Shown here one piece after another: positions 1 to 64,000 of a DNA stretch of 64,000 nucleotides. The stretch lies in IMG/VR virus record IMGVR_UViG_3300001683_000022, positions 5,251 through 69,250 of that record, one strand, 5' to 3'. Each line of letters begins with the position of its first letter. The stretch's first letter is position 1. Under the pieces are notes generated by a model. That model made no database searches. It was given only the letters and a program-made list of their open reading frames with translations, and had not been told where the DNA came from. The translations under genes were made by a program, and so were the position numbers. This stretch comes from a virus.

Positions 1-189
1 ATAGAGGCTAGGATTTTTCACCACGAAAAACAATTAACGGACATAATTAAGTCAATGAATGAAATGAAGGAAGACATTGCACATATTCAAGCATCAATCT
101 CCCAAATACGGAGTATGGCATATGGTGCTATAGCTTTTTATGCTATCAGTAATATTGGGTTGCTTGAAGCATTAAACCTAGTATCATGA
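1..189 (+). CDS. partial coiled-coil + C-terminal hydrophobic helix protein (holin/XhlA-like)
   Basis: Frame 1 is open from the window edge: IEARIFHHEKQL...MAYGAIAFYAISNIGLLEALNLVS*; lies upstream of the endolysin. Confidence 0.5.
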   Translation: MEARIFHHEKQLTDIIKSMNEMKEDIAHIQASISQIRSMAYGAIAFYAISNIGLLEALNLVS

Positions 190-344
190 TGCCATATTAT
201 TTCAAAGCCGATGACGACACATTTATTACTAAATCATTTGCATCAGATGAAGATGCTAATAATTACGGTCGTGCTACTCATAGAACAGTTATGTCAGAAA
301 TAGATATTAAAGAATACAGCGAGCTAAAAGAGGACTATGAATAG
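186..344 (+). CDS. hypothetical protein (52 aa)
   Basis: Hand-translated MMPYYFKADDDTF...KEDYE*; overlaps both neighbours (translational coupling). Confidence 0.6.
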   Translation: MMPYYFKADDDTFITKSFASDEDANNYGRATHRTVMSEIDIKEYSELKEDYE

Positions 345-1029
345 AGCGCATCAAATGGCAACATTAAGCGAATACGCTTATCTTATGCCTCAGAAATTTA
401 TCCAAACTTGTAAAGCGTTTACACCTAGCTTTCATAGTGCAAAAGGCACCCAGTGTTATACGTTATGGGATGATAACACGTTGATCTTCGCCTTCAGGGG
501 AACTGAGCTAAAACTAGATGATATTAAAACTGACCTTGATTTTCTAAAGGAAGAGACATCACATGGTAAAGTACATTCTGGGTTTCTGAGCGCATATGAA
601 GATATTAAATCTAAAATTAAAACTGATTATGATATGCTCTCCAGCGGAAGGAATGTATATTTCACAGGGCATAGTTTAGGAGCTGCCCTCAGTACGTTAG
701 CAATTGACGATATTGGTAAAGCTGAAGATTCTTTATATACGTTTGGCTCACCAAGAGTAGGATGTTCTAACTTTGTTAAGCAGTTTAATAGTAGATTTAA
801 AAACACTTACAGATATCGTAACGAAAATGATATTGTTACTAGAGAGCCTATGGCTTTACTTGGTTATCGCCATGTGGGTGATTGCTATTATTATGATGGT
901 GCAGGTGAATTAACAATCAATCCTTCATGGTGGAAACGATTTAAAGAATATAGCAAAGGTATATTGAAAGATAAACTTGATATGTTCAAAGATCATTCAG
1001 TATCAAATTATGTAGGACTATCAAAATGA
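337..1029 (+). CDS. class 3 lipase (alpha/beta hydrolase)
   Basis: FAFRGTE, VHSGF, TGHSLG nucleophile elbow, YTFGSPRVG, NENDIV, DHS catalytic His. Confidence 0.92.
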   Translation: MNRAHQMATLSEYAYLMPQKFIQTCKAFTPSFHSAKGTQCYTLWDDNTLIFAFRGTELKLDDIKTDLDFLKEETSHGKVHSGFLSAYEDIKSKIKTDYDMLSSGRNVYFTGHSLGAALSTLAIDDIGKAEDSLYTFGSPRVGCSNFVKQFNSRFKNTYRYRNENDIVTREPMALLGYRHVGDCYYYDGAGELTINPSWWKRFKEYSKGILKDKLDMFKDHSVSNYVGLSK

Positions 1030-1208
1030 AATATATCTTAATGCTACCCTTGTTTCTGTCGGGATGTACTGGCACAGTAATGATTGGTCATGCGGCTAAT
1101 TACGCTGTTTCAGAATATTGTGAAATTCCTGTTTTTGCTAGAAAATTGGTAAGAACAGAACTAGCCGAAACATTAGCCCCCCACTCTATAGAGATTCATT
1201 GTGATTGA
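1026..1208 (+). CDS. small lipoprotein
   Basis: Signal peptide MKYILMLPLF with lipobox LSGC; coupled to lipase and endolysin. Confidence 0.7.
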   Translation: MKYILMLPLFLSGCTGTVMIGHAANYAVSEYCEIPVFARKLVRTELAETLAPHSIEIHCD

Positions 1209-1632
1209 TAAAACTGTCGAAGATTATATAAAATTTAATGAAGGGTTAAGATTAAAACCTTACAAATGTAGTGCTGGAAAACTCACACTGGGATACGGTA
1301 GAAATATTGAAGACAATGGCATATCTTTAATTGAAGCAGAATTTCTTTTGAGTTCTGATATTAGATCAGTCACTAAAGGGATTAGGCAATTATTGCCTGA
1401 CTTTGATTCCCTGGAATTACCCCAAAAAACAGCATTAATTGATATGGGTTTTAACCTGGGTATACCTCGTCTAGGTAAATTCAAAAAAATGCTCATGGCT
1501 ATTAATGTTAGAGACTTTAAAAAAGCTGCAGAGGAAATGTTAGATAGTAGGTATGCAAGACAATTACCTACTCGATCCAATAAAAATGCTCTGTTAATTC
1601 AGAGTACCGAAAATAGTAAAGAAGGTATTTAA
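1201..1632 (+). CDS. endolysin, GH24 / T4-lysozyme-like
   Basis: EGLRLKPYKCSAGKLTLGYGRN, DMGFNLG, AAEEMLDSRYARQ. Confidence 0.92.
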   Translation: MIDKTVEDYIKFNEGLRLKPYKCSAGKLTLGYGRNIEDNGISLIEAEFLLSSDIRSVTKGIRQLLPDFDSLELPQKTALIDMGFNLGIPRLGKFKKMLMAINVRDFKKAAEEMLDSRYARQLPTRSNKNALLIQSTENSKEGI

Positions 1633-1634
1633 TA

Positions 1635-3803
1635 ATGATTACAGATCCTGAAAATATTGATTTAGATTCTGAAGAATCTCAATTTACAGATTGGGCTAAT
1701 GAACCAAAGATATCTGAATTAAAACAGGATCTATCTTCTGCACAATCAGATCATGATACACACGTAACAAATGTAAATAGATGGTTAGATAATCTAAATG
1801 TAACAGGTACAGCCAAGGTAGATAATGGTAAGAATAACTCTAGTATTGTCCCTAAGTTAATTAGGAAACAGGCTGAGTGGAGGTATGCTGCATTATCAGA
1901 ACCTTTTTTAAGTACTGATGATATCTTTAATACTAGCCCTGTTACTTACGAAGATAAAACTTCTGCTATTCAGAATGGCTTAGTTCTTAACAATCAATTC
2001 AATACTAAGATTCAAAAGACTAAGTTTATTGATGAATATGTAAGAGCTGCAGTAGACGAAGGTACTGTTATTGTTCGGGTAGGTTGGGATTCTGAAGAAG
2101 AGATTGAAGAAGTAGAAGTACCTATATTTGAGTATGTTCCTTCTGATGATCCACAAGATGCTCAGATACAGGAACAGTTACATGGGATGATGCAACAAGA
2201 TCCAGTTAAGTTTAAGTATGATGTGCCTTCTGAAGTGCAGGAGTCCCATCAAATATTTATGGAACAGGGTATTGTTACTAAGCCTATACAAGTTGGTTCA
2301 GAGATACAGGAACAAATTAAAGTAATTAAGAACTGTCCTACTGTAGAAGTATGTAACTTTAATCATGTTATTGTTGATCCAACATGTTTAGGGGATTTGA
2401 CTAAAGCAGGGTTTATTATTTATTACTTTGATACTTCCCTATCTGAATTAAAGAAGGATGGTAAGTATACTAATTTAGATAAAATTGAGGTTAGTGAGAA
2501 CACTACTAGTACTTATGATACTAACTCATATATTGAGTCTTCATCATTTACCTTTAAGGATAAACCAAGACAAAAACTTATTGCATATGAGTATTGGGGG
2601 TACTGGGATATTAATGATGATGGTATTGTTAAGCCTATTGTAGCTACTTGGGTAGGTAATACTCTTATACGTATGGAAGAGAATCCTTTCCCAGATCAAG
2701 GACTACCCTTTGTATCTGCTCAGTATCTACCTGTTAGGAAAGCTGTATATGGTGAACCTGATGGAGAATTACTAGAAGATAATCAAAAGATTATTGGGGC
2801 TGTAACAAGAGGAATGATTGATATCATGGGTAGGTCTGCTAACGGACAGATGGGTAGCCGTAAGGATGCCTTAGACGTTGTTAATAAGCGGAAGTTTGAT
2901 TCAGGTAAAGACTATGAATTTAATGCTCAGGTAGATCCTCGTATGGCATTCCATATGCATACCTTCCCTGAGATACCACAGTCTGCTCAATATATGATTA
3001 ATATGCAGAATGCTGAAGCAGAGTCCCTTACAGGGGTAAAAGCTTTCAGTAGTGGAATTAGCGGACAAGCTCTTGGAAACACCGCTACAGGCATTAGAAG
3101 TGCCTTAGACGCGACATCTAAGCGAGAGTTAGGTATACTTCGTAGACTTGCTGAAGGAATTAAGCAAATAGGCAGAAAGTTTATAAGTATGAATAGTGAG
3201 TTTCTCTCAGAAGAGGAGATTGTTAGGATTACTAATGAAGAGTTTGTAGTAGTCAAAAGAGATGATCTTGCAGGTAATATAGACATTAAATTATCTATAA
3301 GTACTGCAGAGGCAGACGAACATAAAGCCCAAGAGTTAGCTTTTATGCTCCAAACCATGGGTAATACAATGCCTCCAGAGATGGCGCAAATAGTATTAAC
3401 AGACATCGCAAAATTACGTAAGATGCCTGACTTAGCAAAGCAGATAGAAAACTATAAGCCACAACCGGATCCAATAGCACAAGAGAAAGCACAATTAGAG
3501 TTAGAACTTCTTAAGGCACAGATAGCAAATGAAAATGCTAAAGCACATGAGAATACTTTTAACGGTGAACTTGATAAAGCTAAGATCCAAACAGAATTGG
3601 CTAAGGCTAGTAATATGAATAGTGATACTGACCTTAAGAACCTTGACTTTGTTGAACAGGAGTCAGGTACTAAGCATGAGAGGGATAGAGATAGGATCCA
3701 ATCTCAAGCAGATGGAAATATAGCACTTAAAGCTGTTGATAATGACTTTAAGATGCAACAAGAAATGTTTAAACAAGACAGACCAACCCCGACTAATATT
3801 TAA
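1635..3803 (+). CDS. portal protein (N4 gp59-like)
   Basis: WANEP, PKLIRKQAEWRYAALSEPFL, AESLTGVKAFSSGISG; size and synteny. Confidence 0.93.
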   Translation: MITDPENIDLDSEESQFTDWANEPKISELKQDLSSAQSDHDTHVTNVNRWLDNLNVTGTAKVDNGKNNSSIVPKLIRKQAEWRYAALSEPFLSTDDIFNTSPVTYEDKTSAIQNGLVLNNQFNTKIQKTKFIDEYVRAAVDEGTVIVRVGWDSEEEIEEVEVPIFEYVPSDDPQDAQIQEQLHGMMQQDPVKFKYDVPSEVQESHQIFMEQGIVTKPIQVGSEIQEQIKVIKNCPTVEVCNFNHVIVDPTCLGDLTKAGFIIYYFDTSLSELKKDGKYTNLDKIEVSENTTSTYDTNSYIESSSFTFKDKPRQKLIAYEYWGYWDINDDGIVKPIVATWVGNTLIRMEENPFPDQGLPFVSAQYLPVRKAVYGEPDGELLEDNQKIIGAVTRGMIDIMGRSANGQMGSRKDALDVVNKRKFDSGKDYEFNAQVDPRMAFHMHTFPEIPQSAQYMINMQNAEAESLTGVKAFSSGISGQALGNTATGIRSALDATSKRELGILRRLAEGIKQIGRKFISMNSEFLSEEEIVRITNEEFVVVKRDDLAGNIDIKLSISTAEADEHKAQELAFMLQTMGNTMPPEMAQIVLTDIAKLRKMPDLAKQIENYKPQPDPIAQEKAQLELELLKAQIANENAKAHENTFNGELDKAKIQTELAKASNMNSDTDLKNLDFVEQESGTKHERDRDRIQSQADGNIALKAVDNDFKMQQEMFKQDRPTPTNI

Positions 3804-3838
3804 TTAGTTACCACTAATCTCTATGAGAGGACACACGT

Positions 3839-4165
3839 ATGAATGACGAACAACAAATTGAACTAAGTATTAAAGAGGCTAAATCTTTTACTGCTAAGAA
3901 AGATGCATTACAAAGATTAGCTAATAATACTGATTTTAAGTTACTATTTATTGATGGCTACTTTAAGGAAGAATCATCTAGATTGGTTCTAGCTATGGCT
4001 GATCCATCTATGCAAACGGAAGAGTTACAAGGGCAATTGAAGAACGACATTATTGCTGTAGGCAGGTTGGATCAATACCTTAGAGCAATAAATATTCAAG
4101 GAGATATGGCTCAAAAGGCTATTACAGATAATGAAGCATATCTAGAAGAACTTCGTAAGGGGTAG
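3839..4165 (+). CDS. conserved N4-like hypothetical protein (gp58 position)
   Basis: F..LFIDGYFKEE..RLV motif; directly after the portal. Confidence 0.7.
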   Translation: MNDEQQIELSIKEAKSFTAKKDALQRLANNTDFKLLFIDGYFKEESSRLVLAMADPSMQTEELQGQLKNDIIAVGRLDQYLRAINIQGDMAQKAITDNEAYLEELRKG

Positions 4166-4168
4166 ATT

Positions 4169-5299
4169 ATGGAAGATGAACTTAAAAAAGAACACTTAGA
4201 AGATGTACCTAATATTTTAGAAATGTCTGATGAAGATGTTGCTGGAATAGATGTACCTGAAGAGTCTAGTACTGTTGATACACAAACTGAAGAGGAAATT
4301 CTGGATGAGAAAATCGAAGAAGATATCCCTGATAAAGTATCTGAGGAAGAGGAGCCAGAGGAGCTTATTGAAGCAAGAGCTCCAGAAGCTGATGAATCTG
4401 TAGAGGAAGCCGAGAAAACCTCTGAGAAGAGCTCTAAGGAGCCTTCTGAGGTATCTGAGGCATCTGAAGAAGATACACCAGTAGACTATGAAAAAGAATA
4501 TAATAAAATATTAGCGCCCTTTAGGGCTAACGGTAAAGAGATTAAAGTAGATAGTATTGAAGATGCTATTTCATTAATGTCTATGGGAGCTAATTACAAT
4601 AAGAAAATGGCCAGTTTAAAGCCATCACTTAAGATTGTTAAGATGCTCCAAAACAATAATTTACTTGATGAAAGTAAACTAAACTACTTAATTGATTTGG
4701 ATAAAAAGAATCCAGAGGCAATTAGGAAACTTCTAAAGGATAGTGAGCTAGATCCTTTAGACATTAACACGGAAGATGATACTGTATACCAGCCTAATAC
4801 TTACAATGTAGATGATAAACAAGTAGATTTAGATAGAGTCCTTGAAGATATTCAAGATAGCCCTTCCTTTAATGACACTGTAGATATCATAAGCAATAAG
4901 TGGGATGAATCCAGTAGACAAGTGTTAGTTGATAATCCAGCAATTATTCAAACAATCAATGACCATGTAGCTTCAGGCGTATATGGACAAATTGCTCAGG
5001 TAGTTGAATCAGAAAGGATGCTGGGAAGATTAACAAATATTTCGGATATTGAGGCATATAGACAAGTAGGAGATGCTATTCAAGCTAAAGGAGGATTTAA
5101 TACCCCTAACCTTAAAGCCAATGAAAACATCAAATCTGCAGGTACTAAGCCTAAGACTGATCCCAAGCTTAAAAATAGAAAGAAAGCTGCTGGTACTACT
5201 AAGGCAGTAACCAAAACTACTAAAGTTGATCCAAATTTTAATCCACTAAATTTAAGTGACGAAGAGTTTGAAAAGATCGCCTCTAGTAATTACATGTAA
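4169..5299 (+). CDS. N4 gp57-like protein (probable scaffold; often annotated tape measure)
   Basis: Acidic N-terminus, PFRANGK, LMSMGANY.KKM, NPLNLSDEEF; precedes the capsid gene. Confidence 0.85.
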   Translation: MEDELKKEHLEDVPNILEMSDEDVAGIDVPEESSTVDTQTEEEILDEKIEEDIPDKVSEEEEPEELIEARAPEADESVEEAEKTSEKSSKEPSEVSEASEEDTPVDYEKEYNKILAPFRANGKEIKVDSIEDAISLMSMGANYNKKMASLKPSLKIVKMLQNNNLLDESKLNYLIDLDKKNPEAIRKLLKDSELDPLDINTEDDTVYQPNTYNVDDKQVDLDRVLEDIQDSPSFNDTVDIISNKWDESSRQVLVDNPAIIQTINDHVASGVYGQIAQVVESERMLGRLTNISDIEAYRQVGDAIQAKGGFNTPNLKANENIKSAGTKPKTDPKLKNRKKAAGTTKAVTKTTKVDPNFNPLNLSDEEFEKIASSNYM

Positions 5300-5321
5300 T
5301 TATTAATTAGGAACAAATAAA

Positions 5322-6509
5322 ATGGCTGAACAAATTTATAATGACCCATCAAACGGAGCACTGTCTTCCGTAGGGCCACAATTACGTACTGATTATTATC
5401 AGAAAAAAGCACTTATTGAAGCAGCTAGAGAAAGCTACTTTGGACAGTTAGCTGATACAACAGCTATGCCCAAAAATATGGGTAAAACTATCAAACGATT
5501 CCATTATCTGCCTATTTTAGATGATGCTAACATCAATGACCAAGGTATTGATGCTGCCGGTGTAGCAATCACTGATGGTAACTTGTATGGTTCATCTAAA
5601 GATGTTGGTTACATCTCAGGTAAGTTACCTGCATTGTCAGAAACTGGTGGACGAGTTAACCGTGTAGGTATGACACGTTTCCAAATCGAAGGATCTATCA
5701 CTAAGTATGGTTTCTTTGAAGAGTATACAAAAGAGTCTATAGACTTTGATACTGACGCAGAACTTGAAATGCACATTAACTCAGAAATGGTTAAAGGTGC
5801 TAACGAGATGACTGAAGATATGATCCAAATGGATCTATTAGCAGGTGCTGGTGTTATTCGTTATGGTGGTATTGCTACTGTTGATAGTGAAGTTAGTGGT
5901 GAAGCTGGTGAAGTATCTGTAATTGATTACAATGACCTAATGCGTCTTGAAATTGATTTAGATAACAACCGTTGCCCTAAGAATACTAAGGTAATTACCG
6001 GCTCTAGAATGATTGATACTAAAGTCATTGATGGCGCTAGATACATCTATGTTGGTTCAGAAATGATTCCTTCATTGAAGAAGATGACTGATAACTTTGC
6101 TAATCAAGCATTCATCTCTGTAGCTAATTATGCTTCAGCAGGTAATGTTGCAAGAGGCGAAATTGGTTCTATTGGTGGCTTTAGAGTTATTGTAGTTCCT
6201 GAGATGCTTCATTGGGCAGGTGCTGGTAAAGCTGTAACTACTAATACTGGTTACCGTGAAACTAACAATGCATACGATATTTATCCTATGTTGGTTGTTG
6301 GTTCTGGATCCTTTACTACTATTGGTTTTCAAACTGACGGTAAGACTACTAAGTTTAAAATCAAGCATGTTAAGCCTGAGTCTGAAGTGTCATATAGCTC
6401 AGCAGATCCTTTTGGTGAAATGGGATTCATGAGTATCAAATGGTACTATGGTTCAATGATTTTGAGACCAGAAAGAATTGCTCTAGTGAAAACTGTAGCA
6501 GAATACTAA
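5322..6509 (+). CDS. major capsid protein (N4 gp56-like)
   Basis: MPKNMGKTIK, GKLPALSETGGRVNRVG, DPFGEMGFMSIKWYYG, LRPERIA. Confidence 0.95.
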   Translation: MAEQIYNDPSNGALSSVGPQLRTDYYQKKALIEAARESYFGQLADTTAMPKNMGKTIKRFHYLPILDDANINDQGIDAAGVAITDGNLYGSSKDVGYISGKLPALSETGGRVNRVGMTRFQIEGSITKYGFFEEYTKESIDFDTDAELEMHINSEMVKGANEMTEDMIQMDLLAGAGVIRYGGIATVDSEVSGEAGEVSVIDYNDLMRLEIDLDNNRCPKNTKVITGSRMIDTKVIDGARYIYVGSEMIPSLKKMTDNFANQAFISVANYASAGNVARGEIGSIGGFRVIVVPEMLHWAGAGKAVTTNTGYRETNNAYDIYPMLVVGSGSFTTIGFQTDGKTTKFKIKHVKPESEVSYSSADPFGEMGFMSIKWYYGSMILRPERIALVKTVAEY

Positions 6510-6528
6510 TAGTAATTAGTATGTAACT

Positions 6529-6557
6529 GGGGAGGGCTCTTTGGAGCCCTTTCTTCC
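6529..6557 (+). terminator. putative intrinsic terminator after the capsid gene
   Basis: AGGGCTC..GAGCCCT stem followed by TTCTT. Confidence 0.6.
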
Positions 6558-6596
6558 ATAAGGGTATCACCCCTTATCCAAAAAGAGAAAAGACAA

Positions 6597-7157
6597 ATGA
6601 GCACAGATAAAACAGAATTAGAACTACTAAAAGATAGAGCTAACTTAATGAACATTACCTTTCACCCTAGTATTGGGTTAGAAAAGTTAAAGAAAAAAGT
6701 TAATAATATCTTACAGGGTACTCCTGAAGAAGTAGAAGTAGATGTAGTGGCTCCACAGAATGCTGTGGGAACACAACCAGAAACAAAATTACAGGCTAAA
6801 GGCAGATTACGGAAAGAAGCCTCTAAACTTGTTAGAATTAAACTTACTTGTATGAATCCTGCTAAGGCAGCATACCCAGGTGAAATATTTACAGTGAGTA
6901 ATAGTGTTGTAGGCACCCACAAGAGAATGGTACCTTTTAACGCAGACGCTGGATGGCATGTACCTCAGATTATTCTTAATAGAATTAAATCAAAAGAATA
7001 TGTACATCACTATGTTATCCCAGGCCCTAAAGGAAGTAAGGTCAATAGACAGAAATTAGTTAAAGAATTTAGCGTAGAAATATTAGATCCACTTACACCA
7101 AAAGAATTAAAAGACTTGGCTCAAAGACAAGCCATGGCTAACAGTACTGACCAATAG
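6597..7157 (+). CDS. N4 gp55-like protein
   Basis: ELLKDRA...IGLEKL, LVRIKLTCMNPAK, GEIFTV.N, GWHVP, LT.KEL.DLA.RQA. Confidence 0.85.
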   Translation: MSTDKTELELLKDRANLMNITFHPSIGLEKLKKKVNNILQGTPEEVEVDVVAPQNAVGTQPETKLQAKGRLRKEASKLVRIKLTCMNPAKAAYPGEIFTVSNSVVGTHKRMVPFNADAGWHVPQIILNRIKSKEYVHHYVIPGPKGSKVNRQKLVKEFSVEILDPLTPKELKDLAQRQAMANSTDQ

Positions 7158-7166
7158 GAAATAATT

Positions 7167-7481
7167 ATGTATGTAGTAGGTTTTGCAAGTAACTTTAATT
7201 ATGTCCTCAGTAGGACTGATGATAGCTATACAGATTCCGATTGGGATATTGCTATTGAAGATCCTGATGGAGTATATAATTATGTGAATGATGTGACGGG
7301 CTATGTTAACCCTACCTCAGAAGCCACAGGGAGTCTTTCTTACTCTTTTACCCCTACTGTGCCTGGAGTACATACTATTATCTTAAGTAGAGGTACTGCA
7401 GCTAACCATACGATTAAACATAAACAGTTATTTTCAGTAGTTTCGACTACTGAAAATACTGAACTTTTTGTGACCCTATAG
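7167..7481 (+). CDS. small beta-rich (Ig-like?) virion protein
   Basis: IEDPDG...YSFTPTVPGVHTI pattern; inside the structural operon. Confidence 0.5.
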   Translation: MYVVGFASNFNYVLSRTDDSYTDSDWDIAIEDPDGVYNYVNDVTGYVNPTSEATGSLSYSFTPTVPGVHTIILSRGTAANHTIKHKQLFSVVSTTENTELFVTL

Positions 7482-7488
7482 GTATTAC

Positions 7489-8685
7489 ATGTCCTTAATA
7501 TTATTAGAAGACTTAACTACAAAAGCTCTTGATGGGACGGGGGTATTTGATGAATTAATGTCAACTACCCAACTCCGTTTAGAAGAAGAATATGCTAAGG
7601 GTAGAATTAAAGGATCAGAATATTCTACTGTGTATCTTGGAGCTATGCAGTCTGTTATGCAACAGTCGTTGGCTTTCCTTATGGGTAAGCAACAGGCAGA
7701 TGTACAAGCAGAACTAACTAAGGCACAAACGAGTGTTGCAAATCAACAGTTAATTAATTTAGTAACTGAAAATGATACTGCTAAGAAGCAAGGGTTACTG
7801 GTAGTCGAGCAAGTATTAAAACTGCAACAAGAAATACAACTTGGGGCTAAACAGGAAGATCTTTTAGATGCACAAATCCTAAAGACTTCCCAAGAGACAC
7901 TGGTTCTAGCTAATAATGTTCTTAAAGGAGATCAAGAAGTCTTAGTACTTGAAAAGCAAATCTTAAAGACTGCTGCAGAGGTAGATATATTAGGTAAACA
8001 AGAAGATCTCTTAGATTCAGATATTCTTAAAGCTGCTGAAGAGGTATTGATTTCTAAAAATACCTTACTTAAGTCAGCGGAAGAAGTGTTGGTAATGGCA
8101 GAGGAAGTTAAGAAAGCGTATGCTGAAGCTCTTCTATTAAATAAACAAGTAGATAAAATTACTATTGATACTGCTAATGCTACTTCTGAAGCAGTTACTA
8201 TTGTAAGAAACCAAGAGAAACTTAAAGCAGAGAGACAGTTATTAAATCAAAAATACTATACTGAACTTGCAAACATTGCAGATTCCTTCAATTTCAAGGA
8301 TCCTATTACAGGTCTTATTACGGGTGACTACGAAATAACAGGCGTATTGGGCAAACAACTTACTAAACTCGATGCAGAAGGTACTTTACTTTCAAATAAG
8401 AGTGATACAGAAAAAGCATCCATAACTGACACAGTTAACGCTATGCCAGTTGCAGGTGTCATAGGAAAACAGAAAAAATTGTATGCGGCACAAGCGGATG
8501 GTTTCACAAGAGACGCAGAACAAAAATTAGCTAAAATATACGCAGACTCTTGGAGTGTAAGGAGGTCTACGGATGAAGCAACTGGTGCCAATGCAGCAGC
8601 ATTAGGCGATGCACAGGCAGCAAAGGTTATGAATAAAGCGGCACTCGGTATTAATGTGATTCTAGATAGTACACCTAACACCTAG
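7489..8685 (+). CDS. N4 gp54-like structural protein with internal coiled-coil repeats
   Basis: GTGVFDELM, EEYAKGRIKGSEY, GVIGKQKKLY.AQ..GF.RDAEQK. Confidence 0.85.
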   Translation: MSLILLEDLTTKALDGTGVFDELMSTTQLRLEEEYAKGRIKGSEYSTVYLGAMQSVMQQSLAFLMGKQQADVQAELTKAQTSVANQQLINLVTENDTAKKQGLLVVEQVLKLQQEIQLGAKQEDLLDAQILKTSQETLVLANNVLKGDQEVLVLEKQILKTAAEVDILGKQEDLLDSDILKAAEEVLISKNTLLKSAEEVLVMAEEVKKAYAEALLLNKQVDKITIDTANATSEAVTIVRNQEKLKAERQLLNQKYYTELANIADSFNFKDPITGLITGDYEITGVLGKQLTKLDAEGTLLSNKSDTEKASITDTVNAMPVAGVIGKQKKLYAAQADGFTRDAEQKLAKIYADSWSVRRSTDEATGANAAALGDAQAAKVMNKAALGINVILDSTPNT

Positions 8686-8687
8686 AT

Positions 8688-11015
8688 ATGGGATGGTTTG
8701 ATGATGATGTAGAGGCTGACTCGACAGTTATAAGTATGCCCCTATTTCCTGATAAACCTTATATAGATCCTATAACTAGTGGTCTTGTTCAAGGGGTAAT
8801 TCGGAATACGGATATACCATCTAGGATGATTCTTGCACATACCCAATCGTTCGGGCCTAAAGTAGAAAAACTCTTCAAGTATGGAGAATCTACCTACTAT
8901 TATGGGTTACCTTCTGGGGAGTTAACTTCTTCATCTGTTCCTAACCAAGATGTAGCTAATATAGCTTTTGCATTAAATAAACAAGCAGAAGCTTATTTAG
9001 CTACAAATGTTTCAAGACTTCAAGCAATAGAGGATGCCTCTGAAACTAGATGGATTAACGCTAAAGTAATATCTGATCGTTACTATTTATATTGGCAAGA
9101 AAAGAAACTTATATCAGATACTGCATATACTTCTTGGTTAGGTTACTTAGGTGATCCTACCATTAAGAGTGCATATGAATCTGCGTATGATGAGGCACTA
9201 GTACAAACATTTATATGGGAAGCTAAGTATCAAGTTAAACTCTCTATTACTACAGCAGATCTAGCTCAATATACTCAAGATCAGGCAGCTACTGTAACTG
9301 AAACCTCTATAGCTACAAATCCTAATATTAGTATAATTTCTTCGGTTATACAAGATACCTCCCCTGAAGAAATAATCTACGAATACCTACAAGATACATA
9401 TAGATTTGATCCGGTTACAGGAGAGATGTTATATGGAAACCCTGAGGGCATTACAAGGTTTTTATTTGATTATGAGGTATTGGGGTCACGGATAACTGTA
9501 ACCCTCTTAGAAGAGTATTTTGATGGCTCTGAGGATACTTATTCAGTAGAGCTTATCTTCTTTTATCCAAATGAATTGTCATACCAAGTTACCTATCGGA
9601 TTTTAAATGCTACTTCAGTGCATGATATGTATTGGAATTATAGAATATCTGAAGGTACTTACCCCTTACTTATAGGGAATGTTTCTGTTGTAGAGGAATT
9701 TAAGTATTTACCTATTATGCCTGTACGCATCAATGGTAAATTTATACAGGATAAACATAAAGATGATCCAATAAGGGTAACAGTAAAGAAGGCCCTCAAA
9801 TTAATTAATCTTAGCTTAGAGGACATTACTAAAGGTATAGCTGAAAATCCCGATTTACAATATATTGATGATGTTACTGTAGTTCTTGCTTTACATCCCA
9901 CTACTCAAGAACCGTTTGCTATAGAATATTTTATGGAGTTTTTTTCCTACATCCATAACACATACGGATCTCGTAATGTACGGTTACGAATAACGGAGCA
10001 GCAATATAATATAAAAGTGAGTATGTCAAATATTGCCATATCACAACACCAGGGACAAGTGCTTACAAGGAGTGATTCATCATCTGTAATTAATACATCT
10101 GCACAGACCCTCACTCTTATACATCAAGAGACAAATACTACCTATAAGAAAGTTGTTGTAACTGGATTAAGAACAAAAACAGATGTATGGAGCAAAGATA
10201 CCCAACATTTTCATTATAGTTTAAAACGCCCTAATGATGATGCATTTAGAATACCCATAAATCAGGGGATACTTAAGAGACTTGAAAAAAGAAAATCTAC
10301 TATAGTCTTATATGAAGCAGGACATTTAGTAATATATACAATCTCCTATACATATACTGCATGGTATGAGAGTGGTATTATTGGTTTAATTATTAAAGTT
10401 ATTATCTTAATAATAGTTATTGTTATTAGTATAGTTTTTCCTGCGTTTGCTCCTGGACTTATGGCTTTTGCTATGGAGGCATTAATTGTTAGTATTGCTT
10501 TTGATATTCTTAATATTGTTTTAACATACGCATTTGGGGCAGAGGTAGCAGGATACATTTTACTTGTAGCAGCGGTAGCTGTTGCAGTTTTATCTGGAGA
10601 CTTAACTAAGCTAAACTTTAAATCTGTTATATATGTTCTTGGAGCAGTTGCCCAATTATCAAGTATGGTTGTTCAAAGTATTGTTAGTAGAGAGCTTGAA
10701 GGCATTAAAGATGACTACCTTGAATTTGATTTAGATAGACAGGAGAAGAATGCAGAACTTGAAGCAGCAGAACAATTACTTTTAGGCCCCCCAGAATGGT
10801 TAGCTACCTTATGGATGCCCCAAGATACTAACCCTTCTCAAACGGTCGAGCAGTTTTATAATCTTAAACTTTCTACTAATATGGCAAAAATTGTACTGGA
10901 TATGCCTCAAAATTATGTTTCACTTACATTGGCCTTACCAAAAGTAACAAATATAGACGAAATAAAGCAGACATACGCTGATAAACACTCTTCCGAATCA
11001 AAACTAATTACATAG
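8688..11015 (+). CDS. N4 gp53-like virion protein with C-terminal transmembrane segments
   Basis: YYYGLPSG, AWYESG followed by long hydrophobic helices; synteny. Confidence 0.75.
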   Translation: MGWFDDDVEADSTVISMPLFPDKPYIDPITSGLVQGVIRNTDIPSRMILAHTQSFGPKVEKLFKYGESTYYYGLPSGELTSSSVPNQDVANIAFALNKQAEAYLATNVSRLQAIEDASETRWINAKVISDRYYLYWQEKKLISDTAYTSWLGYLGDPTIKSAYESAYDEALVQTFIWEAKYQVKLSITTADLAQYTQDQAATVTETSIATNPNISIISSVIQDTSPEEIIYEYLQDTYRFDPVTGEMLYGNPEGITRFLFDYEVLGSRITVTLLEEYFDGSEDTYSVELIFFYPNELSYQVTYRILNATSVHDMYWNYRISEGTYPLLIGNVSVVEEFKYLPIMPVRINGKFIQDKHKDDPIRVTVKKALKLINLSLEDITKGIAENPDLQYIDDVTVVLALHPTTQEPFAIEYFMEFFSYIHNTYGSRNVRLRITEQQYNIKVSMSNIAISQHQGQVLTRSDSSSVINTSAQTLTLIHQETNTTYKKVVVTGLRTKTDVWSKDTQHFHYSLKRPNDDAFRIPINQGILKRLEKRKSTIVLYEAGHLVIYTISYTYTAWYESGIIGLIIKVIILIIVIVISIVFPAFAPGLMAFAMEALIVSIAFDILNIVLTYAFGAEVAGYILLVAAVAVAVLSGDLTKLNFKSVIYVLGAVAQLSSMVVQSIVSRELEGIKDDYLEFDLDRQEKNAELEAAEQLLLGPPEWLATLWMPQDTNPSQTVEQFYNLKLSTNMAKIVLDMPQNYVSLTLALPKVTNIDEIKQTYADKHSSESKLIT

Positions 11016-11023
11016 GAACTACC

Positions 11024-11551
11024 ATGCCAATATCAAACATTCCAAATTATTTATCTTCTCTTCAGGGCTACGGATCGCCATCATACAGTTCTCTTGGGAA
11101 TGGTAATCAATCATACTTACAACAATACTCCCCTCTTAATAGAAGTCAATCAGGCTTAATACCTGGCGCTAATATGCCATCCAAAACTGGGTTCGATGCT
11201 AATTCCTTTTTGGGTAAAGGCGTAAATGCTCCCCCCAATACAAGTTCTTCCTTTTTTGGTGATGCTTCTATGAGTGATTATGGTGCTGCACTTTCTGGTA
11301 TAGGTAGTGTGTTAGGTGCTGGCGCTAATATTTATGGTGCATTTAAAAGTGCGGGTATGGCTGAGGATGCTTTTAAATTTGCTAAAGCTTCCTACTACCG
11401 GGACTATTACTCCCAGAAGGAAACAAATGATGCTCGAGAAATTAAACAAAGGGATGCAAGGGATAATTCTACTGTACCAGGTGGAACTTCTGCTTTAAAT
11501 GCTAAACTTGACGCTAATGCTGCGAAGTATAAATCACGTACTAATACGTAA
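11024..11551 (+). CDS. N4 gp52-like ejection/structural protein
   Basis: Gly/Ser-rich, GIGSVLGAGANIYGAFK..A...FKFAK; synteny. Confidence 0.7.
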   Translation: MPISNIPNYLSSLQGYGSPSYSSLGNGNQSYLQQYSPLNRSQSGLIPGANMPSKTGFDANSFLGKGVNAPPNTSSSFFGDASMSDYGAALSGIGSVLGAGANIYGAFKSAGMAEDAFKFAKASYYRDYYSQKETNDAREIKQRDARDNSTVPGGTSALNAKLDANAAKYKSRTNT

Positions 11552-11562
11552 GGAGAATTATT

Positions 11563-12552
11563 ATGACGCCAATAACTTGGAAAAATGTAGCAGCACCTAA
11601 TCTTGCACCAATAACTAAAGTATATGGAGATGCTTATGCAGACTTAGGGGATTCCGTAGCGGATATAGGATCAGCTATTGAAGGATATACCACTAAGAGA
11701 CAAGACGGTATAAACGATAAAATATCTTCTGATATAGGTTCTCAGCTAGCAAGTGCTACGAACCAAGATGAATTAACCCAAGCAGTTAACTCATTCAGGG
11801 AATCAGGATTTGATGGTAATCCAGATGTTATAAATGCGGCTATTAATAACGCATCACAGAATATTGCGAAGCGGGGGAATGATATATTTAATCGAAATAT
11901 GCAGACTTCGGAATTTAATAATACGGTAGCCCAGCAAGGAAAAGAAAACAAGATAGCAGAGAGACAAACTATCATTAATGAATATGGTCACAAGAAAGAG
12001 AAAACCAAAGATGGGCAGAGAACACTGACCCAACAATTATTATCCGCTAGTATAAATCCCGACACAAATGTGCTAGACACAGATGCATATCTTCAAAGTT
12101 TATTTGCCAATAAGATACCATTAGAAATAGGTCAAAATGCACTAACACAATTTAAGGGTGGGCTTACAGAAATAACTAAAAATGAAAATGCAAAACTAGA
12201 AAAGGATAAATATAACCTAGATCTGCAGCGAAAGTTAACTTCTCAGCATCTTACCCAAACATTAGAAAATACTAAGGGGACGGAATTTTCTGAGACAGAT
12301 AGAAATGCTATGGCAAGTGTGCTTAATGATAGGTTAGATACTTTTGGTATTTGGAATGACGATCCAGCTGTATCCCTCGGTCAAGCTGAGTTACTTCTTG
12401 GTAACGGGTACACGTTATCAGACCTCCAAGGCCAAAACGAAACATCTGTTAGGCGTTTACTAGAACTAGCCGGGAGCAGAGAACGAGAAAAACAGCCCCA
12501 GTACGCATCGGCACTACGAAGCGCAATCGAGAAACTCAATACTCAAAAGTAA
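11563..12552 (+). CDS. N4 gp51-like ejection protein
   Basis: N-terminal PITWKNVAAP; immediately upstream of vRNAP. Confidence 0.7.
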   Translation: MTPITWKNVAAPNLAPITKVYGDAYADLGDSVADIGSAIEGYTTKRQDGINDKISSDIGSQLASATNQDELTQAVNSFRESGFDGNPDVINAAINNASQNIAKRGNDIFNRNMQTSEFNNTVAQQGKENKIAERQTIINEYGHKKEKTKDGQRTLTQQLLSASINPDTNVLDTDAYLQSLFANKIPLEIGQNALTQFKGGLTEITKNENAKLEKDKYNLDLQRKLTSQHLTQTLENTKGTEFSETDRNAMASVLNDRLDTFGIWNDDPAVSLGQAELLLGNGYTLSDLQGQNETSVRRLLELAGSREREKQPQYASALRSAIEKLNTQK

Positions 12553-12580
12553 ATAACTTACAATAAATTAGGAAACTAGG

Positions 12581-15500
12581 ATGGCAGTATCAAAGTATTC
12601 GGTATCTTCTACAGGATCTTATTCGCTAAAACAATTAGAGGTTCTTAAAGCCAAAGCGGATAAGGAAAGTAAATTAGGTGGATGGGAATCTTTACCTTTA
12701 GACGAAAATAATCCTGTAACTGATGGGGATACTTTTAACGCTGCCACTGGCCCTAGTGTACGTTTAGTTCCTGATAGGCCAGGACATGTTCTAGATACTT
12801 TTGAGACAGATAAGGGTCGTCCTCTTACTGCTAGGGAGGAATTAGGCAGAGAGGTTGATAGAGGGTACCTTGCTCAAACTTTTAGGCTGGATGCTAGTCA
12901 AATTTCTAATAAGACTTTATTTAATCAAGCAGAAAAAGCTAAACAAAATGTAATAAGAGAATTAGGTGGGGATACTGAAATTCTTGTTAAGGGTAGTAAC
13001 TTACACCGTGATACCGGTGTATTTGGTAGACTCCTTAGGGCTGCCAAAAAGGACGGACAAAATTCAAATGGTGGTACGGAACAGCACTTCAGTGATATTA
13101 ATAATACTCCTGAATTAAATGCTAAGTATCACACCCTAGATAATGCGATTAAGAAGAACTTAGATCTTCAACAGAAAAAAGATGCCCGTGACATTGCTAC
13201 CAAACATTCTGTTAGTGATAAATTTAGAAAGACCCTTCTAGGAGGATCTATAAATGCCGTTGCTGGGGGAGTAACAACCGCGTTCGATATTGGGGCTAAT
13301 GTTATTAATTCTCCTGCTAGAGCGATTCAGTATACCCTCACTAAGAATATATCTAATGAAGATAGGGCAGCTGTTAAGCATCTTAAAATAATGCAAAAAG
13401 CATCTAAGATAAATAATATAGATTACGTACCTTCCGAGAATGAGGAGCGTCTATTAGCAAGTAATCCATCCCAAAAAAGTATAGTAGAAAGATTGGCTAC
13501 GGCTGAGGCTTTAGAGTCTGGTTTCATAGCTAAAATTGATAAAGTTAATGAGCACATAAGTAAGATATTTAATACTGCCGGTACGGATGCACTGGTTAAA
13601 TATGCTGGAGATCTTTATGAATACTCTATTGTTCCTATGGGGCAAGAGGGTATTGAAGATATTCAAAATGGGCAGGTAGCTGAGGGGGTTATTAAACTTT
13701 CAGGAGCTGTATCTAATGCAGCAACTGCAATATTTGGTGCTGCGGCTAGAGAACCTCAAGCTGTAGTAGAAGAGGTAATCAAACAGATCCCTAATGCATT
13801 TGCTGCTACGAGAATGACCGGATCATTTTTCTTTGGTAACTTTACTAAGTTAGCTAGTGAGGCTAGGGATAAATTTATGGAGGTCAATGGTAGACTACCT
13901 GAGGGAGAGGAAGTAAACCGTTTGTTGGTAGATACGGCATTATCAGCTGCAGCTGATACTGTTTCAGATAAGCTTATGGTATCAAAAGGTGGGGTAGCAA
14001 GATCAGTTGTACGTGAAGGAGCTACAGAGGGTACTCAAGACCTTTTAGAGCAAGATGCATATAAACAAGATATTTCTAAGTTAGAAGGTAGGTCTGCATT
14101 TGCTGCTAATGTTTTAGGACAGGTAGCTGGTGGAGGAACTACAGCTGTTACTAGTCCTAAAGCTGCATTAAAAGAAGCAGTAGCTACACCTCTTGCTGTT
14201 GCGGGTGCGCTAGGTAAACCAGCTAAAGCACTTATAAAAGCTCTTACACCTCAAGGTATTCAAAATACAATAACAGAAAAAGCAGATGCACTTAAACAAC
14301 AAGCTAAGGATAGAGCCAATTTAGCTGAAGGTGACTTATCAAGTTTGCCTCCTAAAAATAGGATTGATTATCTAATAGCAAATACCCCTAAAAATGCTTC
14401 TGAAACCCCCGACAATATGGATAAGCATATTGACGATATTAAGGGGGCTATATTTGAAATGCACGATGGACTAAATAAAGAGCTAGAGAACACTGAGGCA
14501 ACTAACGAAGAGCGCGATATACATAGGAAAGAAACTGATGAATATCAGATTAGAGCATTTGCAGCCATAAAAAAACTAAGGGAAGTAAAGATTGGATCAG
14601 CCATAGACGTAGTCATAGGAGCTAAGGAGAGCACTCCTAAGAGCGAAACAGCAATATCTAGTATCATTGGCTCAATGGATTTTGATTCGACAGTCTCAGA
14701 AGAACAGGCTAAGAAATTACTTTCTAGTAACTTATTGTCTGAAGATCAGAAAGTAAAAGTAGAAAGTTATATAGAAAAAAGAAAGTCTATGTCTGAGGTA
14801 TCAGACAATATTCTTAATGGTGGTGAAGGGTTTTTAGGTATTAACGACCATACCAGTGCGGTAGGCTTAGGTGTAGAATCTAATAACAGTAAAGCTACTG
14901 AATCTACTCTAATAGGGTTTAAAGCATGGGCAGAAAGACACTCCAATAAAGCTTCTAAGCTTCAGGATGTGCTTAATGCGTTAACTACTGGAGACATGAA
15001 TGCAGCAAAAAAAGCTCTAGCTGATGCAAATGCTATTGTAGTAGAGGGAAGTACACCTTTTTATTATGATCCAGCAAATTTTGAGCCTTTTACGCGCCTA
15101 GCTAAGACAGTCATATCTGAAGCCAATTTATTGCAGGATGCTTTTAATGAGGTAAAGGGTAAAGCTGTAGAAGCTATCCCTGAACTATCTAAGAGCGAAA
15201 AAATATCTTTGACTGTGAGCCATATAGGTGAGCAGGTAAAAACCTCTGAGAACACTGAAGAAGAGGTAGAGGTAAACACTGAATCTATACCCTCAGAAAA
15301 TAGTACAACAGATACCGTAACTACACCTACACCTACTCAGAATAGTACTGACACAGTAGTTGAGGCATCTAAAGTTTCTCAAGAATCTTTAGATTCTAAT
15401 ATTGCTACTGTTGAAAATAATATATCAAATTTAAGAGAAGAAGATGGGTCTGTTGCCGATGAAAATATGGCTGAATTTACTAAGTTGCGAAAAGAATTAG

Positions 15501-17182
15501 TAGAAGCTACATATAATGCTACGAGAGGTGATAATACAGGAAGCATAGTAGTTGTTAAATCACGCCCAACGTCTAAAGAGGGTGATCCGCAAGTATTGTC
15601 AGGGAAAAAAGTTGAAACAGCAGAAGAAAATATCGAAACTATAATTACTAACGGCATGGCTTCAGGATCAACTACTGATGCTATTATTCAATTAATTAAT
15701 ACTAAATATAGTTTTAACAGTAGTGACCAGAATCTTTTTATTAAATATGTAGAAGATAGGGTTAATAAGGCACCAACTGTAGGGAATAATAAATTGCCAT
15801 TCTCTCAATGGAGAAGAGGTGAAACTACTCAAGTTGTAGCTGAACCTGTAGTAGAGCAAAATACCTCTGGGGGAGTAAAAGCGAGGGTTCTTACATTAAA
15901 TAATGCACATAAATTTCTCACAAAAACTAGATTTAACAATGTTAGTAGTAGTAGTCAAGAGTTCTCAGACTTTAACACGGTCTTGTCTCTTATGGTTGAA
16001 AATGCCTTAGTTACAGATAAGCAGAATAGAGATGAAGCAGAATATATGTCAGATATTTATGAATATATACTTGCTACCTACTCTGGAAATACATTACCTA
16101 AATCAGGTTTAGATCCTTTAATTGTATCCAGTATTAAGAGGATATTTAGCCCCTATAGTGTAGGTAATAGTCTTACCAGAGATTCTAGAGAAATAGGCGG
16201 TATAAGTCTTAAAGATTTAGTGAAATTTAAAGCATCTACTATTATGCATACCACTAAGGATGCTTTAGGTAATGCACATAAAGAGGATACTTTATCTGAG
16301 CAAGATAAAAATAATCTAAAAGATATAAATACTTTTGTAAAAGGCTTATCTAAGGTTATTAAAGAACAAATATTTAATTCTAAGGAAACAGCACAGTCTG
16401 CAAGTAAAACAGAACAAACTACTTACACTGACTCTAAGGGTAAAACACGAACAATTACAACACCGTTAGGACATATACAGAATCCCCTTATTTATTTTAT
16501 GAAAGCTAAGCAGATCACTTCGCTTAGGATGGATCGAAAAGAGGATGGGACATATGAGGTAATTGAATATCTGCGTAATAACCCTGATACTAATCCTGAG
16601 ATGGATCAGAACTTCTATGATTCCATTGGTTTAGCTATTGTGGAATGGATTAAGAATGATTCTCAGAGTACTCTTGAAAATTATGCTGAAGATCTGAAAG
16701 CAATCCTTGGATTACCTGACGGTATTGAACCATCTGATTTAGCATGGGAGAAGATTAGGTTTGGGGGTACTGTACGTACAAGACTTGCATCTGATATAGG
16801 CGGTAAGATTGCTAAAATTTTAGGTATGTCACAGGATAATACTGCTGATGGCTCCATCTATTCTAAGATAGAAGCAAATTTAGGACTTATAGCTATAGAT
16901 GTATTGGAGAGAGAAGGGCATGTAGAACTTTCTGAATTACCTGCTGCACTTATGAAAGATATGGTGGGCAAGAAGGATTCTACCGATAGTTCTCAACTTA
17001 ATATTGAAGAAGAAAATGGAGCTCCTACCTTTCTTGTAAAAGCTGCTGAAGGTACATACCTAGCAGAAAATAGTGATGAAAAACTTCAAGGATTGTCTAA
17101 CGATTTAAGACGTATTAAAGAGGCAGGTACAAAATCCAAGGAAATAATTAAAACCTTGTTTGATGTGGGTCACTACAGATAA
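12581..17182 (+). CDS. virion RNA polymerase, N-terminal part (frameshifted)
   Basis: 1533 aa, no Cys seen, EGATEG.Q motif; with the next ORF totals ~3550 aa as in N4 gp50. Confidence 0.85.
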   Translation: MAVSKYSVSSTGSYSLKQLEVLKAKADKESKLGGWESLPLDENNPVTDGDTFNAATGPSVRLVPDRPGHVLDTFETDKGRPLTAREELGREVDRGYLAQTFRLDASQISNKTLFNQAEKAKQNVIRELGGDTEILVKGSNLHRDTGVFGRLLRAAKKDGQNSNGGTEQHFSDINNTPELNAKYHTLDNAIKKNLDLQQKKDARDIATKHSVSDKFRKTLLGGSINAVAGGVTTAFDIGANVINSPARAIQYTLTKNISNEDRAAVKHLKIMQKASKINNIDYVPSENEERLLASNPSQKSIVERLATAEALESGFIAKIDKVNEHISKIFNTAGTDALVKYAGDLYEYSIVPMGQEGIEDIQNGQVAEGVIKLSGAVSNAATAIFGAAAREPQAVVEEVIKQIPNAFAATRMTGSFFFGNFTKLASEARDKFMEVNGRLPEGEEVNRLLVDTALSAAADTVSDKLMVSKGGVARSVVREGATEGTQDLLEQDAYKQDISKLEGRSAFAANVLGQVAGGGTTAVTSPKAALKEAVATPLAVAGALGKPAKALIKALTPQGIQNTITEKADALKQQAKDRANLAEGDLSSLPPKNRIDYLIANTPKNASETPDNMDKHIDDIKGAIFEMHDGLNKELENTEATNEERDIHRKETDEYQIRAFAAIKKLREVKIGSAIDVVIGAKESTPKSETAISSIIGSMDFDSTVSEEQAKKLLSSNLLSEDQKVKVESYIEKRKSMSEVSDNILNGGEGFLGINDHTSAVGLGVESNNSKATESTLIGFKAWAERHSNKASKLQDVLNALTTGDMNAAKKALADANAIVVEGSTPFYYDPANFEPFTRLAKTVISEANLLQDAFNEVKGKAVEAIPELSKSEKISLTVSHIGEQVKTSENTEEEVEVNTESIPSENSTTDTVTTPTPTQNSTDTVVEASKVSQESLDSNIATVENNISNLREEDGSVADENMAEFTKLRKELVEATYNATRGDNTGSIVVVKSRPTSKEGDPQVLSGKKVETAEENIETIITNGMASGSTTDAIIQLINTKYSFNSSDQNLFIKYVEDRVNKAPTVGNNKLPFSQWRRGETTQVVAEPVVEQNTSGGVKARVLTLNNAHKFLTKTRFNNVSSSSQEFSDFNTVLSLMVENALVTDKQNRDEAEYMSDIYEYILATYSGNTLPKSGLDPLIVSSIKRIFSPYSVGNSLTRDSREIGGISLKDLVKFKASTIMHTTKDALGNAHKEDTLSEQDKNNLKDINTFVKGLSKVIKEQIFNSKETAQSASKTEQTTYTDSKGKTRTITTPLGHIQNPLIYFMKAKQITSLRMDRKEDGTYEVIEYLRNNPDTNPEMDQNFYDSIGLAIVEWIKNDSQSTLENYAEDLKAILGLPDGIEPSDLAWEKIRFGGTVRTRLASDIGGKIAKILGMSQDNTADGSIYSKIEANLGLIAIDVLEREGHVELSELPAALMKDMVGKKDSTDSSQLNIEEENGAPTFLVKAAEGTYLAENSDEKLQGLSNDLRRIKEAGTKSKEIIKTLFDVGHYR

Positions 17183-20100
17183 GGATGTTTCACAGACACT
17201 TAAAGGGACTCTTCAAGATACCTCTACAACCCAACGTGAGGGTCTGTTAAAACAATCTCAGGTGGAGAATAAAGTATTCACTAAAATGGTTGACATGGTC
17301 AATCTAATAGGCAGAGATGCCATATTAGCTATCATAGGTAATGTTACTGAAGATGATCTATCTCAGGAACATATTACTAGAAGAAAAGGAATCGAGAGTA
17401 ATAATAAATCTCTTGAAAGAGGGGTAGATGATTTCAAAGCATTCCAAGAATCCTTAACAGCTGATGAGATATTTTACTTACTTCATAATGTATGGAGATC
17501 TGGGCGTATAGGGGTCAATGGTAAGATTAATAATCAAACCAATAAATACATGAGATGGATGTTTGGCCCTAAGTCTTGGGAAGTTGAGATAGACGTTAAG
17601 AAAAATGATGAAAAACTAGGACAATTTAAATTAGCTATCCTAGAATCTTTTGGTATTAAGATTGAACATCTAAAAAATATTGAAGAGGTAGAATCTAAAT
17701 TTCAGGAGGTATATGATAAATTTTCTAAAAATACCAATATGGGATTTGTTCGGCTTCACGCCAAAAAGAATAGTGAAGAATCCACTAGTGAAGGGGTAGA
17801 TATAATTGTAAAGGCAGTTAAAGATGCTGGGGAAGGGATGCACTCCTTTGCAGGTTTGATTGCTTTACGTGAGTATCATTACGCTGTTTCAGAAGACTCT
17901 AAAAGATCAACAAAGTTTACAACTACCCTAAGTAGAGAGATAGACGGCATAACCAATGGTGTATTAATTGGTTTGGTTCTTATGGGTGGAGGTAAGAATT
18001 TTGATGAGATGCGACCTAAGCTAGAAGCTGCTGGATTATTTCCTGATCCTACAATGGATTACCAAAAATGGTATAACGCTGTTGAGTCTGGTGATATTGT
18101 TCATGATGATTTATATGAAGGCTTAACTAGGGATATCATTAGTGGTAAGGCTACGGCTAAAAAATTAATTACTAACCCGAAGAGTTTAATTAAAGATCAT
18201 CCAGTACATAAGCACTACACTAAACTTGTTAGCTTATCAGGGAATGCGCAAAATGCTATTGACGTAATTGATACTACATTCTCTATAGTGGGGGATATCA
18301 TAGCTGACGGTACCATTACAAAGATAGGTAGAAAGCTCTTTAAATATCCCCTGATGATTACTCTATTTGGTGCATCTGTAAATAAAGTAGCAGATGCTTT
18401 AGCAGAAGAAACTATAGAGAAGATATATGACTTAGGAATGAAAGCGGAAGATACAAGTAATAACTCTGCAAAACAAGAGAGATTATTTACCGAAGTAAAT
18501 AACTATATTGCTACCCTGTTAGGAAATACAGAGACAAAAATTGTTAATGGAAGAGCAAGAGATTTTACGTTTACTCCAACACAGGTAAATATCCTAAGTG
18601 GCAAAGTATCTGCTATGTATAGAGGGTTACTACAGGAATCCTTAGAAAAAAACTATGGGGATTTTATTAGAAACAGAGCTACATTTAATTCAGTGTTTGA
18701 GGTGATCCAACGTACCTTTGACTTAATGTTTGAGAAGAAGTATGCAGAGAAATTAAAAGAGATAAATGCAAATAAGGAGGGAGTTACTCCTATATTGGCT
18801 TTATCTAAAGAAGCTACTATTGCTTTAGTTAAATCTCTTAGAGACTTCCATCCTTCACTAAAACATGCCCTTTCTGATGAAAATATAGAGACAGAATTAT
18901 CATTCCTTAAAGGAAAATATAAACCTGACTATTCTGAAACACATACCACTCAAGTTCAATATGCTAGCCCTCATAAGCCTGAAAGAAAATTCTACCAAAA
19001 GAGTACAGAAACAGGTATGTGGGAAGACTATATTAAGGACGACTCAGTAACTAGTGCTGTAGGTCACGGTACTAGTTACCAGCTTGAAGACCCAGGACTA
19101 TCTCCCACTATTACACTTATTCACAATACTGATTCGACAGTACCCATTTCGGTATTTAATGCAGGGTTTGAAGTGTTAAATGTACATGATGCCTCGCAGG
19201 GTGCGTTGGATGTTATAGCAGATATGGCAGAAACTATGAATGCTTCTCTTGCTACTAGTATGTTCGATCACGATGTCTTTGGTGCAGCATTAGCCTCATT
19301 AAATAGAGCTATTGATAGTTTAGATGCTACGGACAAGAAGAAAATAGATAACCTTATTGCGGGTTCTGGGGGATCTTCCCTTAACCCCCTAAGTAATTAT
19401 TTCTTAGATAGTAATGGCGATGGAATATTTCTCTCCCTAGAAGAGTATATTGACTCCATACAAGGTGTTGGAGAGGAGGCCAATTTAGTTACTGCAGAAA
19501 TTAATGACCGTGTAGGTAAGGTAGCTAATTACTCAGGTATGGTTGGATCTAATAGAGGAAAGTCAACTGACTCAACTAGTGGGCATGATTCAGATGTAAC
19601 TAATTTAATAGAGGAAGTTAATGAAGGAAAACCTCTTACCCTAGAAGAGTATTTTGACAAGCAAAGGAAAGAACATGACCTGAGTGACTCAACAGAGCCA
19701 AGTCAGACAGTGATAGCTTCATGGATGAAAGGTTATGACCAGCTTGGCTCAACAGATAAGGCACAACCATTTGACTTCAAAGGTGAACCTACTAGGAAGC
19801 TTACAGGAGCTAATACTGAATCTACTTTTGAATCGCTAGGTAAGATAGATAAGCAAAATAGTGATTCTACAGCTCATACCACTCATCTAAGGGGCGTAAT
19901 ACATAATCTGATAAACAAGGTTATCACTCCTCTTGAATTGTACGTACAAAGGACTAAAGAGCAGAACTCTGGTGGATTTGATCCTGCGTACAATCGTATG
20001 GTTGTAAATGTATCAAATACTACCTCTCCTACAGCATCGGGTATACAGATGTCTGCCCAGACAGTGTTTGTACATGAACTGACCCATCACATTACAGAGA

Positions 20101-23100
20101 GTGCTTTAGAGAACAAAGTAGAAAACCAGTTAATAATTAATCGTATTACAAGACTATTTAACCATGTTAATGATAGCCTTTCAGAAGCGGATAGGACTAA
20201 GTATGCGTACATTTTTGATAACCAAAATCATACAGAAGTAAAAGAGGTTACTGCTTTAGGTTCTGTTGCTACAGGTACTAAGAATAACGGAATAAAAGAA
20301 TTTATAGCATTTGGTATGTCTGAGCCGGGATTTATTAAGTTACTGTCAGAGATGGATACTCCTAAATCCGCTAAGATTTTTGGGGATACTATTTCTGGTA
20401 CCATTTCTAACATATTTAATTTATTAATGGATCTGTGGCAAACCAAAGTAAAGAATAATAATGGTAAGGTTTCTACTGAATTAGATTTATTAGTAGCTAA
20501 GCTTTCTACGGCTCATATCAAGCAATCAAATATTTTATTTAGACAATTTGAGATCACTAACGGTATGGATCTTAAAGCTGCCCAGATTATTAGAGATACG
20601 GTATTGGCTCCTATACATAAATTCTTATCTAGTCAGGCAGTACAAAATTCTAAGAAGAAATCCATAAGCAATATAGGTAAGATTGCTGAGAAGATAACTA
20701 AAGTATCATTTAAAGGCTTCCAGAGGGCTGTAGGAGACTCTTTACTACTAGCGGATATAACCGAGAAGAGTTTACTTAGAAGCCTTGTTACAGAGGCTGT
20801 AGGTAATACAGTGGATGTTGCTAAATACCATACATTATTAAGTGCGTCTAAAAAGTTTATAGACACTCTCAGAGAGGAGATAGCTACCACGGTAGATAAG
20901 TTCCTTAGAGAATCTTTTGTCGGTGGCTCTGTGGATGCAAAGACCTCTGTAGCTATTACTAAAGTAATACTTAAAGGCGACATGGAAGCTCTATTTAATT
21001 TGTATGAAGTAGAGCAGATACAAGATTATTTGGATAATGAGAATAAACTAAATACACAAATACAAACCGTAGAAGATAGGTTGGTTACCCGTACTGAAGG
21101 AAATTATTACATAAACAACTCTCGTAGCTTAGGCCATTTTATGGTTACAGGGCAGCATTTAATTGATGGGGCTGGGCTACATAACGTAGAACAAATAGCT
21201 AAGCAATTATCCATTAGAAAAGGTAGGAATCTTGAGCAAGACCAGAAAAGTCTTAAAGAGGATTTAACTAGACTCTCTAGATTATATGCTTTGAAATATT
21301 CTTCTACTGCACATAAGGACTTAGTGGCTAAATCCATTAAAGCTGAATTTGCTGAGAGTAAAGAAGAGAATGGTATTCTTAATACTATTAAACAGCACAG
21401 AGATTATAAGAAAGATCAGCTGGATAGAATTTTAGGTGGTAATGAGATTCTGGTTGTGGATGGGGGGATAAAGGAGAATTATAATCCTCATACATCTGCT
21501 GTTATAGCTACTGCTATAGAAGGACAGAAGCTACTTAAACAAGGATTTACTAGATCAGCTAATCCAATCAAAGGAAGTAAATTAGATAAGGGTGGTGTTA
21601 AGTATATGTACTACTCTGATGTAGCGGGGGTAGATACATATAATAAAATGATTGTATCTATGACCAGTAAAAATTCAGAGTTAAGTGATATACCTACTGG
21701 ATACGCATCCGTTGATGGTTTACGTAACTATATGGGACAACAGCTTATATCTAAATTAGATAGGGTTGCACTTGATAAGGAAGTATCTAAACAGAGAAGA
21801 TCCATTATAGTTGATCCGCAGCCATCTTCTTTTATTCCTTCATTTAATAGGAAGGGGGTATTTGTAGGGGCTAAGTATGCTATTACAGAGGCAGAGAAAG
21901 ATTCTATCTTACAAAAGAATAATTCCTTTAGTAATGTTCTTGGTTCAATGTCTGCAAGTATTTCTGATAAGGTGAATACAGAGGCTATTAACAAGGAAGC
22001 TGTAGATATTGCTTATAAAGACTTTAAGGATAACTATGCTAAGAATCCTAATGCATTTGTAGATGTTAGTAAGACTAGTAAAGATCCTGCTTATAGGGAG
22101 ACTTATAATATTCTACCTAGTGAGATGAAGAAATATATGAAGGAGACTTGGGGTACTGATGGATTTTTAATTAGGAGAGAGGTCGTAAGTACTTTCTTCG
22201 GATATAGAAAATTAAGTATTACTAATTGGATTAGACCTAGTACAGATTTAGAAAAAATTAATCATAAAATTACTAGAATCATTGGGGATAGTCTGTATAA
22301 AAACCTAAATTTTAATAAGGTTAAGACGGTAGAAAATGTATGGCAAGAAGTAATAAAGACTACTAAGGACACTATTGTAATTAAGAATCTTTCGACTCTT
22401 ACAGGTAACATAGCTAGTAATAATTGGTTACTTTGGTTGTCTGGTGTGGATAAGGCTGATATTTATAAGTATCAAGCCATAGGTGTAGTTGCTTTACAAT
22501 CCTATTTAAAGGACAGTGTAAAGCTAGGGCAGTTAGAGTTAAGACTTAAACATAACCCTAATGTTGCAGGTATTAAATCTAAGATTAATAATCTTAAGCA
22601 TCAAATAGCTAGTAATCCTGTTAAGCCTATGGTGGATTCAGGTATCTTCCAAACTATTGTAGAGGATATTGCTAATGATACTGAGTTGTACACTTACAAG
22701 AGTAAGTTAGATGAAATTGTTGAGCCATTAACTAATAGAATTAATTCTAAGGTTAAGGAAGGTGTGTCTCAGGTAGCAATGACACATGATACTCAGCTAT
22801 ATAAGTTTTTAAGGGATTCTACCCAGTATAGTGATTTCATCGCTAGATTTGCACTACACCAACATAATCTAAAAAAGGGTATGAGTGAAGCAGATTCTCT
22901 TGTAGATATTGTAGATAGTTTTATTAACTATGACTTACCTACTCATCCTCTGCTTCAGTATGGTAACGATATGGGGTTAATTATGTTTACTAAGTTCTTT
23001 ATCAGGATTCAGAAAGTAATCCTTAAGAAGGTAGGTAAAGCACCTGCAAGATTCTTAGGCTTACAGATGTTGGAAATGTTTACATATAACCAAGCAGATA

Positions 23101-23213
23101 TAACAGATGCAATTGGGACTCCAGATGCAATTTATAATAAATTTCATTTTAATCCGGTGACCCTAATTACACCCATTGTTTCCGAGCTTCCTGCAGTTCA
23201 GGCTACTTATTAG
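17160..23213 (+). CDS. virion RNA polymerase, catalytic and C-terminal part
   Basis: WRSGR, motif A EIDGITNG, motif B RKLFKYPLMITLFG, motif C NVHDA, HELTH, QYSDFIARF, FINYDLP, MFTKFFIRIQKV. Confidence 0.93.
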   Translation: MMWVTTDKDVSQTLKGTLQDTSTTQREGLLKQSQVENKVFTKMVDMVNLIGRDAILAIIGNVTEDDLSQEHITRRKGIESNNKSLERGVDDFKAFQESLTADEIFYLLHNVWRSGRIGVNGKINNQTNKYMRWMFGPKSWEVEIDVKKNDEKLGQFKLAILESFGIKIEHLKNIEEVESKFQEVYDKFSKNTNMGFVRLHAKKNSEESTSEGVDIIVKAVKDAGEGMHSFAGLIALREYHYAVSEDSKRSTKFTTTLSREIDGITNGVLIGLVLMGGGKNFDEMRPKLEAAGLFPDPTMDYQKWYNAVESGDIVHDDLYEGLTRDIISGKATAKKLITNPKSLIKDHPVHKHYTKLVSLSGNAQNAIDVIDTTFSIVGDIIADGTITKIGRKLFKYPLMITLFGASVNKVADALAEETIEKIYDLGMKAEDTSNNSAKQERLFTEVNNYIATLLGNTETKIVNGRARDFTFTPTQVNILSGKVSAMYRGLLQESLEKNYGDFIRNRATFNSVFEVIQRTFDLMFEKKYAEKLKEINANKEGVTPILALSKEATIALVKSLRDFHPSLKHALSDENIETELSFLKGKYKPDYSETHTTQVQYASPHKPERKFYQKSTETGMWEDYIKDDSVTSAVGHGTSYQLEDPGLSPTITLIHNTDSTVPISVFNAGFEVLNVHDASQGALDVIADMAETMNASLATSMFDHDVFGAALASLNRAIDSLDATDKKKIDNLIAGSGGSSLNPLSNYFLDSNGDGIFLSLEEYIDSIQGVGEEANLVTAEINDRVGKVANYSGMVGSNRGKSTDSTSGHDSDVTNLIEEVNEGKPLTLEEYFDKQRKEHDLSDSTEPSQTVIASWMKGYDQLGSTDKAQPFDFKGEPTRKLTGANTESTFESLGKIDKQNSDSTAHTTHLRGVIHNLINKVITPLELYVQRTKEQNSGGFDPAYNRMVVNVSNTTSPTASGIQMSAQTVFVHELTHHITESALENKVENQLIINRITRLFNHVNDSLSEADRTKYAYIFDNQNHTEVKEVTALGSVATGTKNNGIKEFIAFGMSEPGFIKLLSEMDTPKSAKIFGDTISGTISNIFNLLMDLWQTKVKNNNGKVSTELDLLVAKLSTAHIKQSNILFRQFEITNGMDLKAAQIIRDTVLAPIHKFLSSQAVQNSKKKSISNIGKIAEKITKVSFKGFQRAVGDSLLLADITEKSLLRSLVTEAVGNTVDVAKYHTLLSASKKFIDTLREEIATTVDKFLRESFVGGSVDAKTSVAITKVILKGDMEALFNLYEVEQIQDYLDNENKLNTQIQTVEDRLVTRTEGNYYINNSRSLGHFMVTGQHLIDGAGLHNVEQIAKQLSIRKGRNLEQDQKSLKEDLTRLSRLYALKYSSTAHKDLVAKSIKAEFAESKEENGILNTIKQHRDYKKDQLDRILGGNEILVVDGGIKENYNPHTSAVIATAIEGQKLLKQGFTRSANPIKGSKLDKGGVKYMYYSDVAGVDTYNKMIVSMTSKNSELSDIPTGYASVDGLRNYMGQQLISKLDRVALDKEVSKQRRSIIVDPQPSSFIPSFNRKGVFVGAKYAITEAEKDSILQKNNSFSNVLGSMSASISDKVNTEAINKEAVDIAYKDFKDNYAKNPNAFVDVSKTSKDPAYRETYNILPSEMKKYMKETWGTDGFLIRREVVSTFFGYRKLSITNWIRPSTDLEKINHKITRIIGDSLYKNLNFNKVKTVENVWQEVIKTTKDTIVIKNLSTLTGNIASNNWLLWLSGVDKADIYKYQAIGVVALQSYLKDSVKLGQLELRLKHNPNVAGIKSKINNLKHQIASNPVKPMVDSGIFQTIVEDIANDTELYTYKSKLDEIVEPLTNRINSKVKEGVSQVAMTHDTQLYKFLRDSTQYSDFIARFALHQHNLKKGMSEADSLVDIVDSFINYDLPTHPLLQYGNDMGLIMFTKFFIRIQKVILKKVGKAPARFLGLQMLEMFTYNQADITDAIGTPDAIYNKFHFNPVTLITPIVSELPAVQATY

Positions 23214-23385
23214 CTTCTTTCTCTGTTTCGCAATAATCTATGTAGACTTTAATACCTATGTAGATTGTTGCAAATACAGAAACCATTCCCACTAGGATAA
23301 CTAACACCGGCATAAACATTATTAAGCAAAGAATAAATATCAATACTAATAAGGCTAATATCCCTGCCGCTATATCCTTAACCAT
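23203..23385 (-). CDS. small membrane protein
   Basis: Two hydrophobic segments; last gene of the middle operon. Confidence 0.65.
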   Translation of the reverse strand: MVKDIAAGILALLVLIFILCLIMFMPVLVILVGMVSVFATIYIGIKVYIDYCETEKEANK

Positions 23386-23663
23386 TACCGATTAAAAATA
23401 TTAGTATCATCTGAAGGTTCTTCTGCCGTTACTTGCTCCTCTTCCTCTACAGTATCTTCTACATAGGTATTTTGTGCTATAGATTGGATTTGTGCTGTAG
23501 GGGTAGAGATATCAATATTAGCTGAGAAGCCATTAGAACCTCTTCCTGCTGTGATAGATACATCTACGTCCTTACCTTTAAGAGATAAGCCTTGTGCTGC
23601 TACATACGCTACTAGAGCATCTCTGATGGCTTCTGCATCTACTGTTATGGACAATTTTGCCAT
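23385..23663 (-). CDS. conserved N4-like hypothetical protein
   Basis: I..AL..YV..QG...ITAGRGSNG.SA.I plus acidic tail. Confidence 0.75.
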   Translation of the reverse strand: MAKLSITVDAEAIRDALVAYVAAQGLSLKGKDVDVSITAGRGSNGFSANIDISTPTAQIQSIAQNTYVEDTVEEEEQVTAEEPSDDTNIFNR

Positions 23664-23691
23664 TGTTTTTCCTTAATTAAATTAAAATAAA

Positions 23692-23860
23692 GTAGTCTTT
23701 CCTACCAGTCAAATAGTCACTTATGGGGGATATGTTTTCAACACCAATTCACTGAAAGCCTACCCTTATTCCTTTTACGGCTTATTGAGGTTTGGTCGGA
23801 GTGCGTATAAGCCTATCTGCAGAAGTTATTTACCCCACTGGTTCTGCTATGGGTGGTCAT
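23692..23860 (-). ncRNA. candidate structured non-coding RNA
   Basis: Intergenic, with several stems and a possible pseudoknot (see findings). Confidence 0.45.
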
Positions 23861-23871
23861 CTAAAGCTAAC

Positions 23872-24351
23872 TTAAATCCTATACTTGTATGCAGCATATA
23901 CAGCAATCATTAGGGCATCACTCCGTCCGTCTAAGAGTCCCCCCCTTGGGCCATATATATCAGCATCTGGAAACATACGTTCACAAATACCTGCCACATC
24001 TTTCTTTATTTCTTTACCTTTTGCCTTTACTCCCACATGCTTCTGCCATATTTTAGGGGTTACCCTATCAATACCAGCGCCTGTGCCTTGGATTATTCCG
24101 GTAATTAAACCTGTATTATATCCAAAGTTAAAATTACTTTTAGCAGATACACCAAAGATTGAATGTACATCCTCAATCACGGTAATTACTAAATTTAGTT
24201 CTGACTGCGCTTGACTAAAGAACTGTGCAATATCTTTTGGTTTAGCCACAGTAGACATAAAATGAATCTTCTTGGTTTCAGGTATATATATACAGATGGA
24301 TCCTGAGGCTCCAGGATCCACTGAACCGTATGCTGTAAGCATCTTAGTCAT
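23872..24351 (-). CDS. RuvC-like Holliday junction resolvase
   Basis: VDPGASG, VIEDVHS, FNFG, VTPKIWQK, DGRSDALMIA. Confidence 0.88.
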   Translation of the reverse strand: MTKMLTAYGSVDPGASGSICIYIPETKKIHFMSTVAKPKDIAQFFSQAQSELNLVITVIEDVHSIFGVSAKSNFNFGYNTGLITGIIQGTGAGIDRVTPKIWQKHVGVKAKGKEIKKDVAGICERMFPDADIYGPRGGLLDGRSDALMIAVYAAYKYRI

Positions 24352-24364
24352 ATATATAACTTAT

Positions 24365-25084
24365 TTAAGACCTATCAAACATACCTGATTTAGTTCCTGT
24401 AGGGGCTCCTAAGGTAGCTCCTGAAGCTTTTACACCTACAGATCTATTACGAGTCTTGCCATCCCATCTTTCTTTCCATGTGTCAATAAAAGAGGCAACA
24501 GCTACCTGAGCTTTTAACTCTACAGTTGTCATACGGTCTGAAGTACGAAATACTTTATCCACTTCATTTTCATCACGCGTTTCACCTGATGGGACATACT
24601 TACCTTCACCATTCTTAATGTTCTTATCAACAGTTTGCTTAATTACACCTAGAGTAATATCTTGGTTTAATAAATCCATAATCATTAAGACTTTAGTAGG
24701 TACTTCTTTACGTAAAGAAAAGTCAAAAACATTAACCATTTTCTCTTCAGTATCTAACTCTGTAATACCTTTACCTACAGACAATAAACCAATGTCATCT
24801 ACTGCTGTATAGCCAGGCAAGAAATGTTCAGTACCATTTCTATCTTTATATGTAGTTTTTTGGCCTTTAGCTTTACCGCTAGTTACCCAGAATGTTTGGC
24901 GCAATGTATTACCATTACCTTTAAAGGTAATATTTACACTGGTAGCTCCACCAGCACTTTCACCAAAATAGGCTGTATCAATCTTTAAATCATGGATACC
25001 TGTTTCTAATAAGAAGCTTCCACCTACTGTGTCTCTGGCTTCTGCTACATTTGAAGGTACTGCTACTTTTGTTAATGGGTTCAT
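24365..25084 (-). CDS. single-stranded DNA-binding protein (N4 gp45-like)
   Basis: FWVTSG, FLPGY, GETRDENEVDKVF; synteny. Confidence 0.85.
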   Translation of the reverse strand: MNPLTKVAVPSNVAEARDTVGGSFLLETGIHDLKIDTAYFGESAGGATSVNITFKGNGNTLRQTFWVTSGKAKGQKTTYKDRNGTEHFLPGYTAVDDIGLLSVGKGITELDTEEKMVNVFDFSLRKEVPTKVLMIMDLLNQDITLGVIKQTVDKNIKNGEGKYVPSGETRDENEVDKVFRTSDRMTTVELKAQVAVASFIDTWKERWDGKTRNRSVGVKASGATLGAPTGTKSGMFDRS

Positions 25085-25094
25085 TTATTTTTTC

Positions 25095-25358
25095 CTATTT
25101 TAAAATTGTTTCTGATAATTTACATAGAGCTACAGTCTTTTCAGATATAATAATTTTAGCCCCTGTTTTGGGATGTCTACCTGATCTTTCTGCACGTAGT
25201 TTAGTAGAATATTTTCCAAAACCTACGAGGACTACTTCTCCTCCATTTTTTAATTCTTCAGTTATTTGGGCTGTAATACTATCCAAAATTAAACCAACAG
25301 TACGTTGACTTTCCTCAGATGTTTTAGCAACTGCTTGAACTAATTCTCGCTTATTCAT
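25095..25358 (-). CDS. HU/IHF-family DNA-binding protein
   Basis: MNKRELVQAVA, V.LVGFGKY, RAERSGRHPKTG. Confidence 0.93.
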   Translation of the reverse strand: MNKRELVQAVAKTSEESQRTVGLILDSITAQITEELKNGGEVVLVGFGKYSTKLRAERSGRHPKTGAKIIISEKTVALCKLSETILK

Positions 25359-25365
25359 ATGTTTC

Positions 25366-25554
25366 CTATTTATAAAATAAAATTCTTTTACTTAAAATTG
25401 CACCATACATTTCCATATGGAACATTTGAGTACCTAAATATGCTTGCTCTATTAATGGCAATTCTTTAAAGGCATCTGTAGTAAGAAATCCTAATAATGC
25501 AGACATCTTAGTTTGTAATTCCTCTAGTTCATGGATCGTTCTTTCTATATGCAT
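25366..25554 (-). CDS. small helical-hairpin protein (crAss001_48-like)
   Basis: ER...EL.EL..K...L..FL....F..L...EQ..L..Q...M..Y..IL.KRI pattern (from recall). Confidence 0.6.
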   Translation of the reverse strand: MHIERTIHELEELQTKMSALLGFLTTDAFKELPLIEQAYLGTQMFHMEMYGAILSKRILFYK

Positions 25555-25568
25555 TTCTGTTAATCCTC

Positions 25569-26291
25569 TTAATTATAATAGTCGTGAAGTCTATCCACCA
25601 CTAATTGAATATCATTATCAATATATGTCTCTTTAGTCTCCCACATACCTAAAGATCCTCGAATACGTTCATTAACAGTTTCTTTAGTTAGTTTGGTTTG
25701 ATATACATACTTAAAACCTAACATTTCTTCTTCTTCTGTTATGTTTAAAAGTCCTGAGGTGTAACCCTCAAGTCTCTTAAGAGGTACTTTTTTGGTACTT
25801 ACTACAGTAGCGAAATAGCTCTCAATACCTTGATTCATTAATGATCCTTTTACCTTAACTAAGGTTTCCGATATCATTTCAGATTCATTCATTACATCCA
25901 TGGTATGCGCAGTAAAGATTACATTCTTAGAAGATTTAGCTACATACTGAGACATAAGATTCTTAAAGAATTGGGCATACTCCCCCCATGCTTTCATTCC
26001 ATTGGTTGCAGTAAGTACATGCACGGACTCATACATATCCATCATATATGTCATGGAATCTACAATAATAGTATGAATATCTTCTTGGTCTTCAGCTGTT
26101 AGAAACGCTTCGTATACCTGATGAGGGTCAGTGATTATAATTTCCCAAAAGTCATTCTTAAATGGTAAATGTTTACCTGATTCACAGTTAAGGTACATCA
26201 CCCCTTTAGGGTTAGGCATGTTTCGTAAACTGGCACTTTTTCCTGTGGCTGACTTACCACTGATAAGGACTAGATTGTTATTTATACTCAT
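25569..26291 (-). CDS. AAA/Sak4-like ATPase (N4 gp44-like)
   Basis: Walker A GKSATGKS, YLNCESGK.LPF, IIVDS. Confidence 0.9.
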   Translation of the reverse strand: MSINNNLVLISGKSATGKSASLRNMPNPKGVMYLNCESGKHLPFKNDFWEIIITDPHQVYEAFLTAEDQEDIHTIIVDSMTYMMDMYESVHVLTATNGMKAWGEYAQFFKNLMSQYVAKSSKNVIFTAHTMDVMNESEMISETLVKVKGSLMNQGIESYFATVVSTKKVPLKRLEGYTSGLLNITEEEEMLGFKYVYQTKLTKETVNERIRGSLGMWETKETYIDNDIQLVVDRLHDYYN

Positions 26292-28438
26292 TTACTTTCT
26301 CTTTTAATTATTGCTTTAAATACTGAAACCATTATGGTTGCTCCTATTTCCGCATCATCTAACTTATTTGGTAATTTGTTATTTAATGCAAGCACCTGAG
26401 TCTTAATAGCCTCTAGGTCTAAACCAGAGTCAACCAACATTAGGCCATATTTAATTAATTGGTTTGATCTATTACCTTCTGTGGTCTTAGTACAAAACCA
26501 TCTTTCAATATTACTTAACGAGGTGTTGTCTAATGCTACTTGTTTACGTTGTTCATTCTTACTTGTCTTAGGTATAAACAGTAAGGCATCTAATACCTCA
26601 CCATAGTTATACTCAAAATGTCCTGGACAACTTAACCATTTACGAGATCTCTGATTGGTTTGATCGTCTACCCCAAAAGGTAGCCACTCATATACATTTT
26701 TCATGAACTCTTTAAAATCTTTGTTATCCAGCCTAAGTTCATGGGAAATAGGTAAAATAATTCTATATCTATTTACTTTTTCAGTATGCCTTTTAGTTGT
26801 ATGGATTAAATAGGTGTATTCTTTTAATAGTAATTTTGCTGTAGCTAACGAACATCCATCATCTACATCAATTGTTACCATATTAAATCCAGCTATTACG
26901 TTTTCCTCTAATCTATAATTATTAGTAAATGTATGATTTACCCAATGTAATCCTGAGGCATTTGTAAGCTTGTGGAGCTCCGAAAACTTAGCCGACTGTG
27001 GAATGTACCCTTCAGCTAATTGTGTGCTGTAGGATAGCGTCATATGCTCCAGAGTAGTCTCTTTCAGTGACTCTCCCTTAAGAAACTCAATACCATCAAG
27101 ATAATGCTTCTTAATAATAATATTATTCTTGTAGCCATATGCAGTAGCTAAAGTCATCATCTCTCTTTTTTGAGATTCAGATCCTTTATAAAATGCAAGA
27201 TCCTCTACCAGATCCACATGAGTTACTTCTCTTTCTACGGAGGATATATACTTTGCTAATTTCACATAATTACGATCCCTAGTAATAATTTTTGTAAATG
27301 CTACACCAGAATCCTCTGTAAGCTTAATAGCGTTGTATAGTACCTCTTCAGTTATTTCAAAATTGCCTTGGATAAAGGCATAAGTACCTGCAAGTTTAAG
27401 CGTTTTAAAATACCTATGAGATAGTTCAGCTTTTTTAATTTCTTCGTGCTCAGCAAGCTTAGCTGCCCGCATTTCACAATGCATCTTATATTCAATAAGT
27501 AAAATACTTACTTCTTTAGATAGAACTAAAGTTTTATTAAAATTAACGCCATCAGCAATGTTACCTAAGTAATCTGAGATATCTGTTAAAGTATTGACTG
27601 CACTAACATCTGTAAGCATGTCATACACCTGCTCTGCAGTTAAATCACCAGATATAGGATTAAGATCTGATGTACCAAAGAAGCATCTTCTAGCATACCC
27701 AGTGGATAGCATTTCCATAAATTCTTCTTCAACTTTACCCCCGTTAAATAACTTAACAGGTGTACCAAATAGCATCATATTAGTTGGAGTCCTTCCATCT
27801 ATCTCCTCACTTCTGATATTTTCAGCCGTATTCTTAGTAAGTTTCTGCTTAATTTTTCCTACATCGTAGAGTTCTAAATAAGTATTAAGCACCTCAACAT
27901 TACCAACAAGATTTGAACCAATCTCATCTATTTCCATATTCATGGATCCAGCTTCGGCCATAAGAAGCTTATGTCTCATCTGTTTAACTGCTGCAGGTGT
28001 TCCACTATCAAAGGAAAAAGGTAAGTGACCTAAATTATCAAACTCTTTTTGTACCTTAATTAACTCCTCACCCTGATCGCTAGCCTTCTTATTGGATCTA
28101 ACTATGGAAAGCTTGGTTAAATTTATATCTGCCAATAGTGGGAAAGTTTCTCCCATAAATCTTTCCCTAAATTGATTTAATACTTGCTCCTCTAATATAT
28201 TTGTTGCATGACCTTTACCAAAACCAGATACGCCTAAATTAATTGCATACATACTTACAGGTATATCACCTCTATCATGAGTTTTAATATTACATCTCAT
28301 CATAGAAGCTACCTTAGTTAAATAGTACGCAACCAATATCCTAAAAAAGAGTGGCTCATCATTTTGGGTTCTTTGGCACAATACTTTTACTATTTTTTCT
28401 GCAGGTTCAAAGTAATTTATCTTAGTTAGATCTTTCAT
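26288..28438 (-). CDS. DNA primase (N4 gp43-like)
   Basis: P-loop-like GVSGFGKG, FSFDSGT.AAVKQMR, TIDVDDG, HTTKRH, GNRSNQL. Confidence 0.88.
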   Translation of the reverse strand: MKDLTKINYFEPAEKIVKVLCQRTQNDEPLFFRILVAYYLTKVASMMRCNIKTHDRGDIPVSMYAINLGVSGFGKGHATNILEEQVLNQFRERFMGETFPLLADINLTKLSIVRSNKKASDQGEELIKVQKEFDNLGHLPFSFDSGTPAAVKQMRHKLLMAEAGSMNMEIDEIGSNLVGNVEVLNTYLELYDVGKIKQKLTKNTAENIRSEEIDGRTPTNMMLFGTPVKLFNGGKVEEEFMEMLSTGYARRCFFGTSDLNPISGDLTAEQVYDMLTDVSAVNTLTDISDYLGNIADGVNFNKTLVLSKEVSILLIEYKMHCEMRAAKLAEHEEIKKAELSHRYFKTLKLAGTYAFIQGNFEITEEVLYNAIKLTEDSGVAFTKIITRDRNYVKLAKYISSVEREVTHVDLVEDLAFYKGSESQKREMMTLATAYGYKNNIIIKKHYLDGIEFLKGESLKETTLEHMTLSYSTQLAEGYIPQSAKFSELHKLTNASGLHWVNHTFTNNYRLEENVIAGFNMVTIDVDDGCSLATAKLLLKEYTYLIHTTKRHTEKVNRYRIILPISHELRLDNKDFKEFMKNVYEWLPFGVDDQTNQRSRKWLSCPGHFEYNYGEVLDALLFIPKTSKNEQRKQVALDNTSLSNIERWFCTKTTEGNRSNQLIKYGLMLVDSGLDLEAIKTQVLALNNKLPNKLDDAEIGATIMVSVFKAIIKRESK

Positions 28439-29098
28439 TTAATCTCCAAATAATTTCTTAGTGGCCTCTGTAGGTAAAGAATCTCTATAAACACCGTTAG
28501 TCCAAATATTGCTATATGAGGTACTTGATTTATGTAGCCCAAAATGTTTATTTAGATTAGCTACCAAAATCCTATACGGTACGCGGTATCCCAATTCTTT
28601 TCTCATAATGTTATGGGCCGCATATTCTTGACAAATATAATCATGATCTTCTCGAGTAAATATGAATTTATCCATAACCCTCTTAGGTTTTTGTACTTCT
28701 ACTGCGATAGGATTTTCTTCTTCTTCTTCATCGTTTGAACTAAATACATCATTAAACATTTGAGAGGTTTTAGAAGATAAATCATCTAAAGTTTCAGATA
28801 GAGTATTTGTAATTTCTGGTGCAAGTTTATCTACTAAAGCTACTCCTACAGCTACGCCCAAATTCTTCAATAGAAGCTGTAACATGCAATTCTCCTTATA
28901 TTTTTTAAATTCTAATTCTGCTGTATCCCAATAGCTTGGCCCTTCATCAGTTTTAGAGGAATTAAATCCATCAAAAAAATTCGTTACATATACTGTACTT
29001 GTTTTAGTTACTGATCTATCCATGTATTGGCATACTTTTTCTTGTAAATCTTCTTTTATTAAGTACTCCATAAAAATACTATCTACTACTTTTAACAT
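28439..29098 (-). CDS. hypothetical protein with an internal in-frame start at 28885
   Basis: Coupled to both neighbours; internal AAGGAG-N6-ATG. Confidence 0.65.
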   Translation of the reverse strand: MLKVVDSIFMEYLIKEDLQEKVCQYMDRSVTKTSTVYVTNFFDGFNSSKTDEGPSYWDTAELEFKKYKENCMLQLLLKNLGVAVGVALVDKLAPEITNTLSETLDDLSSKTSQMFNDVFSSNDEEEEENPIAVEVQKPKRVMDKFIFTREDHDYICQEYAAHNIMRKELGYRVPYRILVANLNKHFGLHKSSTSYSNIWTNGVYRDSLPTEATKKLFGD

Positions 29099-30078
29099 TA
29101 AGCTAACCTTCCTTCTTGTTGTAATTTTTTAAATTGGCTACAGATTGCGGAGCAATCACAATAGTTACATGCTTTAACTTTACCTCTAATTTCTTTCACA
29201 ATACCTACACCACCATCACCCATTAATCTTTCGTGAGCTAATATGGGATCACTGAAGTTCTTAGTACTTCTAGCAGTCTTATTGGGATCTTTGTAATACT
29301 TCCATTTAGTTTCCCCTTCCCATAAGTCTTCTTTGGAACACTCGGGAATGTCCGCTTCAGCGGAAAGTAGGTGTTTATTAATTAGAGCTAATTTATTTTT
29401 AATAAACATTTCCGTCTCAGGTAAAGACATTAAATTATAAGACTGTTCGAGTAACTTAGATTTTGGATAATCCTTTTGGGTCATTGAAGCTAATTTAGAC
29501 CAATCAGTGAAAGCAAAAAGAATACTCATTACATTATCTGTAATAATTGTTGGGTTTAACCATCTATAAATACTTGCTTGCTGTATGTACTTAGTGTCAT
29601 TGGATTTGCTTATATAAGAGTATGTACCTGTTGTTTTTAGGTCATGTACTTTTCCTTCGAGCACTAAATCAAACTGTCCTGATATTGTCCAACCAGCTAT
29701 AAGCTTGTTAGTACGTATTTCAAGGTAAACAGGTATAATTGAATCATCTGCATCTAACTCCTCCTTAGAGGGGTTTATACGGACAGCATCAACTATTTTT
29801 TTGGGATAACCTAAGTCAGTCATTGCTTGCTTATGATTATTTGCCCATGAAGCCTCTAAACCGCTGTGAATAGCTGTACCTATACAGGAAGCTATCTTTG
29901 TAGAAATATCAGACATACCAGAACCTTTAGGTACTCTTGTAGCCAAAATAATTTGTTTTAATGGCTTAAGAAGAGAGGTAGTAGATATTGTCTTTGGATC
30001 ATCATTATGCGCATAATTGTCAGTTGCTAGAAATACAGCCAGTGACAATGGTATTGCCTCATTATTTGTATACTTCAT
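29098..30078 (-). CDS. PD-(D/E)xK Cas4-like exonuclease (N4 gp42-like)
   Basis: ISTTSLLKP, GTAIH, ISGQFD...DLKTT, Q.SIYRWLNP, C..C....IC. Confidence 0.88.
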   Translation of the reverse strand: MKYTNNEAIPLSLAVFLATDNYAHNDDPKTISTTSLLKPLKQIILATRVPKGSGMSDISTKIASCIGTAIHSGLEASWANNHKQAMTDLGYPKKIVDAVRINPSKEELDADDSIIPVYLEIRTNKLIAGWTISGQFDLVLEGKVHDLKTTGTYSYISKSNDTKYIQQASIYRWLNPTIITDNVMSILFAFTDWSKLASMTQKDYPKSKLLEQSYNLMSLPETEMFIKNKLALINKHLLSAEADIPECSKEDLWEGETKWKYYKDPNKTARSTKNFSDPILAHERLMGDGGVGIVKEIRGKVKACNYCDCSAICSQFKKLQQEGRLA

Positions 30079-30091
30079 TTGATTCCTTTAA

Positions 30092-30934
30092 TTAGAAAAG
30101 AGGAATATGGTAGCGAGCACCCCTCTTTTTATTTTCAATTTCTTGTCTTAATTGTTGCCATCCATTAAAATTTCCATGTCTTCCATTTATTGGTGTAGCC
30201 ACATGTTCAAACGGACTTGCATGAATTGGATCAGATTCAACTAATCTATCCCAGATATTTAAGGCTTTCTCTTTGGAGGTATTTAATACTCTATAAGATA
30301 CTTGAGCACAACAACTAGCAGAGATACGTTTTGCATCTTCTACTGTGTAGTCGTTCTCATAAACTAACGTATGTTTATTTCGTTTATGGGCAACATACGG
30401 TGTATGCCATTCCCCTTTTCTCAGGGTTTCTGGCGTACTTTGTGATAATTTAAGACGTATCAAATTAGCTAAGTCTTGTATCTCGGGTTGAGCATCCTTA
30501 TGGCATCTTAACTTAAAGAAATTATCCCATTCTGTAGAGGTAATAACTACTTTGATATACGAACAATATTCTGTATTTCTGTTAGCTAATTGTTTATGTA
30601 CCCCTAGAAAACTCATAAGAGCCGACCCAAAGAGATTTAACTTAATGCCTAACTTCCATACTATCTTGGCTAATACAGCCTGTAAGCCTTTTAACTGGGT
30701 CTTTGCTTGCATACCCCTCTGATCCTTACCCCAATAGGTAGGAATATAGGGGGAAGTACTAATATGCTTCCTCATGGATTTACCTGGGATAGCCCTACTA
30801 CTAGAAGCATTACGAGAGAACACCCTATGAGTCATTAATTCCGAGTGACATAACCTTGGGTATTCACACTCTATTGTTGTTATTCTTTTTCCGTTAAGAG
30901 ATATAGAATCTGCTACTACTTTTACTATGGTCAT
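30092..30934 (-). CDS. thyX: flavin-dependent thymidylate synthase
   Basis: SELMTHRVFSRNASSSRAIP, FFKLR...AQPEI, HASPFEH. Confidence 0.92.
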   Translation of the reverse strand: MTIVKVVADSISLNGKRITTIECEYPRLCHSELMTHRVFSRNASSSRAIPGKSMRKHISTSPYIPTYWGKDQRGMQAKTQLKGLQAVLAKIVWKLGIKLNLFGSALMSFLGVHKQLANRNTEYCSYIKVVITSTEWDNFFKLRCHKDAQPEIQDLANLIRLKLSQSTPETLRKGEWHTPYVAHKRNKHTLVYENDYTVEDAKRISASCCAQVSYRVLNTSKEKALNIWDRLVESDPIHASPFEHVATPINGRHGNFNGWQQLRQEIENKKRGARYHIPLF

Positions 30935-31293
30935 CCAATCAATTCCCGTATGTTTTGTAACATGGTTTGTTTAGCTGCTTTACTGGAGGTAGTTTGTAGT
31001 ACCTTACCCTCCTCATTTTTTACAAAGTTTTTGGTCTTTAACATGTTATGTTTCCATACCATTGTCCATACAGCATAAGGATCAATACCGTATGAAAGGA
31101 TTAAACCAATATTAACTACAATATTGTCTATGGCCTCTTTTAAAATATTTTCTAAGGGTTCTTGGGTATAGGCTAGCTGCAATTCAGCAGCTTCCTCACG
31201 ACATAAAGCAATATAGGTTTTACTTTGTTCACTATTATTTACATGAATGGTTTGATTAGTTGCTTCCATAAATGTTTTTTGATCTTCTACCAT
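30931..31293 (-). CDS. MazG-like nucleotide pyrophosphohydrolase
   Basis: EEAAEL...KEAID...V...N..K...GKV pattern. Confidence 0.7.
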   Translation of the reverse strand: MVEDQKTFMEATNQTIHVNNSEQSKTYIALCREEAAELQLAYTQEPLENILKEAIDNIVVNIGLILSYGIDPYAVWTMVWKHNMLKTKNFVKNEEGKVLQTTSSKAAKQTMLQNIRELIG

Positions 31294-31294
31294 C

Positions 31295-31456
31295 TTATTT
31301 ATTACTTACTGTAATTACAGTAGTTCCTACGGTATCTGCTAATTCTCTTAGTGCTATAGCAACTAACTCAGGTCTGACGGGTAAAGATTGAATTGTTGGA
31401 AGAAAGGCCCCTTTAATTGACTCTATTACTACTCTATCTTGTGCGCTGATTGACAT
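31295..31456 (-). CDS. hypothetical protein (53 aa)
   Basis: Hand-translated MSISAQDRVVIESIKGAF...VSNK*; fills the operon gap. Confidence 0.55.
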   Translation of the reverse strand: MSISAQDRVVIESIKGAFLPTIQSLPVRPELVAIALRELADTVGTTVITVSNK

Positions 31457-31671
31457 AAAAATTTCTCATAATTGGTTAAACGGTTAATGAAATCTTGGAT
31501 TTTTAAAGCTTCAGAAAGATGACTATCTTTTTTGCCGTATCTAGCTAAATATGCTTCTACGTGTGCAAGAATTTTAATCCTTACTTCTTCTGGGGGATCT
31601 TCTCTAATCCACCTATCAATAAGGTCTGAGCCATCTTGTTTTTTATACCTATCTTGTTTATTCATAATCAA
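31429..31671 (-). CDS. DUF3310-like protein (putative nucleotide kinase family)
   Basis: Y....G.D.ID...YLARYGKKD....E..K...F..RL. Confidence 0.6.
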   Translation of the reverse strand: MIMNKQDRYKKQDGSDLIDRWIREDPPEEVRIKILAHVEAYLARYGKKDSHLSEALKIQDFINRLTNYEKFLCQSAHKIE

Positions 31672-31746
31672 ATTCTTTTTTTAAATTCCAGTGGTATAAG
31701 GTAAAGTCCTTATATAATGTAGGTAAATTCCAAAGGTTAATTGGAG

Positions 31747-31938
31747 TCATTGTGTTATTTTTGCGCATTCTATACATGTAGTAGCATTAACTGCTTTAAG
31801 TCTTCCAAGGGGTATTGCATCACTACAAATTGTGCATTCTCGTAATTTACCGTTCCACTCCCCATATTGGACTCTATTACGTATGGTTGCATTCTTAAGT
31901 ATTTCCGCTTTTCCCTCTGATATTTCTACATCGTCCAC
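31747..31938 (-). CDS. TraR/DksA C4-type zinc-finger protein
   Basis: CTICSDAIPLGRLKAVNATTCIECA; N-terminal MDD. Confidence 0.85.
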   Translation of the reverse strand: MDDVEISEGKAEILKNATIRNRVQYGEWNGKLRECTICSDAIPLGRLKAVNATTCIECAKITQ

Positions 31939-31943
31939 TTTAG

Positions 31944-32129
31944 TTAGTCCTTAATAATATAATTACCTACAAAAGAGTTAAATTTTATTGATGTAAATCC
32001 ACTTAATTTTAAAATACTGGATTTAATATTAGGATTTAACTCGGCTTCCTTTAATAAAAAAGCTTTATAGTCTAACCCATATTCATAAAGGAGTCCTGCA
32101 TCAATCACAATGCTCCTAAAACTACACAT
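31944..32129 (-). CDS. hypothetical protein
   Basis: ORF overlapping the polymerase stop codon. Confidence 0.5.
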   Translation of the reverse strand: MCSFRSIVIDAGLLYEYGLDYKAFLLKEAELNPNIKSSILKLSGFTSIKFNSFVGNYIIKD

Positions 32130-33219
32130 TTTGTACTCTCATTAGTATTTCCCTTTTAGTTGCTTTATTAGGTATTGTTATTGGTTTGTTCCACGTAGGA
32201 AATATGTCTATCTCTGCACCTAATTTAACAGTGTCATGTTTAATTTCCTCTAATTCTTGCCATTCCATACACTCAACAAGATTTCTATTTACCCATTCCA
32301 CACAACCTATAGTGTCCTCTGTAATGAGATATATAGCGTCATGAATTAATGCAATAGGGGAAATCTTGTATCTATATTTAGAGGCATGTACCCTCCCCAT
32401 AAATGCATTAGCAGCTCTATTATTTAACAATCCATAAGATTGTCCTAAAGCATTACCTGCTGTGCGTCCCTCTGCTCCAGCAGCGTGGGGTGTATTTCTT
32501 TTATTTAAAAGTGTCTGAGCAAGTATAGGGGTTCGTACACGTAACCCGAAGGCGACAGTAACGTATCCATCTTTTGTTGCTTGTTCTAGCTTAGAGGCTA
32601 CCCAATCATCGGATACCTTATAGAGCTTATGGTATTGATCCTCAATATCCATAGCAGCTTCTATAGTTAACCCAATATTCTTAACTAGGGTAGCCCATGT
32701 ACCTTGGTAGGTAAGGGCAAATGTAGGTATCTTGCTTTCTTGACGTAGGTGTGGATACGCATGCTTAATGCTATTAATGCTGTCTACGGTATCTACAATA
32801 TCTGGCATCAGATGTTTGAAGTAAGCATACGCCCTCAGGCAATGACCGTCATAATTATCAAGGTAAACTTTTAATTTGTTAGGATCCTTAGTAGTAAGCG
32901 CAGATATATAATCCTCAAGAGAATTAAAATCAGCACCTAAAAATACTTTACCCTTAGGACTATAGAAGCATTGCTTTACTATCTTTGCATACTTAGAGCC
33001 ACTAGGAAGATTTTGTAAATTAGGCCCACTACTGCTAAGCCTACCTGACACTGTTCCATTGAGATTAAAGTTACCATGAAGATAATAAACACCATCTTCT
33101 TTATAGATACTATTTTTTTCAAAAGCTTTAATGAATGTACCTAAAATTTTACTTACTTCAGATACACTAATCAAATCTTTAAGTAGCTTAGCCGTAGCAA
33201 TAGCTTCCTGTCTATCCAT
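32122..33219 (-). CDS. DNA polymerase A, C-terminal polymerase subunit
   Basis: GTVSGRLSSSGPNLQNLP, motif A DFNSLE, motif B RQESKIPTFALTYQG, motif C IHDA. Confidence 0.93.
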   Translation of the reverse strand: MDRQEAIATAKLLKDLISVSEVSKILGTFIKAFEKNSIYKEDGVYYLHGNFNLNGTVSGRLSSSGPNLQNLPSGSKYAKIVKQCFYSPKGKVFLGADFNSLEDYISALTTKDPNKLKVYLDNYDGHCLRAYAYFKHLMPDIVDTVDSINSIKHAYPHLRQESKIPTFALTYQGTWATLVKNIGLTIEAAMDIEDQYHKLYKVSDDWVASKLEQATKDGYVTVAFGLRVRTPILAQTLLNKRNTPHAAGAEGRTAGNALGQSYGLLNNRAANAFMGRVHASKYRYKISPIALIHDAIYLITEDTIGCVEWVNRNLVECMEWQELEEIKHDTVKLGAEIDIFPTWNKPITIPNKATKREILMRVQNV

Positions 33220-34780
33220 TAAGTTCCTCCTCCGTAAGTGAATATTCTTGAATTAATTGGTTTAAATGTTTGGTTAGTACTTTAGCCCCTACAGCAGGTA
33301 AATCCGTTTTAGTAGTATCTAAAATTTCTAATCCTAAATGTTCATGAAGTAGCTGGGCTACTTGCTTATTACTCGCTGGATTAAATGTAATCATATCGAA
33401 TTCTTCTATCGCTACTTGTTTTACCTTTAATAGTAAATTCTTCTTAGCCCACGCATCCTTACGTAGTACATCCTCGAAAGTACTTATAATAGGTGAAGCA
33501 CTGATACTGCTTGTATGTTTATAAAGTACATTACTTAACTCAGATTTGGCTATTATTACTTGATCCATATCTATAGGCATACCTGTTAATTCCATCTGTA
33601 AGATAGTTTTAATGGATGGCTTCATTATGGTTTCATATATTTCCAATTGGGAATCTTTTACCATAATAGGATAATTCTTATTGAATACATACCATGTAGA
33701 TAGACAATCAATTAAGTTATATTTGAGTAAGGTGTCTTTAGGAATCTTACGTATATTCTTGATATCATCTACAGCATAATTACCTGCATATTCAAATGCC
33801 TGATCTTTCAATCCAAGTTTGTTACCTGCTGTGGTATTGGTAGCTAAATAGCTGATAGCTTTTGTACACTCGAAGTCCCTGGTAAGGATCTCAATTCCTC
33901 TAAGCATTCCCTTTATATCTAATAGGGAATCCATAAATAATTCATAGATTAAAATCTTAATATCATAATTTGCATTATGGTATATGAGCTTACCCTTATA
34001 TGATCTAAAGAACTCTTTCAGTAATCTTTTTATCTGGGGGTTATGTTCTTTATAACCAAATAATACTACACCGCTGTCACACATTTCTCGCCCAGTGGGA
34101 AATGCTTCGTAGTCACATAAAAATGCTAAACCATTGTGCTGATCTAGACCAAAACCAATAGTACCTAATCCTGCTTTGTGGAACTTAAGGGAGAAGGTTT
34201 CACAATCACATGTAAGGGCCTCAAATTCATGAAGCTTAGCCAATGCAGTCCTAATATCTAAAAAGTCCTTAGGATAGCTCTGAGAGTGAATTATGTCTAT
34301 TCCTATCTCCTTATAAGAACCTACCGTATGGTCTGCTACAGCCTTATTGGTAATATCTATTTTCTCCTGCAATACAGGATTATAGAATAATGCTTTATAG
34401 TTAGGGATTAAGAAGATATTTAAGTGATTAAAGTCCTTAATTGTACAAAGTACTGCTGATCCATAATAGGGCTCAGTCTTCCTCACTTTAGTCAAAGCCT
34501 TAAAATAGTTTCCATTGGCTACTACTAAGGTTTTTACGTCTAAACTATCTAACGCGGGAAGTAAGGTGCTTAAATATTCTTTACAAAATCCAATAGGAGC
34601 ATTACCTTTATCATTATAGTTAAGACTAAAAGAAATAATGTCTTCTTCTGCTATACCTAATTTTACTAGCGGATGTACATAAGCATCTTCTATTTCTTTT
34701 TTATCTAATCTAGATTCTTCAACTAATACGGCAATTTTATATTTGTTATTAGGATTTTCCTTATGGATTATGTGTTTCAT
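33212..34780 (-). CDS. DNA polymerase A, N-terminal / 3'-5' exonuclease subunit
   Basis: ExoI DCETF, ExoII YHNANYD, ExoIII YNLID, MELTGMPID, FNPASNKQV. Confidence 0.92.
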   Translation of the reverse strand: MKHIIHKENPNNKYKIAVLVEESRLDKKEIEDAYVHPLVKLGIAEEDIISFSLNYNDKGNAPIGFCKEYLSTLLPALDSLDVKTLVVANGNYFKALTKVRKTEPYYGSAVLCTIKDFNHLNIFLIPNYKALFYNPVLQEKIDITNKAVADHTVGSYKEIGIDIIHSQSYPKDFLDIRTALAKLHEFEALTCDCETFSLKFHKAGLGTIGFGLDQHNGLAFLCDYEAFPTGREMCDSGVVLFGYKEHNPQIKRLLKEFFRSYKGKLIYHNANYDIKILIYELFMDSLLDIKGMLRGIEILTRDFECTKAISYLATNTTAGNKLGLKDQAFEYAGNYAVDDIKNIRKIPKDTLLKYNLIDCLSTWYVFNKNYPIMVKDSQLEIYETIMKPSIKTILQMELTGMPIDMDQVIIAKSELSNVLYKHTSSISASPIISTFEDVLRKDAWAKKNLLLKVKQVAIEEFDMITFNPASNKQVAQLLHEHLGLEILDTTKTDLPAVGAKVLTKHLNQLIQEYSLTEEELNG

Positions 34781-34781
34781 A

Positions 34782-35099
34782 TTATTTAACTAATAGGTGG
34801 AGTAAGTAATACTGCTTAACATCCTCTAAAATTATTAAGTTATCTTGCACATAACCTAATATATGGGGTGCTGCCTCTAACTGGGGTATCTTATAATTAT
34901 TAAACACCAATGGGTGAAGGTACTCAGGTATCACATAGACAATATCAGCTAAAGAATTAGAAAGATTTAGTCCATGCCTAAAGTAATTTACAGTCCTTGC
35001 ATATAAATAATCATTTACCTTAATTTCTTTAGGGAATAGTACTTTTACGCAATTTTCTAGTAGTTTTAATTTAATCGTTGGTTCTAGGAGACTCTTCAT
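34782..35099 (-). CDS. hypothetical protein
   Basis: ORF in operon context. Confidence 0.6.
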   Translation of the reverse strand: MKSLLEPTIKLKLLENCVKVLFPKEIKVNDYLYARTVNYFRHGLNLSNSLADIVYVIPEYLHPLVFNNYKIPQLEAAPHILGYVQDNLIILEDVKQYYLLHLLVK

Positions 35100-35349
35100 T
35101 TGATGTATCCTCTAACAATAGATTGTTTGCCTTATATTGAATATATTCCTCATATGATAAAATATTTATTGTTACTTTAAAATCCTTACAAGGGCCTATT
35201 TTTGTAATTTCGTTGTAATTATCTACATATTTTTCTGCAGTTTTAAGGGAAGTTATTAATGCTATTGCATCATCATAGGGCATGACTAACTCATAATATC
35301 CCAACTTCACAACCCCATAAACTGCCTTACTTACTGGGGGCTTTTTCAT
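35071..35349 (-). CDS. hypothetical protein
   Basis: ORF with AAGGA Shine-Dalgarno. Confidence 0.65.
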   Translation of the reverse strand: MKKPPVSKAVYGVVKLGYYELVMPYDDAIALITSLKTAEKYVDNYNEITKIGPCKDFKVTINILSYEEYIQYKANNLLLEDTSNEESPRTND

Positions 35350-35360
35350 TATTATTCCTT

Positions 35361-35729
35361 TTAGCGAATCCGAACTGATGAAACAGTTACTTCATCTAAA
35401 TAGATCGGCATAATATGACTTTTAAATAGCTTATCGGCAAGTATGGTTGTATAAACTAATCCCCTTAAACCAATAACAGCTTCTGTAACTCCCAAATCTA
35501 CTAAGTGTTTTGTGGTATGTTCGGCTGCTTTATGCATATCCATCCTAAAAGTTTGGGGAGATCTAATCTTCATTACTTTTATATAATTAAATTCGATATC
35601 TTTTCTAATTTCAAGAATATGTTCCGTATCTTCATGGGATAGTACGGGGTATTCTGCAATACTTTGACTTGTAAGGTTGATTTTTTTCATTTTTTTAATG
35701 TTAGTATTTTTATTCATCATATATTCCAT
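35361..35729 (-). CDS. hypothetical protein
   Basis: ORF in operon context. Confidence 0.6.
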   Translation of the reverse strand: MEYMMNKNTNIKKMKKINLTSQSIAEYPVLSHEDTEHILEIRKDIEFNYIKVMKIRSPQTFRMDMHKAAEHTTKHLVDLGVTEAVIGLRGLVYTTILADKLFKSHIMPIYLDEVTVSSVRIR

Positions 35730-35958
35730 AAGCTTTCTTTACTATGGCAGCCTCTGCTAGTAAATCAGTGCAACCTAATAAATATACTAAGGTGTCCCGA
35801 TTATTTGTAGCTTCGATATAAAGGTCGTCAGCTATGTATTTAATCCGCTCAGATTTAGTCATTATGACTTCGATATGGCGATCTATTATTAGGTCTAGCT
35901 CGTCATTTCTATTCATCACTGTTTTCCTCTGCTTGCTCAATAACATGCTCAATATCAC
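35710..35958 (-). CDS. hypothetical protein (start probably at the internal MNRND)
   Basis: ORF overlapping both neighbours. Confidence 0.55.
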   Translation of the reverse strand: MILSMLLSKQRKTVMNRNDELDLIIDRHIEVIMTKSERIKYIADDLYIEATNNRDTLVYLLGCTDLLAEAAIVKKAYGIYDE

Positions 35959-36199
35959 TGAATATGCTCATGTTGTAAGTCCCGAAATTTGGGTCATAAT
36001 AAGCTTTCATTCGGGTTAGTACTTTTTTAGCTTGCGCGGTTGAAAGTGCGTAATCCACGCCTGTTGCCATATCCCCGTTATGGTTATAATCTAAGGCAAT
36101 TTCTTTAATGTCCTCGATATGCCATAGATCTACGAAGCATTCGTCCTTGAGGATCGCTTCTTTGTACTGCAGTATTTCATCCCACTCTTTTTGGCTCAT
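35909..36199 (-). CDS. acidic hypothetical protein
   Basis: Strong GGAGGT Shine-Dalgarno; WHIEDI motif. Confidence 0.7.
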   Translation of the reverse strand: MSQKEWDEILQYKEAILKDECFVDLWHIEDIKEIALDYNHNGDMATGVDYALSTAQAKKVLTRMKAYYDPNFGTYNMSIFSDIEHVIEQAEENSDE

Positions 36200-36275
36200 T
36201 GTTTACCTCCAGCGTTTTGTAGCTTGCCTCTAAATCTGTTAACCTACTCATTTTTAATATTCTCTATTAATTAAT

Positions 36276-36527
36276 ATGAATGATTCTTATAACTCTAAAA
36301 ATATAAAAATCTTAAAGGATACATCGGTATTTGATTTTGTTTTAATGGAAGAATTAGCCACTAAATTCTCTAGACCCCTTACGTGGATTAAACGAAGTTT
36401 TGAAGCCTGTAGATTAGCAGGAGTAGATCCCCGAGATTACTTTATACCTAAGTATTTAGAAGGTAAAAATATCCCCGAGAATCTAGACGTATCTGCTATC
36501 AGTAAAGAAATACAAAGGCGTTTATAG
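36276..36527 (+). CDS. 83-aa protein with a GyrB-like N-terminal strap
   Basis: Sits cleanly in the gap between minus-strand genes; begins MNDSYNSKNIKILK. Confidence 0.75.
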   Translation: MNDSYNSKNIKILKDTSVFDFVLMEELATKFSRPLTWIKRSFEACRLAGVDPRDYFIPKYLEGKNIPENLDVSAISKEIQRRL

Positions 36528-36533
36528 CCATAC

Positions 36534-36559
36534 TTTCACAGTAGCGGTCGGAGACCGCT
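36534..36559. promoter_or_regulatory. TTTCACAG + C-GGA-G triloop hairpin (copy 1)
   Basis: AGCGGTC-GGA-GACCGCT perfect 7-bp stem. Confidence 0.55.
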
Positions 36560-36569
36560 CTGTAGCTCT

Positions 36570-38543
36570 TTATTTAATAGGGCATGCTCCAGACGCACAT
36601 TCATCTGCTGTCATTTCTTGATCCATCATATCCGCAGAAGGTAATATAAATTTCTGTAACTTTTTAACATAAGAATCATATACCCCTTTAGAAACTACCT
36701 CTTGAGGTAGGTAAGGATAGCCAAGGTCTAAAGCAGTCTTAGTTGGGTCAGCCCTATACAAGAAACTTACTCCAACATAATGTTCCCAATTGACTAATAA
36801 CCAATCAATAATAGCTGGAACCTCTTCAGGAGAATAACTAATAGTATTAGATACATTCTGTTGACACCAATGAATTTGGTATTTTTTATATCTATCTAAT
36901 TGTCCTATAGCAGATTCTTGATTAACCTCAACAATTGAACCATCTGGTTTGCTTACTTTAGTAAAAGGTACGTGATCCCATTTAACAGGGAAGTTAACAA
37001 TCATACCTTCAGGATCTAAAGGATTAGGTTTTACCTCATACCCTGCCTTAGTTAGTGCAGGTAAAAGAGGATCATGTAAACCAAAGTTAATATTATTAAA
37101 AATATATTTACCTAAAGGAACATGAACACCTTCAGGACATTGCATTACCTTACTTAATGTTCCAGACGGTTTAATAGTTGTAATATTCTTAGGTCTTTGT
37201 AGTTCTAATTCATCTGCCATTGAATATGCAGCTGAAATAGCCACCCTTTTCATAGACTCTAAATCATAAGAAGATAAATCATCTCTCTGAGCAATACCTG
37301 TTAGTCCAACACCACACAATCTCAGGAACTCATTATTTAAGTGCCAAGATTCTTGTAATACTCCATCTTCTAAGTTAACTAAGGTTTGTCTGTAGTTAGC
37401 TCTAGCAGCTAAATAAATAGTATTATGAAGTCCTGTAGTATCCCCAATGAATTTAGAAATATCTATTTCCACTAAGTTACAAAAACTTTTATTACCTAAT
37501 AGAATTTCTGCACATGGATTTACAGTACTAAACCAGGGTGCTCTATTTAAAGCAGCTTCTCCATTAATAAAACCTGGTTCACTTCCGCCTGATTCTTCCA
37601 TCAGAGTAAAGATACTTGTTAACTCTTTTTTGGATGGTTTTGACGTAAATACTAATGAATTATTGGATTGTGATCTTTGAGGATTACCGTCCCAGAACTC
37701 TCTTTTGGCAATCGCAAAGGCTTCCCACTCAGGCTTATTAAATTCAAATAAGGCAATCTGAGCACTCCTACGGGACGATAATATTGTACCTAACCAATTT
37801 ACCACATCAAGGATATCTAACCTGCTAAGAAGCTCTCCTGCCTTGTTATTAAGGATTCCTGCAATAGCTACATAAGCTTTTGAGATTGCTTCATCACCTG
37901 AACTAATCCAGCCGTATCCTGATAATCTTCCCCCTGCCGGTCTTAGCTCAGAGAAGTTTAATACTAAGGTATTTGCTGGGTATTTCCCTGCAAGCAATTT
38001 ACCAATAGATTTACTCCATGCTTCTGCAGAATCTCCTACAGTGATAGTCCATGTCTTAGTTTCTTTATCCCATGATTCTTTATTATTTTCACAGCCTCCT
38101 TTTTCTGTGCGGGTAGTACGAATTACTTCAATATTCTTAATAGGATGCTTAAAGCCATTAAGAGTACCTACGATAGGTTTAAATCCTACACCACATCCTT
38201 GCATTAACAGCCAAAGCACATCCACTACATCGTAGACAGTTTCTACTAAAGTGCCTGAACAGTTAAATTGGCTAGATTCCCTTTTCTTGGAAACATCTGT
38301 ACCACCTAACCACAATGTTCTACCTGAAGTAGATACCTTTTTTTCTGACATTACCTGCTCAAAAGCAGATAACTCCTCTAATTCTGTATGGCTTAGAGGC
38401 TCTCCTTTAGCTCTTTCCCATAACCATTGCTGGTGTCCTTTAACTCTTGCACAAATATCATCCCAAGACTCAAAAGAAGTTTCTTCTTTATTAGTGGGTC
38501 TGGCATATGTTCTACGTATAACTACATCAGATCTTGTTTCCAT
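36570..38543 (-). CDS. nrdJ: class II (B12-dependent) ribonucleotide reductase
   Basis: SGRTLWLGG, FNCS, GCGVGF, NPCAEI, CNL.E, TTIKPSGTLS, C-terminal ECASGACPIK. Confidence 0.93.
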   Translation of the reverse strand: METRSDVVIRRTYARPTNKEETSFESWDDICARVKGHQQWLWERAKGEPLSHTELEELSAFEQVMSEKKVSTSGRTLWLGGTDVSKKRESSQFNCSGTLVETVYDVVDVLWLLMQGCGVGFKPIVGTLNGFKHPIKNIEVIRTTRTEKGGCENNKESWDKETKTWTITVGDSAEAWSKSIGKLLAGKYPANTLVLNFSELRPAGGRLSGYGWISSGDEAISKAYVAIAGILNNKAGELLSRLDILDVVNWLGTILSSRRSAQIALFEFNKPEWEAFAIAKREFWDGNPQRSQSNNSLVFTSKPSKKELTSIFTLMEESGGSEPGFINGEAALNRAPWFSTVNPCAEILLGNKSFCNLVEIDISKFIGDTTGLHNTIYLAARANYRQTLVNLEDGVLQESWHLNNEFLRLCGVGLTGIAQRDDLSSYDLESMKRVAISAAYSMADELELQRPKNITTIKPSGTLSKVMQCPEGVHVPLGKYIFNNINFGLHDPLLPALTKAGYEVKPNPLDPEGMIVNFPVKWDHVPFTKVSKPDGSIVEVNQESAIGQLDRYKKYQIHWCQQNVSNTISYSPEEVPAIIDWLLVNWEHYVGVSFLYRADPTKTALDLGYPYLPQEVVSKGVYDSYVKKLQKFILPSADMMDQEMTADECASGACPIK

Positions 38544-38878
38544 TATGCAACCCCTATAAAATTTACTACTTTATTAGGGTATTTATGCATTAAATGCTCT
38601 AACATATTATGGTCACTATCCTCTAGATCTTTTTGAGTTACATGTTCTCTTACAATTCTTTGAGCTGTTTCTAATTCAGTCTCTTCCCTTTCACAGGTAA
38701 TACTGGTGATGATCTCAAATGATTCCTCTGTAGGAACGTATTCTGTAAGAATGCGGATACTATCTCTATCTTTTTCTGCTACAGAATCGTGTAACTCAAT
38801 AAATACATCTAATAAATCAGATAATTTAGACGGTAATTTTGTAATTGGAGCTAATAGTAATGTTTCTGTTCTTTTCAT
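38543..38878 (-). CDS. hypothetical protein
   Basis: ORF with AAGGA Shine-Dalgarno, coupled to nrdJ. Confidence 0.65.
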   Translation of the reverse strand: MKRTETLLLAPITKLPSKLSDLLDVFIELHDSVAEKDRDSIRILTEYVPTEESFEIITSITCEREETELETAQRIVREHVTQKDLEDSDHNMLEHLMHKYPNKVVNFIGVA

Positions 38879-38892
38879 TATTGTCCTTAAAT

Positions 38893-38937
38893 AAAATGGT
38901 GGGGGAAGGAAGTTTATACTAAACTTCCCATTTTTTA
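38893..38937. terminator. intergenic hairpin / possible terminator
   Basis: GGAAGTTT-ATACT-AAACTTCC within AAAATGG...CCATTTT. Confidence 0.5.
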
Positions 38938-39234
38938 TAGGTTTTGTTTATAATCCACAAAATCTTCAGCATAGGCTAATTTTTCATCAACTACCCAATC
39001 TATGCATGCATCTTCTAATTCCTCCCGAATAGTCGTAGTAATCAAATGGGAATATCTTGGGGCCATTAAATTTAATCCAATTCCACATAAATTAATAGAC
39101 GTAATATCTACAAATTCTATTATTTTTGGATCTGTTCTCGATTCTTCTTGACCCTCTGTATGGTCAAAAACTACATCAACTGAAAACTCAAAATCCTTAA
39201 TAATTATTATTGCTTCTAATGTTTTTTGTTCCAT
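38935..39234 (-). CDS. acidic hypothetical protein
   Basis: AGGAGGAG Shine-Dalgarno. Confidence 0.7.
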   Translation of the reverse strand: MEQKTLEAIIIIKDFEFSVDVVFDHTEGQEESRTDPKIIEFVDITSINLCGIGLNLMAPRYSHLITTTIREELEDACIDWVVDEKLAYAEDFVDYKQNL

Positions 39235-39249
39235 TATTTCTCCTCCTGT

Positions 39250-40353
39250 TTATGGATCAAAATGAATAAGTTCACCAAAATTAACCTTAGCTTTAGGGTG
39301 AGAGATACATATCCATATTGTAGGAATATTTGTATCTTCTAAAATGGGGGTACAGTAAAGATCACTGAATACAATTAATACTGTTGGATCAAGTTTTATA
39401 ACTTCTTTCATCATTGGTCTGAGGTCAGTTCCCCCATAACCTTTAAAAGGAATATCCCGTAGATTATCGTCTCTTGTTATTTTATGAATAGCCTTAATCT
39501 GGGAATCAAAATCTATTATTGTAGTGGTCTCAGGATTGAGAATCTCCCGTATACCTTCAATTTCAGATATAAACGTAGAAAAATCTTCTTGGCTTACCGA
39601 TCCTGAAGTATCTATAGCAATAGCTATATTATCTACAGAGTCACTATATAATTTAGGTAAATAAGCGGATGGGAAGTACCTTCTATTAGGTTTTCTCCAT
39701 GAATAATCTTGCTTAGCTAATGCCGATACATAATTTTGCAAAAGTGTTTGCCAAGGTAATTTAGGGTTAATGATTTCATCAATCATTCTTTCAATATCAC
39801 CTGGCACAGTTCCTACACTATCCGAGGACATTTTGGATTGTGCTACAGCCCTCATTACTATATTGGTTACCTCCATCTCTTTTTGTTCGATGGTGGAATC
39901 TTCACAATCTTCTAAAGGTAATACATCACATTGAAAAGGATCATCCTCTTCCACGGGCAAAAGATCATAAACCTCTTGGGTAGACATACCCTTAAATGCT
40001 TTATCTAATAACCCACAAGGGATCATTTCCAGCCCTGCCTTTGTAAGTATTAAATTAATAACATAATCCCCCGCTTTGTTATACCTTTTTGGATCTAGAT
40101 TACCTATACGAATCATATGTTCTAAACATACATGCCAAGCTTCGTGTGCTAATAGAAATTCTCTCTGCGCAGGTGGTAACTCCATAAAGAAATCTTCATT
40201 TAATAATAGCTCTGTACCATTGGTAGCTGCAGTAGGGATATCAGTTGTCCAACGCAGACTAAGAGAAAATAGTACTGTGGTAATAAATACCGAATCTTTT
40301 CTACTAATTAAACCGATTTTAGCTCTACTTAGAGCAATATCCCGCTTATTCAT
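39250..40353 (-). CDS. metallopeptidase-like + vWA domain protein (N4 gp25-like)
   Basis: TAATNG, HEAWH, N.AGDYVIN, MIDAS DTSGS, GGTD, VFSD. Confidence 0.9.
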   Translation of the reverse strand: MNKRDIALSRAKIGLISRKDSVFITTVLFSLSLRWTTDIPTAATNGTELLLNEDFFMELPPAQREFLLAHEAWHVCLEHMIRIGNLDPKRYNKAGDYVINLILTKAGLEMIPCGLLDKAFKGMSTQEVYDLLPVEEDDPFQCDVLPLEDCEDSTIEQKEMEVTNIVMRAVAQSKMSSDSVGTVPGDIERMIDEIINPKLPWQTLLQNYVSALAKQDYSWRKPNRRYFPSAYLPKLYSDSVDNIAIAIDTSGSVSQEDFSTFISEIEGIREILNPETTTIIDFDSQIKAIHKITRDDNLRDIPFKGYGGTDLRPMMKEVIKLDPTVLIVFSDLYCTPILEDTNIPTIWICISHPKAKVNFGELIHFDP

Positions 40354-40769
40354 AATTTTTTCAACCTTCCTTTATAGCTATTAGATTTATCTTTAAAATC
40401 CAAAGCAGCAAATAATTCTGTACATGCTGTGTTGTATTCCTTTGCCGATCTTTTAAACCTAGCTCTGTCTTTAGGTGTGAATTGACTATACGGAACACCT
40501 ATAGTCCCGTAACTATCTTCTGGTAATGTCAAAGCAATTTCATATGCATCTGTGATTTCTTTAGTCCATAGATATGTACTAAATTCTTTAGGTAAACAAT
40601 TACATATAAACACTCTCGCAGAACTGCGATTTTGCCAGGGAGTAATAGGAAGTCTTATTAACCCCCTTACATCTGAATTATATATTTTTATTAACCTTGA
40701 CATAGGCACATCAGACCTCTTATAAAACGAGGTTATTAAAAATGAATCCCATCTTTGTTGTCTAGTCAT
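40350..40769 (-). CDS. hypothetical basic protein
   Basis: AGGAG Shine-Dalgarno; inserted between the ATPase and vWA genes. Confidence 0.65.
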   Translation of the reverse strand: MTRQQRWDSFLITSFYKRSDVPMSRLIKIYNSDVRGLIRLPITPWQNRSSARVFICNCLPKEFSTYLWTKEITDAYEIALTLPEDSYGTIGVPYSQFTPKDRARFKRSAKEYNTACTELFAALDFKDKSNSYKGRLKKL

Positions 40770-40805
40770 TTGTAAATAACTCCTAAATTTTATTAGTGGA
40801 TTTCT

Positions 40806-41822
40806 CTATACTAATAATTCACTGTTAGCAGAGCCCCACTTAACTACAGCGGGTGTATTAATTAAAGATACCTCTTTTCTAATGGCTCCTCTAAGCGTAA
40901 TAGTTTGAAATTCTATAGGCATTCTTAATACATACTCAATAATTGAAGTAATATTATCTTTAGACAGGTGATGACCAATAAGACTACTAATAGCATATAA
41001 AGTAGATGGTTCATCTGGAACAGTTAAGGAAAAAGGGTTAGTAATAATATCTTGAATAGTAGGTAGCTCTGAAAATACAGAGGTAAATGCATAAAACTCT
41101 CTTGCTGTTGCTTCACCAACACAACCTGCTAATATAGGTAAAAGATCTACTACAATTTCAGGTTCTTGTTTAATTATCTTAGATGTAAATTCCCATGTAC
41201 GCGGACAAGGAAAAGTACAATCCTGATGGTTTGGATCAAACATGAATAATGCATCAGGTTTAAAATTAATATAAGCTAAAATTCTGTAATCAATGCCATT
41301 GGTACTACCCCAATCTATCCAATGCTTAAAATTTATTTCTAATTCAAAATGGATCATTCGAGATTGCATAGCTGTACTAATTCTATTAGTAATAGCTTTA
41401 TCGGACTGCAGATTACCTGCAGCTATAATAGCTACATTCTTATGTAGATTATATTCTCCTACCTGTTTATCAAGTACAAGCTTATAAGCAGCTGCTTGAA
41501 CACTGAGAGGTGCTGAATTAAATTCATCTAATAATATTAACCACCCTTCATATCCTTCAGGAATTGGATCACCTTCAATAGGAAATGTATTCATAGGTAC
41601 ATACCCTGCTTTATCACCTTTAATTGTAGGAAAACCTAAAAGATCAGCAGGATCACACTGAGATAATCTAAGGTCTATAACTTTTAAATCAAAGTCATTA
41701 GCTATCTCTTTAATTATTGAGCTTTTAGCAATACCTGGAGAACCTACAAGCATAGGACACAGTCCTGCCATAAGTGTTTTCTTCAATAGTTCAGGAGCTG
41801 TCTTCGTATTAATTTTAATCAT
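40806..41822 (-). CDS. MoxR-like AAA+ ATPase (N4 gp24-like)
   Basis: GSPGIAKS, DLRLSQ.DP.DL.G.P, LLDEFNSA, AAGN, PRTW. Confidence 0.92.
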   Translation of the reverse strand: MIKINTKTAPELLKKTLMAGLCPMLVGSPGIAKSSIIKEIANDFDLKVIDLRLSQCDPADLLGFPTIKGDKAGYVPMNTFPIEGDPIPEGYEGWLILLDEFNSAPLSVQAAAYKLVLDKQVGEYNLHKNVAIIAAGNLQSDKAITNRISTAMQSRMIHFELEINFKHWIDWGSTNGIDYRILAYINFKPDALFMFDPNHQDCTFPCPRTWEFTSKIIKQEPEIVVDLLPILAGCVGEATAREFYAFTSVFSELPTIQDIITNPFSLTVPDEPSTLYAISSLIGHHLSKDNITSIIEYVLRMPIEFQTITLRGAIRKEVSLINTPAVVKWGSANSELLV

Positions 41823-41851
41823 TATTAAAATCCTTTATTGTTTGTTTAAGA

Positions 41852-42052
41852 TTACTTTTTAGCTTTAATTTCTTCATACCTTAAAAGATGGAGACTATCT
41901 CCTCTATATTTTGTAATTAAGCGTTTAAAAGCATTTATTTCTTTAGCAGATAAAGAAATATCAATACCATTAATAGAAAGACACTTACCTTGTATTGCAA
42001 ATATCTTATCTAGTTGTAATATTTTATTGTTTAATCTAGTTAGGTTATCCAT
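41852..42052 (-). CDS. hypothetical protein
   Basis: ORF in operon context. Confidence 0.55.
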   Translation of the reverse strand: MDNLTRLNNKILQLDKIFAIQGKCLSINGIDISLSAKEINAFKRLITKYRGDSLHLLRYEEIKAKK

Positions 42053-42157
42053 ATGACTTACGTGGGTTAAATAAAGAAAGAAAAGATTAATACCTAGTGT
42101 ACGTATAGTAGGTTTTGGGATATTTTGATTTGTTAAGATTTAGTAGTAATAGTTCTT

Positions 42158-42172
42158 TTACTATCTCTTATA
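42158..42172 (-). promoter_or_regulatory. TTACTATCTCT repeat motif copy
   Basis: Also at 44210 and 45314, each next to a terminator-like hairpin. Confidence 0.5.
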
Positions 42173-42173
42173 T

Positions 42174-42204
42174 AAAAAAATATTCCTCCAATTAAGGAGG
42201 AATA
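42174..42204 (-). terminator. intrinsic terminator after the RNAP II genes
   Basis: TATTCCTCC-AATTAA-GGAGGAATA stem followed by T7 on the minus strand. Confidence 0.8.
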
Positions 42205-42211
42205 ATTTAAA

Positions 42212-42237
42212 TTTCACAGAAAGATGCCGGAGGCATC
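42212..42237. promoter_or_regulatory. TTTCACAG + C-GGA-G triloop hairpin (copy 2)
   Basis: GATGCC-GGA-GGCATC. Confidence 0.55.
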
Positions 42238-42239
42238 CA

Positions 42240-43232
42240 TTAAGATAGGGAATATTCTGCTTTTGCTATTAAAGAACTTAGAGAAGTATTATTTTGTTCA
42301 TAATAACCCTCAATACCTAAGTCTCGAATGAGTTTAGTCATATAATTACTTTCATAAAGAGCAATCATAATAGCTAAATAGTTCTCTCTTACTTGTTGCA
42401 TATGTAATGGAGATGCTTTAAATTCATCATGAATAGTAAGTAACTCAAATCCACTACAGTTAGCCATACGATGCATCTCACGAACTATATAACCATCAAT
42501 GGATTGAACTACATTAGCTAATAAGGGAATAGAGTATGTACTAGGTTTATTTATATTCATCCTATGTGTAAATGTTTTATGGAATAACTCATCTATCTCT
42601 ATACGTAAATCTACTGATTCAGTTACCTTTACAGAGGCTGTATGTCCATCAGGTAATGTCCATGTATGTCTTAATGTTTGTGTATCCCAACACTCTAATA
42701 TATCTTTCATTATCTCCATAGCACCAGGAGCTAATTCTTCCATAGCCATATAGAATGCTTTTAACTCAGGAGTATCCTCACCAAATATAAGAACAGGTGT
42801 AGCTTTACTTCCATAAACTGAAGTCATAGCAGCTTGCTTAACACTCTTTCTATCACATTCAAAACCTTTATCTAATTTCTTATTCATTAAGTTTGTGACA
42901 CTTGTATAAAAATCCTTTCTTTCTCCTGTATCAATTAGATTAGTATTTCTAAGTGTAGCTTCACAACCACTTAAAATACCCATAATAGATAAACCTGAAG
43001 AAGTACTATCTAATCCCATTACATATCCAGTAGGTATCCCTGCTTGAATATCTCTTAAAGCATTTACACCTTTCATGTATAAGTACTTCTCGTCTGCAGT
43101 AACTACTAATTCTTCTAACCCTTCTAGATTATCTTTAGTCCATTTTATTCTAGTTTCCCATAACTCTTTATCTAGTCCATAAGCATTAGCTATAGATATA
43201 TATACATATTCCAACGGTGTAAAATACTTCAT
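42240..43232 (-). CDS. RNA polymerase II subunit 2 (N4 gp16-like)
   Basis: AN.YGLDK, motif A LDSTSSG, motif B RKSVKQAAMTSVYGS, ANVVQSIDG, IHDEF. Confidence 0.93.
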   Translation of the reverse strand: MKYFTPLEYVYISIANAYGLDKELWETRIKWTKDNLEGLEELVVTADEKYLYMKGVNALRDIQAGIPTGYVMGLDSTSSGLSIMGILSGCEATLRNTNLIDTGERKDFYTSVTNLMNKKLDKGFECDRKSVKQAAMTSVYGSKATPVLIFGEDTPELKAFYMAMEELAPGAMEIMKDILECWDTQTLRHTWTLPDGHTASVKVTESVDLRIEIDELFHKTFTHRMNINKPSTYSIPLLANVVQSIDGYIVREMHRMANCSGFELLTIHDEFKASPLHMQQVRENYLAIMIALYESNYMTKLIRDLGIEGYYEQNNTSLSSLIAKAEYSLS

Positions 43233-43244
43233 TATTTATTCCTT

Positions 43245-44150
43245 TTAATAGTTATTAATAATTACTTTCTTATGTAAGTTAATGAGACTCTTCTTATATT
43301 GAGTTCCCTGATAGTTAATATGATAACCCTTACAATATGATCTACCTCTTGAATCATATGCATGTACCATATTAAACTTGTTACCTTTAATTAACATATC
43401 TACATATACTTGTTCGGACTCTTTACTTAAAGACTCAAACTGTAACCTCTTTTCAGATGTATCTAATGTTTTATTAGACTCTTCTATATACTCAAGCATA
43501 TACTCATCAATAGATAAGGAAGTATTATTCATTATGTTTAATACATCTAACCCTATAGGTAATTCATGCCTATCATTAAGTACTACTGATTCATTAAATG
43601 TAAGATAACCTGAAGTATTATTGTCTACTACTACATCAGGAGTACACACCATAGGAGGTAAATACTTACACTTCTCTATTAATTGTTTGGTTTTATCTGA
43701 TAAGGTATAGTTGGATTCAATAGTAATACTTCCTGTTTCACTATCACTTGCTAGATGTACATCCCATAGATCTGTTTCTGCCATAAGTATTACTAATTCT
43801 GATGCAGTTTTTATACCCATAGTAATATCTTCATAACCTAATAAAGGGCCTATTTGACCTACAATATTCTGAATAGACTGTTGCCCTTCTAAAGGAAATA
43901 TAACCGAGAATATATCAAGTACTATCTCTCGATGGTTTACATCCCATAAGGGAGCTATACGAATATTCTTAGAAGAATAATATGATTTGCTTAAATAGTG
44001 AGCTAATATTAATTCACAATCTGTTGTGGATTCTTCCGCTACTTCTTCATAGATATATTCTCTAATATTTTTACGGGAATATGTTTCTTCCGTATGTATT
44101 TGTTCCAGACGATCTAACATATGATGCTCCTGTAGTAAGGTACAGACCAA
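43245..44150 (-). CDS. RNA polymerase II subunit 1 (N4 gp15-like); start probably 44120
   Basis: YLPPMV.P, SGYL, YDSRGRSYCKGYHINYQG. Confidence 0.92.
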   Translation of the reverse strand: MVCTLLQEHHMLDRLEQIHTEETYSRKNIREYIYEEVAEESTTDCELILAHYLSKSYYSSKNIRIAPLWDVNHREIVLDIFSVIFPLEGQQSIQNIVGQIGPLLGYEDITMGIKTASELVILMAETDLWDVHLASDSETGSITIESNYTLSDKTKQLIEKCKYLPPMVCTPDVVVDNNTSGYLTFNESVVLNDRHELPIGLDVLNIMNNTSLSIDEYMLEYIEESNKTLDTSEKRLQFESLSKESEQVYVDMLIKGNKFNMVHAYDSRGRSYCKGYHINYQGTQYKKSLINLHKKVIINNY

Positions 44151-44260
44151 GGCCGATACCTCATAATTAAGTTAAAAGCTCTTAAACGGCTTCTGAGGCC
44201 CTAGAATAGTTACTATCTCTCTATACTAAAAACCCCGCATAATGCAGGGCTTAATTATTA

Positions 44261-44330
44261 AATATTCCTCATACTTCCTCATACTTCCACATACTTCCTC
44301 ATTGTTCCTCATTGTTCCTCATTCTTACTC
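44261..44330. repeat. seven tandem 10-bp repeats (ATACTTCCTC / ATTGTTCCTC)
   Basis: Directly visible in the sequence. Confidence 0.9.
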
Positions 44331-44537
44331 TTCTTCAGCGTTACAGTATTCACACGCCATCTCATTTTCCGAGAGGTCTTTACCGTGCTTACACAAATAC
44401 CATGGACGTATAGCTGAGCAATCATCACATTGCAGAGTACCTCCGTGGATATTGGTGTTACCGCACTGCATTTCAACGGCTTTGTAGTCGAAGCCTGATG
44501 GAATGTATTGCATGACTTTATTTGTGCAGATTGACAT
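44325..44537 (-). CDS. small Cys-rich, probably Zn-binding early protein
   Basis: C..CG..CDDC..CKHG..CEYC; TGGAG Shine-Dalgarno. Confidence 0.75.
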   Translation of the reverse strand: MSICTNKVMQYIPSGFDYKAVEMQCGNTNIHGGTLQCDDCSAIRPWYLCKHGKDLSENEMACEYCNAEEE

Positions 44538-44587
44538 GGTATTCTCCAGTTAAGAGCCCCACGAAATGCAGGGCATAAGTATCTTAG

Positions 44588-44752
44588 TTATTTATTGGGT
44601 TGAGACTCTGCATGACCTTCACAGTAATCCTCGTAAAGTTCATCAACATATCCTTCATAACTAAAGTCTAATTCTGAACTCATTCCACTCGAACCCACCA
44701 TACAATCTATCCAATCTTTATGGGCTAATTCAAACTCTTCTCTATCGTACAT
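44588..44752 (-). CDS. small acidic early protein (54 aa)
   Basis: Hand-translated MYDREEFELAHKDW...YEGYVDELYEDYCE; AGGAGGAG Shine-Dalgarno. Confidence 0.7.
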   Translation of the reverse strand: MYDREEFELAHKDWIDCMVGSSGMSSELDFSYEGYVDELYEDYCEGHAESQPNK

Positions 44753-44789
44753 ATTAAGCTCCTCCTATGTGGTCGCTCTGTGATACACA

Positions 44790-44867
44790 CTAAATTCCTA
44801 CCAATATTGCATAAAGGTTTGCGGTTATCGCTATTACAGCCAAGTAAACATATTCTGATGCACTCAT
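44790..44867 (-). CDS. 25-aa hydrophobic peptide
   Basis: MSASEYVYLAVIAITANLYAILVGI*; ATGA overlap with the upstream stop. Confidence 0.45.
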   Translation of the reverse strand: MSASEYVYLAVIAITANLYAILVGI

Positions 44868-44977
44868 TCCTCTTCTTCCTCTTCTTCACGTAGATTAGAA
44901 TAACAGTCCTCTATTGAGAACTCTTTTGATGGTTCAACTTCAACTTCAATTAGATCTTGTAACTCTTGAATACTCAT
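44864..44977 (-). CDS. very acidic early peptide (37 aa)
   Basis: MSIQELQDLIEVEVEPSKEFSIEDCYSNLREEEEEEE*; AGGAG Shine-Dalgarno. Confidence 0.65.
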   Translation of the reverse strand: MSIQELQDLIEVEVEPSKEFSIEDCYSNLREEEEEEE

Positions 44978-45090
44978 TAATATTCTCCTGCTTGACTTAA
45001 AGGGTAAAATTATGGTAAGCTCAGCTATGCATTCGCATTACCACATCCCCCACTGGATCCAACAGTCCCTATAGAGACTGAAAGGTTATT

Positions 45091-45291
45091 TTATTCATAC
45101 TTATATTTATTAAGTAGAAGTCCTAATTCATTCACTTGCTTAGCTAACTTTTTCTGTCTACCTGTTTCACGTTTAAATGTTGGAGAAAATAGAGTCTGCG
45201 ATATCTCAGTTCTAAGCCTTAGACATGCATAATAATGAGTAGCTTCCTTCTGAAGTTCTGAAGTTACTGGTGATTTAACTGTATGGTTCAT
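45091..45291 (-). CDS. hypothetical early protein
   Basis: ORF with AGGA Shine-Dalgarno. Confidence 0.65.
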   Translation of the reverse strand: MNHTVKSPVTSELQKEATHYYACLRLRTEISQTLFSPTFKRETGRQKKLAKQVNELGLLLNKYKYE

Positions 45292-45336
45292 ATTTGTTAT
45301 CCTATATTAAGGTTTACTATCTCTCTATGTATACTG

Positions 45337-45353
45337 GAGCCCTTTCGGACTCC
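45337..45353 (-). terminator. hairpin with GAAA loop
   Basis: Minus strand GGAGTCC-GAAA-GGGCTCC. Confidence 0.55.
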
Positions 45354-45368
45354 AATACTTGTAACTAT

Positions 45369-45713
45369 TTAGAACAGTAGATCTGCATCATCCACTTTTA
45401 CCATGTTACTAAACACCAATGTTCCCCACTCCTCAATGGTTGCTTCGGTAGCTCCTTGCACGAATCCTAATAATCCTTTAGAAGTACTTACCTTGAAGTA
45501 AGTTTTACCATTCTTATTTACCCCTTCTTCTACAGAGACCACCCGCTGAATTTCTTCAGTATTTAATCTTTCCAGAACATCCTCAAATATAGAATCTTCA
45601 ATTCTATTACTTAGGTGGAAGAACCCTCTTGGTTCACCAGTAACAGAATTAATAAATGCTTGAGGAGCTGAATTATTATATTTAGTACTCTTTTCTATGC
45701 GTTTTATAGCCAT
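45369..45713 (-). CDS. early protein, possibly an N4 gp2/Drc-like ssDNA-binding activator
   Basis: Position and size; MAIK... start, PQAFIN, acidic-aromatic tail DDADLLF. Confidence 0.4.
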   Translation of the reverse strand: MAIKRIEKSTKYNNSAPQAFINSVTGEPRGFFHLSNRIEDSIFEDVLERLNTEEIQRVVSVEEGVNKNGKTYFKVSTSKGLLGFVQGATEATIEEWGTLVFSNMVKVDDADLLF

Positions 45714-46028
45714 TTTATAACTCCAATTAAGTATAAGGACGGAATGCCCTTAAAAGTATTGACTGTACTAAGAGAAGTACATATCAAGGGAATATCCCAT
45801 TACTTGAAGGGCTTTTAGGCTCTATGTGGTGAAGGCAGAGTGTAGGGAAAGTATAGTAAATGGGAGAGACCAATAAGTGGCTCTTGTGTTACTCTTTATT
45901 TATTTAAATTTACTGATTACGGGGATTAAGCCCCTCTTCCTTCTTATGTATCTGACTATCTCCTGTGTGCTCTGGCCTTTGATCTTGTGTGTGCTTTTAG
46001 CTTTGCTCTATAACAAGACATCTTGGGT

Positions 46029-46057
46029 AAAAAAGATAAGGAACCCGAAGGCTCCTT
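46029..46057 (-). terminator. intrinsic terminator with UUCG loop
   Basis: Minus strand AAGGAGCC-TTCG-GGTTCCTT-ATCTTTTTT. Confidence 0.8.
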
Positions 46058-46065
46058 AGTATTAC

Positions 46066-46347
46066 TTAATGTTCCAATCCCAGTTTTGGGAGTAGGATGG
46101 TCAATAACCCACTTAGTATGAAGCAGATGCTCATAAAGATAAGGGCGTTACCCCCAAATGTATTAGACCAAATTGGTATCACAAGGTTTAGCATTGCTAT
46201 GCCAAACAACATCATCCCTAGACCTGCTAGGAACAATGTTACCCGTGCAACTAAGTCCATTGCTGGTAGTGCTTGTTTAGTAGACACTTCTTGTGCCTCG
46301 TGAAGTTTTATTACATGCTGTCCCATTTTGCTCATTCTATTCTCCAT
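46066..46347 (-). CDS. two-TM early membrane protein (start probably 46335)
   Basis: Two hydrophobic helices; TGGAG Shine-Dalgarno before the second ATG. Confidence 0.7.
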   Translation of the reverse strand: MENRMSKMGQHVIKLHEAQEVSTKQALPAMDLVARVTLFLAGLGMMLFGIAMLNLVIPIWSNTFGGNALIFMSICFILSGLLTILLPKLGLEH

Positions 46348-46390
46348 TAGCGAGCCCTACGGAATGTAAGGCTCTGGTGGTTTAGGTAAG

Positions 46391-46606
46391 TTAAAGTTTA
46401 ATTAGCTCATCCAGGTCGGATTGGAGCTTTTTAAGCTCTGCGCTATTCTCTAGCTTGTATGTGAGTAGCGTATGTTCACTGGCCTGTATACCTACTTCGG
46501 TATAGTTTTCAGCCATGGTAAGAGTGCCAAGGACTACAGTAGAAGACTTAGTGACTACAGCATCAGCAGTATCTAGTACGTTAGCAATGAATTTAAAAGG
46601 ATTCAT
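46391..46606 (-). CDS. first early gene (N4 gp1 position), amphipathic helical protein
   Basis: Outermost gene of the early strand; TGGAG Shine-Dalgarno. Confidence 0.65.
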   Translation of the reverse strand: MNPFKFIANVLDTADAVVTKSSTVVLGTLTMAENYTEVGIQASEHTLLTYKLENSAELKKLQSDLDELIKL

Positions 46607-46893
46607 GTTCGATTCTCCATTAGTATAGGGATTATTCCCATTACCTAAAGGGCTCTCAAGCTCTTAGGTTCTTCGATCTGTCTCTGTGTGTAGGTGGGGT
46701 ATGTAAATGGAAACGGTAATCTGATTTCGGTAGGGGGGGTGGTCTTATCTTTTTGTGTAAACACATACAATACTGAACCCGTAGGTAAATTATAATTTTT
46801 ACCCAGACCTAAAAGTATCCCAAAAAATATTATAAAATTTTACATAGGAAGTTTTGTATACTGCTTAAATCCTATTTACTCACAAAATTTATT
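46607..46893. other. divergent non-coding region, probable genome end / terminal repeat junction
   Basis: Early genes run left and terminase-side genes run right, as when N4-type ends are joined; contains a G7 run. Confidence 0.55.
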
Positions 46894-47538
46894 ATGGAAT
46901 CTTTATATAAAAAAATACCTACCAATATGCGGTTATTCGGAGAGTTTGTGGGTGGAAATACCAGTCCTATCACCCGAGATGATTTCACCTCCGAAGAGAT
47001 TAACGAAATTAGGAATAGGGTATATGCAGCTAAGGAACGTAACTCTATTAGGGAAGAGGAACTGAAAGCTGAAATGGTAAGTATGGAGGAAGATGTTAAA
47101 AAGAACGGGCCTGATGGTTTCTATGGATGGGAGAATGGTAAGTATAAGACCTCTGAAGAATATCTTGAAAAACTCTCAAAGAAATTAGCCTCTTTCGAGA
47201 ACACAAGAGGCAAAACCTCTGTTAGTTATAATAGGGATGACTCAGGTACACCAACACAAGACGCAGGTATCTTCGGTGCTTTCGGTGCTAGTATGAAATC
47301 CCCCGCTTATAATATAGAAACTTCTTTAGGGCGATTTAATGCTTACGATACTTCCAAAGGTATAAGAATTAAGGATACATATAATTGGTCAAAGCCTGGG
47401 AAGCCAGTAAGTGTTAAAGATTTTCTTTACTATGGTGCACAGAATATAGGTTCACCGGAGAAATTAGGTAATCTTGTTGCCAGAACCTTTTTCAGGGGAA
47501 AGGAAAGGGATATTGATTTTGAAATAAAGGGAAAATAG
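46894..47538 (+). CDS. hypothetical protein
   Basis: 214-aa ORF; no family recognised. Confidence 0.7.
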   Translation: MESLYKKIPTNMRLFGEFVGGNTSPITRDDFTSEEINEIRNRVYAAKERNSIREEELKAEMVSMEEDVKKNGPDGFYGWENGKYKTSEEYLEKLSKKLASFENTRGKTSVSYNRDDSGTPTQDAGIFGAFGASMKSPAYNIETSLGRFNAYDTSKGIRIKDTYNWSKPGKPVSVKDFLYYGAQNIGSPEKLGNLVARTFFRGKERDIDFEIKGK

Positions 47539-47638
47539 GGTATTTAAGAAAATACTATAGTTTAACTAAACCCCTAAAGCGGTATACTATCTCTTCAATG
47601 TGGGTGTTTTAATTGCTTTCTATCCCCACTTACCTCTA

Positions 47639-47670
47639 GGTAAACCGATAGCGTAGCGGTAGGTTTACCG
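47639..47670. promoter_or_regulatory. inverted repeat GGTAAACC...GGTTTACC with inner GC-GTA-GC triloop
   Basis: Visible upstream of the terminase operon. Confidence 0.4.
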
Positions 47671-47688
47671 GCTTAATGTAGGAAATGT

Positions 47689-47961
47689 ATGCATCTTATA
47701 GTGTTATGTAGTGATTACCCTAATAGACCTCAATATGTTAGAAACTTTAGTTTATCTGTACCTGTCCATAGCTTTAAATTTATGGATCAATCTCCTAAGA
47801 GTATTGTAGTTAAGTTAGATAAAGGGGGAGCTAGTGAAGAAGTTACTGTTAGTAATTTGAGGAAATGTTTTAGTGAAGTAGATGATAAGTACGTGGTTAA
47901 GTATGCCAGTGAAAAAGTAAGAAATATGGTTGATAATTTATTAGAGAGGCATATCGTATGA
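47689..47961 (+). CDS. hypothetical protein
   Basis: AGGA Shine-Dalgarno; coupled to the next gene. Confidence 0.65.
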   Translation: MHLIVLCSDYPNRPQYVRNFSLSVPVHSFKFMDQSPKSIVVKLDKGGASEEVTVSNLRKCFSEVDDKYVVKYASEKVRNMVDNLLERHIV

Positions 47962-48653
47962 GTGAGTTAATGGATATTGCTGTATTTAAGAAAGTGCTGC
48001 CTAAAGGTTGTAGGGCTGCATTGACTGATACCATGGTTAATAATATTAATAATGTGATGGGGGATGTTGGCCTGTCCCAGAATTATAGAGATAATCTTAT
48101 TAGTTATACGTCTGTGATGAATGACGGTAAATATAAGATACAAGGCTATATTGACGCTGTTAGGTACGTTAGTTTTAAATTACTCGGTTCAAGTAATGTA
48201 GATGCGTATACTAAAACTTTCCCCGATAGATATAGCAGACTGATTGCTAATAGTACTAGTGCTAAGGATATTACCAGTTATGTAGCCGCTTATAATAAAA
48301 CTAAGCTGGTTCAAGGGGTGTTTGCCCAAACATTGACTCCTAGTCATGTATTAAATGCCGATCTGTATCAGAAAGCTATTAATGTTCAGGCATCGTTGAT
48401 GATAGATAGCGATGTTAGTCCTAAGGTGAGGAGTGATGCGGCAAATAGTCTTTTGTTACATTTGAAGGCACCTGAGGCAGCAAAGATTGAGTTGGATATA
48501 AATATTAAACAGGATAAGACTATTGATGCTTTGAGAGCGTCCACTTTGGAGTTAGTTAAGCAGCAAAGGTCTATGTTGGAGGGGGGTAATTTAAATGCTA
48601 GGGAAATAGCACATAGTAATATTTTGATTGAAGATGGGGAGATTGTAGACTAG
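47958..48653 (+). CDS. N4 gp69-like protein (putative small terminase)
   Basis: NLISYTSV..GKYK...Y..AV.YVS.KL.G, KTFPDRY, SPKVRSDAANSLL.HLK.PE. Confidence 0.85.
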   Translation: MSELMDIAVFKKVLPKGCRAALTDTMVNNINNVMGDVGLSQNYRDNLISYTSVMNDGKYKIQGYIDAVRYVSFKLLGSSNVDAYTKTFPDRYSRLIANSTSAKDITSYVAAYNKTKLVQGVFAQTLTPSHVLNADLYQKAINVQASLMIDSDVSPKVRSDAANSLLLHLKAPEAAKIELDINIKQDKTIDALRASTLELVKQQRSMLEGGNLNAREIAHSNILIEDGEIVD

Positions 48654-48717
48654 AATGTTAAGATTTTGAACTTAATGTCTTAGGTAATTTTATAAATTCA
48701 ACAAAGGTAAGAATATA

Positions 48718-50295
48718 ATGGAATCTACTGTAGAGGATTATTTAAACTCAGTATCTTACGATGACGACAGTTCTTATGTCCCTTCAGATTTTTCGTTAGA
48801 GTTTATTAATTTTATTAAATTAGTTAATGGGGCATCAGGGGAAGAGCATAAGTCCCCTGTTGTACATTACAATATGCTAGATAAGATTGGAGGTAAGCAA
48901 CAGAACATAGTTAATATGTGTTCACGGGGCTTAGCAAAAACTACTCTCTTAGGCGAATACCTAATTTTGTATATTGCTGTTTATGGCTCGATACCTGGGT
49001 TTGGTAAGGTACCGCTTGGGGTATATGTATCTGATAGCATCGAGAACGGTGTTAAGAATATGCGAAAGAATTTAGAATATAGATGGCAGAATAGTGATTT
49101 TTTGCAATATTATATTCCTAATACAAGGTTTACAGATGTCAGGTGGGAGTTTATTAACCGTGACGGTGTAATGACTGTATTCAAAGGCTATGGGGCGAAA
49201 ACAGGGGTGAGGGGAGCAAAAGAGATGGGTCAAAGACCATATCTTGCTATCCTAGATGATTTAGTTAGTGATGAAGATGCAAGGTCTGCTACGGTTATTG
49301 CTTCTATTGAAGATACCGTATATAAAGCTATTGATTATGCGTTACACCCTACAAGACGTAAGACTATTTGGAGCGGTACGCCATTTAATTCAAAAGACCC
49401 GTTGTATAAGGCTGTAGAATCAGGTGCATGGGCAGTTAATGTATATCCCGTATGTGAAGAATACCCATGCACTAAAGAAAATTTTAAAGGTGCTTGGGAA
49501 GATAGATTTACATATGAGTATGTTAAATCGCAACATGATAAGGCACTTAAGGCAGGTAAGATTGATACCTTTAATCAGGAGCTAATGCTCAGGATTATGT
49601 CTGATGAAGATAGGTTAGTACAAGATACCGATATTACTTGGTATAAAAGAAATACGGTTATTGATAATAGGGGGAAGTTTAATTTCTATATCACTACTGA
49701 TTTTGCCACCAGTGAAAAAACTAGCTCAGATTACAGTGTTATTTCTGTATGGGCATATAATAATGTAGGTTCATGGTTCTGGGTAGATGGTATTATTAAG
49801 AGACAGACTATGGATCATAATATAAATGATTTGTTTAGATTGGCTCAAGAATATAACCCACAGGGAGTGGGTATAGAGGTATCGGGACAACAGGGGGGAT
49901 TTATTCAATGGATTCAGAATGAAATGTTGTCTAGAAATATTTATTTTACTTTAACGAGTGATGTTAATTCAGGTAAGCCAGGTATACGACCCAATACAAA
50001 CAAACTTGTTAGATTTAACATTATGGTTCCCTTATTTAAGTTAAATAAAATATATTTACCTAAAGAAAGGAAAGAATCCTTTGAGATGCAGGAAGCTCTT
50101 AATGAATTAAAATTAGTTAGTTTATCTGGTATGAAATCTAAACACGATGATTGGTTAGATACTGTTAGTATGCTTGCTTCTATGAATCCTTGGAAACCTT
50201 CAGAAGAAACAACTATGGTAAAAGGTTCTAATGGAATATGGGAAGATGGCGAAGACGAAGATGAAGTTAGAAATTTAGCTTCTTACATTGTATAA
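48718..50295 (+). CDS. terminase large subunit (N4 gp68-like)
   Basis: RGLAKTT, ILDDL, GTPF, TTDFATS, HDD.LDT.SML. Confidence 0.95.
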   Translation: MESTVEDYLNSVSYDDDSSYVPSDFSLEFINFIKLVNGASGEEHKSPVVHYNMLDKIGGKQQNIVNMCSRGLAKTTLLGEYLILYIAVYGSIPGFGKVPLGVYVSDSIENGVKNMRKNLEYRWQNSDFLQYYIPNTRFTDVRWEFINRDGVMTVFKGYGAKTGVRGAKEMGQRPYLAILDDLVSDEDARSATVIASIEDTVYKAIDYALHPTRRKTIWSGTPFNSKDPLYKAVESGAWAVNVYPVCEEYPCTKENFKGAWEDRFTYEYVKSQHDKALKAGKIDTFNQELMLRIMSDEDRLVQDTDITWYKRNTVIDNRGKFNFYITTDFATSEKTSSDYSVISVWAYNNVGSWFWVDGIIKRQTMDHNINDLFRLAQEYNPQGVGIEVSGQQGGFIQWIQNEMLSRNIYFTLTSDVNSGKPGIRPNTNKLVRFNIMVPLFKLNKIYLPKERKESFEMQEALNELKLVSLSGMKSKHDDWLDTVSMLASMNPWKPSEETTMVKGSNGIWEDGEDEDEVRNLASYIV

Positions 50296-50303
50296 GAGGA
50301 AGT

Positions 50304-53300
50304 ATGGCTGAAGATATTGAAAAACTTAGAATAGCACTAGAGAAACTTAAAATAAGCATCCACTATTTGGATGTTTTAATGGCTAATGATGTTATTCAAG
50401 ATAATGATATTGATAAGCTGCAGTTACAAGTAGCGGAATTTCTTTTAGATGTTGAAGTACTTGGATCAAGATTAGATGTAAAAGAAACCGAAAACTCTGA
50501 GATATCCGTAAGCTTAGGAAATTTAGAGGCAGGGTTAACAGATTTAAGTACTCAGTATGTTAATTCTCTTGCGTCTATTACCCATAACCAAGAAACCTTT
50601 GTTGATGATTTAGAAGCATCTGCTTCTTCAGTTACAGAAGTAAGAGCTTTATTGGCAGATGAGACAGGTAGGATAGATGGTCAAGCTATATTAGTTAACG
50701 ATCTCTCTACTAAAGTTATAAGGACTGCAGCAGGTGTAACTGCCAATGCATTAGCATCTACAGCATTATCTGCAGAAGTAGATAATGTATCTGCTAGTTT
50801 GGTGAATACTCAAGAGGTAGTGGCTTCAAATACTTTAGCTACCTCAGAAAGCATTACAGCACTAGAGTCAGGTATTGTAGGGTTAAATGGATTTTATGCT
50901 GCAAATTCCACTGCACTTATGGAATTAGGTACACGTACCGAAGATACTGAGGATGGTCTTGTAGCTTCTGCTGAAGGTCTTACAGAATTATCAGCTACAG
51001 TGGGTGATAATACTTCTAATCTCGCTGAAGAGATTAGTGTACGGGCTGGTGAAACAAGTGCGATAGCTGCATCATTAGATCTTTTAAATATTAATGTAGG
51101 AGCTCTTTCAGCATCTTTTATAGATGAAGTAGAATTACGTGCAGATGGTGACATTGTAACCGCCTCTAGTATTACTTCTTTGACTACTACTTCGGGTATA
51201 AATTCAGCTACCATATCTACTGTGACTGAATCTGTTAATGGGCTATCTGCTAGTTATGGGGTAACTATTGATGTTGGTGGGAATATCTCTGGCTTCGGAC
51301 TATTAGCCAAATCACCTAACTATACTCCTCCTACTGTTCTTCTGGATTCCAATGGGGATCCTATTTTAGATTCCGAAGGGAATGAAATTCCTGAAGATCC
51401 AACTATACCTGCTGTAGGTGAGGGATTAAGTAAGTTTTGGGTAAGAGCAGATACCTTCTCAATTATTAATCCATTAAACGATTCTGTGCATCCTCCCTTT
51501 GAAGTGAAGGGTGGGGATGTATTTATTAGGGATGCATATATAGAAGACGCTTCAATTACTAATGCTAAGATTGGTAATTATATTGAAAGTGGTAACTGGG
51601 ATGATATTTTTAAGCAGGGATGGCACATAAATAAAACCGGTGCAGCTTATTTTAATGAGCTTACTGTTACAGATACTGCTGGAAATACAATCTTGTCTAG
51701 CGGTACAGGCATTTCCTCTGATTTTGCAACCAGAAATGTATTTAAAGGGTATTGGGTCACTGGAACTGCTTATAAAGTTGGGGATATTGTGCTCGGTGCA
51801 TTAGGTTATGGGTGGAGTTGTATGAACGCACATACCTCTAGTACGGTTTTTACTGTACCCGTATATCCTATTGATTATAATAGTAACTGGACTCTTTATG
51901 CAGTTAAGGGTGTTGATGCCATTACCACTATTTTAGGTAATGAAACACATACATTTTCTGCTGGAGTTGACGGTACTGTAGGGTCTTATACTGGATCAGG
52001 CACAACGCTTAGAGTTTTTGATGGTGCTAGGGAGATAATATATGATGAGACGGGTACAGATAATGGTACTTGGAAAGTTACTACTGCAGCCACCAACATT
52101 ACTTTAGGTACATTAACTGACTCAGGGGATCATTTAACTATTGGCGATCATAGTGCAGTGGCTGCTAGTACAGATGTATCCTCTATTATTTATACAATTA
52201 CAGGTAAGAGATTTGATGGATCAGCTTTAAGTATTACAACGCAACAATCTTTTTCTAAGAGTAAAGCAGGTATTAATGGCGATAGTTACACTGGTACCGT
52301 TGAGCATTATAAATTAACTAATAGCACTAATGCTCCAACTATTGAGTCTGGTTCATGGCTAACAAGCCCACAGAATCCAACGTCCACTAACCAATATTTA
52401 TGGAACTATAATGCAAATACTAGAACCATAGGTGCCGACATCAATAGTCCTGTGAGTTTAATCACACAGTATGTTGAAGATGGTCGAGGAATATCCTCTA
52501 TAGGAGAGGTATACGCTAAAAGTAATTCAGATACTATTGCTCCTACAACTTGGGATGATACTATTACAGCCACTCTTCCTTTAAGTGATACATCGCCCTA
52601 CTTGTGGAACAAAACCACTATTACCTATAGTGATGCTACTACAACCAGTACCTCTACTATTATAGCAATTAAAGGTATTGATGCAGACGCACTAACTGTA
52701 AGTACTAGCACAGTTGCTGGTGTAACCACATTAACATTCAGTGATGGTACCACTACAACTATTGATGACGGTACGTCTTCTGGTGTTAAAATCATATACG
52801 CAACTGATGCCTCTGGCACCGATGCATCGTTTACTCAAGGTACTAGAAGATATGCTAATTACTATGAGTGGACAGGTAACGCACCTACAGATGTACCTAC
52901 TCCTACTCCACCACTTACTTATACCTTATTCATTGGTGAGGATGGTGACCACTCTGGTGTGTTACCTGTGTACGCTGATGATGCAGCTGGAACTAATGCT
53001 TCTTTTAGTAAAAGAAGCAGAAATAAAGATTACGTTAACTTCTATGAGTGGACAGAGACTGCCCCAATAACTATGTCTGATATTCCTGCAAACTTAACAT
53101 ATGTTAAGTTCGTAGGGTCAACTGCTCGCGGCCCAGGCTTTGACGCTGTACCTGCATACAGTAACGCTGATTATAGTTCAGTCACTTACGATGAATCAGA
53201 AGCAGCCTTAGTGCTACAGTCTGACACAGACACCGCCACAGGTATGGCTTACCCAGCATTTAATGTAGAAGCGGGCAATGTTGTTAAGTTCTCTGTAACT

Positions 53301-54170
53301 TATAAATCGTCATCTGCTGCTAGCACTGGGCTTTATGTCAGGGTATATGAGTATGATAGTGATTTGCCATCTGGTAAGTTAGCGATTTCTAATTCAGCTA
53401 CAAACTCGGTTGTTCAAGAGGATACGAGGAATGGGACTATTTCTCCCACCAAGGAGAATAAGGCAGTAACTACTTCATACCAGACTCAAAATTTCACCTA
53501 TACACCCACTAGCAGTGCTAAATGGGCTAGTGTTGTGATATTGAACTGGAGTGGGATGGGGAATAACTCTCTCTTTGTTAAAGCAGTTAAGGGGGATATG
53601 ATTGGTTCGGCTGGGGCTCAGGGGCCAGCAGTGGTTGTAACATCTAGCAGACAAACTAGTTTTACATCTACAGATACCGCCTTAGATAGTGGGCAGAGTG
53701 CTATCACTTTTACGGCAACAGTTAGTGGAGTATCCTCTCCCACTTATGTGTGGTCGCAAGTAGGATGCCAGACAGCTCCCAGAGTCTCTACATCGAATAC
53801 CTACATAGTAACAGCGGCACAATTTGGAACTGCTGAATCGGTTAAGATTAAATGTACCGTAAGTGGGGCATATACAGATGATGTAACTATTGTAAGGTTG
53901 GATTCTTCAACCGCTGCTGCTAATGCAACTGTAGGTGCTACATTTGGTACTAATATTGGTGGACAAATTACTAGTGGTACTGCATCTACTTATATAGCCG
54001 ATGCTGCAATAGGCTCGGCTCAAGTAGGGAGTATTAAACTTGTTGGGAATTCTAATTTCTCAGTAAAATCGAGTGTAGCAGGACAACGTATAGAGATGGA
54101 TGGAGATTCAATAAAAGTTTATGATGCGAGTGGAACTGTAAGAGTTAAAATGGGGAACCTAAATGCGTAA
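50304..54170 (+). CDS. central tail fibre / host-specificity J-like protein
   Basis: Coiled-coil N-terminus, ISGFGL...F.V.ADTF.I, PFEV.GG.VFI.DAYI.DASITNAKIG, C-terminal VYDASGTVRVKMGNL. Confidence 0.8.
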   Translation: MAEDIEKLRIALEKLKISIHYLDVLMANDVIQDNDIDKLQLQVAEFLLDVEVLGSRLDVKETENSEISVSLGNLEAGLTDLSTQYVNSLASITHNQETFVDDLEASASSVTEVRALLADETGRIDGQAILVNDLSTKVIRTAAGVTANALASTALSAEVDNVSASLVNTQEVVASNTLATSESITALESGIVGLNGFYAANSTALMELGTRTEDTEDGLVASAEGLTELSATVGDNTSNLAEEISVRAGETSAIAASLDLLNINVGALSASFIDEVELRADGDIVTASSITSLTTTSGINSATISTVTESVNGLSASYGVTIDVGGNISGFGLLAKSPNYTPPTVLLDSNGDPILDSEGNEIPEDPTIPAVGEGLSKFWVRADTFSIINPLNDSVHPPFEVKGGDVFIRDAYIEDASITNAKIGNYIESGNWDDIFKQGWHINKTGAAYFNELTVTDTAGNTILSSGTGISSDFATRNVFKGYWVTGTAYKVGDIVLGALGYGWSCMNAHTSSTVFTVPVYPIDYNSNWTLYAVKGVDAITTILGNETHTFSAGVDGTVGSYTGSGTTLRVFDGAREIIYDETGTDNGTWKVTTAATNITLGTLTDSGDHLTIGDHSAVAASTDVSSIIYTITGKRFDGSALSITTQQSFSKSKAGINGDSYTGTVEHYKLTNSTNAPTIESGSWLTSPQNPTSTNQYLWNYNANTRTIGADINSPVSLITQYVEDGRGISSIGEVYAKSNSDTIAPTTWDDTITATLPLSDTSPYLWNKTTITYSDATTTSTSTIIAIKGIDADALTVSTSTVAGVTTLTFSDGTTTTIDDGTSSGVKIIYATDASGTDASFTQGTRRYANYYEWTGNAPTDVPTPTPPLTYTLFIGEDGDHSGVLPVYADDAAGTNASFSKRSRNKDYVNFYEWTETAPITMSDIPANLTYVKFVGSTARGPGFDAVPAYSNADYSSVTYDESEAALVLQSDTDTATGMAYPAFNVEAGNVVKFSVTYKSSSAASTGLYVRVYEYDSDLPSGKLAISNSATNSVVQEDTRNGTISPTKENKAVTTSYQTQNFTYTPTSSAKWASVVILNWSGMGNNSLFVKAVKGDMIGSAGAQGPAVVVTSSRQTSFTSTDTALDSGQSAITFTATVSGVSSPTYVWSQVGCQTAPRVSTSNTYIVTAAQFGTAESVKIKCTVSGAYTDDVTIVRLDSSTAAANATVGATFGTNIGGQITSGTASTYIADAAIGSAQVGSIKLVGNSNFSVKSSVAGQRIEMDGDSIKVYDASGTVRVKMGNLNA

Positions 54171-54188
54171 GCTAGTAGGAATAGTATA

Positions 54189-54470
54189 ATGCCATATGGT
54201 TTACAAGTACGGAACTCTGGTGGAGATATAATATTAGATACTACTTATAGGATCACAAGGGTTCACGCCACTATAACGCATCAGCTATTACTGTCGCCAG
54301 GTTTCTTTTATATCCCTGTCCCTGGCATGAGGCTGGATGGTACGTGGGCTGTCTCCACAAGTAATAATTTCCTTGAACTGGTACCTGAAACTAACAGAAT
54401 TAGGGGATATTATATGTTATATGGTGGAACAGTTATACGAGCGACCAAAATTCAAATTCTTAGGTATTAA
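54189..54470 (+). CDS. tail-tip accessory protein
   Basis: MPYGLQVRNSGG.IILD type of gene that follows J-like fibres. Confidence 0.65.
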   Translation: MPYGLQVRNSGGDIILDTTYRITRVHATITHQLLLSPGFFYIPVPGMRLDGTWAVSTSNNFLELVPETNRIRGYYMLYGGTVIRATKIQILRY

Positions 54471-54504
54471 AATTAGGTACAGATTAAACCTTTAGGAGGA
54501 TAAC

Positions 54505-55251
54505 ATGAGCTTTGGATTTTCAAGTAAAAATAATAATGGTATTACCCAGATAGATCAAAACTTTCGTAACTATAGTCTTTTTTCTCTCTCTACAATCAAT
54601 TTAGGAGGATATGTAGAAGTACCTCACGATCAAGATTATCTTATGTTCTTTAGACCATTGACAATAATCCCAGGCAACAAATTATGGTTCTCTCATAACG
54701 GCTGGGTTAATAAGCATTATGATCCATGGAAAAGGCATGCTAATGGTACTCATTGGGCTGATGAACCTGAGTGGACGTATTACGGGGGTATATACGGATC
54801 ATACGGGGGTGAAAACAAACGGGCTTATGGTGTACCATTAGAAGTAGCGGTTTTCAGTCCTGTAGCGATGGGGCCACAAAATAATTACGGGTTAGAGGTT
54901 TTTAATAGTTCAGGAGAGGTGGTATTTTCGTCTAATAATACATATGCTAACATCGTTGCGGCAGGTATGCATTATGGTGCTCACCACGTTACTGTACCAA
55001 CGCAACCCGATCTTTTTATGTCCGCAACTGTACACGAAGATAGGAATTTATATGTTTATGCGGGTGGTTTATACCCTGACTATGAAGACTATGACGGGGA
55101 ATTAGCTCTAGGTGTGAGATTTCTTTCTGCAACCTCATTTCAGTGGGGCAGTCATAGTGTATTTGGGCAGTTTTACTCCGACCCAGAAGACCCCATGGGG
55201 GATATTAGGTCTTATGCTCAAGATAAATTACAAATGGTAGGAGAGTTTTAG
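54505..55251 (+). CDS. tail-tip accessory / receptor-binding protein
   Basis: MSFGF...N..G..QID.NF.NY and YGLEVFNSSGEVVFSS repeats. Confidence 0.65.
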   Translation: MSFGFSSKNNNGITQIDQNFRNYSLFSLSTINLGGYVEVPHDQDYLMFFRPLTIIPGNKLWFSHNGWVNKHYDPWKRHANGTHWADEPEWTYYGGIYGSYGGENKRAYGVPLEVAVFSPVAMGPQNNYGLEVFNSSGEVVFSSNNTYANIVAAGMHYGAHHVTVPTQPDLFMSATVHEDRNLYVYAGGLYPDYEDYDGELALGVRFLSATSFQWGSHSVFGQFYSDPEDPMGDIRSYAQDKLQMVGEF

Positions 55252-55841
55252 TGGGTGTTGTAGGGAATCAGGTAGGATATTTCGATCAAGATGGAAATTG
55301 TATTTCTTTAATGACGGTAAATGCTGCAATTGTAGAAGGTATAGGGGAGTTGGGGTTCTATGGGAAGAATATAGTCAGTGATCTGTCTCCTCTAGATATT
55401 CTTAACACAGTGTATCTAACGGAAGATAAGCAATTAGCTTATAGGTCTAAGAGACCTTCTGAGAATCATCATTATGTAGACGGTGTCTGGGTTATTGACA
55501 TAATCCCCTTCCGAAAATCTGAGTACAATATACTTAAGGTAAATCTTTACCGTTATATAGTAAAAGACTCTCATATGCCGATGTGGAAACAGGTAAACCT
55601 GTTAGATATCTGGGCAGAGTTGAGCATCAAGAGTATAACCTCAGCTACAGGTCTTACTTTGGAGGAACAAGCTTCCTTAGACTATTCAGCGTCAGTTCGC
55701 AGCTGGAAAAACAATCTACTTTCAGAACGGGATCGTGTGAAGGGTGAGATTGAAATTGCGGAGAGCGAGGCTGAGATAGTGAGTGCTATAGCGTCTTTCC
55801 ATTATGTGGATATCCCAACCTCCAAAAGTTTGAATACTTAA
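55251..55841 (+). CDS. tail fibre assembly chaperone-like protein
   Basis: RPSENHHYVDGVWVID; C-terminal EIEIAESEAEI. Confidence 0.55.
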   Translation: MGVVGNQVGYFDQDGNCISLMTVNAAIVEGIGELGFYGKNIVSDLSPLDILNTVYLTEDKQLAYRSKRPSENHHYVDGVWVIDIIPFRKSEYNILKVNLYRYIVKDSHMPMWKQVNLLDIWAELSIKSITSATGLTLEEQASLDYSASVRSWKNNLLSERDRVKGEIEIAESEAEIVSAIASFHYVDIPTSKSLNT

Positions 55842-55898
55842 AGACATATATAGTTTCTATTGCAGCATTTCCCTAGTTAAGGTATAAGATTACAATAA

Positions 55899-56108
55899 TT
55901 GTTACTTAAAGTTAAAGTAAATAAAGAGAATAAACACTGTTATCATGTAAAGTGTAATAAAGGTATCTTAGAATTAAATGATCTAGCTCCTTGTGAACTA
56001 GAAGACTGGGTTGAAGATAATATAAAAACTAATGCAGACATCAAGAAGGTACGTAAGGTTCTTCTTAAGAGAGCATTTATAACGGATATAACCCAAAGGA
56101 TATTATGA
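55899..56108 (+). CDS. hypothetical protein
   Basis: ORF coupled to the next gene. Confidence 0.5.
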   Translation: MLLKVKVNKENKHCYHVKCNKGILELNDLAPCELEDWVEDNIKTNADIKKVRKVLLKRAFITDITQRIL

Positions 56109-56734
56109 AAGTAATAGATGTTCTTAATGCATTAAAACATGGTGAGTTGTCTAACTCCCATTTATCAGAAGCTTTATTAGACCCCACTACGGATAGGAGT
56201 CAGGTATTTAATTATATTAATAGAGCTATTGTAGATATTAATAATGAATTTAATTTGAATGAGAGTGAGGTATTTTTAACTCTTCAAGAAAACGTAGCAA
56301 AGTACTCCATTTCAGCTGCTAAAGTAATTAAGATAATAGGTGTATTTAGATCAGATGGTGTAGAGCTCAGTTTAAATGGTGCTGCAGATCCCCTCATGTC
56401 CGTCTATATACCTTCATTTAATAACATAGAATATTATGGATTAAATAAGGCTTCAGCAACAACAACTGATTTTTTATCTATTATTTATTTAAAAGAGTTT
56501 GATAAAGTGGTAACTGATTTAGATGATATTTCTCTGCCTACAACATTCCTTGAATGCATTACTAGTTACGTAGGTTATTTAGCCCAACATTCTTTAGGTA
56601 TAGCAGACAATACTGTAGCTACTGGATTTAAAGTTACTTATCTAGAAAGTATTTCTAAGGTTAGACGCTTAGGGCTTATACCGGATGTATATAGTAAACA
56701 TGCTTATTGGTTAACTAAAAAAGGGTTTGTATAA
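56105..56734 (+). CDS. head-tail adaptor (N4 gp67-like)
   Basis: L..GELSN, YINRA....EF.L.E.EV, VIKI..V, C-terminal KKGFV. Confidence 0.8.
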   Translation: MKVIDVLNALKHGELSNSHLSEALLDPTTDRSQVFNYINRAIVDINNEFNLNESEVFLTLQENVAKYSISAAKVIKIIGVFRSDGVELSLNGAADPLMSVYIPSFNNIEYYGLNKASATTTDFLSIIYLKEFDKVVTDLDDISLPTTFLECITSYVGYLAQHSLGIADNTVATGFKVTYLESISKVRRLGLIPDVYSKHAYWLTKKGFV

Positions 56735-59508
56735 TGAGAAAACCTTCCTCCACTATTGTAGGTATAGGCTATGACATTGATGGTAATGAAGTATCTACCT
56801 ATGTAGATAATACAAATATAGTTGCTGATAGTGCGCCTAATATCATTATTGTTGGTGAAGCTATTGATGAAGTTATTTCTGTTAGTACTAATGTAGATGA
56901 CGTTATTGATGTTAGTGCTAATATTCCTTCTCTAAATACAGTTGCAACTGATATTGAAAGTGTTAAAGCAATAGCAGAAAATTTAGATGCTGTTTTAGAT
57001 TCTTCTAATCAAGCAGCTATAGCATTAGCAAAGGCAAATGCAGCCTCTGCAAGTGCAGCAGCAGCATTAGCAAGTGAGGGTGCAGTAGCAGCAAACTTGG
57101 TACTTACCGACCAAGATACATTAGATACAGCAGCAGACTTGGTACTTACTACTGCAGATGTAGTTATTACCAATGCGGATGTGGTAACAACTAACGCAGA
57201 TGTAATATTGACCGGTGCGGATGTGCTTGTTACAAATGCTGACAGGTCAGCAATTGAATCGCTCTATGACACATTTGATGATAGGTACCTTGGTTCTAAA
57301 ACATCAGACCCTTCGTTAGACAATGATGGTAATGCTCTACTGATTGGGGCTATATATTTTAATAGTACAAATAACCACACAAGATTTTATAATGGCTCAG
57401 CTTGGGAAGATCCAGAAGCTACAGTTACTTCAGGTGCAAATACTGCAACTACAAAAGCTAGTGAAGCCTTAACAAGTGCAAATACTGCTACCGCACAGGC
57501 TAGTATATCAACTGCTAAGGCAATTCTTACTGCAGCTGATGCATTAGCCACTGCTGCTGACAGGGTTGCTACCAATGCTGATGTAGTATTGACAATAGCA
57601 GATGTAGTCACTACTAATGCCGATGTGGTAACAACTAATGCCGATGTTATATTAACAGGGTTAGACCTTGCAGCAACTAACCAAGATACGATTGATACGG
57701 CAGCAGATTTAGTAGCAACCAATCAAGATACCATAGACACAGCAGCCGATAAAGTCGCTACTAATGCTGACGTAGTTCTTACAAATGCAGATGTAGTATT
57801 AGCAGAAGCAGATAAAGTTCAAACAGGATTAGATAGAATTGCAGTAGCCGCAGATGTTGTACTGGCTGAAGCCGACAAAGTACAAACTGGCTTAGACAGG
57901 ATTGCAACTAACGCTGATGTAGTATCAACTAATGCTGATGTTGTATCCGCAGAAGCAGACAAGGTTCAGACAGGCTTAGATAGAATAGCTACTGCAGCTG
58001 ACGTAGTGTCAGCAGAAGCTGACAAAGTACAAACCGGTTTAGACAGAATTGCTACAGCAGCCGATAGAGTTGCTACTAATGCAGATGTAGTATTAACTGC
58101 GGCTGATGTTGTTCTGACAGGGTTAGATGTTGTAGCTACCGCTGCTGATAAAATTGCAACCAACGCTGATGCAGTGCTTACTGCTGCTGATGTTGTTACT
58201 ACCACTGCTGATGTAGTCACTACTAATGCTGACGTTGTATTAGTAGAAGCTGATAAGGTACAAACTGGGTTAGACAGAGTTGCAGTCAACTTAGATAAGG
58301 TACAGACAAGTCTAGATAGAGTTGCTACCAACGTAAATGTAGATATTACCAACGTAAACGTAGGTATTACCAATGCTGATGTTATTTCAGTAGAGGCTGA
58401 TAAAGTACAGACTGGATTAGATAGGGTAACTACTAATGCTGATGTCGTACTTACTCACGCTGATGTAGTTTTAGCAGAAGCGGACAAAGTACAAACAGGG
58501 CTAGATCGAATAGTGACTAATGCTGACGCTGTATTAACTAGTGCAGACGTTAGCCTTACCCATGCAGATGTTATTCTTACCCACGCAGATGTTGTTTTAA
58601 CCCATGCTGATGTTGTGTCAGCGGAAGCTGATAAAGTACAAACAGGGCTAGATAGGGTCGCAACTAACTCGGATGTTGTTAGCACAGGTATAGATAGAGC
58701 GGCAGTGGAGTCGTTATATGACACATTTGATGACAGGTACTTAGGGACTAAAACTGCTGATCCTTCGTTAGATAATGACGGGAACGCTTTACTTATTGGT
58801 GCTACATATTTTAATAGTACACTTAATCATACTAAATTTTATAATGGTGTTGTATGGGAAGATCCAGAGGCAACATCAACGTCAGCAGCTTTAACGGCTA
58901 CCACACAAGCAAACAATTCTGCCAATAGCGCAGCAGCCGCTCTAATATCCGAAGGATTAGCAGAAGAGGATAAGGTACAAACTGGTTTAGATAGGATAGC
59001 AGTAGCAGCAGATTTGGTAGCTACAGATCAAGACACAATTGACACAGCAGCTTCATATGCTGCCACATTAGCAATTTTCGGGGATACTACAGCAGTTGCA
59101 TCAGCAGTTGCATCAGCTTCTAGTGATGCTGGAATAGCTACGCAGAAAGCCAGTGATGCTAGTGGAAGTGCAGCTACGGCAACACAAAAAGCAAGTGATG
59201 CTAGTGCAAGTGCTGATACGGCTGAGGGGTTTGTTTCGACTGCCGCCTCTTTCAATACTGCCACACTAGCACTTTACGGGGATGCGATGGCCCTTACAGT
59301 GGCAGTTACTGCGGCAGAGTCGGCTGAGACTAATGCCGTAACTGCTCAAGATTTGGCTGAGGATTGGGCATCTAAAACAGGGACAACTGTTGATGGTACT
59401 AATTACTCCGCTAAACATTGGGCAACTAGCTCGGATGTCGTGGCAGTGGCAGGTAAAGTTACTCAACTAGGCTTGCTCGGCATTAGGAACTGCTGGCGTA
59501 GTTTCTGA
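56734..59508 (+). CDS. tail fibre/appendage protein, N-terminal part with heptad repeats (frameshifted)
   Basis: ADVVLTN/ADKVQTG/LDR repeats, two FDDRYLG...DNDGNAL domains, YSAKHWA. Confidence 0.85.
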   Translation: MRKPSSTIVGIGYDIDGNEVSTYVDNTNIVADSAPNIIIVGEAIDEVISVSTNVDDVIDVSANIPSLNTVATDIESVKAIAENLDAVLDSSNQAAIALAKANAASASAAAALASEGAVAANLVLTDQDTLDTAADLVLTTADVVITNADVVTTNADVILTGADVLVTNADRSAIESLYDTFDDRYLGSKTSDPSLDNDGNALLIGAIYFNSTNNHTRFYNGSAWEDPEATVTSGANTATTKASEALTSANTATAQASISTAKAILTAADALATAADRVATNADVVLTIADVVTTNADVVTTNADVILTGLDLAATNQDTIDTAADLVATNQDTIDTAADKVATNADVVLTNADVVLAEADKVQTGLDRIAVAADVVLAEADKVQTGLDRIATNADVVSTNADVVSAEADKVQTGLDRIATAADVVSAEADKVQTGLDRIATAADRVATNADVVLTAADVVLTGLDVVATAADKIATNADAVLTAADVVTTTADVVTTNADVVLVEADKVQTGLDRVAVNLDKVQTSLDRVATNVNVDITNVNVGITNADVISVEADKVQTGLDRVTTNADVVLTHADVVLAEADKVQTGLDRIVTNADAVLTSADVSLTHADVILTHADVVLTHADVVSAEADKVQTGLDRVATNSDVVSTGIDRAAVESLYDTFDDRYLGTKTADPSLDNDGNALLIGATYFNSTLNHTKFYNGVVWEDPEATSTSAALTATTQANNSANSAAAALISEGLAEEDKVQTGLDRIAVAADLVATDQDTIDTAASYAATLAIFGDTTAVASAVASASSDAGIATQKASDASGSAATATQKASDASASADTAEGFVSTAASFNTATLALYGDAMALTVAVTAAESAETNAVTAQDLAEDWASKTGTTVDGTNYSAKHWATSSDVVAVAGKVTQLGLLGIRNCWRSF
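57100..59050 (+). repeat. intragenic 21-nt (7-aa) repeat array with a duplicated ~60-aa domain
   Basis: Many ADVV.T./ADKVQTG/LDRIAT units; domain copies near 57240-57420 and 58690-58870. Confidence 0.85.
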
Positions 59509-59509
59509 T

Positions 59510-60886
59510 ATGAATACCCTGGGAACATCTACCAACGTAACCAACATGAACACGGTTGCGGCAAGTATTGAGGATGTTAACCGTTACGCCAATGAATATA
59601 GTGTATCCGCTTCCGCGCCAACCACAGACGTTAGTCTTGGTGATATGTATTTTGATACTACTCTCTCGAAATTGAAGATTTATTCAAATATAGGATGGGA
59701 AGATGCAGGTTCAAGGGTAAACGGAACATCACGAAGACAGTCTTTTACTGCCACGGAGGGTCAAACATCTTTTCCTGTGTCGGGTGGTTTTGATTTTGGG
59801 TTTGTTGATGTATATTTGGATGGCGTTAAACTACACACTTCTGACTTCACCGATACGTCAGGAACGGCAATCGTCTTAGCATCGGGTGCAGCTGTTAATC
59901 AGCTTGTTGACATCATAGCGTATGGGACGTTCTCCTTGGGTAACATTGTTGTAGGAGACATTTCAGATGTTACATCAACAGCAACCGAACTGAACTACGT
60001 AGATGGCGTTACCTCGGCTATCCAAACTCAGATAGACACCAAGCTCCCATTGTCTGGTGGTACATTAACTGGGGATCTCGATGTCTCGGGGATTGTTTAT
60101 GGAGACTCTGGAGCATCTGGAAACTTAGTTTTAAAATCCACTTCGGGTAACACGAATCATTCAGCAATAGAAATAGGGACAATACTCAACAGTGACAATG
60201 GTGGTATTAGTTTCTCTACGGCAGGGATAGGAGGTTCTTGGGGGCCAGCTGCAGCGACAACACGGATGCGTATCTCAGGGACTACGGGCAATGTTGGTAT
60301 TGGTTCTTCCGCTCCATTATCAAAACTTATAGTAACAAACAATGGTTATAGCGGTCACGCTGATTGGGCGTTTACTGTTGATTCAAAAACAGTCGATGCA
60401 ACAAGTGCTGTTATGCATCTTAGAAAGGCCGATGCATCAAGTGTTATGTATGTACGGTCTGACGGCAATGTTGGGATAGGGACTAGCTCAATTGACGGCA
60501 CTTTACACATAGACGCTGGTACAAGTTCCGATATCATTATCGAGAAGGATGGTGGTGGTGGTGCAGCCATACGTTTTCATAATGATGGTTCACAGCTTTC
60601 GTATATACAACTAGACGGTAGTGAGGATATGGTTTACTACGGTGCTTCTGGTGTGAACCAAATAATTTATGCTGGTGGGTATGAACGCATGCGCATCCGA
60701 TCAGATGGCAATGTAGAGATGGGCGGGAATCTGACTATTTCTGGTAAAAATGTCCCTAAAGTATTTAATCAAAACGCAGCTCCTACATCAGGGTTTAGTG
60801 TGGGTGATATTTGGTACGATGATGATGATGATATAGTATCTATCGCAGGTAACGTATCAGGTACACTACAATGGATAGGGGTATAA
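59510..60886 (+). CDS. tail fibre, C-terminal part
   Basis: FTATEGQTSF, VDVYLDGVKL, TATELNYVDGVTS.IQTQ, GNVGIG repeats. Confidence 0.85.
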   Translation: MNTLGTSTNVTNMNTVAASIEDVNRYANEYSVSASAPTTDVSLGDMYFDTTLSKLKIYSNIGWEDAGSRVNGTSRRQSFTATEGQTSFPVSGGFDFGFVDVYLDGVKLHTSDFTDTSGTAIVLASGAAVNQLVDIIAYGTFSLGNIVVGDISDVTSTATELNYVDGVTSAIQTQIDTKLPLSGGTLTGDLDVSGIVYGDSGASGNLVLKSTSGNTNHSAIEIGTILNSDNGGISFSTAGIGGSWGPAAATTRMRISGTTGNVGIGSSAPLSKLIVTNNGYSGHADWAFTVDSKTVDATSAVMHLRKADASSVMYVRSDGNVGIGTSSIDGTLHIDAGTSSDIIIEKDGGGGAAIRFHNDGSQLSYIQLDGSEDMVYYGASGVNQIIYAGGYERMRIRSDGNVEMGGNLTISGKNVPKVFNQNAAPTSGFSVGDIWYDDDDDIVSIAGNVSGTLQWIGV

Positions 60887-60892
60887 TTTAAG

Positions 60893-62320
60893 ATGGCAAA
60901 GAAGAATTGGAAAAACTTTTTTAAAAGAAAACTAAGACAACATAAGAAAGATTTTAACTTTAATCTGAAGAAGAAAGATGATGTCATTGATTTTGGAGAA
61001 AAGGCTTATAAATTTGACGGTAAACGATGGATAGCATCAAAGGAAGAAGATGAACAGGAATTGGAAATATCCGACTCTTACAATGTAGATGATCCTGATT
61101 CATTCGCATCATCTAAAGCCCTCAGAGATTTGTCAATAAATGTTGATACTAGAATAGCGAGTCTAATTGATTCTGCACCTACAACATTAAATACTTTAAA
61201 TGAACTTGCAGCTGCAATAGGTGATGATAAAAACCATGTAACAACAATGATTAATCTTGTTGCTACTAAAGCGGATGCCACATTAAGAAATGTAGGTTCC
61301 TTGCCATCGTCTGTTAAATCACAGTTAAAAGGTGATACTGGCCCAAAAGGATCTACTGGCCCTCAAGGAGCGAAGGGTAACACTGGAAGCACCGGAGCAA
61401 AAGGTAGCAATGGAAGCACTGGGGCAACAGGGTCAATTGGCCCAAACCCGTTCACTGAGACTGACTTGCTTAAGGACAGAAAGCCATTTACCCCAGGGGA
61501 TGGAAGCATGTCGTACTTTAACGCCAACGGAGCTACTAACGAACAGAACAGAGAAGAAGATGAAACCCCTTTCGGGGGTCGGGACATTATATGGAAAGCC
61601 ACCAATAAGAGTACCGATAATGGAGCAGACGGAGGATTTAACAGTTCTTCTGTATCTATTGATCCAAGTAAGCGTTATAGATTCTCTATGTTTTTTAAGG
61701 CAGATTCTGATAACGGTAGTAAATATATGGGTACGGGTGGGAGTGTGCGTAGCATGGGGGGTACTCCCAATGGAAACCCTTACTTCTGGGTAGGTGATTT
61801 TGCCCTTGAGAATGAGTGGTATCTAGTCGTGGGCTATGTTCATGCACATGATACTGGTAATAGCTACCCTAATGGGAGTATCTACCGTGTGTCCACAGGG
61901 GAACGAATAGTTGGTACGTCTAGTTTTAAGTGGAGTTCTACGAGCACTAGCAGCTTTATCAGGGCATACCAATTCTATAACGCCACAAGTGTGGCCAATG
62001 AAGTCTGGATGTGGGAACCCCGCATTGATATCTGCGAAGGAGATGAGCCTAGTATTAATGAATTACTCCGTAAAGGAAACCAAGGGGTTAAAGGTGATAC
62101 AGGGGCTACGGGAGCAAAAGGTTCTAATGGATCAGCTGGGGCAAGAGGTGCCACTGGCCCAAAAGGTAGTACAGGTTCTGCTGGAGCAAAGGGTTCTACT
62201 GGTGCAAAGGGTTCTGCTGGAGCAAAAGGTAGTACGGGTTCAAAAGGTAGTACGGGTTCAAAAGGTTCTGTTGGCGCTACCTTTAGTGTGTCCGGTAAAA
62301 CGCTATATATATCTACATAA
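60893..62320 (+). CDS. collagen-repeat fibre protein with a carbohydrate-binding-like domain
   Basis: AP.TLNTLNELAAA, two Gly-X-Y tracts flanking a beta domain. Confidence 0.8.
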   Translation: MAKKNWKNFFKRKLRQHKKDFNFNLKKKDDVIDFGEKAYKFDGKRWIASKEEDEQELEISDSYNVDDPDSFASSKALRDLSINVDTRIASLIDSAPTTLNTLNELAAAIGDDKNHVTTMINLVATKADATLRNVGSLPSSVKSQLKGDTGPKGSTGPQGAKGNTGSTGAKGSNGSTGATGSIGPNPFTETDLLKDRKPFTPGDGSMSYFNANGATNEQNREEDETPFGGRDIIWKATNKSTDNGADGGFNSSSVSIDPSKRYRFSMFFKADSDNGSKYMGTGGSVRSMGGTPNGNPYFWVGDFALENEWYLVVGYVHAHDTGNSYPNGSIYRVSTGERIVGTSSFKWSSTSTSSFIRAYQFYNATSVANEVWMWEPRIDICEGDEPSINELLRKGNQGVKGDTGATGAKGSNGSAGARGATGPKGSTGSAGAKGSTGAKGSAGAKGSTGSKGSTGSKGSVGATFSVSGKTLYIST

Positions 62321-62343
62321 CTACTTAACAATAGGACATATAA

Positions 62344-62853
62344 TTGGCATCTTATAATTTTAGTAACTATAACAATGTAAAGGTTAATGGTACGGATATC
62401 AGTACTGTTAAGTTCAACGGTAGTACTATATGGACGAAGCCACCAGCAACGAGATCGACTTTTACTTATTCGACAACCAGAGACAATATTACCCACGGAC
62501 AGACTTCCTCAAATTCCAAGACTTTTGGTGGTCTTCCAGTAACTGCTGGATCAACTACTATTAAGGTAGTAGGTAATGTGTATACCCATGTCAGCAACCA
62601 CGGCATCTGGACTAACAGGAGTTATAACATCTTCTTTTATCTGCGATATAAAGTGGCACTGTACAGTGGTTCAACACTTCTACACACTACTGGTTGGTGT
62701 GGATACAGTTCAGGGAACATCAATGTGGCATGGAAGACTAATACTTCCAAGGACATAACAAAAGCTATTCTTTATATTAATGGTGCCGCAAATGGTCGCT
62801 CCGCTAACTCCTATTGTCATGCATATTCAAACGTAACACTTACAATAGGGTAA
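62344..62853 (+). CDS. fibre-associated / receptor-binding protein
   Basis: VKVNG..I..VKFNG.TIW N-terminus; TTG start with AGGA Shine-Dalgarno. Confidence 0.6.
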   Translation: MASYNFSNYNNVKVNGTDISTVKFNGSTIWTKPPATRSTFTYSTTRDNITHGQTSSNSKTFGGLPVTAGSTTIKVVGNVYTHVSNHGIWTNRSYNIFFYLRYKVALYSGSTLLHTTGWCGYSSGNINVAWKTNTSKDITKAILYINGAANGRSANSYCHAYSNVTLTIG

Positions 62854-62856
62854 TTA

Positions 62857-63411
62857 ATGTTAGATTTATTAAAACAATATCAAAATGACGTTACAAAAAT
62901 ATCCGCAGTCTATGATAAGGCAACTGGTGTAGACGAGGACGATAATCCATTAAGTAGTATTGGTAGTGGGTATCTGAATCATTCGTTTGCTAGGTGTTTA
63001 GTAATGGCATACCATAAAACCTTTGGTACGCCAATGCGAACAATCTTACTCAACCTCCTAAGAACATTACCAGATGTTTTTACTGAGGAATTTGGCGCCA
63101 TGTCACTACAAGATAGTAGTGCATGGTTAACGTCAATCGTCATGGGTGAACCCCATTTGCTGGTGAAGATAGATGAACCTGAAGACGATAAACTATACTA
63201 CTGTCAGTTGACAGCCAATGTCGCGGGTATTAAGCAATCTTTTACAAATGGGGACGAAGAAGGGCATGTATGGTATGAGGATGATGAAAGAATTATTATA
63301 TGTCTATATTCACGACAGTACGGTTATATAATATTTAATGAATTATTCGTTTCAATATCTGCTGAGCGGGTACTAAGTAGGACATTATTTGAAATAGTAA
63401 AGGAGACATAA
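62857..63411 (+). CDS. hypothetical protein
   Basis: ORF in operon context. Confidence 0.65.
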   Translation: MLDLLKQYQNDVTKISAVYDKATGVDEDDNPLSSIGSGYLNHSFARCLVMAYHKTFGTPMRTILLNLLRTLPDVFTEEFGAMSLQDSSAWLTSIVMGEPHLLVKIDEPEDDKLYYCQLTANVAGIKQSFTNGDEEGHVWYEDDERIIICLYSRQYGYIIFNELFVSISAERVLSRTLFEIVKET

Positions 63412-63413
63412 CA

Positions 63414-63596
63414 ATGTTCTATATTAATACAATAGATAGATTAGCTTATACTATATCTAGGGACGATGAAAACGAGATTGAAATTGATAATGATATAAGT
63501 AATATGCGTCTTTATGGTATATGTGAAGATGGTCAAGTATATAATATATTAGACACAACACATGGTGTTTTATTAAAACTAACTAAGATTGCCTAG
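63414..63596 (+). CDS. hypothetical protein
   Basis: AAGGAG Shine-Dalgarno. Confidence 0.6.
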   Translation: MFYINTIDRLAYTISRDDENEIEIDNDISNMRLYGICEDGQVYNILDTTHGVLLKLTKIA

Positions 63597-63698
63597 AAAT
63601 AATTAGTATAAATACCTGTCAACGAAGTTTTAAAATAACATTAGCAAAAATATGGCGGCAAAGATTTGCTGAATCGCCAGTAGGATAGAGAGAATTTT

Positions 63699-64000
63699 AT
63701 GAGTAGAGCAAGAACCTTAGCCGACCTGTTAGACTCGTCTGGTGATGTAAAAAGCGCGAATTTAGATAACGCTACGATACCCAATTTGAGTAGTACAGCC
63801 TCGGGGATTGATGTCACGGGGACGATAGCCACTACATCTAGCGACAGTTTTTCTGAGACTAATATAGCCACATTTACGAGTTCTAGCGGTGGAGTTGCGC
63901 TAGGCATCGGATACAATCAAATACGACAAACTAAAGCTAATAATTCATTGAATTTTGGGGTGTCCTCTGGCACTAAAATGACCATCAGCTCAACGGGCAA
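63699..64000 (+). CDS. tail fibre-like protein (partial, runs off the window)
   Basis: Hand-translated MSRARTLADLLDSSGDVKSANLDN...GIDVTGT...KMTISSTG. Confidence 0.75.
   Translation, partial: MSRARTLADLLDSSGDVKSANLDNATIPNLSSTASGIDVTGTIATTSSDSFSETNIATFTSSSGGVALGIGYNQIRQTKANNSLNFGVSSGTKMTISSTG

Follow-up and report, generated by a model that had tools for sequence, protein, structure and literature searches.

A phage protein family with a GyrB-like N-terminal arm: a candidate mimic of the strap that closes the topoisomerase N-gate

Introduction

Few inhibitors of gyrase, a central target of antibiotics, are known to be encoded by phages. In gyrase, ATP binding dimerises the GyrB ATPase domains, and the N-gate closes as each GyrB arm, with its residues Tyr5 and Ile10, crosses the ATP lid of the partner. 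Dimerisation of GyrB is reported to require Ile10 together with Tyr5 (PMC4585971), and a 2026 preprint describes the arm of the partner as covering Gly101-Gly102 of GyrB in the ATP state (10.64898/2026.05.07.723447).

A 2024 review of protein inhibitors of gyrase names only two phage gyrase inhibitors, Igy (LUZ24 gp9) and Gip (CGP3 Cg1978), both of them, like the protein described below, small phage proteins, and both acting on host gyrase without breaks (PMC10886550). Igy is presented there as a DNA mimic on GyrB, unlike an arm mimic, and a comparison of Igy with our protein gave no local alignment at E values up to 100; Gip binds GyrA, and it is by this description only that it is set apart from our protein (PMC10886550). 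The pentapeptide-repeat proteins MfpA and Qnr also engage the GyrB ATPase domains by mimicry, with MfpA characterised as a T-segment mimic (PMC7980463). These proteins imitate DNA rather than a protein arm, adopt a beta-helix fold and have no sequence relation to the protein described here. A further parallel comes from the eukaryotic dominant-negative 'microproteins', short proteins reduced to the dimerisation element of a larger protein, which they thereby titrate; with a virus set against a host enzyme, and an arm of only 10 residues, this analogy is conceptual only.

Here we describe an 83-residue protein, beginning MNDSYNSKNIKILK, that is encoded in a 64,000-nucleotide stretch of viral DNA, the whole of which we call the window. 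It shares the pattern of the GyrB/ParE arm at the same position and in the same register, with Tyr5 and, further on, Ile10 followed by a basic residue, I/V and L. After residue 17 the likeness ends, and the arm is joined to an unrelated four-helix domain. In the literature searched we found no phage protein described as a GyrB-arm mimic, and the function and mechanism of the family to which our protein belongs are undescribed there.

Results

A lone plus-strand gene in a marine N4-like phage

The virus record that contains the window measures 69,250 bp and was judged 93% complete; by its sequence, the window is part of an N4-like phage (Schitoviridae). The virion RNA polymerase family phrog_2206 is matched by two adjacent ORFs (12581-17182 and 17160-23213), and portal, terminase, primase and tail genes are also present, the primase sharing 55-56% identity with its counterparts in Pseudoalteromonas phage pYD6-A and in a group of Vibrio N4-like phages. 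The two polymerase ORFs, of 1533 and 2017 aa, overlap and match phrog_2206 profile positions 40-1191 and 2266-3370, respectively; the gene may truly be split, or a frameshift or an assembly error may account for the two ORFs. From 23385 to 46347, a region of about 23 kb, the genes lie on the minus strand and include the replication genes of an N4-like phage. The DNA polymerase ORF within it (33212-34780, 522 aa) matches only positions 513-941 of the 1445 in the phrog_17 profile and is overlapped by 8 bases by a 365-aa ORF (32122-33219); the DNA polymerase of this phage may be split in two ORFs.

Amid these genes, the plus-strand ORF at 36276-36527 had been picked out in the sequence-only reading as the lone gene of its orientation. 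A survey of ORFs of at least 80 aa across 23385-46347 bears this out: all other plus-strand ORFs overlap longer or better minus-strand ORFs, and the description as a lone antisense gene therefore stands. One competitor, 44242-44487, was considered as a second plus-strand gene and rejected, being of low complexity and overlapping a better minus-strand ORF. The ORF at 36276-36527, recognised by ORF calling, by HMM and by its homologues, is a real gene. An in-frame stop codon lies upstream at 36255-36257, and the ATG at 36276 is the first start codon after it. A start at a downstream Met, which had also been considered, is discounted, because the conserved arm described below is encoded upstream of that Met and the frame does not open before 36276.

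Between the ORF and the divergent minus-strand gene at 35909-36199 lies an intergenic region of 76 bp (36200-36275), in which a promoter scan found no promoter-like site and no sigma-70 consensus. The divergent neighbour has GGAGG 7 nt before its ATG (36200-36215). No Shine-Dalgarno sequence was found in 36260-36275, ahead of the ORF itself, where the leader is AT-rich; this counts against the reading that we prefer. On the other side, a GC-rich hairpin of 7 bp with a 3-nt loop (GGA) can be read from the sequence at 36543-36559, in the 42 bp that separate the stop codon of the ORF from that of a convergent ribonucleotide reductase gene. The hairpin, which a terminator scan did not call, is possibly a terminator; in shape it presumably resembles the promoter hairpins of the N4 virion polymerase, a terminator being the simpler reading. 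A ribonucleotide reductase gene stands near a family member twice, in the window (36570-38543) and in an unrelated viral contig (L085, 1873-3822), and with two cases this may be chance.

The ORF points the same way as the structural (late) genes. Its late expression may be argued from this orientation, by analogy with coliphage N4 alone, and its product could possibly switch off early transcription, which in coliphage N4 is carried out by the virion polymerase and needs host gyrase (PMC4496689). In a cold-seep metatranscriptome library, a 230-nt contig corresponds to 36278-36507, almost exactly the ORF, at a depth of 59, with lower depths for contigs at 35489-35743 (24) and 36570-36605 (14.3); such contigs give neither strand nor level, DNA can occur in such a library, and the uncovered parts of 35000-38000 are no sign of silence. 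The 230-nt contig is only a hint that the ORF is transcribed.

Several metagenome runs yield contigs that break off or branch on either side of the ORF, at 36134-36163 and at 36570-36571, their loose ends differing in sequence, and one metagenome contig of 12.4 kb has an insertion of about 192 bases at 36570/36571. The ORF appears to be a cassette that varies from strain to strain of this phage. At least 56% of the words sampled from a 3-kb stretch were found in DNA runs of six studies (two possible source studies having been left out), from hydrothermal-vent, cold-seep and marine samples and a coded organism, and six seawater runs that name no study also held 56% of the sampled words.

The arm is the best-conserved part of a widespread phage family

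The ORF product matches the HMM of phrog_18265, a phage family of unknown function, with an E value of 5.4e-17 (residues 4-80 on profile positions 5-83 of 94), and no family was found for it in Pfam (E up to 10), NCBIfam or PADLOC. Homologues in a large protein collection share from 99% and 86% down to about 30% identity, and tblastn located relatives in 16 phage records of unrelated kinds, among them Escherichia phage Av-05 (Vequintavirinae) and four other Escherichia phages, as well as Shewanella phages 1/4 and 1/40 and six Vibrio phage records, 37-40 kb. An exhaustive HMMER search returned 113 representatives of clusters at 50% identity (E up to 0.001). Two were left out before motifs were counted, namely P0088, which matches residues 30-71 only and does so inside a 192-aa protein, and P0118, a 1231-aa repeat protein with a 25-residue match, leaving 111.

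Conservation across the family is highest at positions 5-13 (Y-x4-I-[KR]-[IV]-L; mean of 2.80 bits versus 2.05 elsewhere), encoded in the window by 36288-36314 (YNSKNIKIL), a stretch also marked out by its matrix score, its in-register alignment with GyrB and its contacts in the predicted complex (see below). The strict pattern Y-x4-I-x-[IV] occurs in 102 of the 111 representatives, and three of the other nine, probably cut short at the N-terminus, miss the whole region. A MAFFT alignment of 116 sequences has Y5 in 110, I10 in 109, I/V at position 12 in 110 and L13 in 79, with Ala at position 7 in 88, while Y5, I10, R40 and Y60 are the only nearly invariant columns in a second alignment (113 sequences). 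The homologues thus keep the N-terminus that the sequence-only reading had singled out, and its conservation across the family shows that the arm is under selection. Two observations count against reading the arm as a mimic: a minority of relatives have K, R or M at position 13, and the arm is not always terminal, the Tyr being more than 25 residues away from the called start in 41 of the 102 relatives that bear the motif.

In 26 of the 111 relatives (within P0010-P0114), the arm is preceded by an N-terminal C4 zinc ribbon laid out as CxxC, 6-22 residues, CSxxC and then basic residues. Several of these zinc-ribbon relatives have K, R, Q or M in place of L at motif position 13. The ribbon is of the treble-clef type that is also found in the zinc-finger gyrase inhibitor YacG, and hhalign of the zinc-ribbon relatives against four YacG sequences (from five loci fetched) gave 89.5% over 28 columns, covering the cysteine motif only. 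In Pfam, eight of ten zinc-ribbon relatives matched DUF2116 below threshold and one of ten matched YacG, at an E value of 0.93. The window ORF, with a single Cys and no zinc ribbon, does not have the YacG layout of a C4 finger followed by a GyrB-binding C-terminal tail, and we regard the YacG likeness of the zinc-ribbon relatives as a lead only.

The genes of the family have varied neighbours. In Av-05 and Shewanella phage 1/4 a divergent junction directly precedes the gene, as is typical of regulators; one viral contig has a family member between terminase and portal, and another has one before an Xre-like gene and DNA polymerase. A search of viral contigs with a six-sequence alignment gave three loci without a shared neighbourhood, and a search with the single window protein gave no match. 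The lack of a fixed neighbourhood fits the expectation for an accessory gene. A pattern search of bacterial genomes yielded 74 matches, none a family relative, and the family profile matched none of 401 Pseudomonadota genomes in a search run without a positive control.

The match to the GyrB arm lies far beyond chance

E. coli K-12 GyrB (NC_000913.3) begins MSNSYDSSSIKVLKGLDAV. When the fetched sequence was set beside the ORF product without gaps, 8 of 14 N-terminal residues were identical, with Tyr5 and Ile10 in register, in agreement with what had been claimed at first sight. To score this likeness we used a log-odds matrix of family positions 5-13, from which the window ORF was left out. 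The E. coli GyrB 9-mer reaches 26.0 bits, against 26.9 for the window's own 9-mer, with a tail probability of 1.7e-9 per position, equivalent to 0.002 expected occurrences per 1.35 million residues (a proteome). A six-frame scan of 400 kb around gyrB in the Enterobacter hormaechei chromosome placed the GyrB arm first of 575,686 positions, at 26.0 bits, with the runner-up at 17.7 bits; the E. coli ParE arm, at 18.6 bits, would come second in that scan. The arm pattern is present in all 80 gammaproteobacterial GyrB N-termini fetched, and two GyrB N-termini (L054 and L075) differ from the window's 10-mer at two positions only. The match between the window ORF and the GyrB arm is far beyond chance. 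In phages with known hosts, the phage arms differ from the GyrB arm of the host rather than being identical to it, an observation that counts against mimicry.

The likeness is confined to the arm. The sole alignment given by hhalign between the family and GyrB residues 1-220 pairs residues 1-17 with residues 1-17, at an E value of 5.7e-4 for this single comparison and a probability of 29%, and the similarity thus ends before the GHKL fold. Of what makes up a type IIA topoisomerase B subunit, the ORF has the arm, including Tyr5 and Ile10, and no GHKL ATPase fold, transducer or TOPRIM domain was found in its 83 aa (Pfam, E up to 10; hhalign). Beyond the arm the protein is not a piece of GyrB, in line with the sequence-only reading, which had argued against a truncated gyrB from the point at which the similarity stops. 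A whole-family profile searched against PDB sequences found no GyrB or ParE, its best match having an E value of 1 and the matches being to unrelated proteins; this counts against mimicry but says little, because a 9-residue motif cannot carry a local HMM hit.

The remainder of the protein is a small helical domain

An AlphaFold2 model computed with the family alignment has a mean pLDDT of 90.9. Residues 1-19 show no regular secondary structure in the monomer and have a pLDDT of 76-78, below that of the helical domain, in which helices span residues 20-30, 35-47, 56-61 and 70-82 (pLDDT 94-96). This four-helix domain (residues 20-83, encoded by 36333-36524) has no recognisable fold relative in the structure model and fold searches. 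Foldseek against the PDB gave a best E value of 1.6, with helix-turn-helix entries at TM-scores of at most 0.36, and VIA-align against 48,161 chains gave a best Z of 4.3. In BFVD there was one clear match only (31% identical, E 2e-4), probably a family member. Neither the solved structures nor the predicted viral ones offer a convincing match to the helical domain outside the family.

The weak top matches in the fold searches are helix-turn-helix regulators, and they raise the question of whether the protein could be a small regulator in which the arm is a structural element of its own, used to pack within the molecule or to form an arm-exchanged homodimer, the likeness to GyrB being convergent. 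An arm that is not disordered in the monomer (pLDDT 76-78) would suit such a role, as would the place of the gene after a divergent junction in Av-05 and Shewanella phage 1/4. The fold matches themselves, however, have E values of at least 0.4 and TM-scores of at most 0.48, no helix-turn-helix domain was matched in the window ORF by Pfam or NCBIfam profiles, no family was assigned by Pfam, NCBIfam or PADLOC, and the median pI of the family is 6.1, not basic. Convergence is also made unlikely by the expectation of 0.002 matches of 26 bits per proteome. Taken together, we consider this explanation quite improbable.

A predicted complex places the arm over the ATP lid of GyrB

We co-folded the window protein, with its alignment, with ATP and residues 15-392 of GyrB (Swiss-Prot GYRB_ECOLI, native arm removed); E. 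coli GyrB is a stand-in for the host enzyme here, which counts against the reading that we prefer. The complex scored 0.78 (runs of 0.78, 0.70 and 0.80), and the best of three controls scored 0.00. Among solved complexes 58 of 80 attain this mark, as do 2 of 110 mismatched pairs, counts that are only a rough guide here because this job contained its own alignment and a ligand. Between runs, contacts agreed to at least 63%, with a partner pLDDT of at least 75. In the model, the best-defined contacts are those of ORF residues 4-13, which lie over the ATP lid against GyrB residues 76, 79-86, 89-94 and 97-108; Ile10 packs against residues 79, 90, 93, 94 and 100-102, and Tyr5 against 76 and 79. The predicted arm site coincides with the place at which, according to the preprint, the partner arm covers Gly101-Gly102 (10.64898/2026.05.07.723447). 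Helix 2 of the ORF (residues 39, 42-43 and 46-49) is predicted to touch the transducer domain at GyrB 280 and 331-346.

The earlier proposal that the first residues would occupy the strap groove of GyrB thus passes its controls in the model, with residues 4-13 as the main predicted contact. Solved GyrB43 dimers exist, however, such as 1EI1, which carries Y5S in the arm (PMC4159350), and with a motif so near the native arm the result may partly reflect memory. The co-fold therefore suggests likeness to the native arm rather than binding of this particular copy. In the helical domain, the residues predicted to contact GyrB (16, 19-21, 25, 39, 42-43 and 46-49) show no excess of conservation over the others (permutation p of 0.70), so that evolutionary support extends to docking of the arm only and not to the detailed pose.

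If the target is a GHKL protein, it would be one of the host; besides GyrB/ParE, the sequence-only reading had put forward a GHKL-type defence ATPase as a possible target. No match to gyrB (TIGR01059), HATPase_c or HATPase_c_3 was found in the phage record (93% complete), in searches whose controls matched 12, 14 and 14 of 14 known genomes, respectively. DNA_gyraseB (PF00204) was likewise found in none of five other phage records with a family member (three complete genomes and two fragments).

Docking of the arm on GyrB or ParE need not mean inhibition. The same evidence (co-fold, matrix and scan) would be expected if the protein tethered or recruited the topoisomerase to the phage DNA or to the replisome, stimulated uncoupled ATP hydrolysis or shielded the ATP lid from toxins by which it is modified or cut. 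Tethering or recruitment could be served by the C4 zinc ribbon and basic tail of the 26 relatives, which could bind DNA or another partner, and family members are located in replication or packaging modules; the window ORF, on the other hand, has no zinc ribbon and no detected DNA-binding family. Shielding finds an argument in the modelled cover of residues 97-108, which includes the cut site of a GyrB-directed peptidase toxin, a toxin that acts on the apo form only (10.64898/2026.05.07.723447). An arm and a domain placed at the dimer interface should, however, sterically bar closure of the N-gate in any case, and we judge docking without inhibition to be rather unlikely.

The same toxin, a C39 peptidase of the CdiA type, needs GyrB residues 2-14 for high-affinity binding (10.64898/2026.05.07.723447), and arm-recognising antagonists thus exist. 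The phage protein might then be a decoy of the GyrB arm that soaks up an arm-recognising toxin or defence effector and leaves the topoisomerase untouched. The contacts between toxin and arm are described in that preprint as mainly main-chain, which would exert no selection for Tyr5 and Ile10 (10.64898/2026.05.07.723447). PADLOC gave no match to a defence family for the window ORF. We know of no arm-recognising factor in phage defence, and a decoy appears to us highly improbable.

Discussion

With a probability that we put at roughly one half, the product of ORF 36276-36527 is a trans-acting arm mimic that caps ATP-bound GyrB/ParE and prevents closure of the N-gate. The core of the sequence-only reading, a strap mimic acting on GyrB/ParE, is in this sense upheld by computation only, through conservation, motif statistics and co-folding, and these three lines support docking of the arm, as judged from sequence and from a model.

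The protein would have two parts, a small four-helix domain and, ahead of it, an extended N-terminal arm (residues 4-13) imitating that of the type IIA topoisomerase B subunit. In the cell, we infer, the phage arm would take the site of the partner arm on ATP-bound host GyrB, and perhaps also on ParE of topoisomerase IV, the choice between the two being a matter of conjecture. Part of the dimer interface would then be filled by the helical domain, in the place that belongs to the partner ATPase domain. With the N-gate unable to close, capture of the T-segment would be prevented, and supercoiling or decatenation would stop without DNA breaks; inhibition through this steric block, and its benefit to the phage, are presumed here.

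For the family as a whole we propose, tentatively, that a widespread group of phage proteins inhibits type IIA topoisomerases by arm mimicry, with a 10-residue copy of the arm laid over the ATP lid and the N-gate locked open, in a manner distinct from all described inhibitors, whether proteins or small molecules. The proposal would extend to at least 113 clusters at 50% identity, from N4-like, rV5-like, 38-40-kb Vibrio myovirus and other phages, and the zinc-ribbon subfamily would add a second, YacG-like handle.

If this is true, block of the N-gate by imitation of the arm would constitute a new inhibitory site on gyrase and offer a short peptide as template. A family spread over unrelated phage groups, at present without an annotated function, would be given one, and a handle would be gained on how phages retune the DNA topology of the host or their own. 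In N4-like phages the link would be a direct one, since the virion polymerase of coliphage N4 needs host gyrase for early transcription (PMC4496689).
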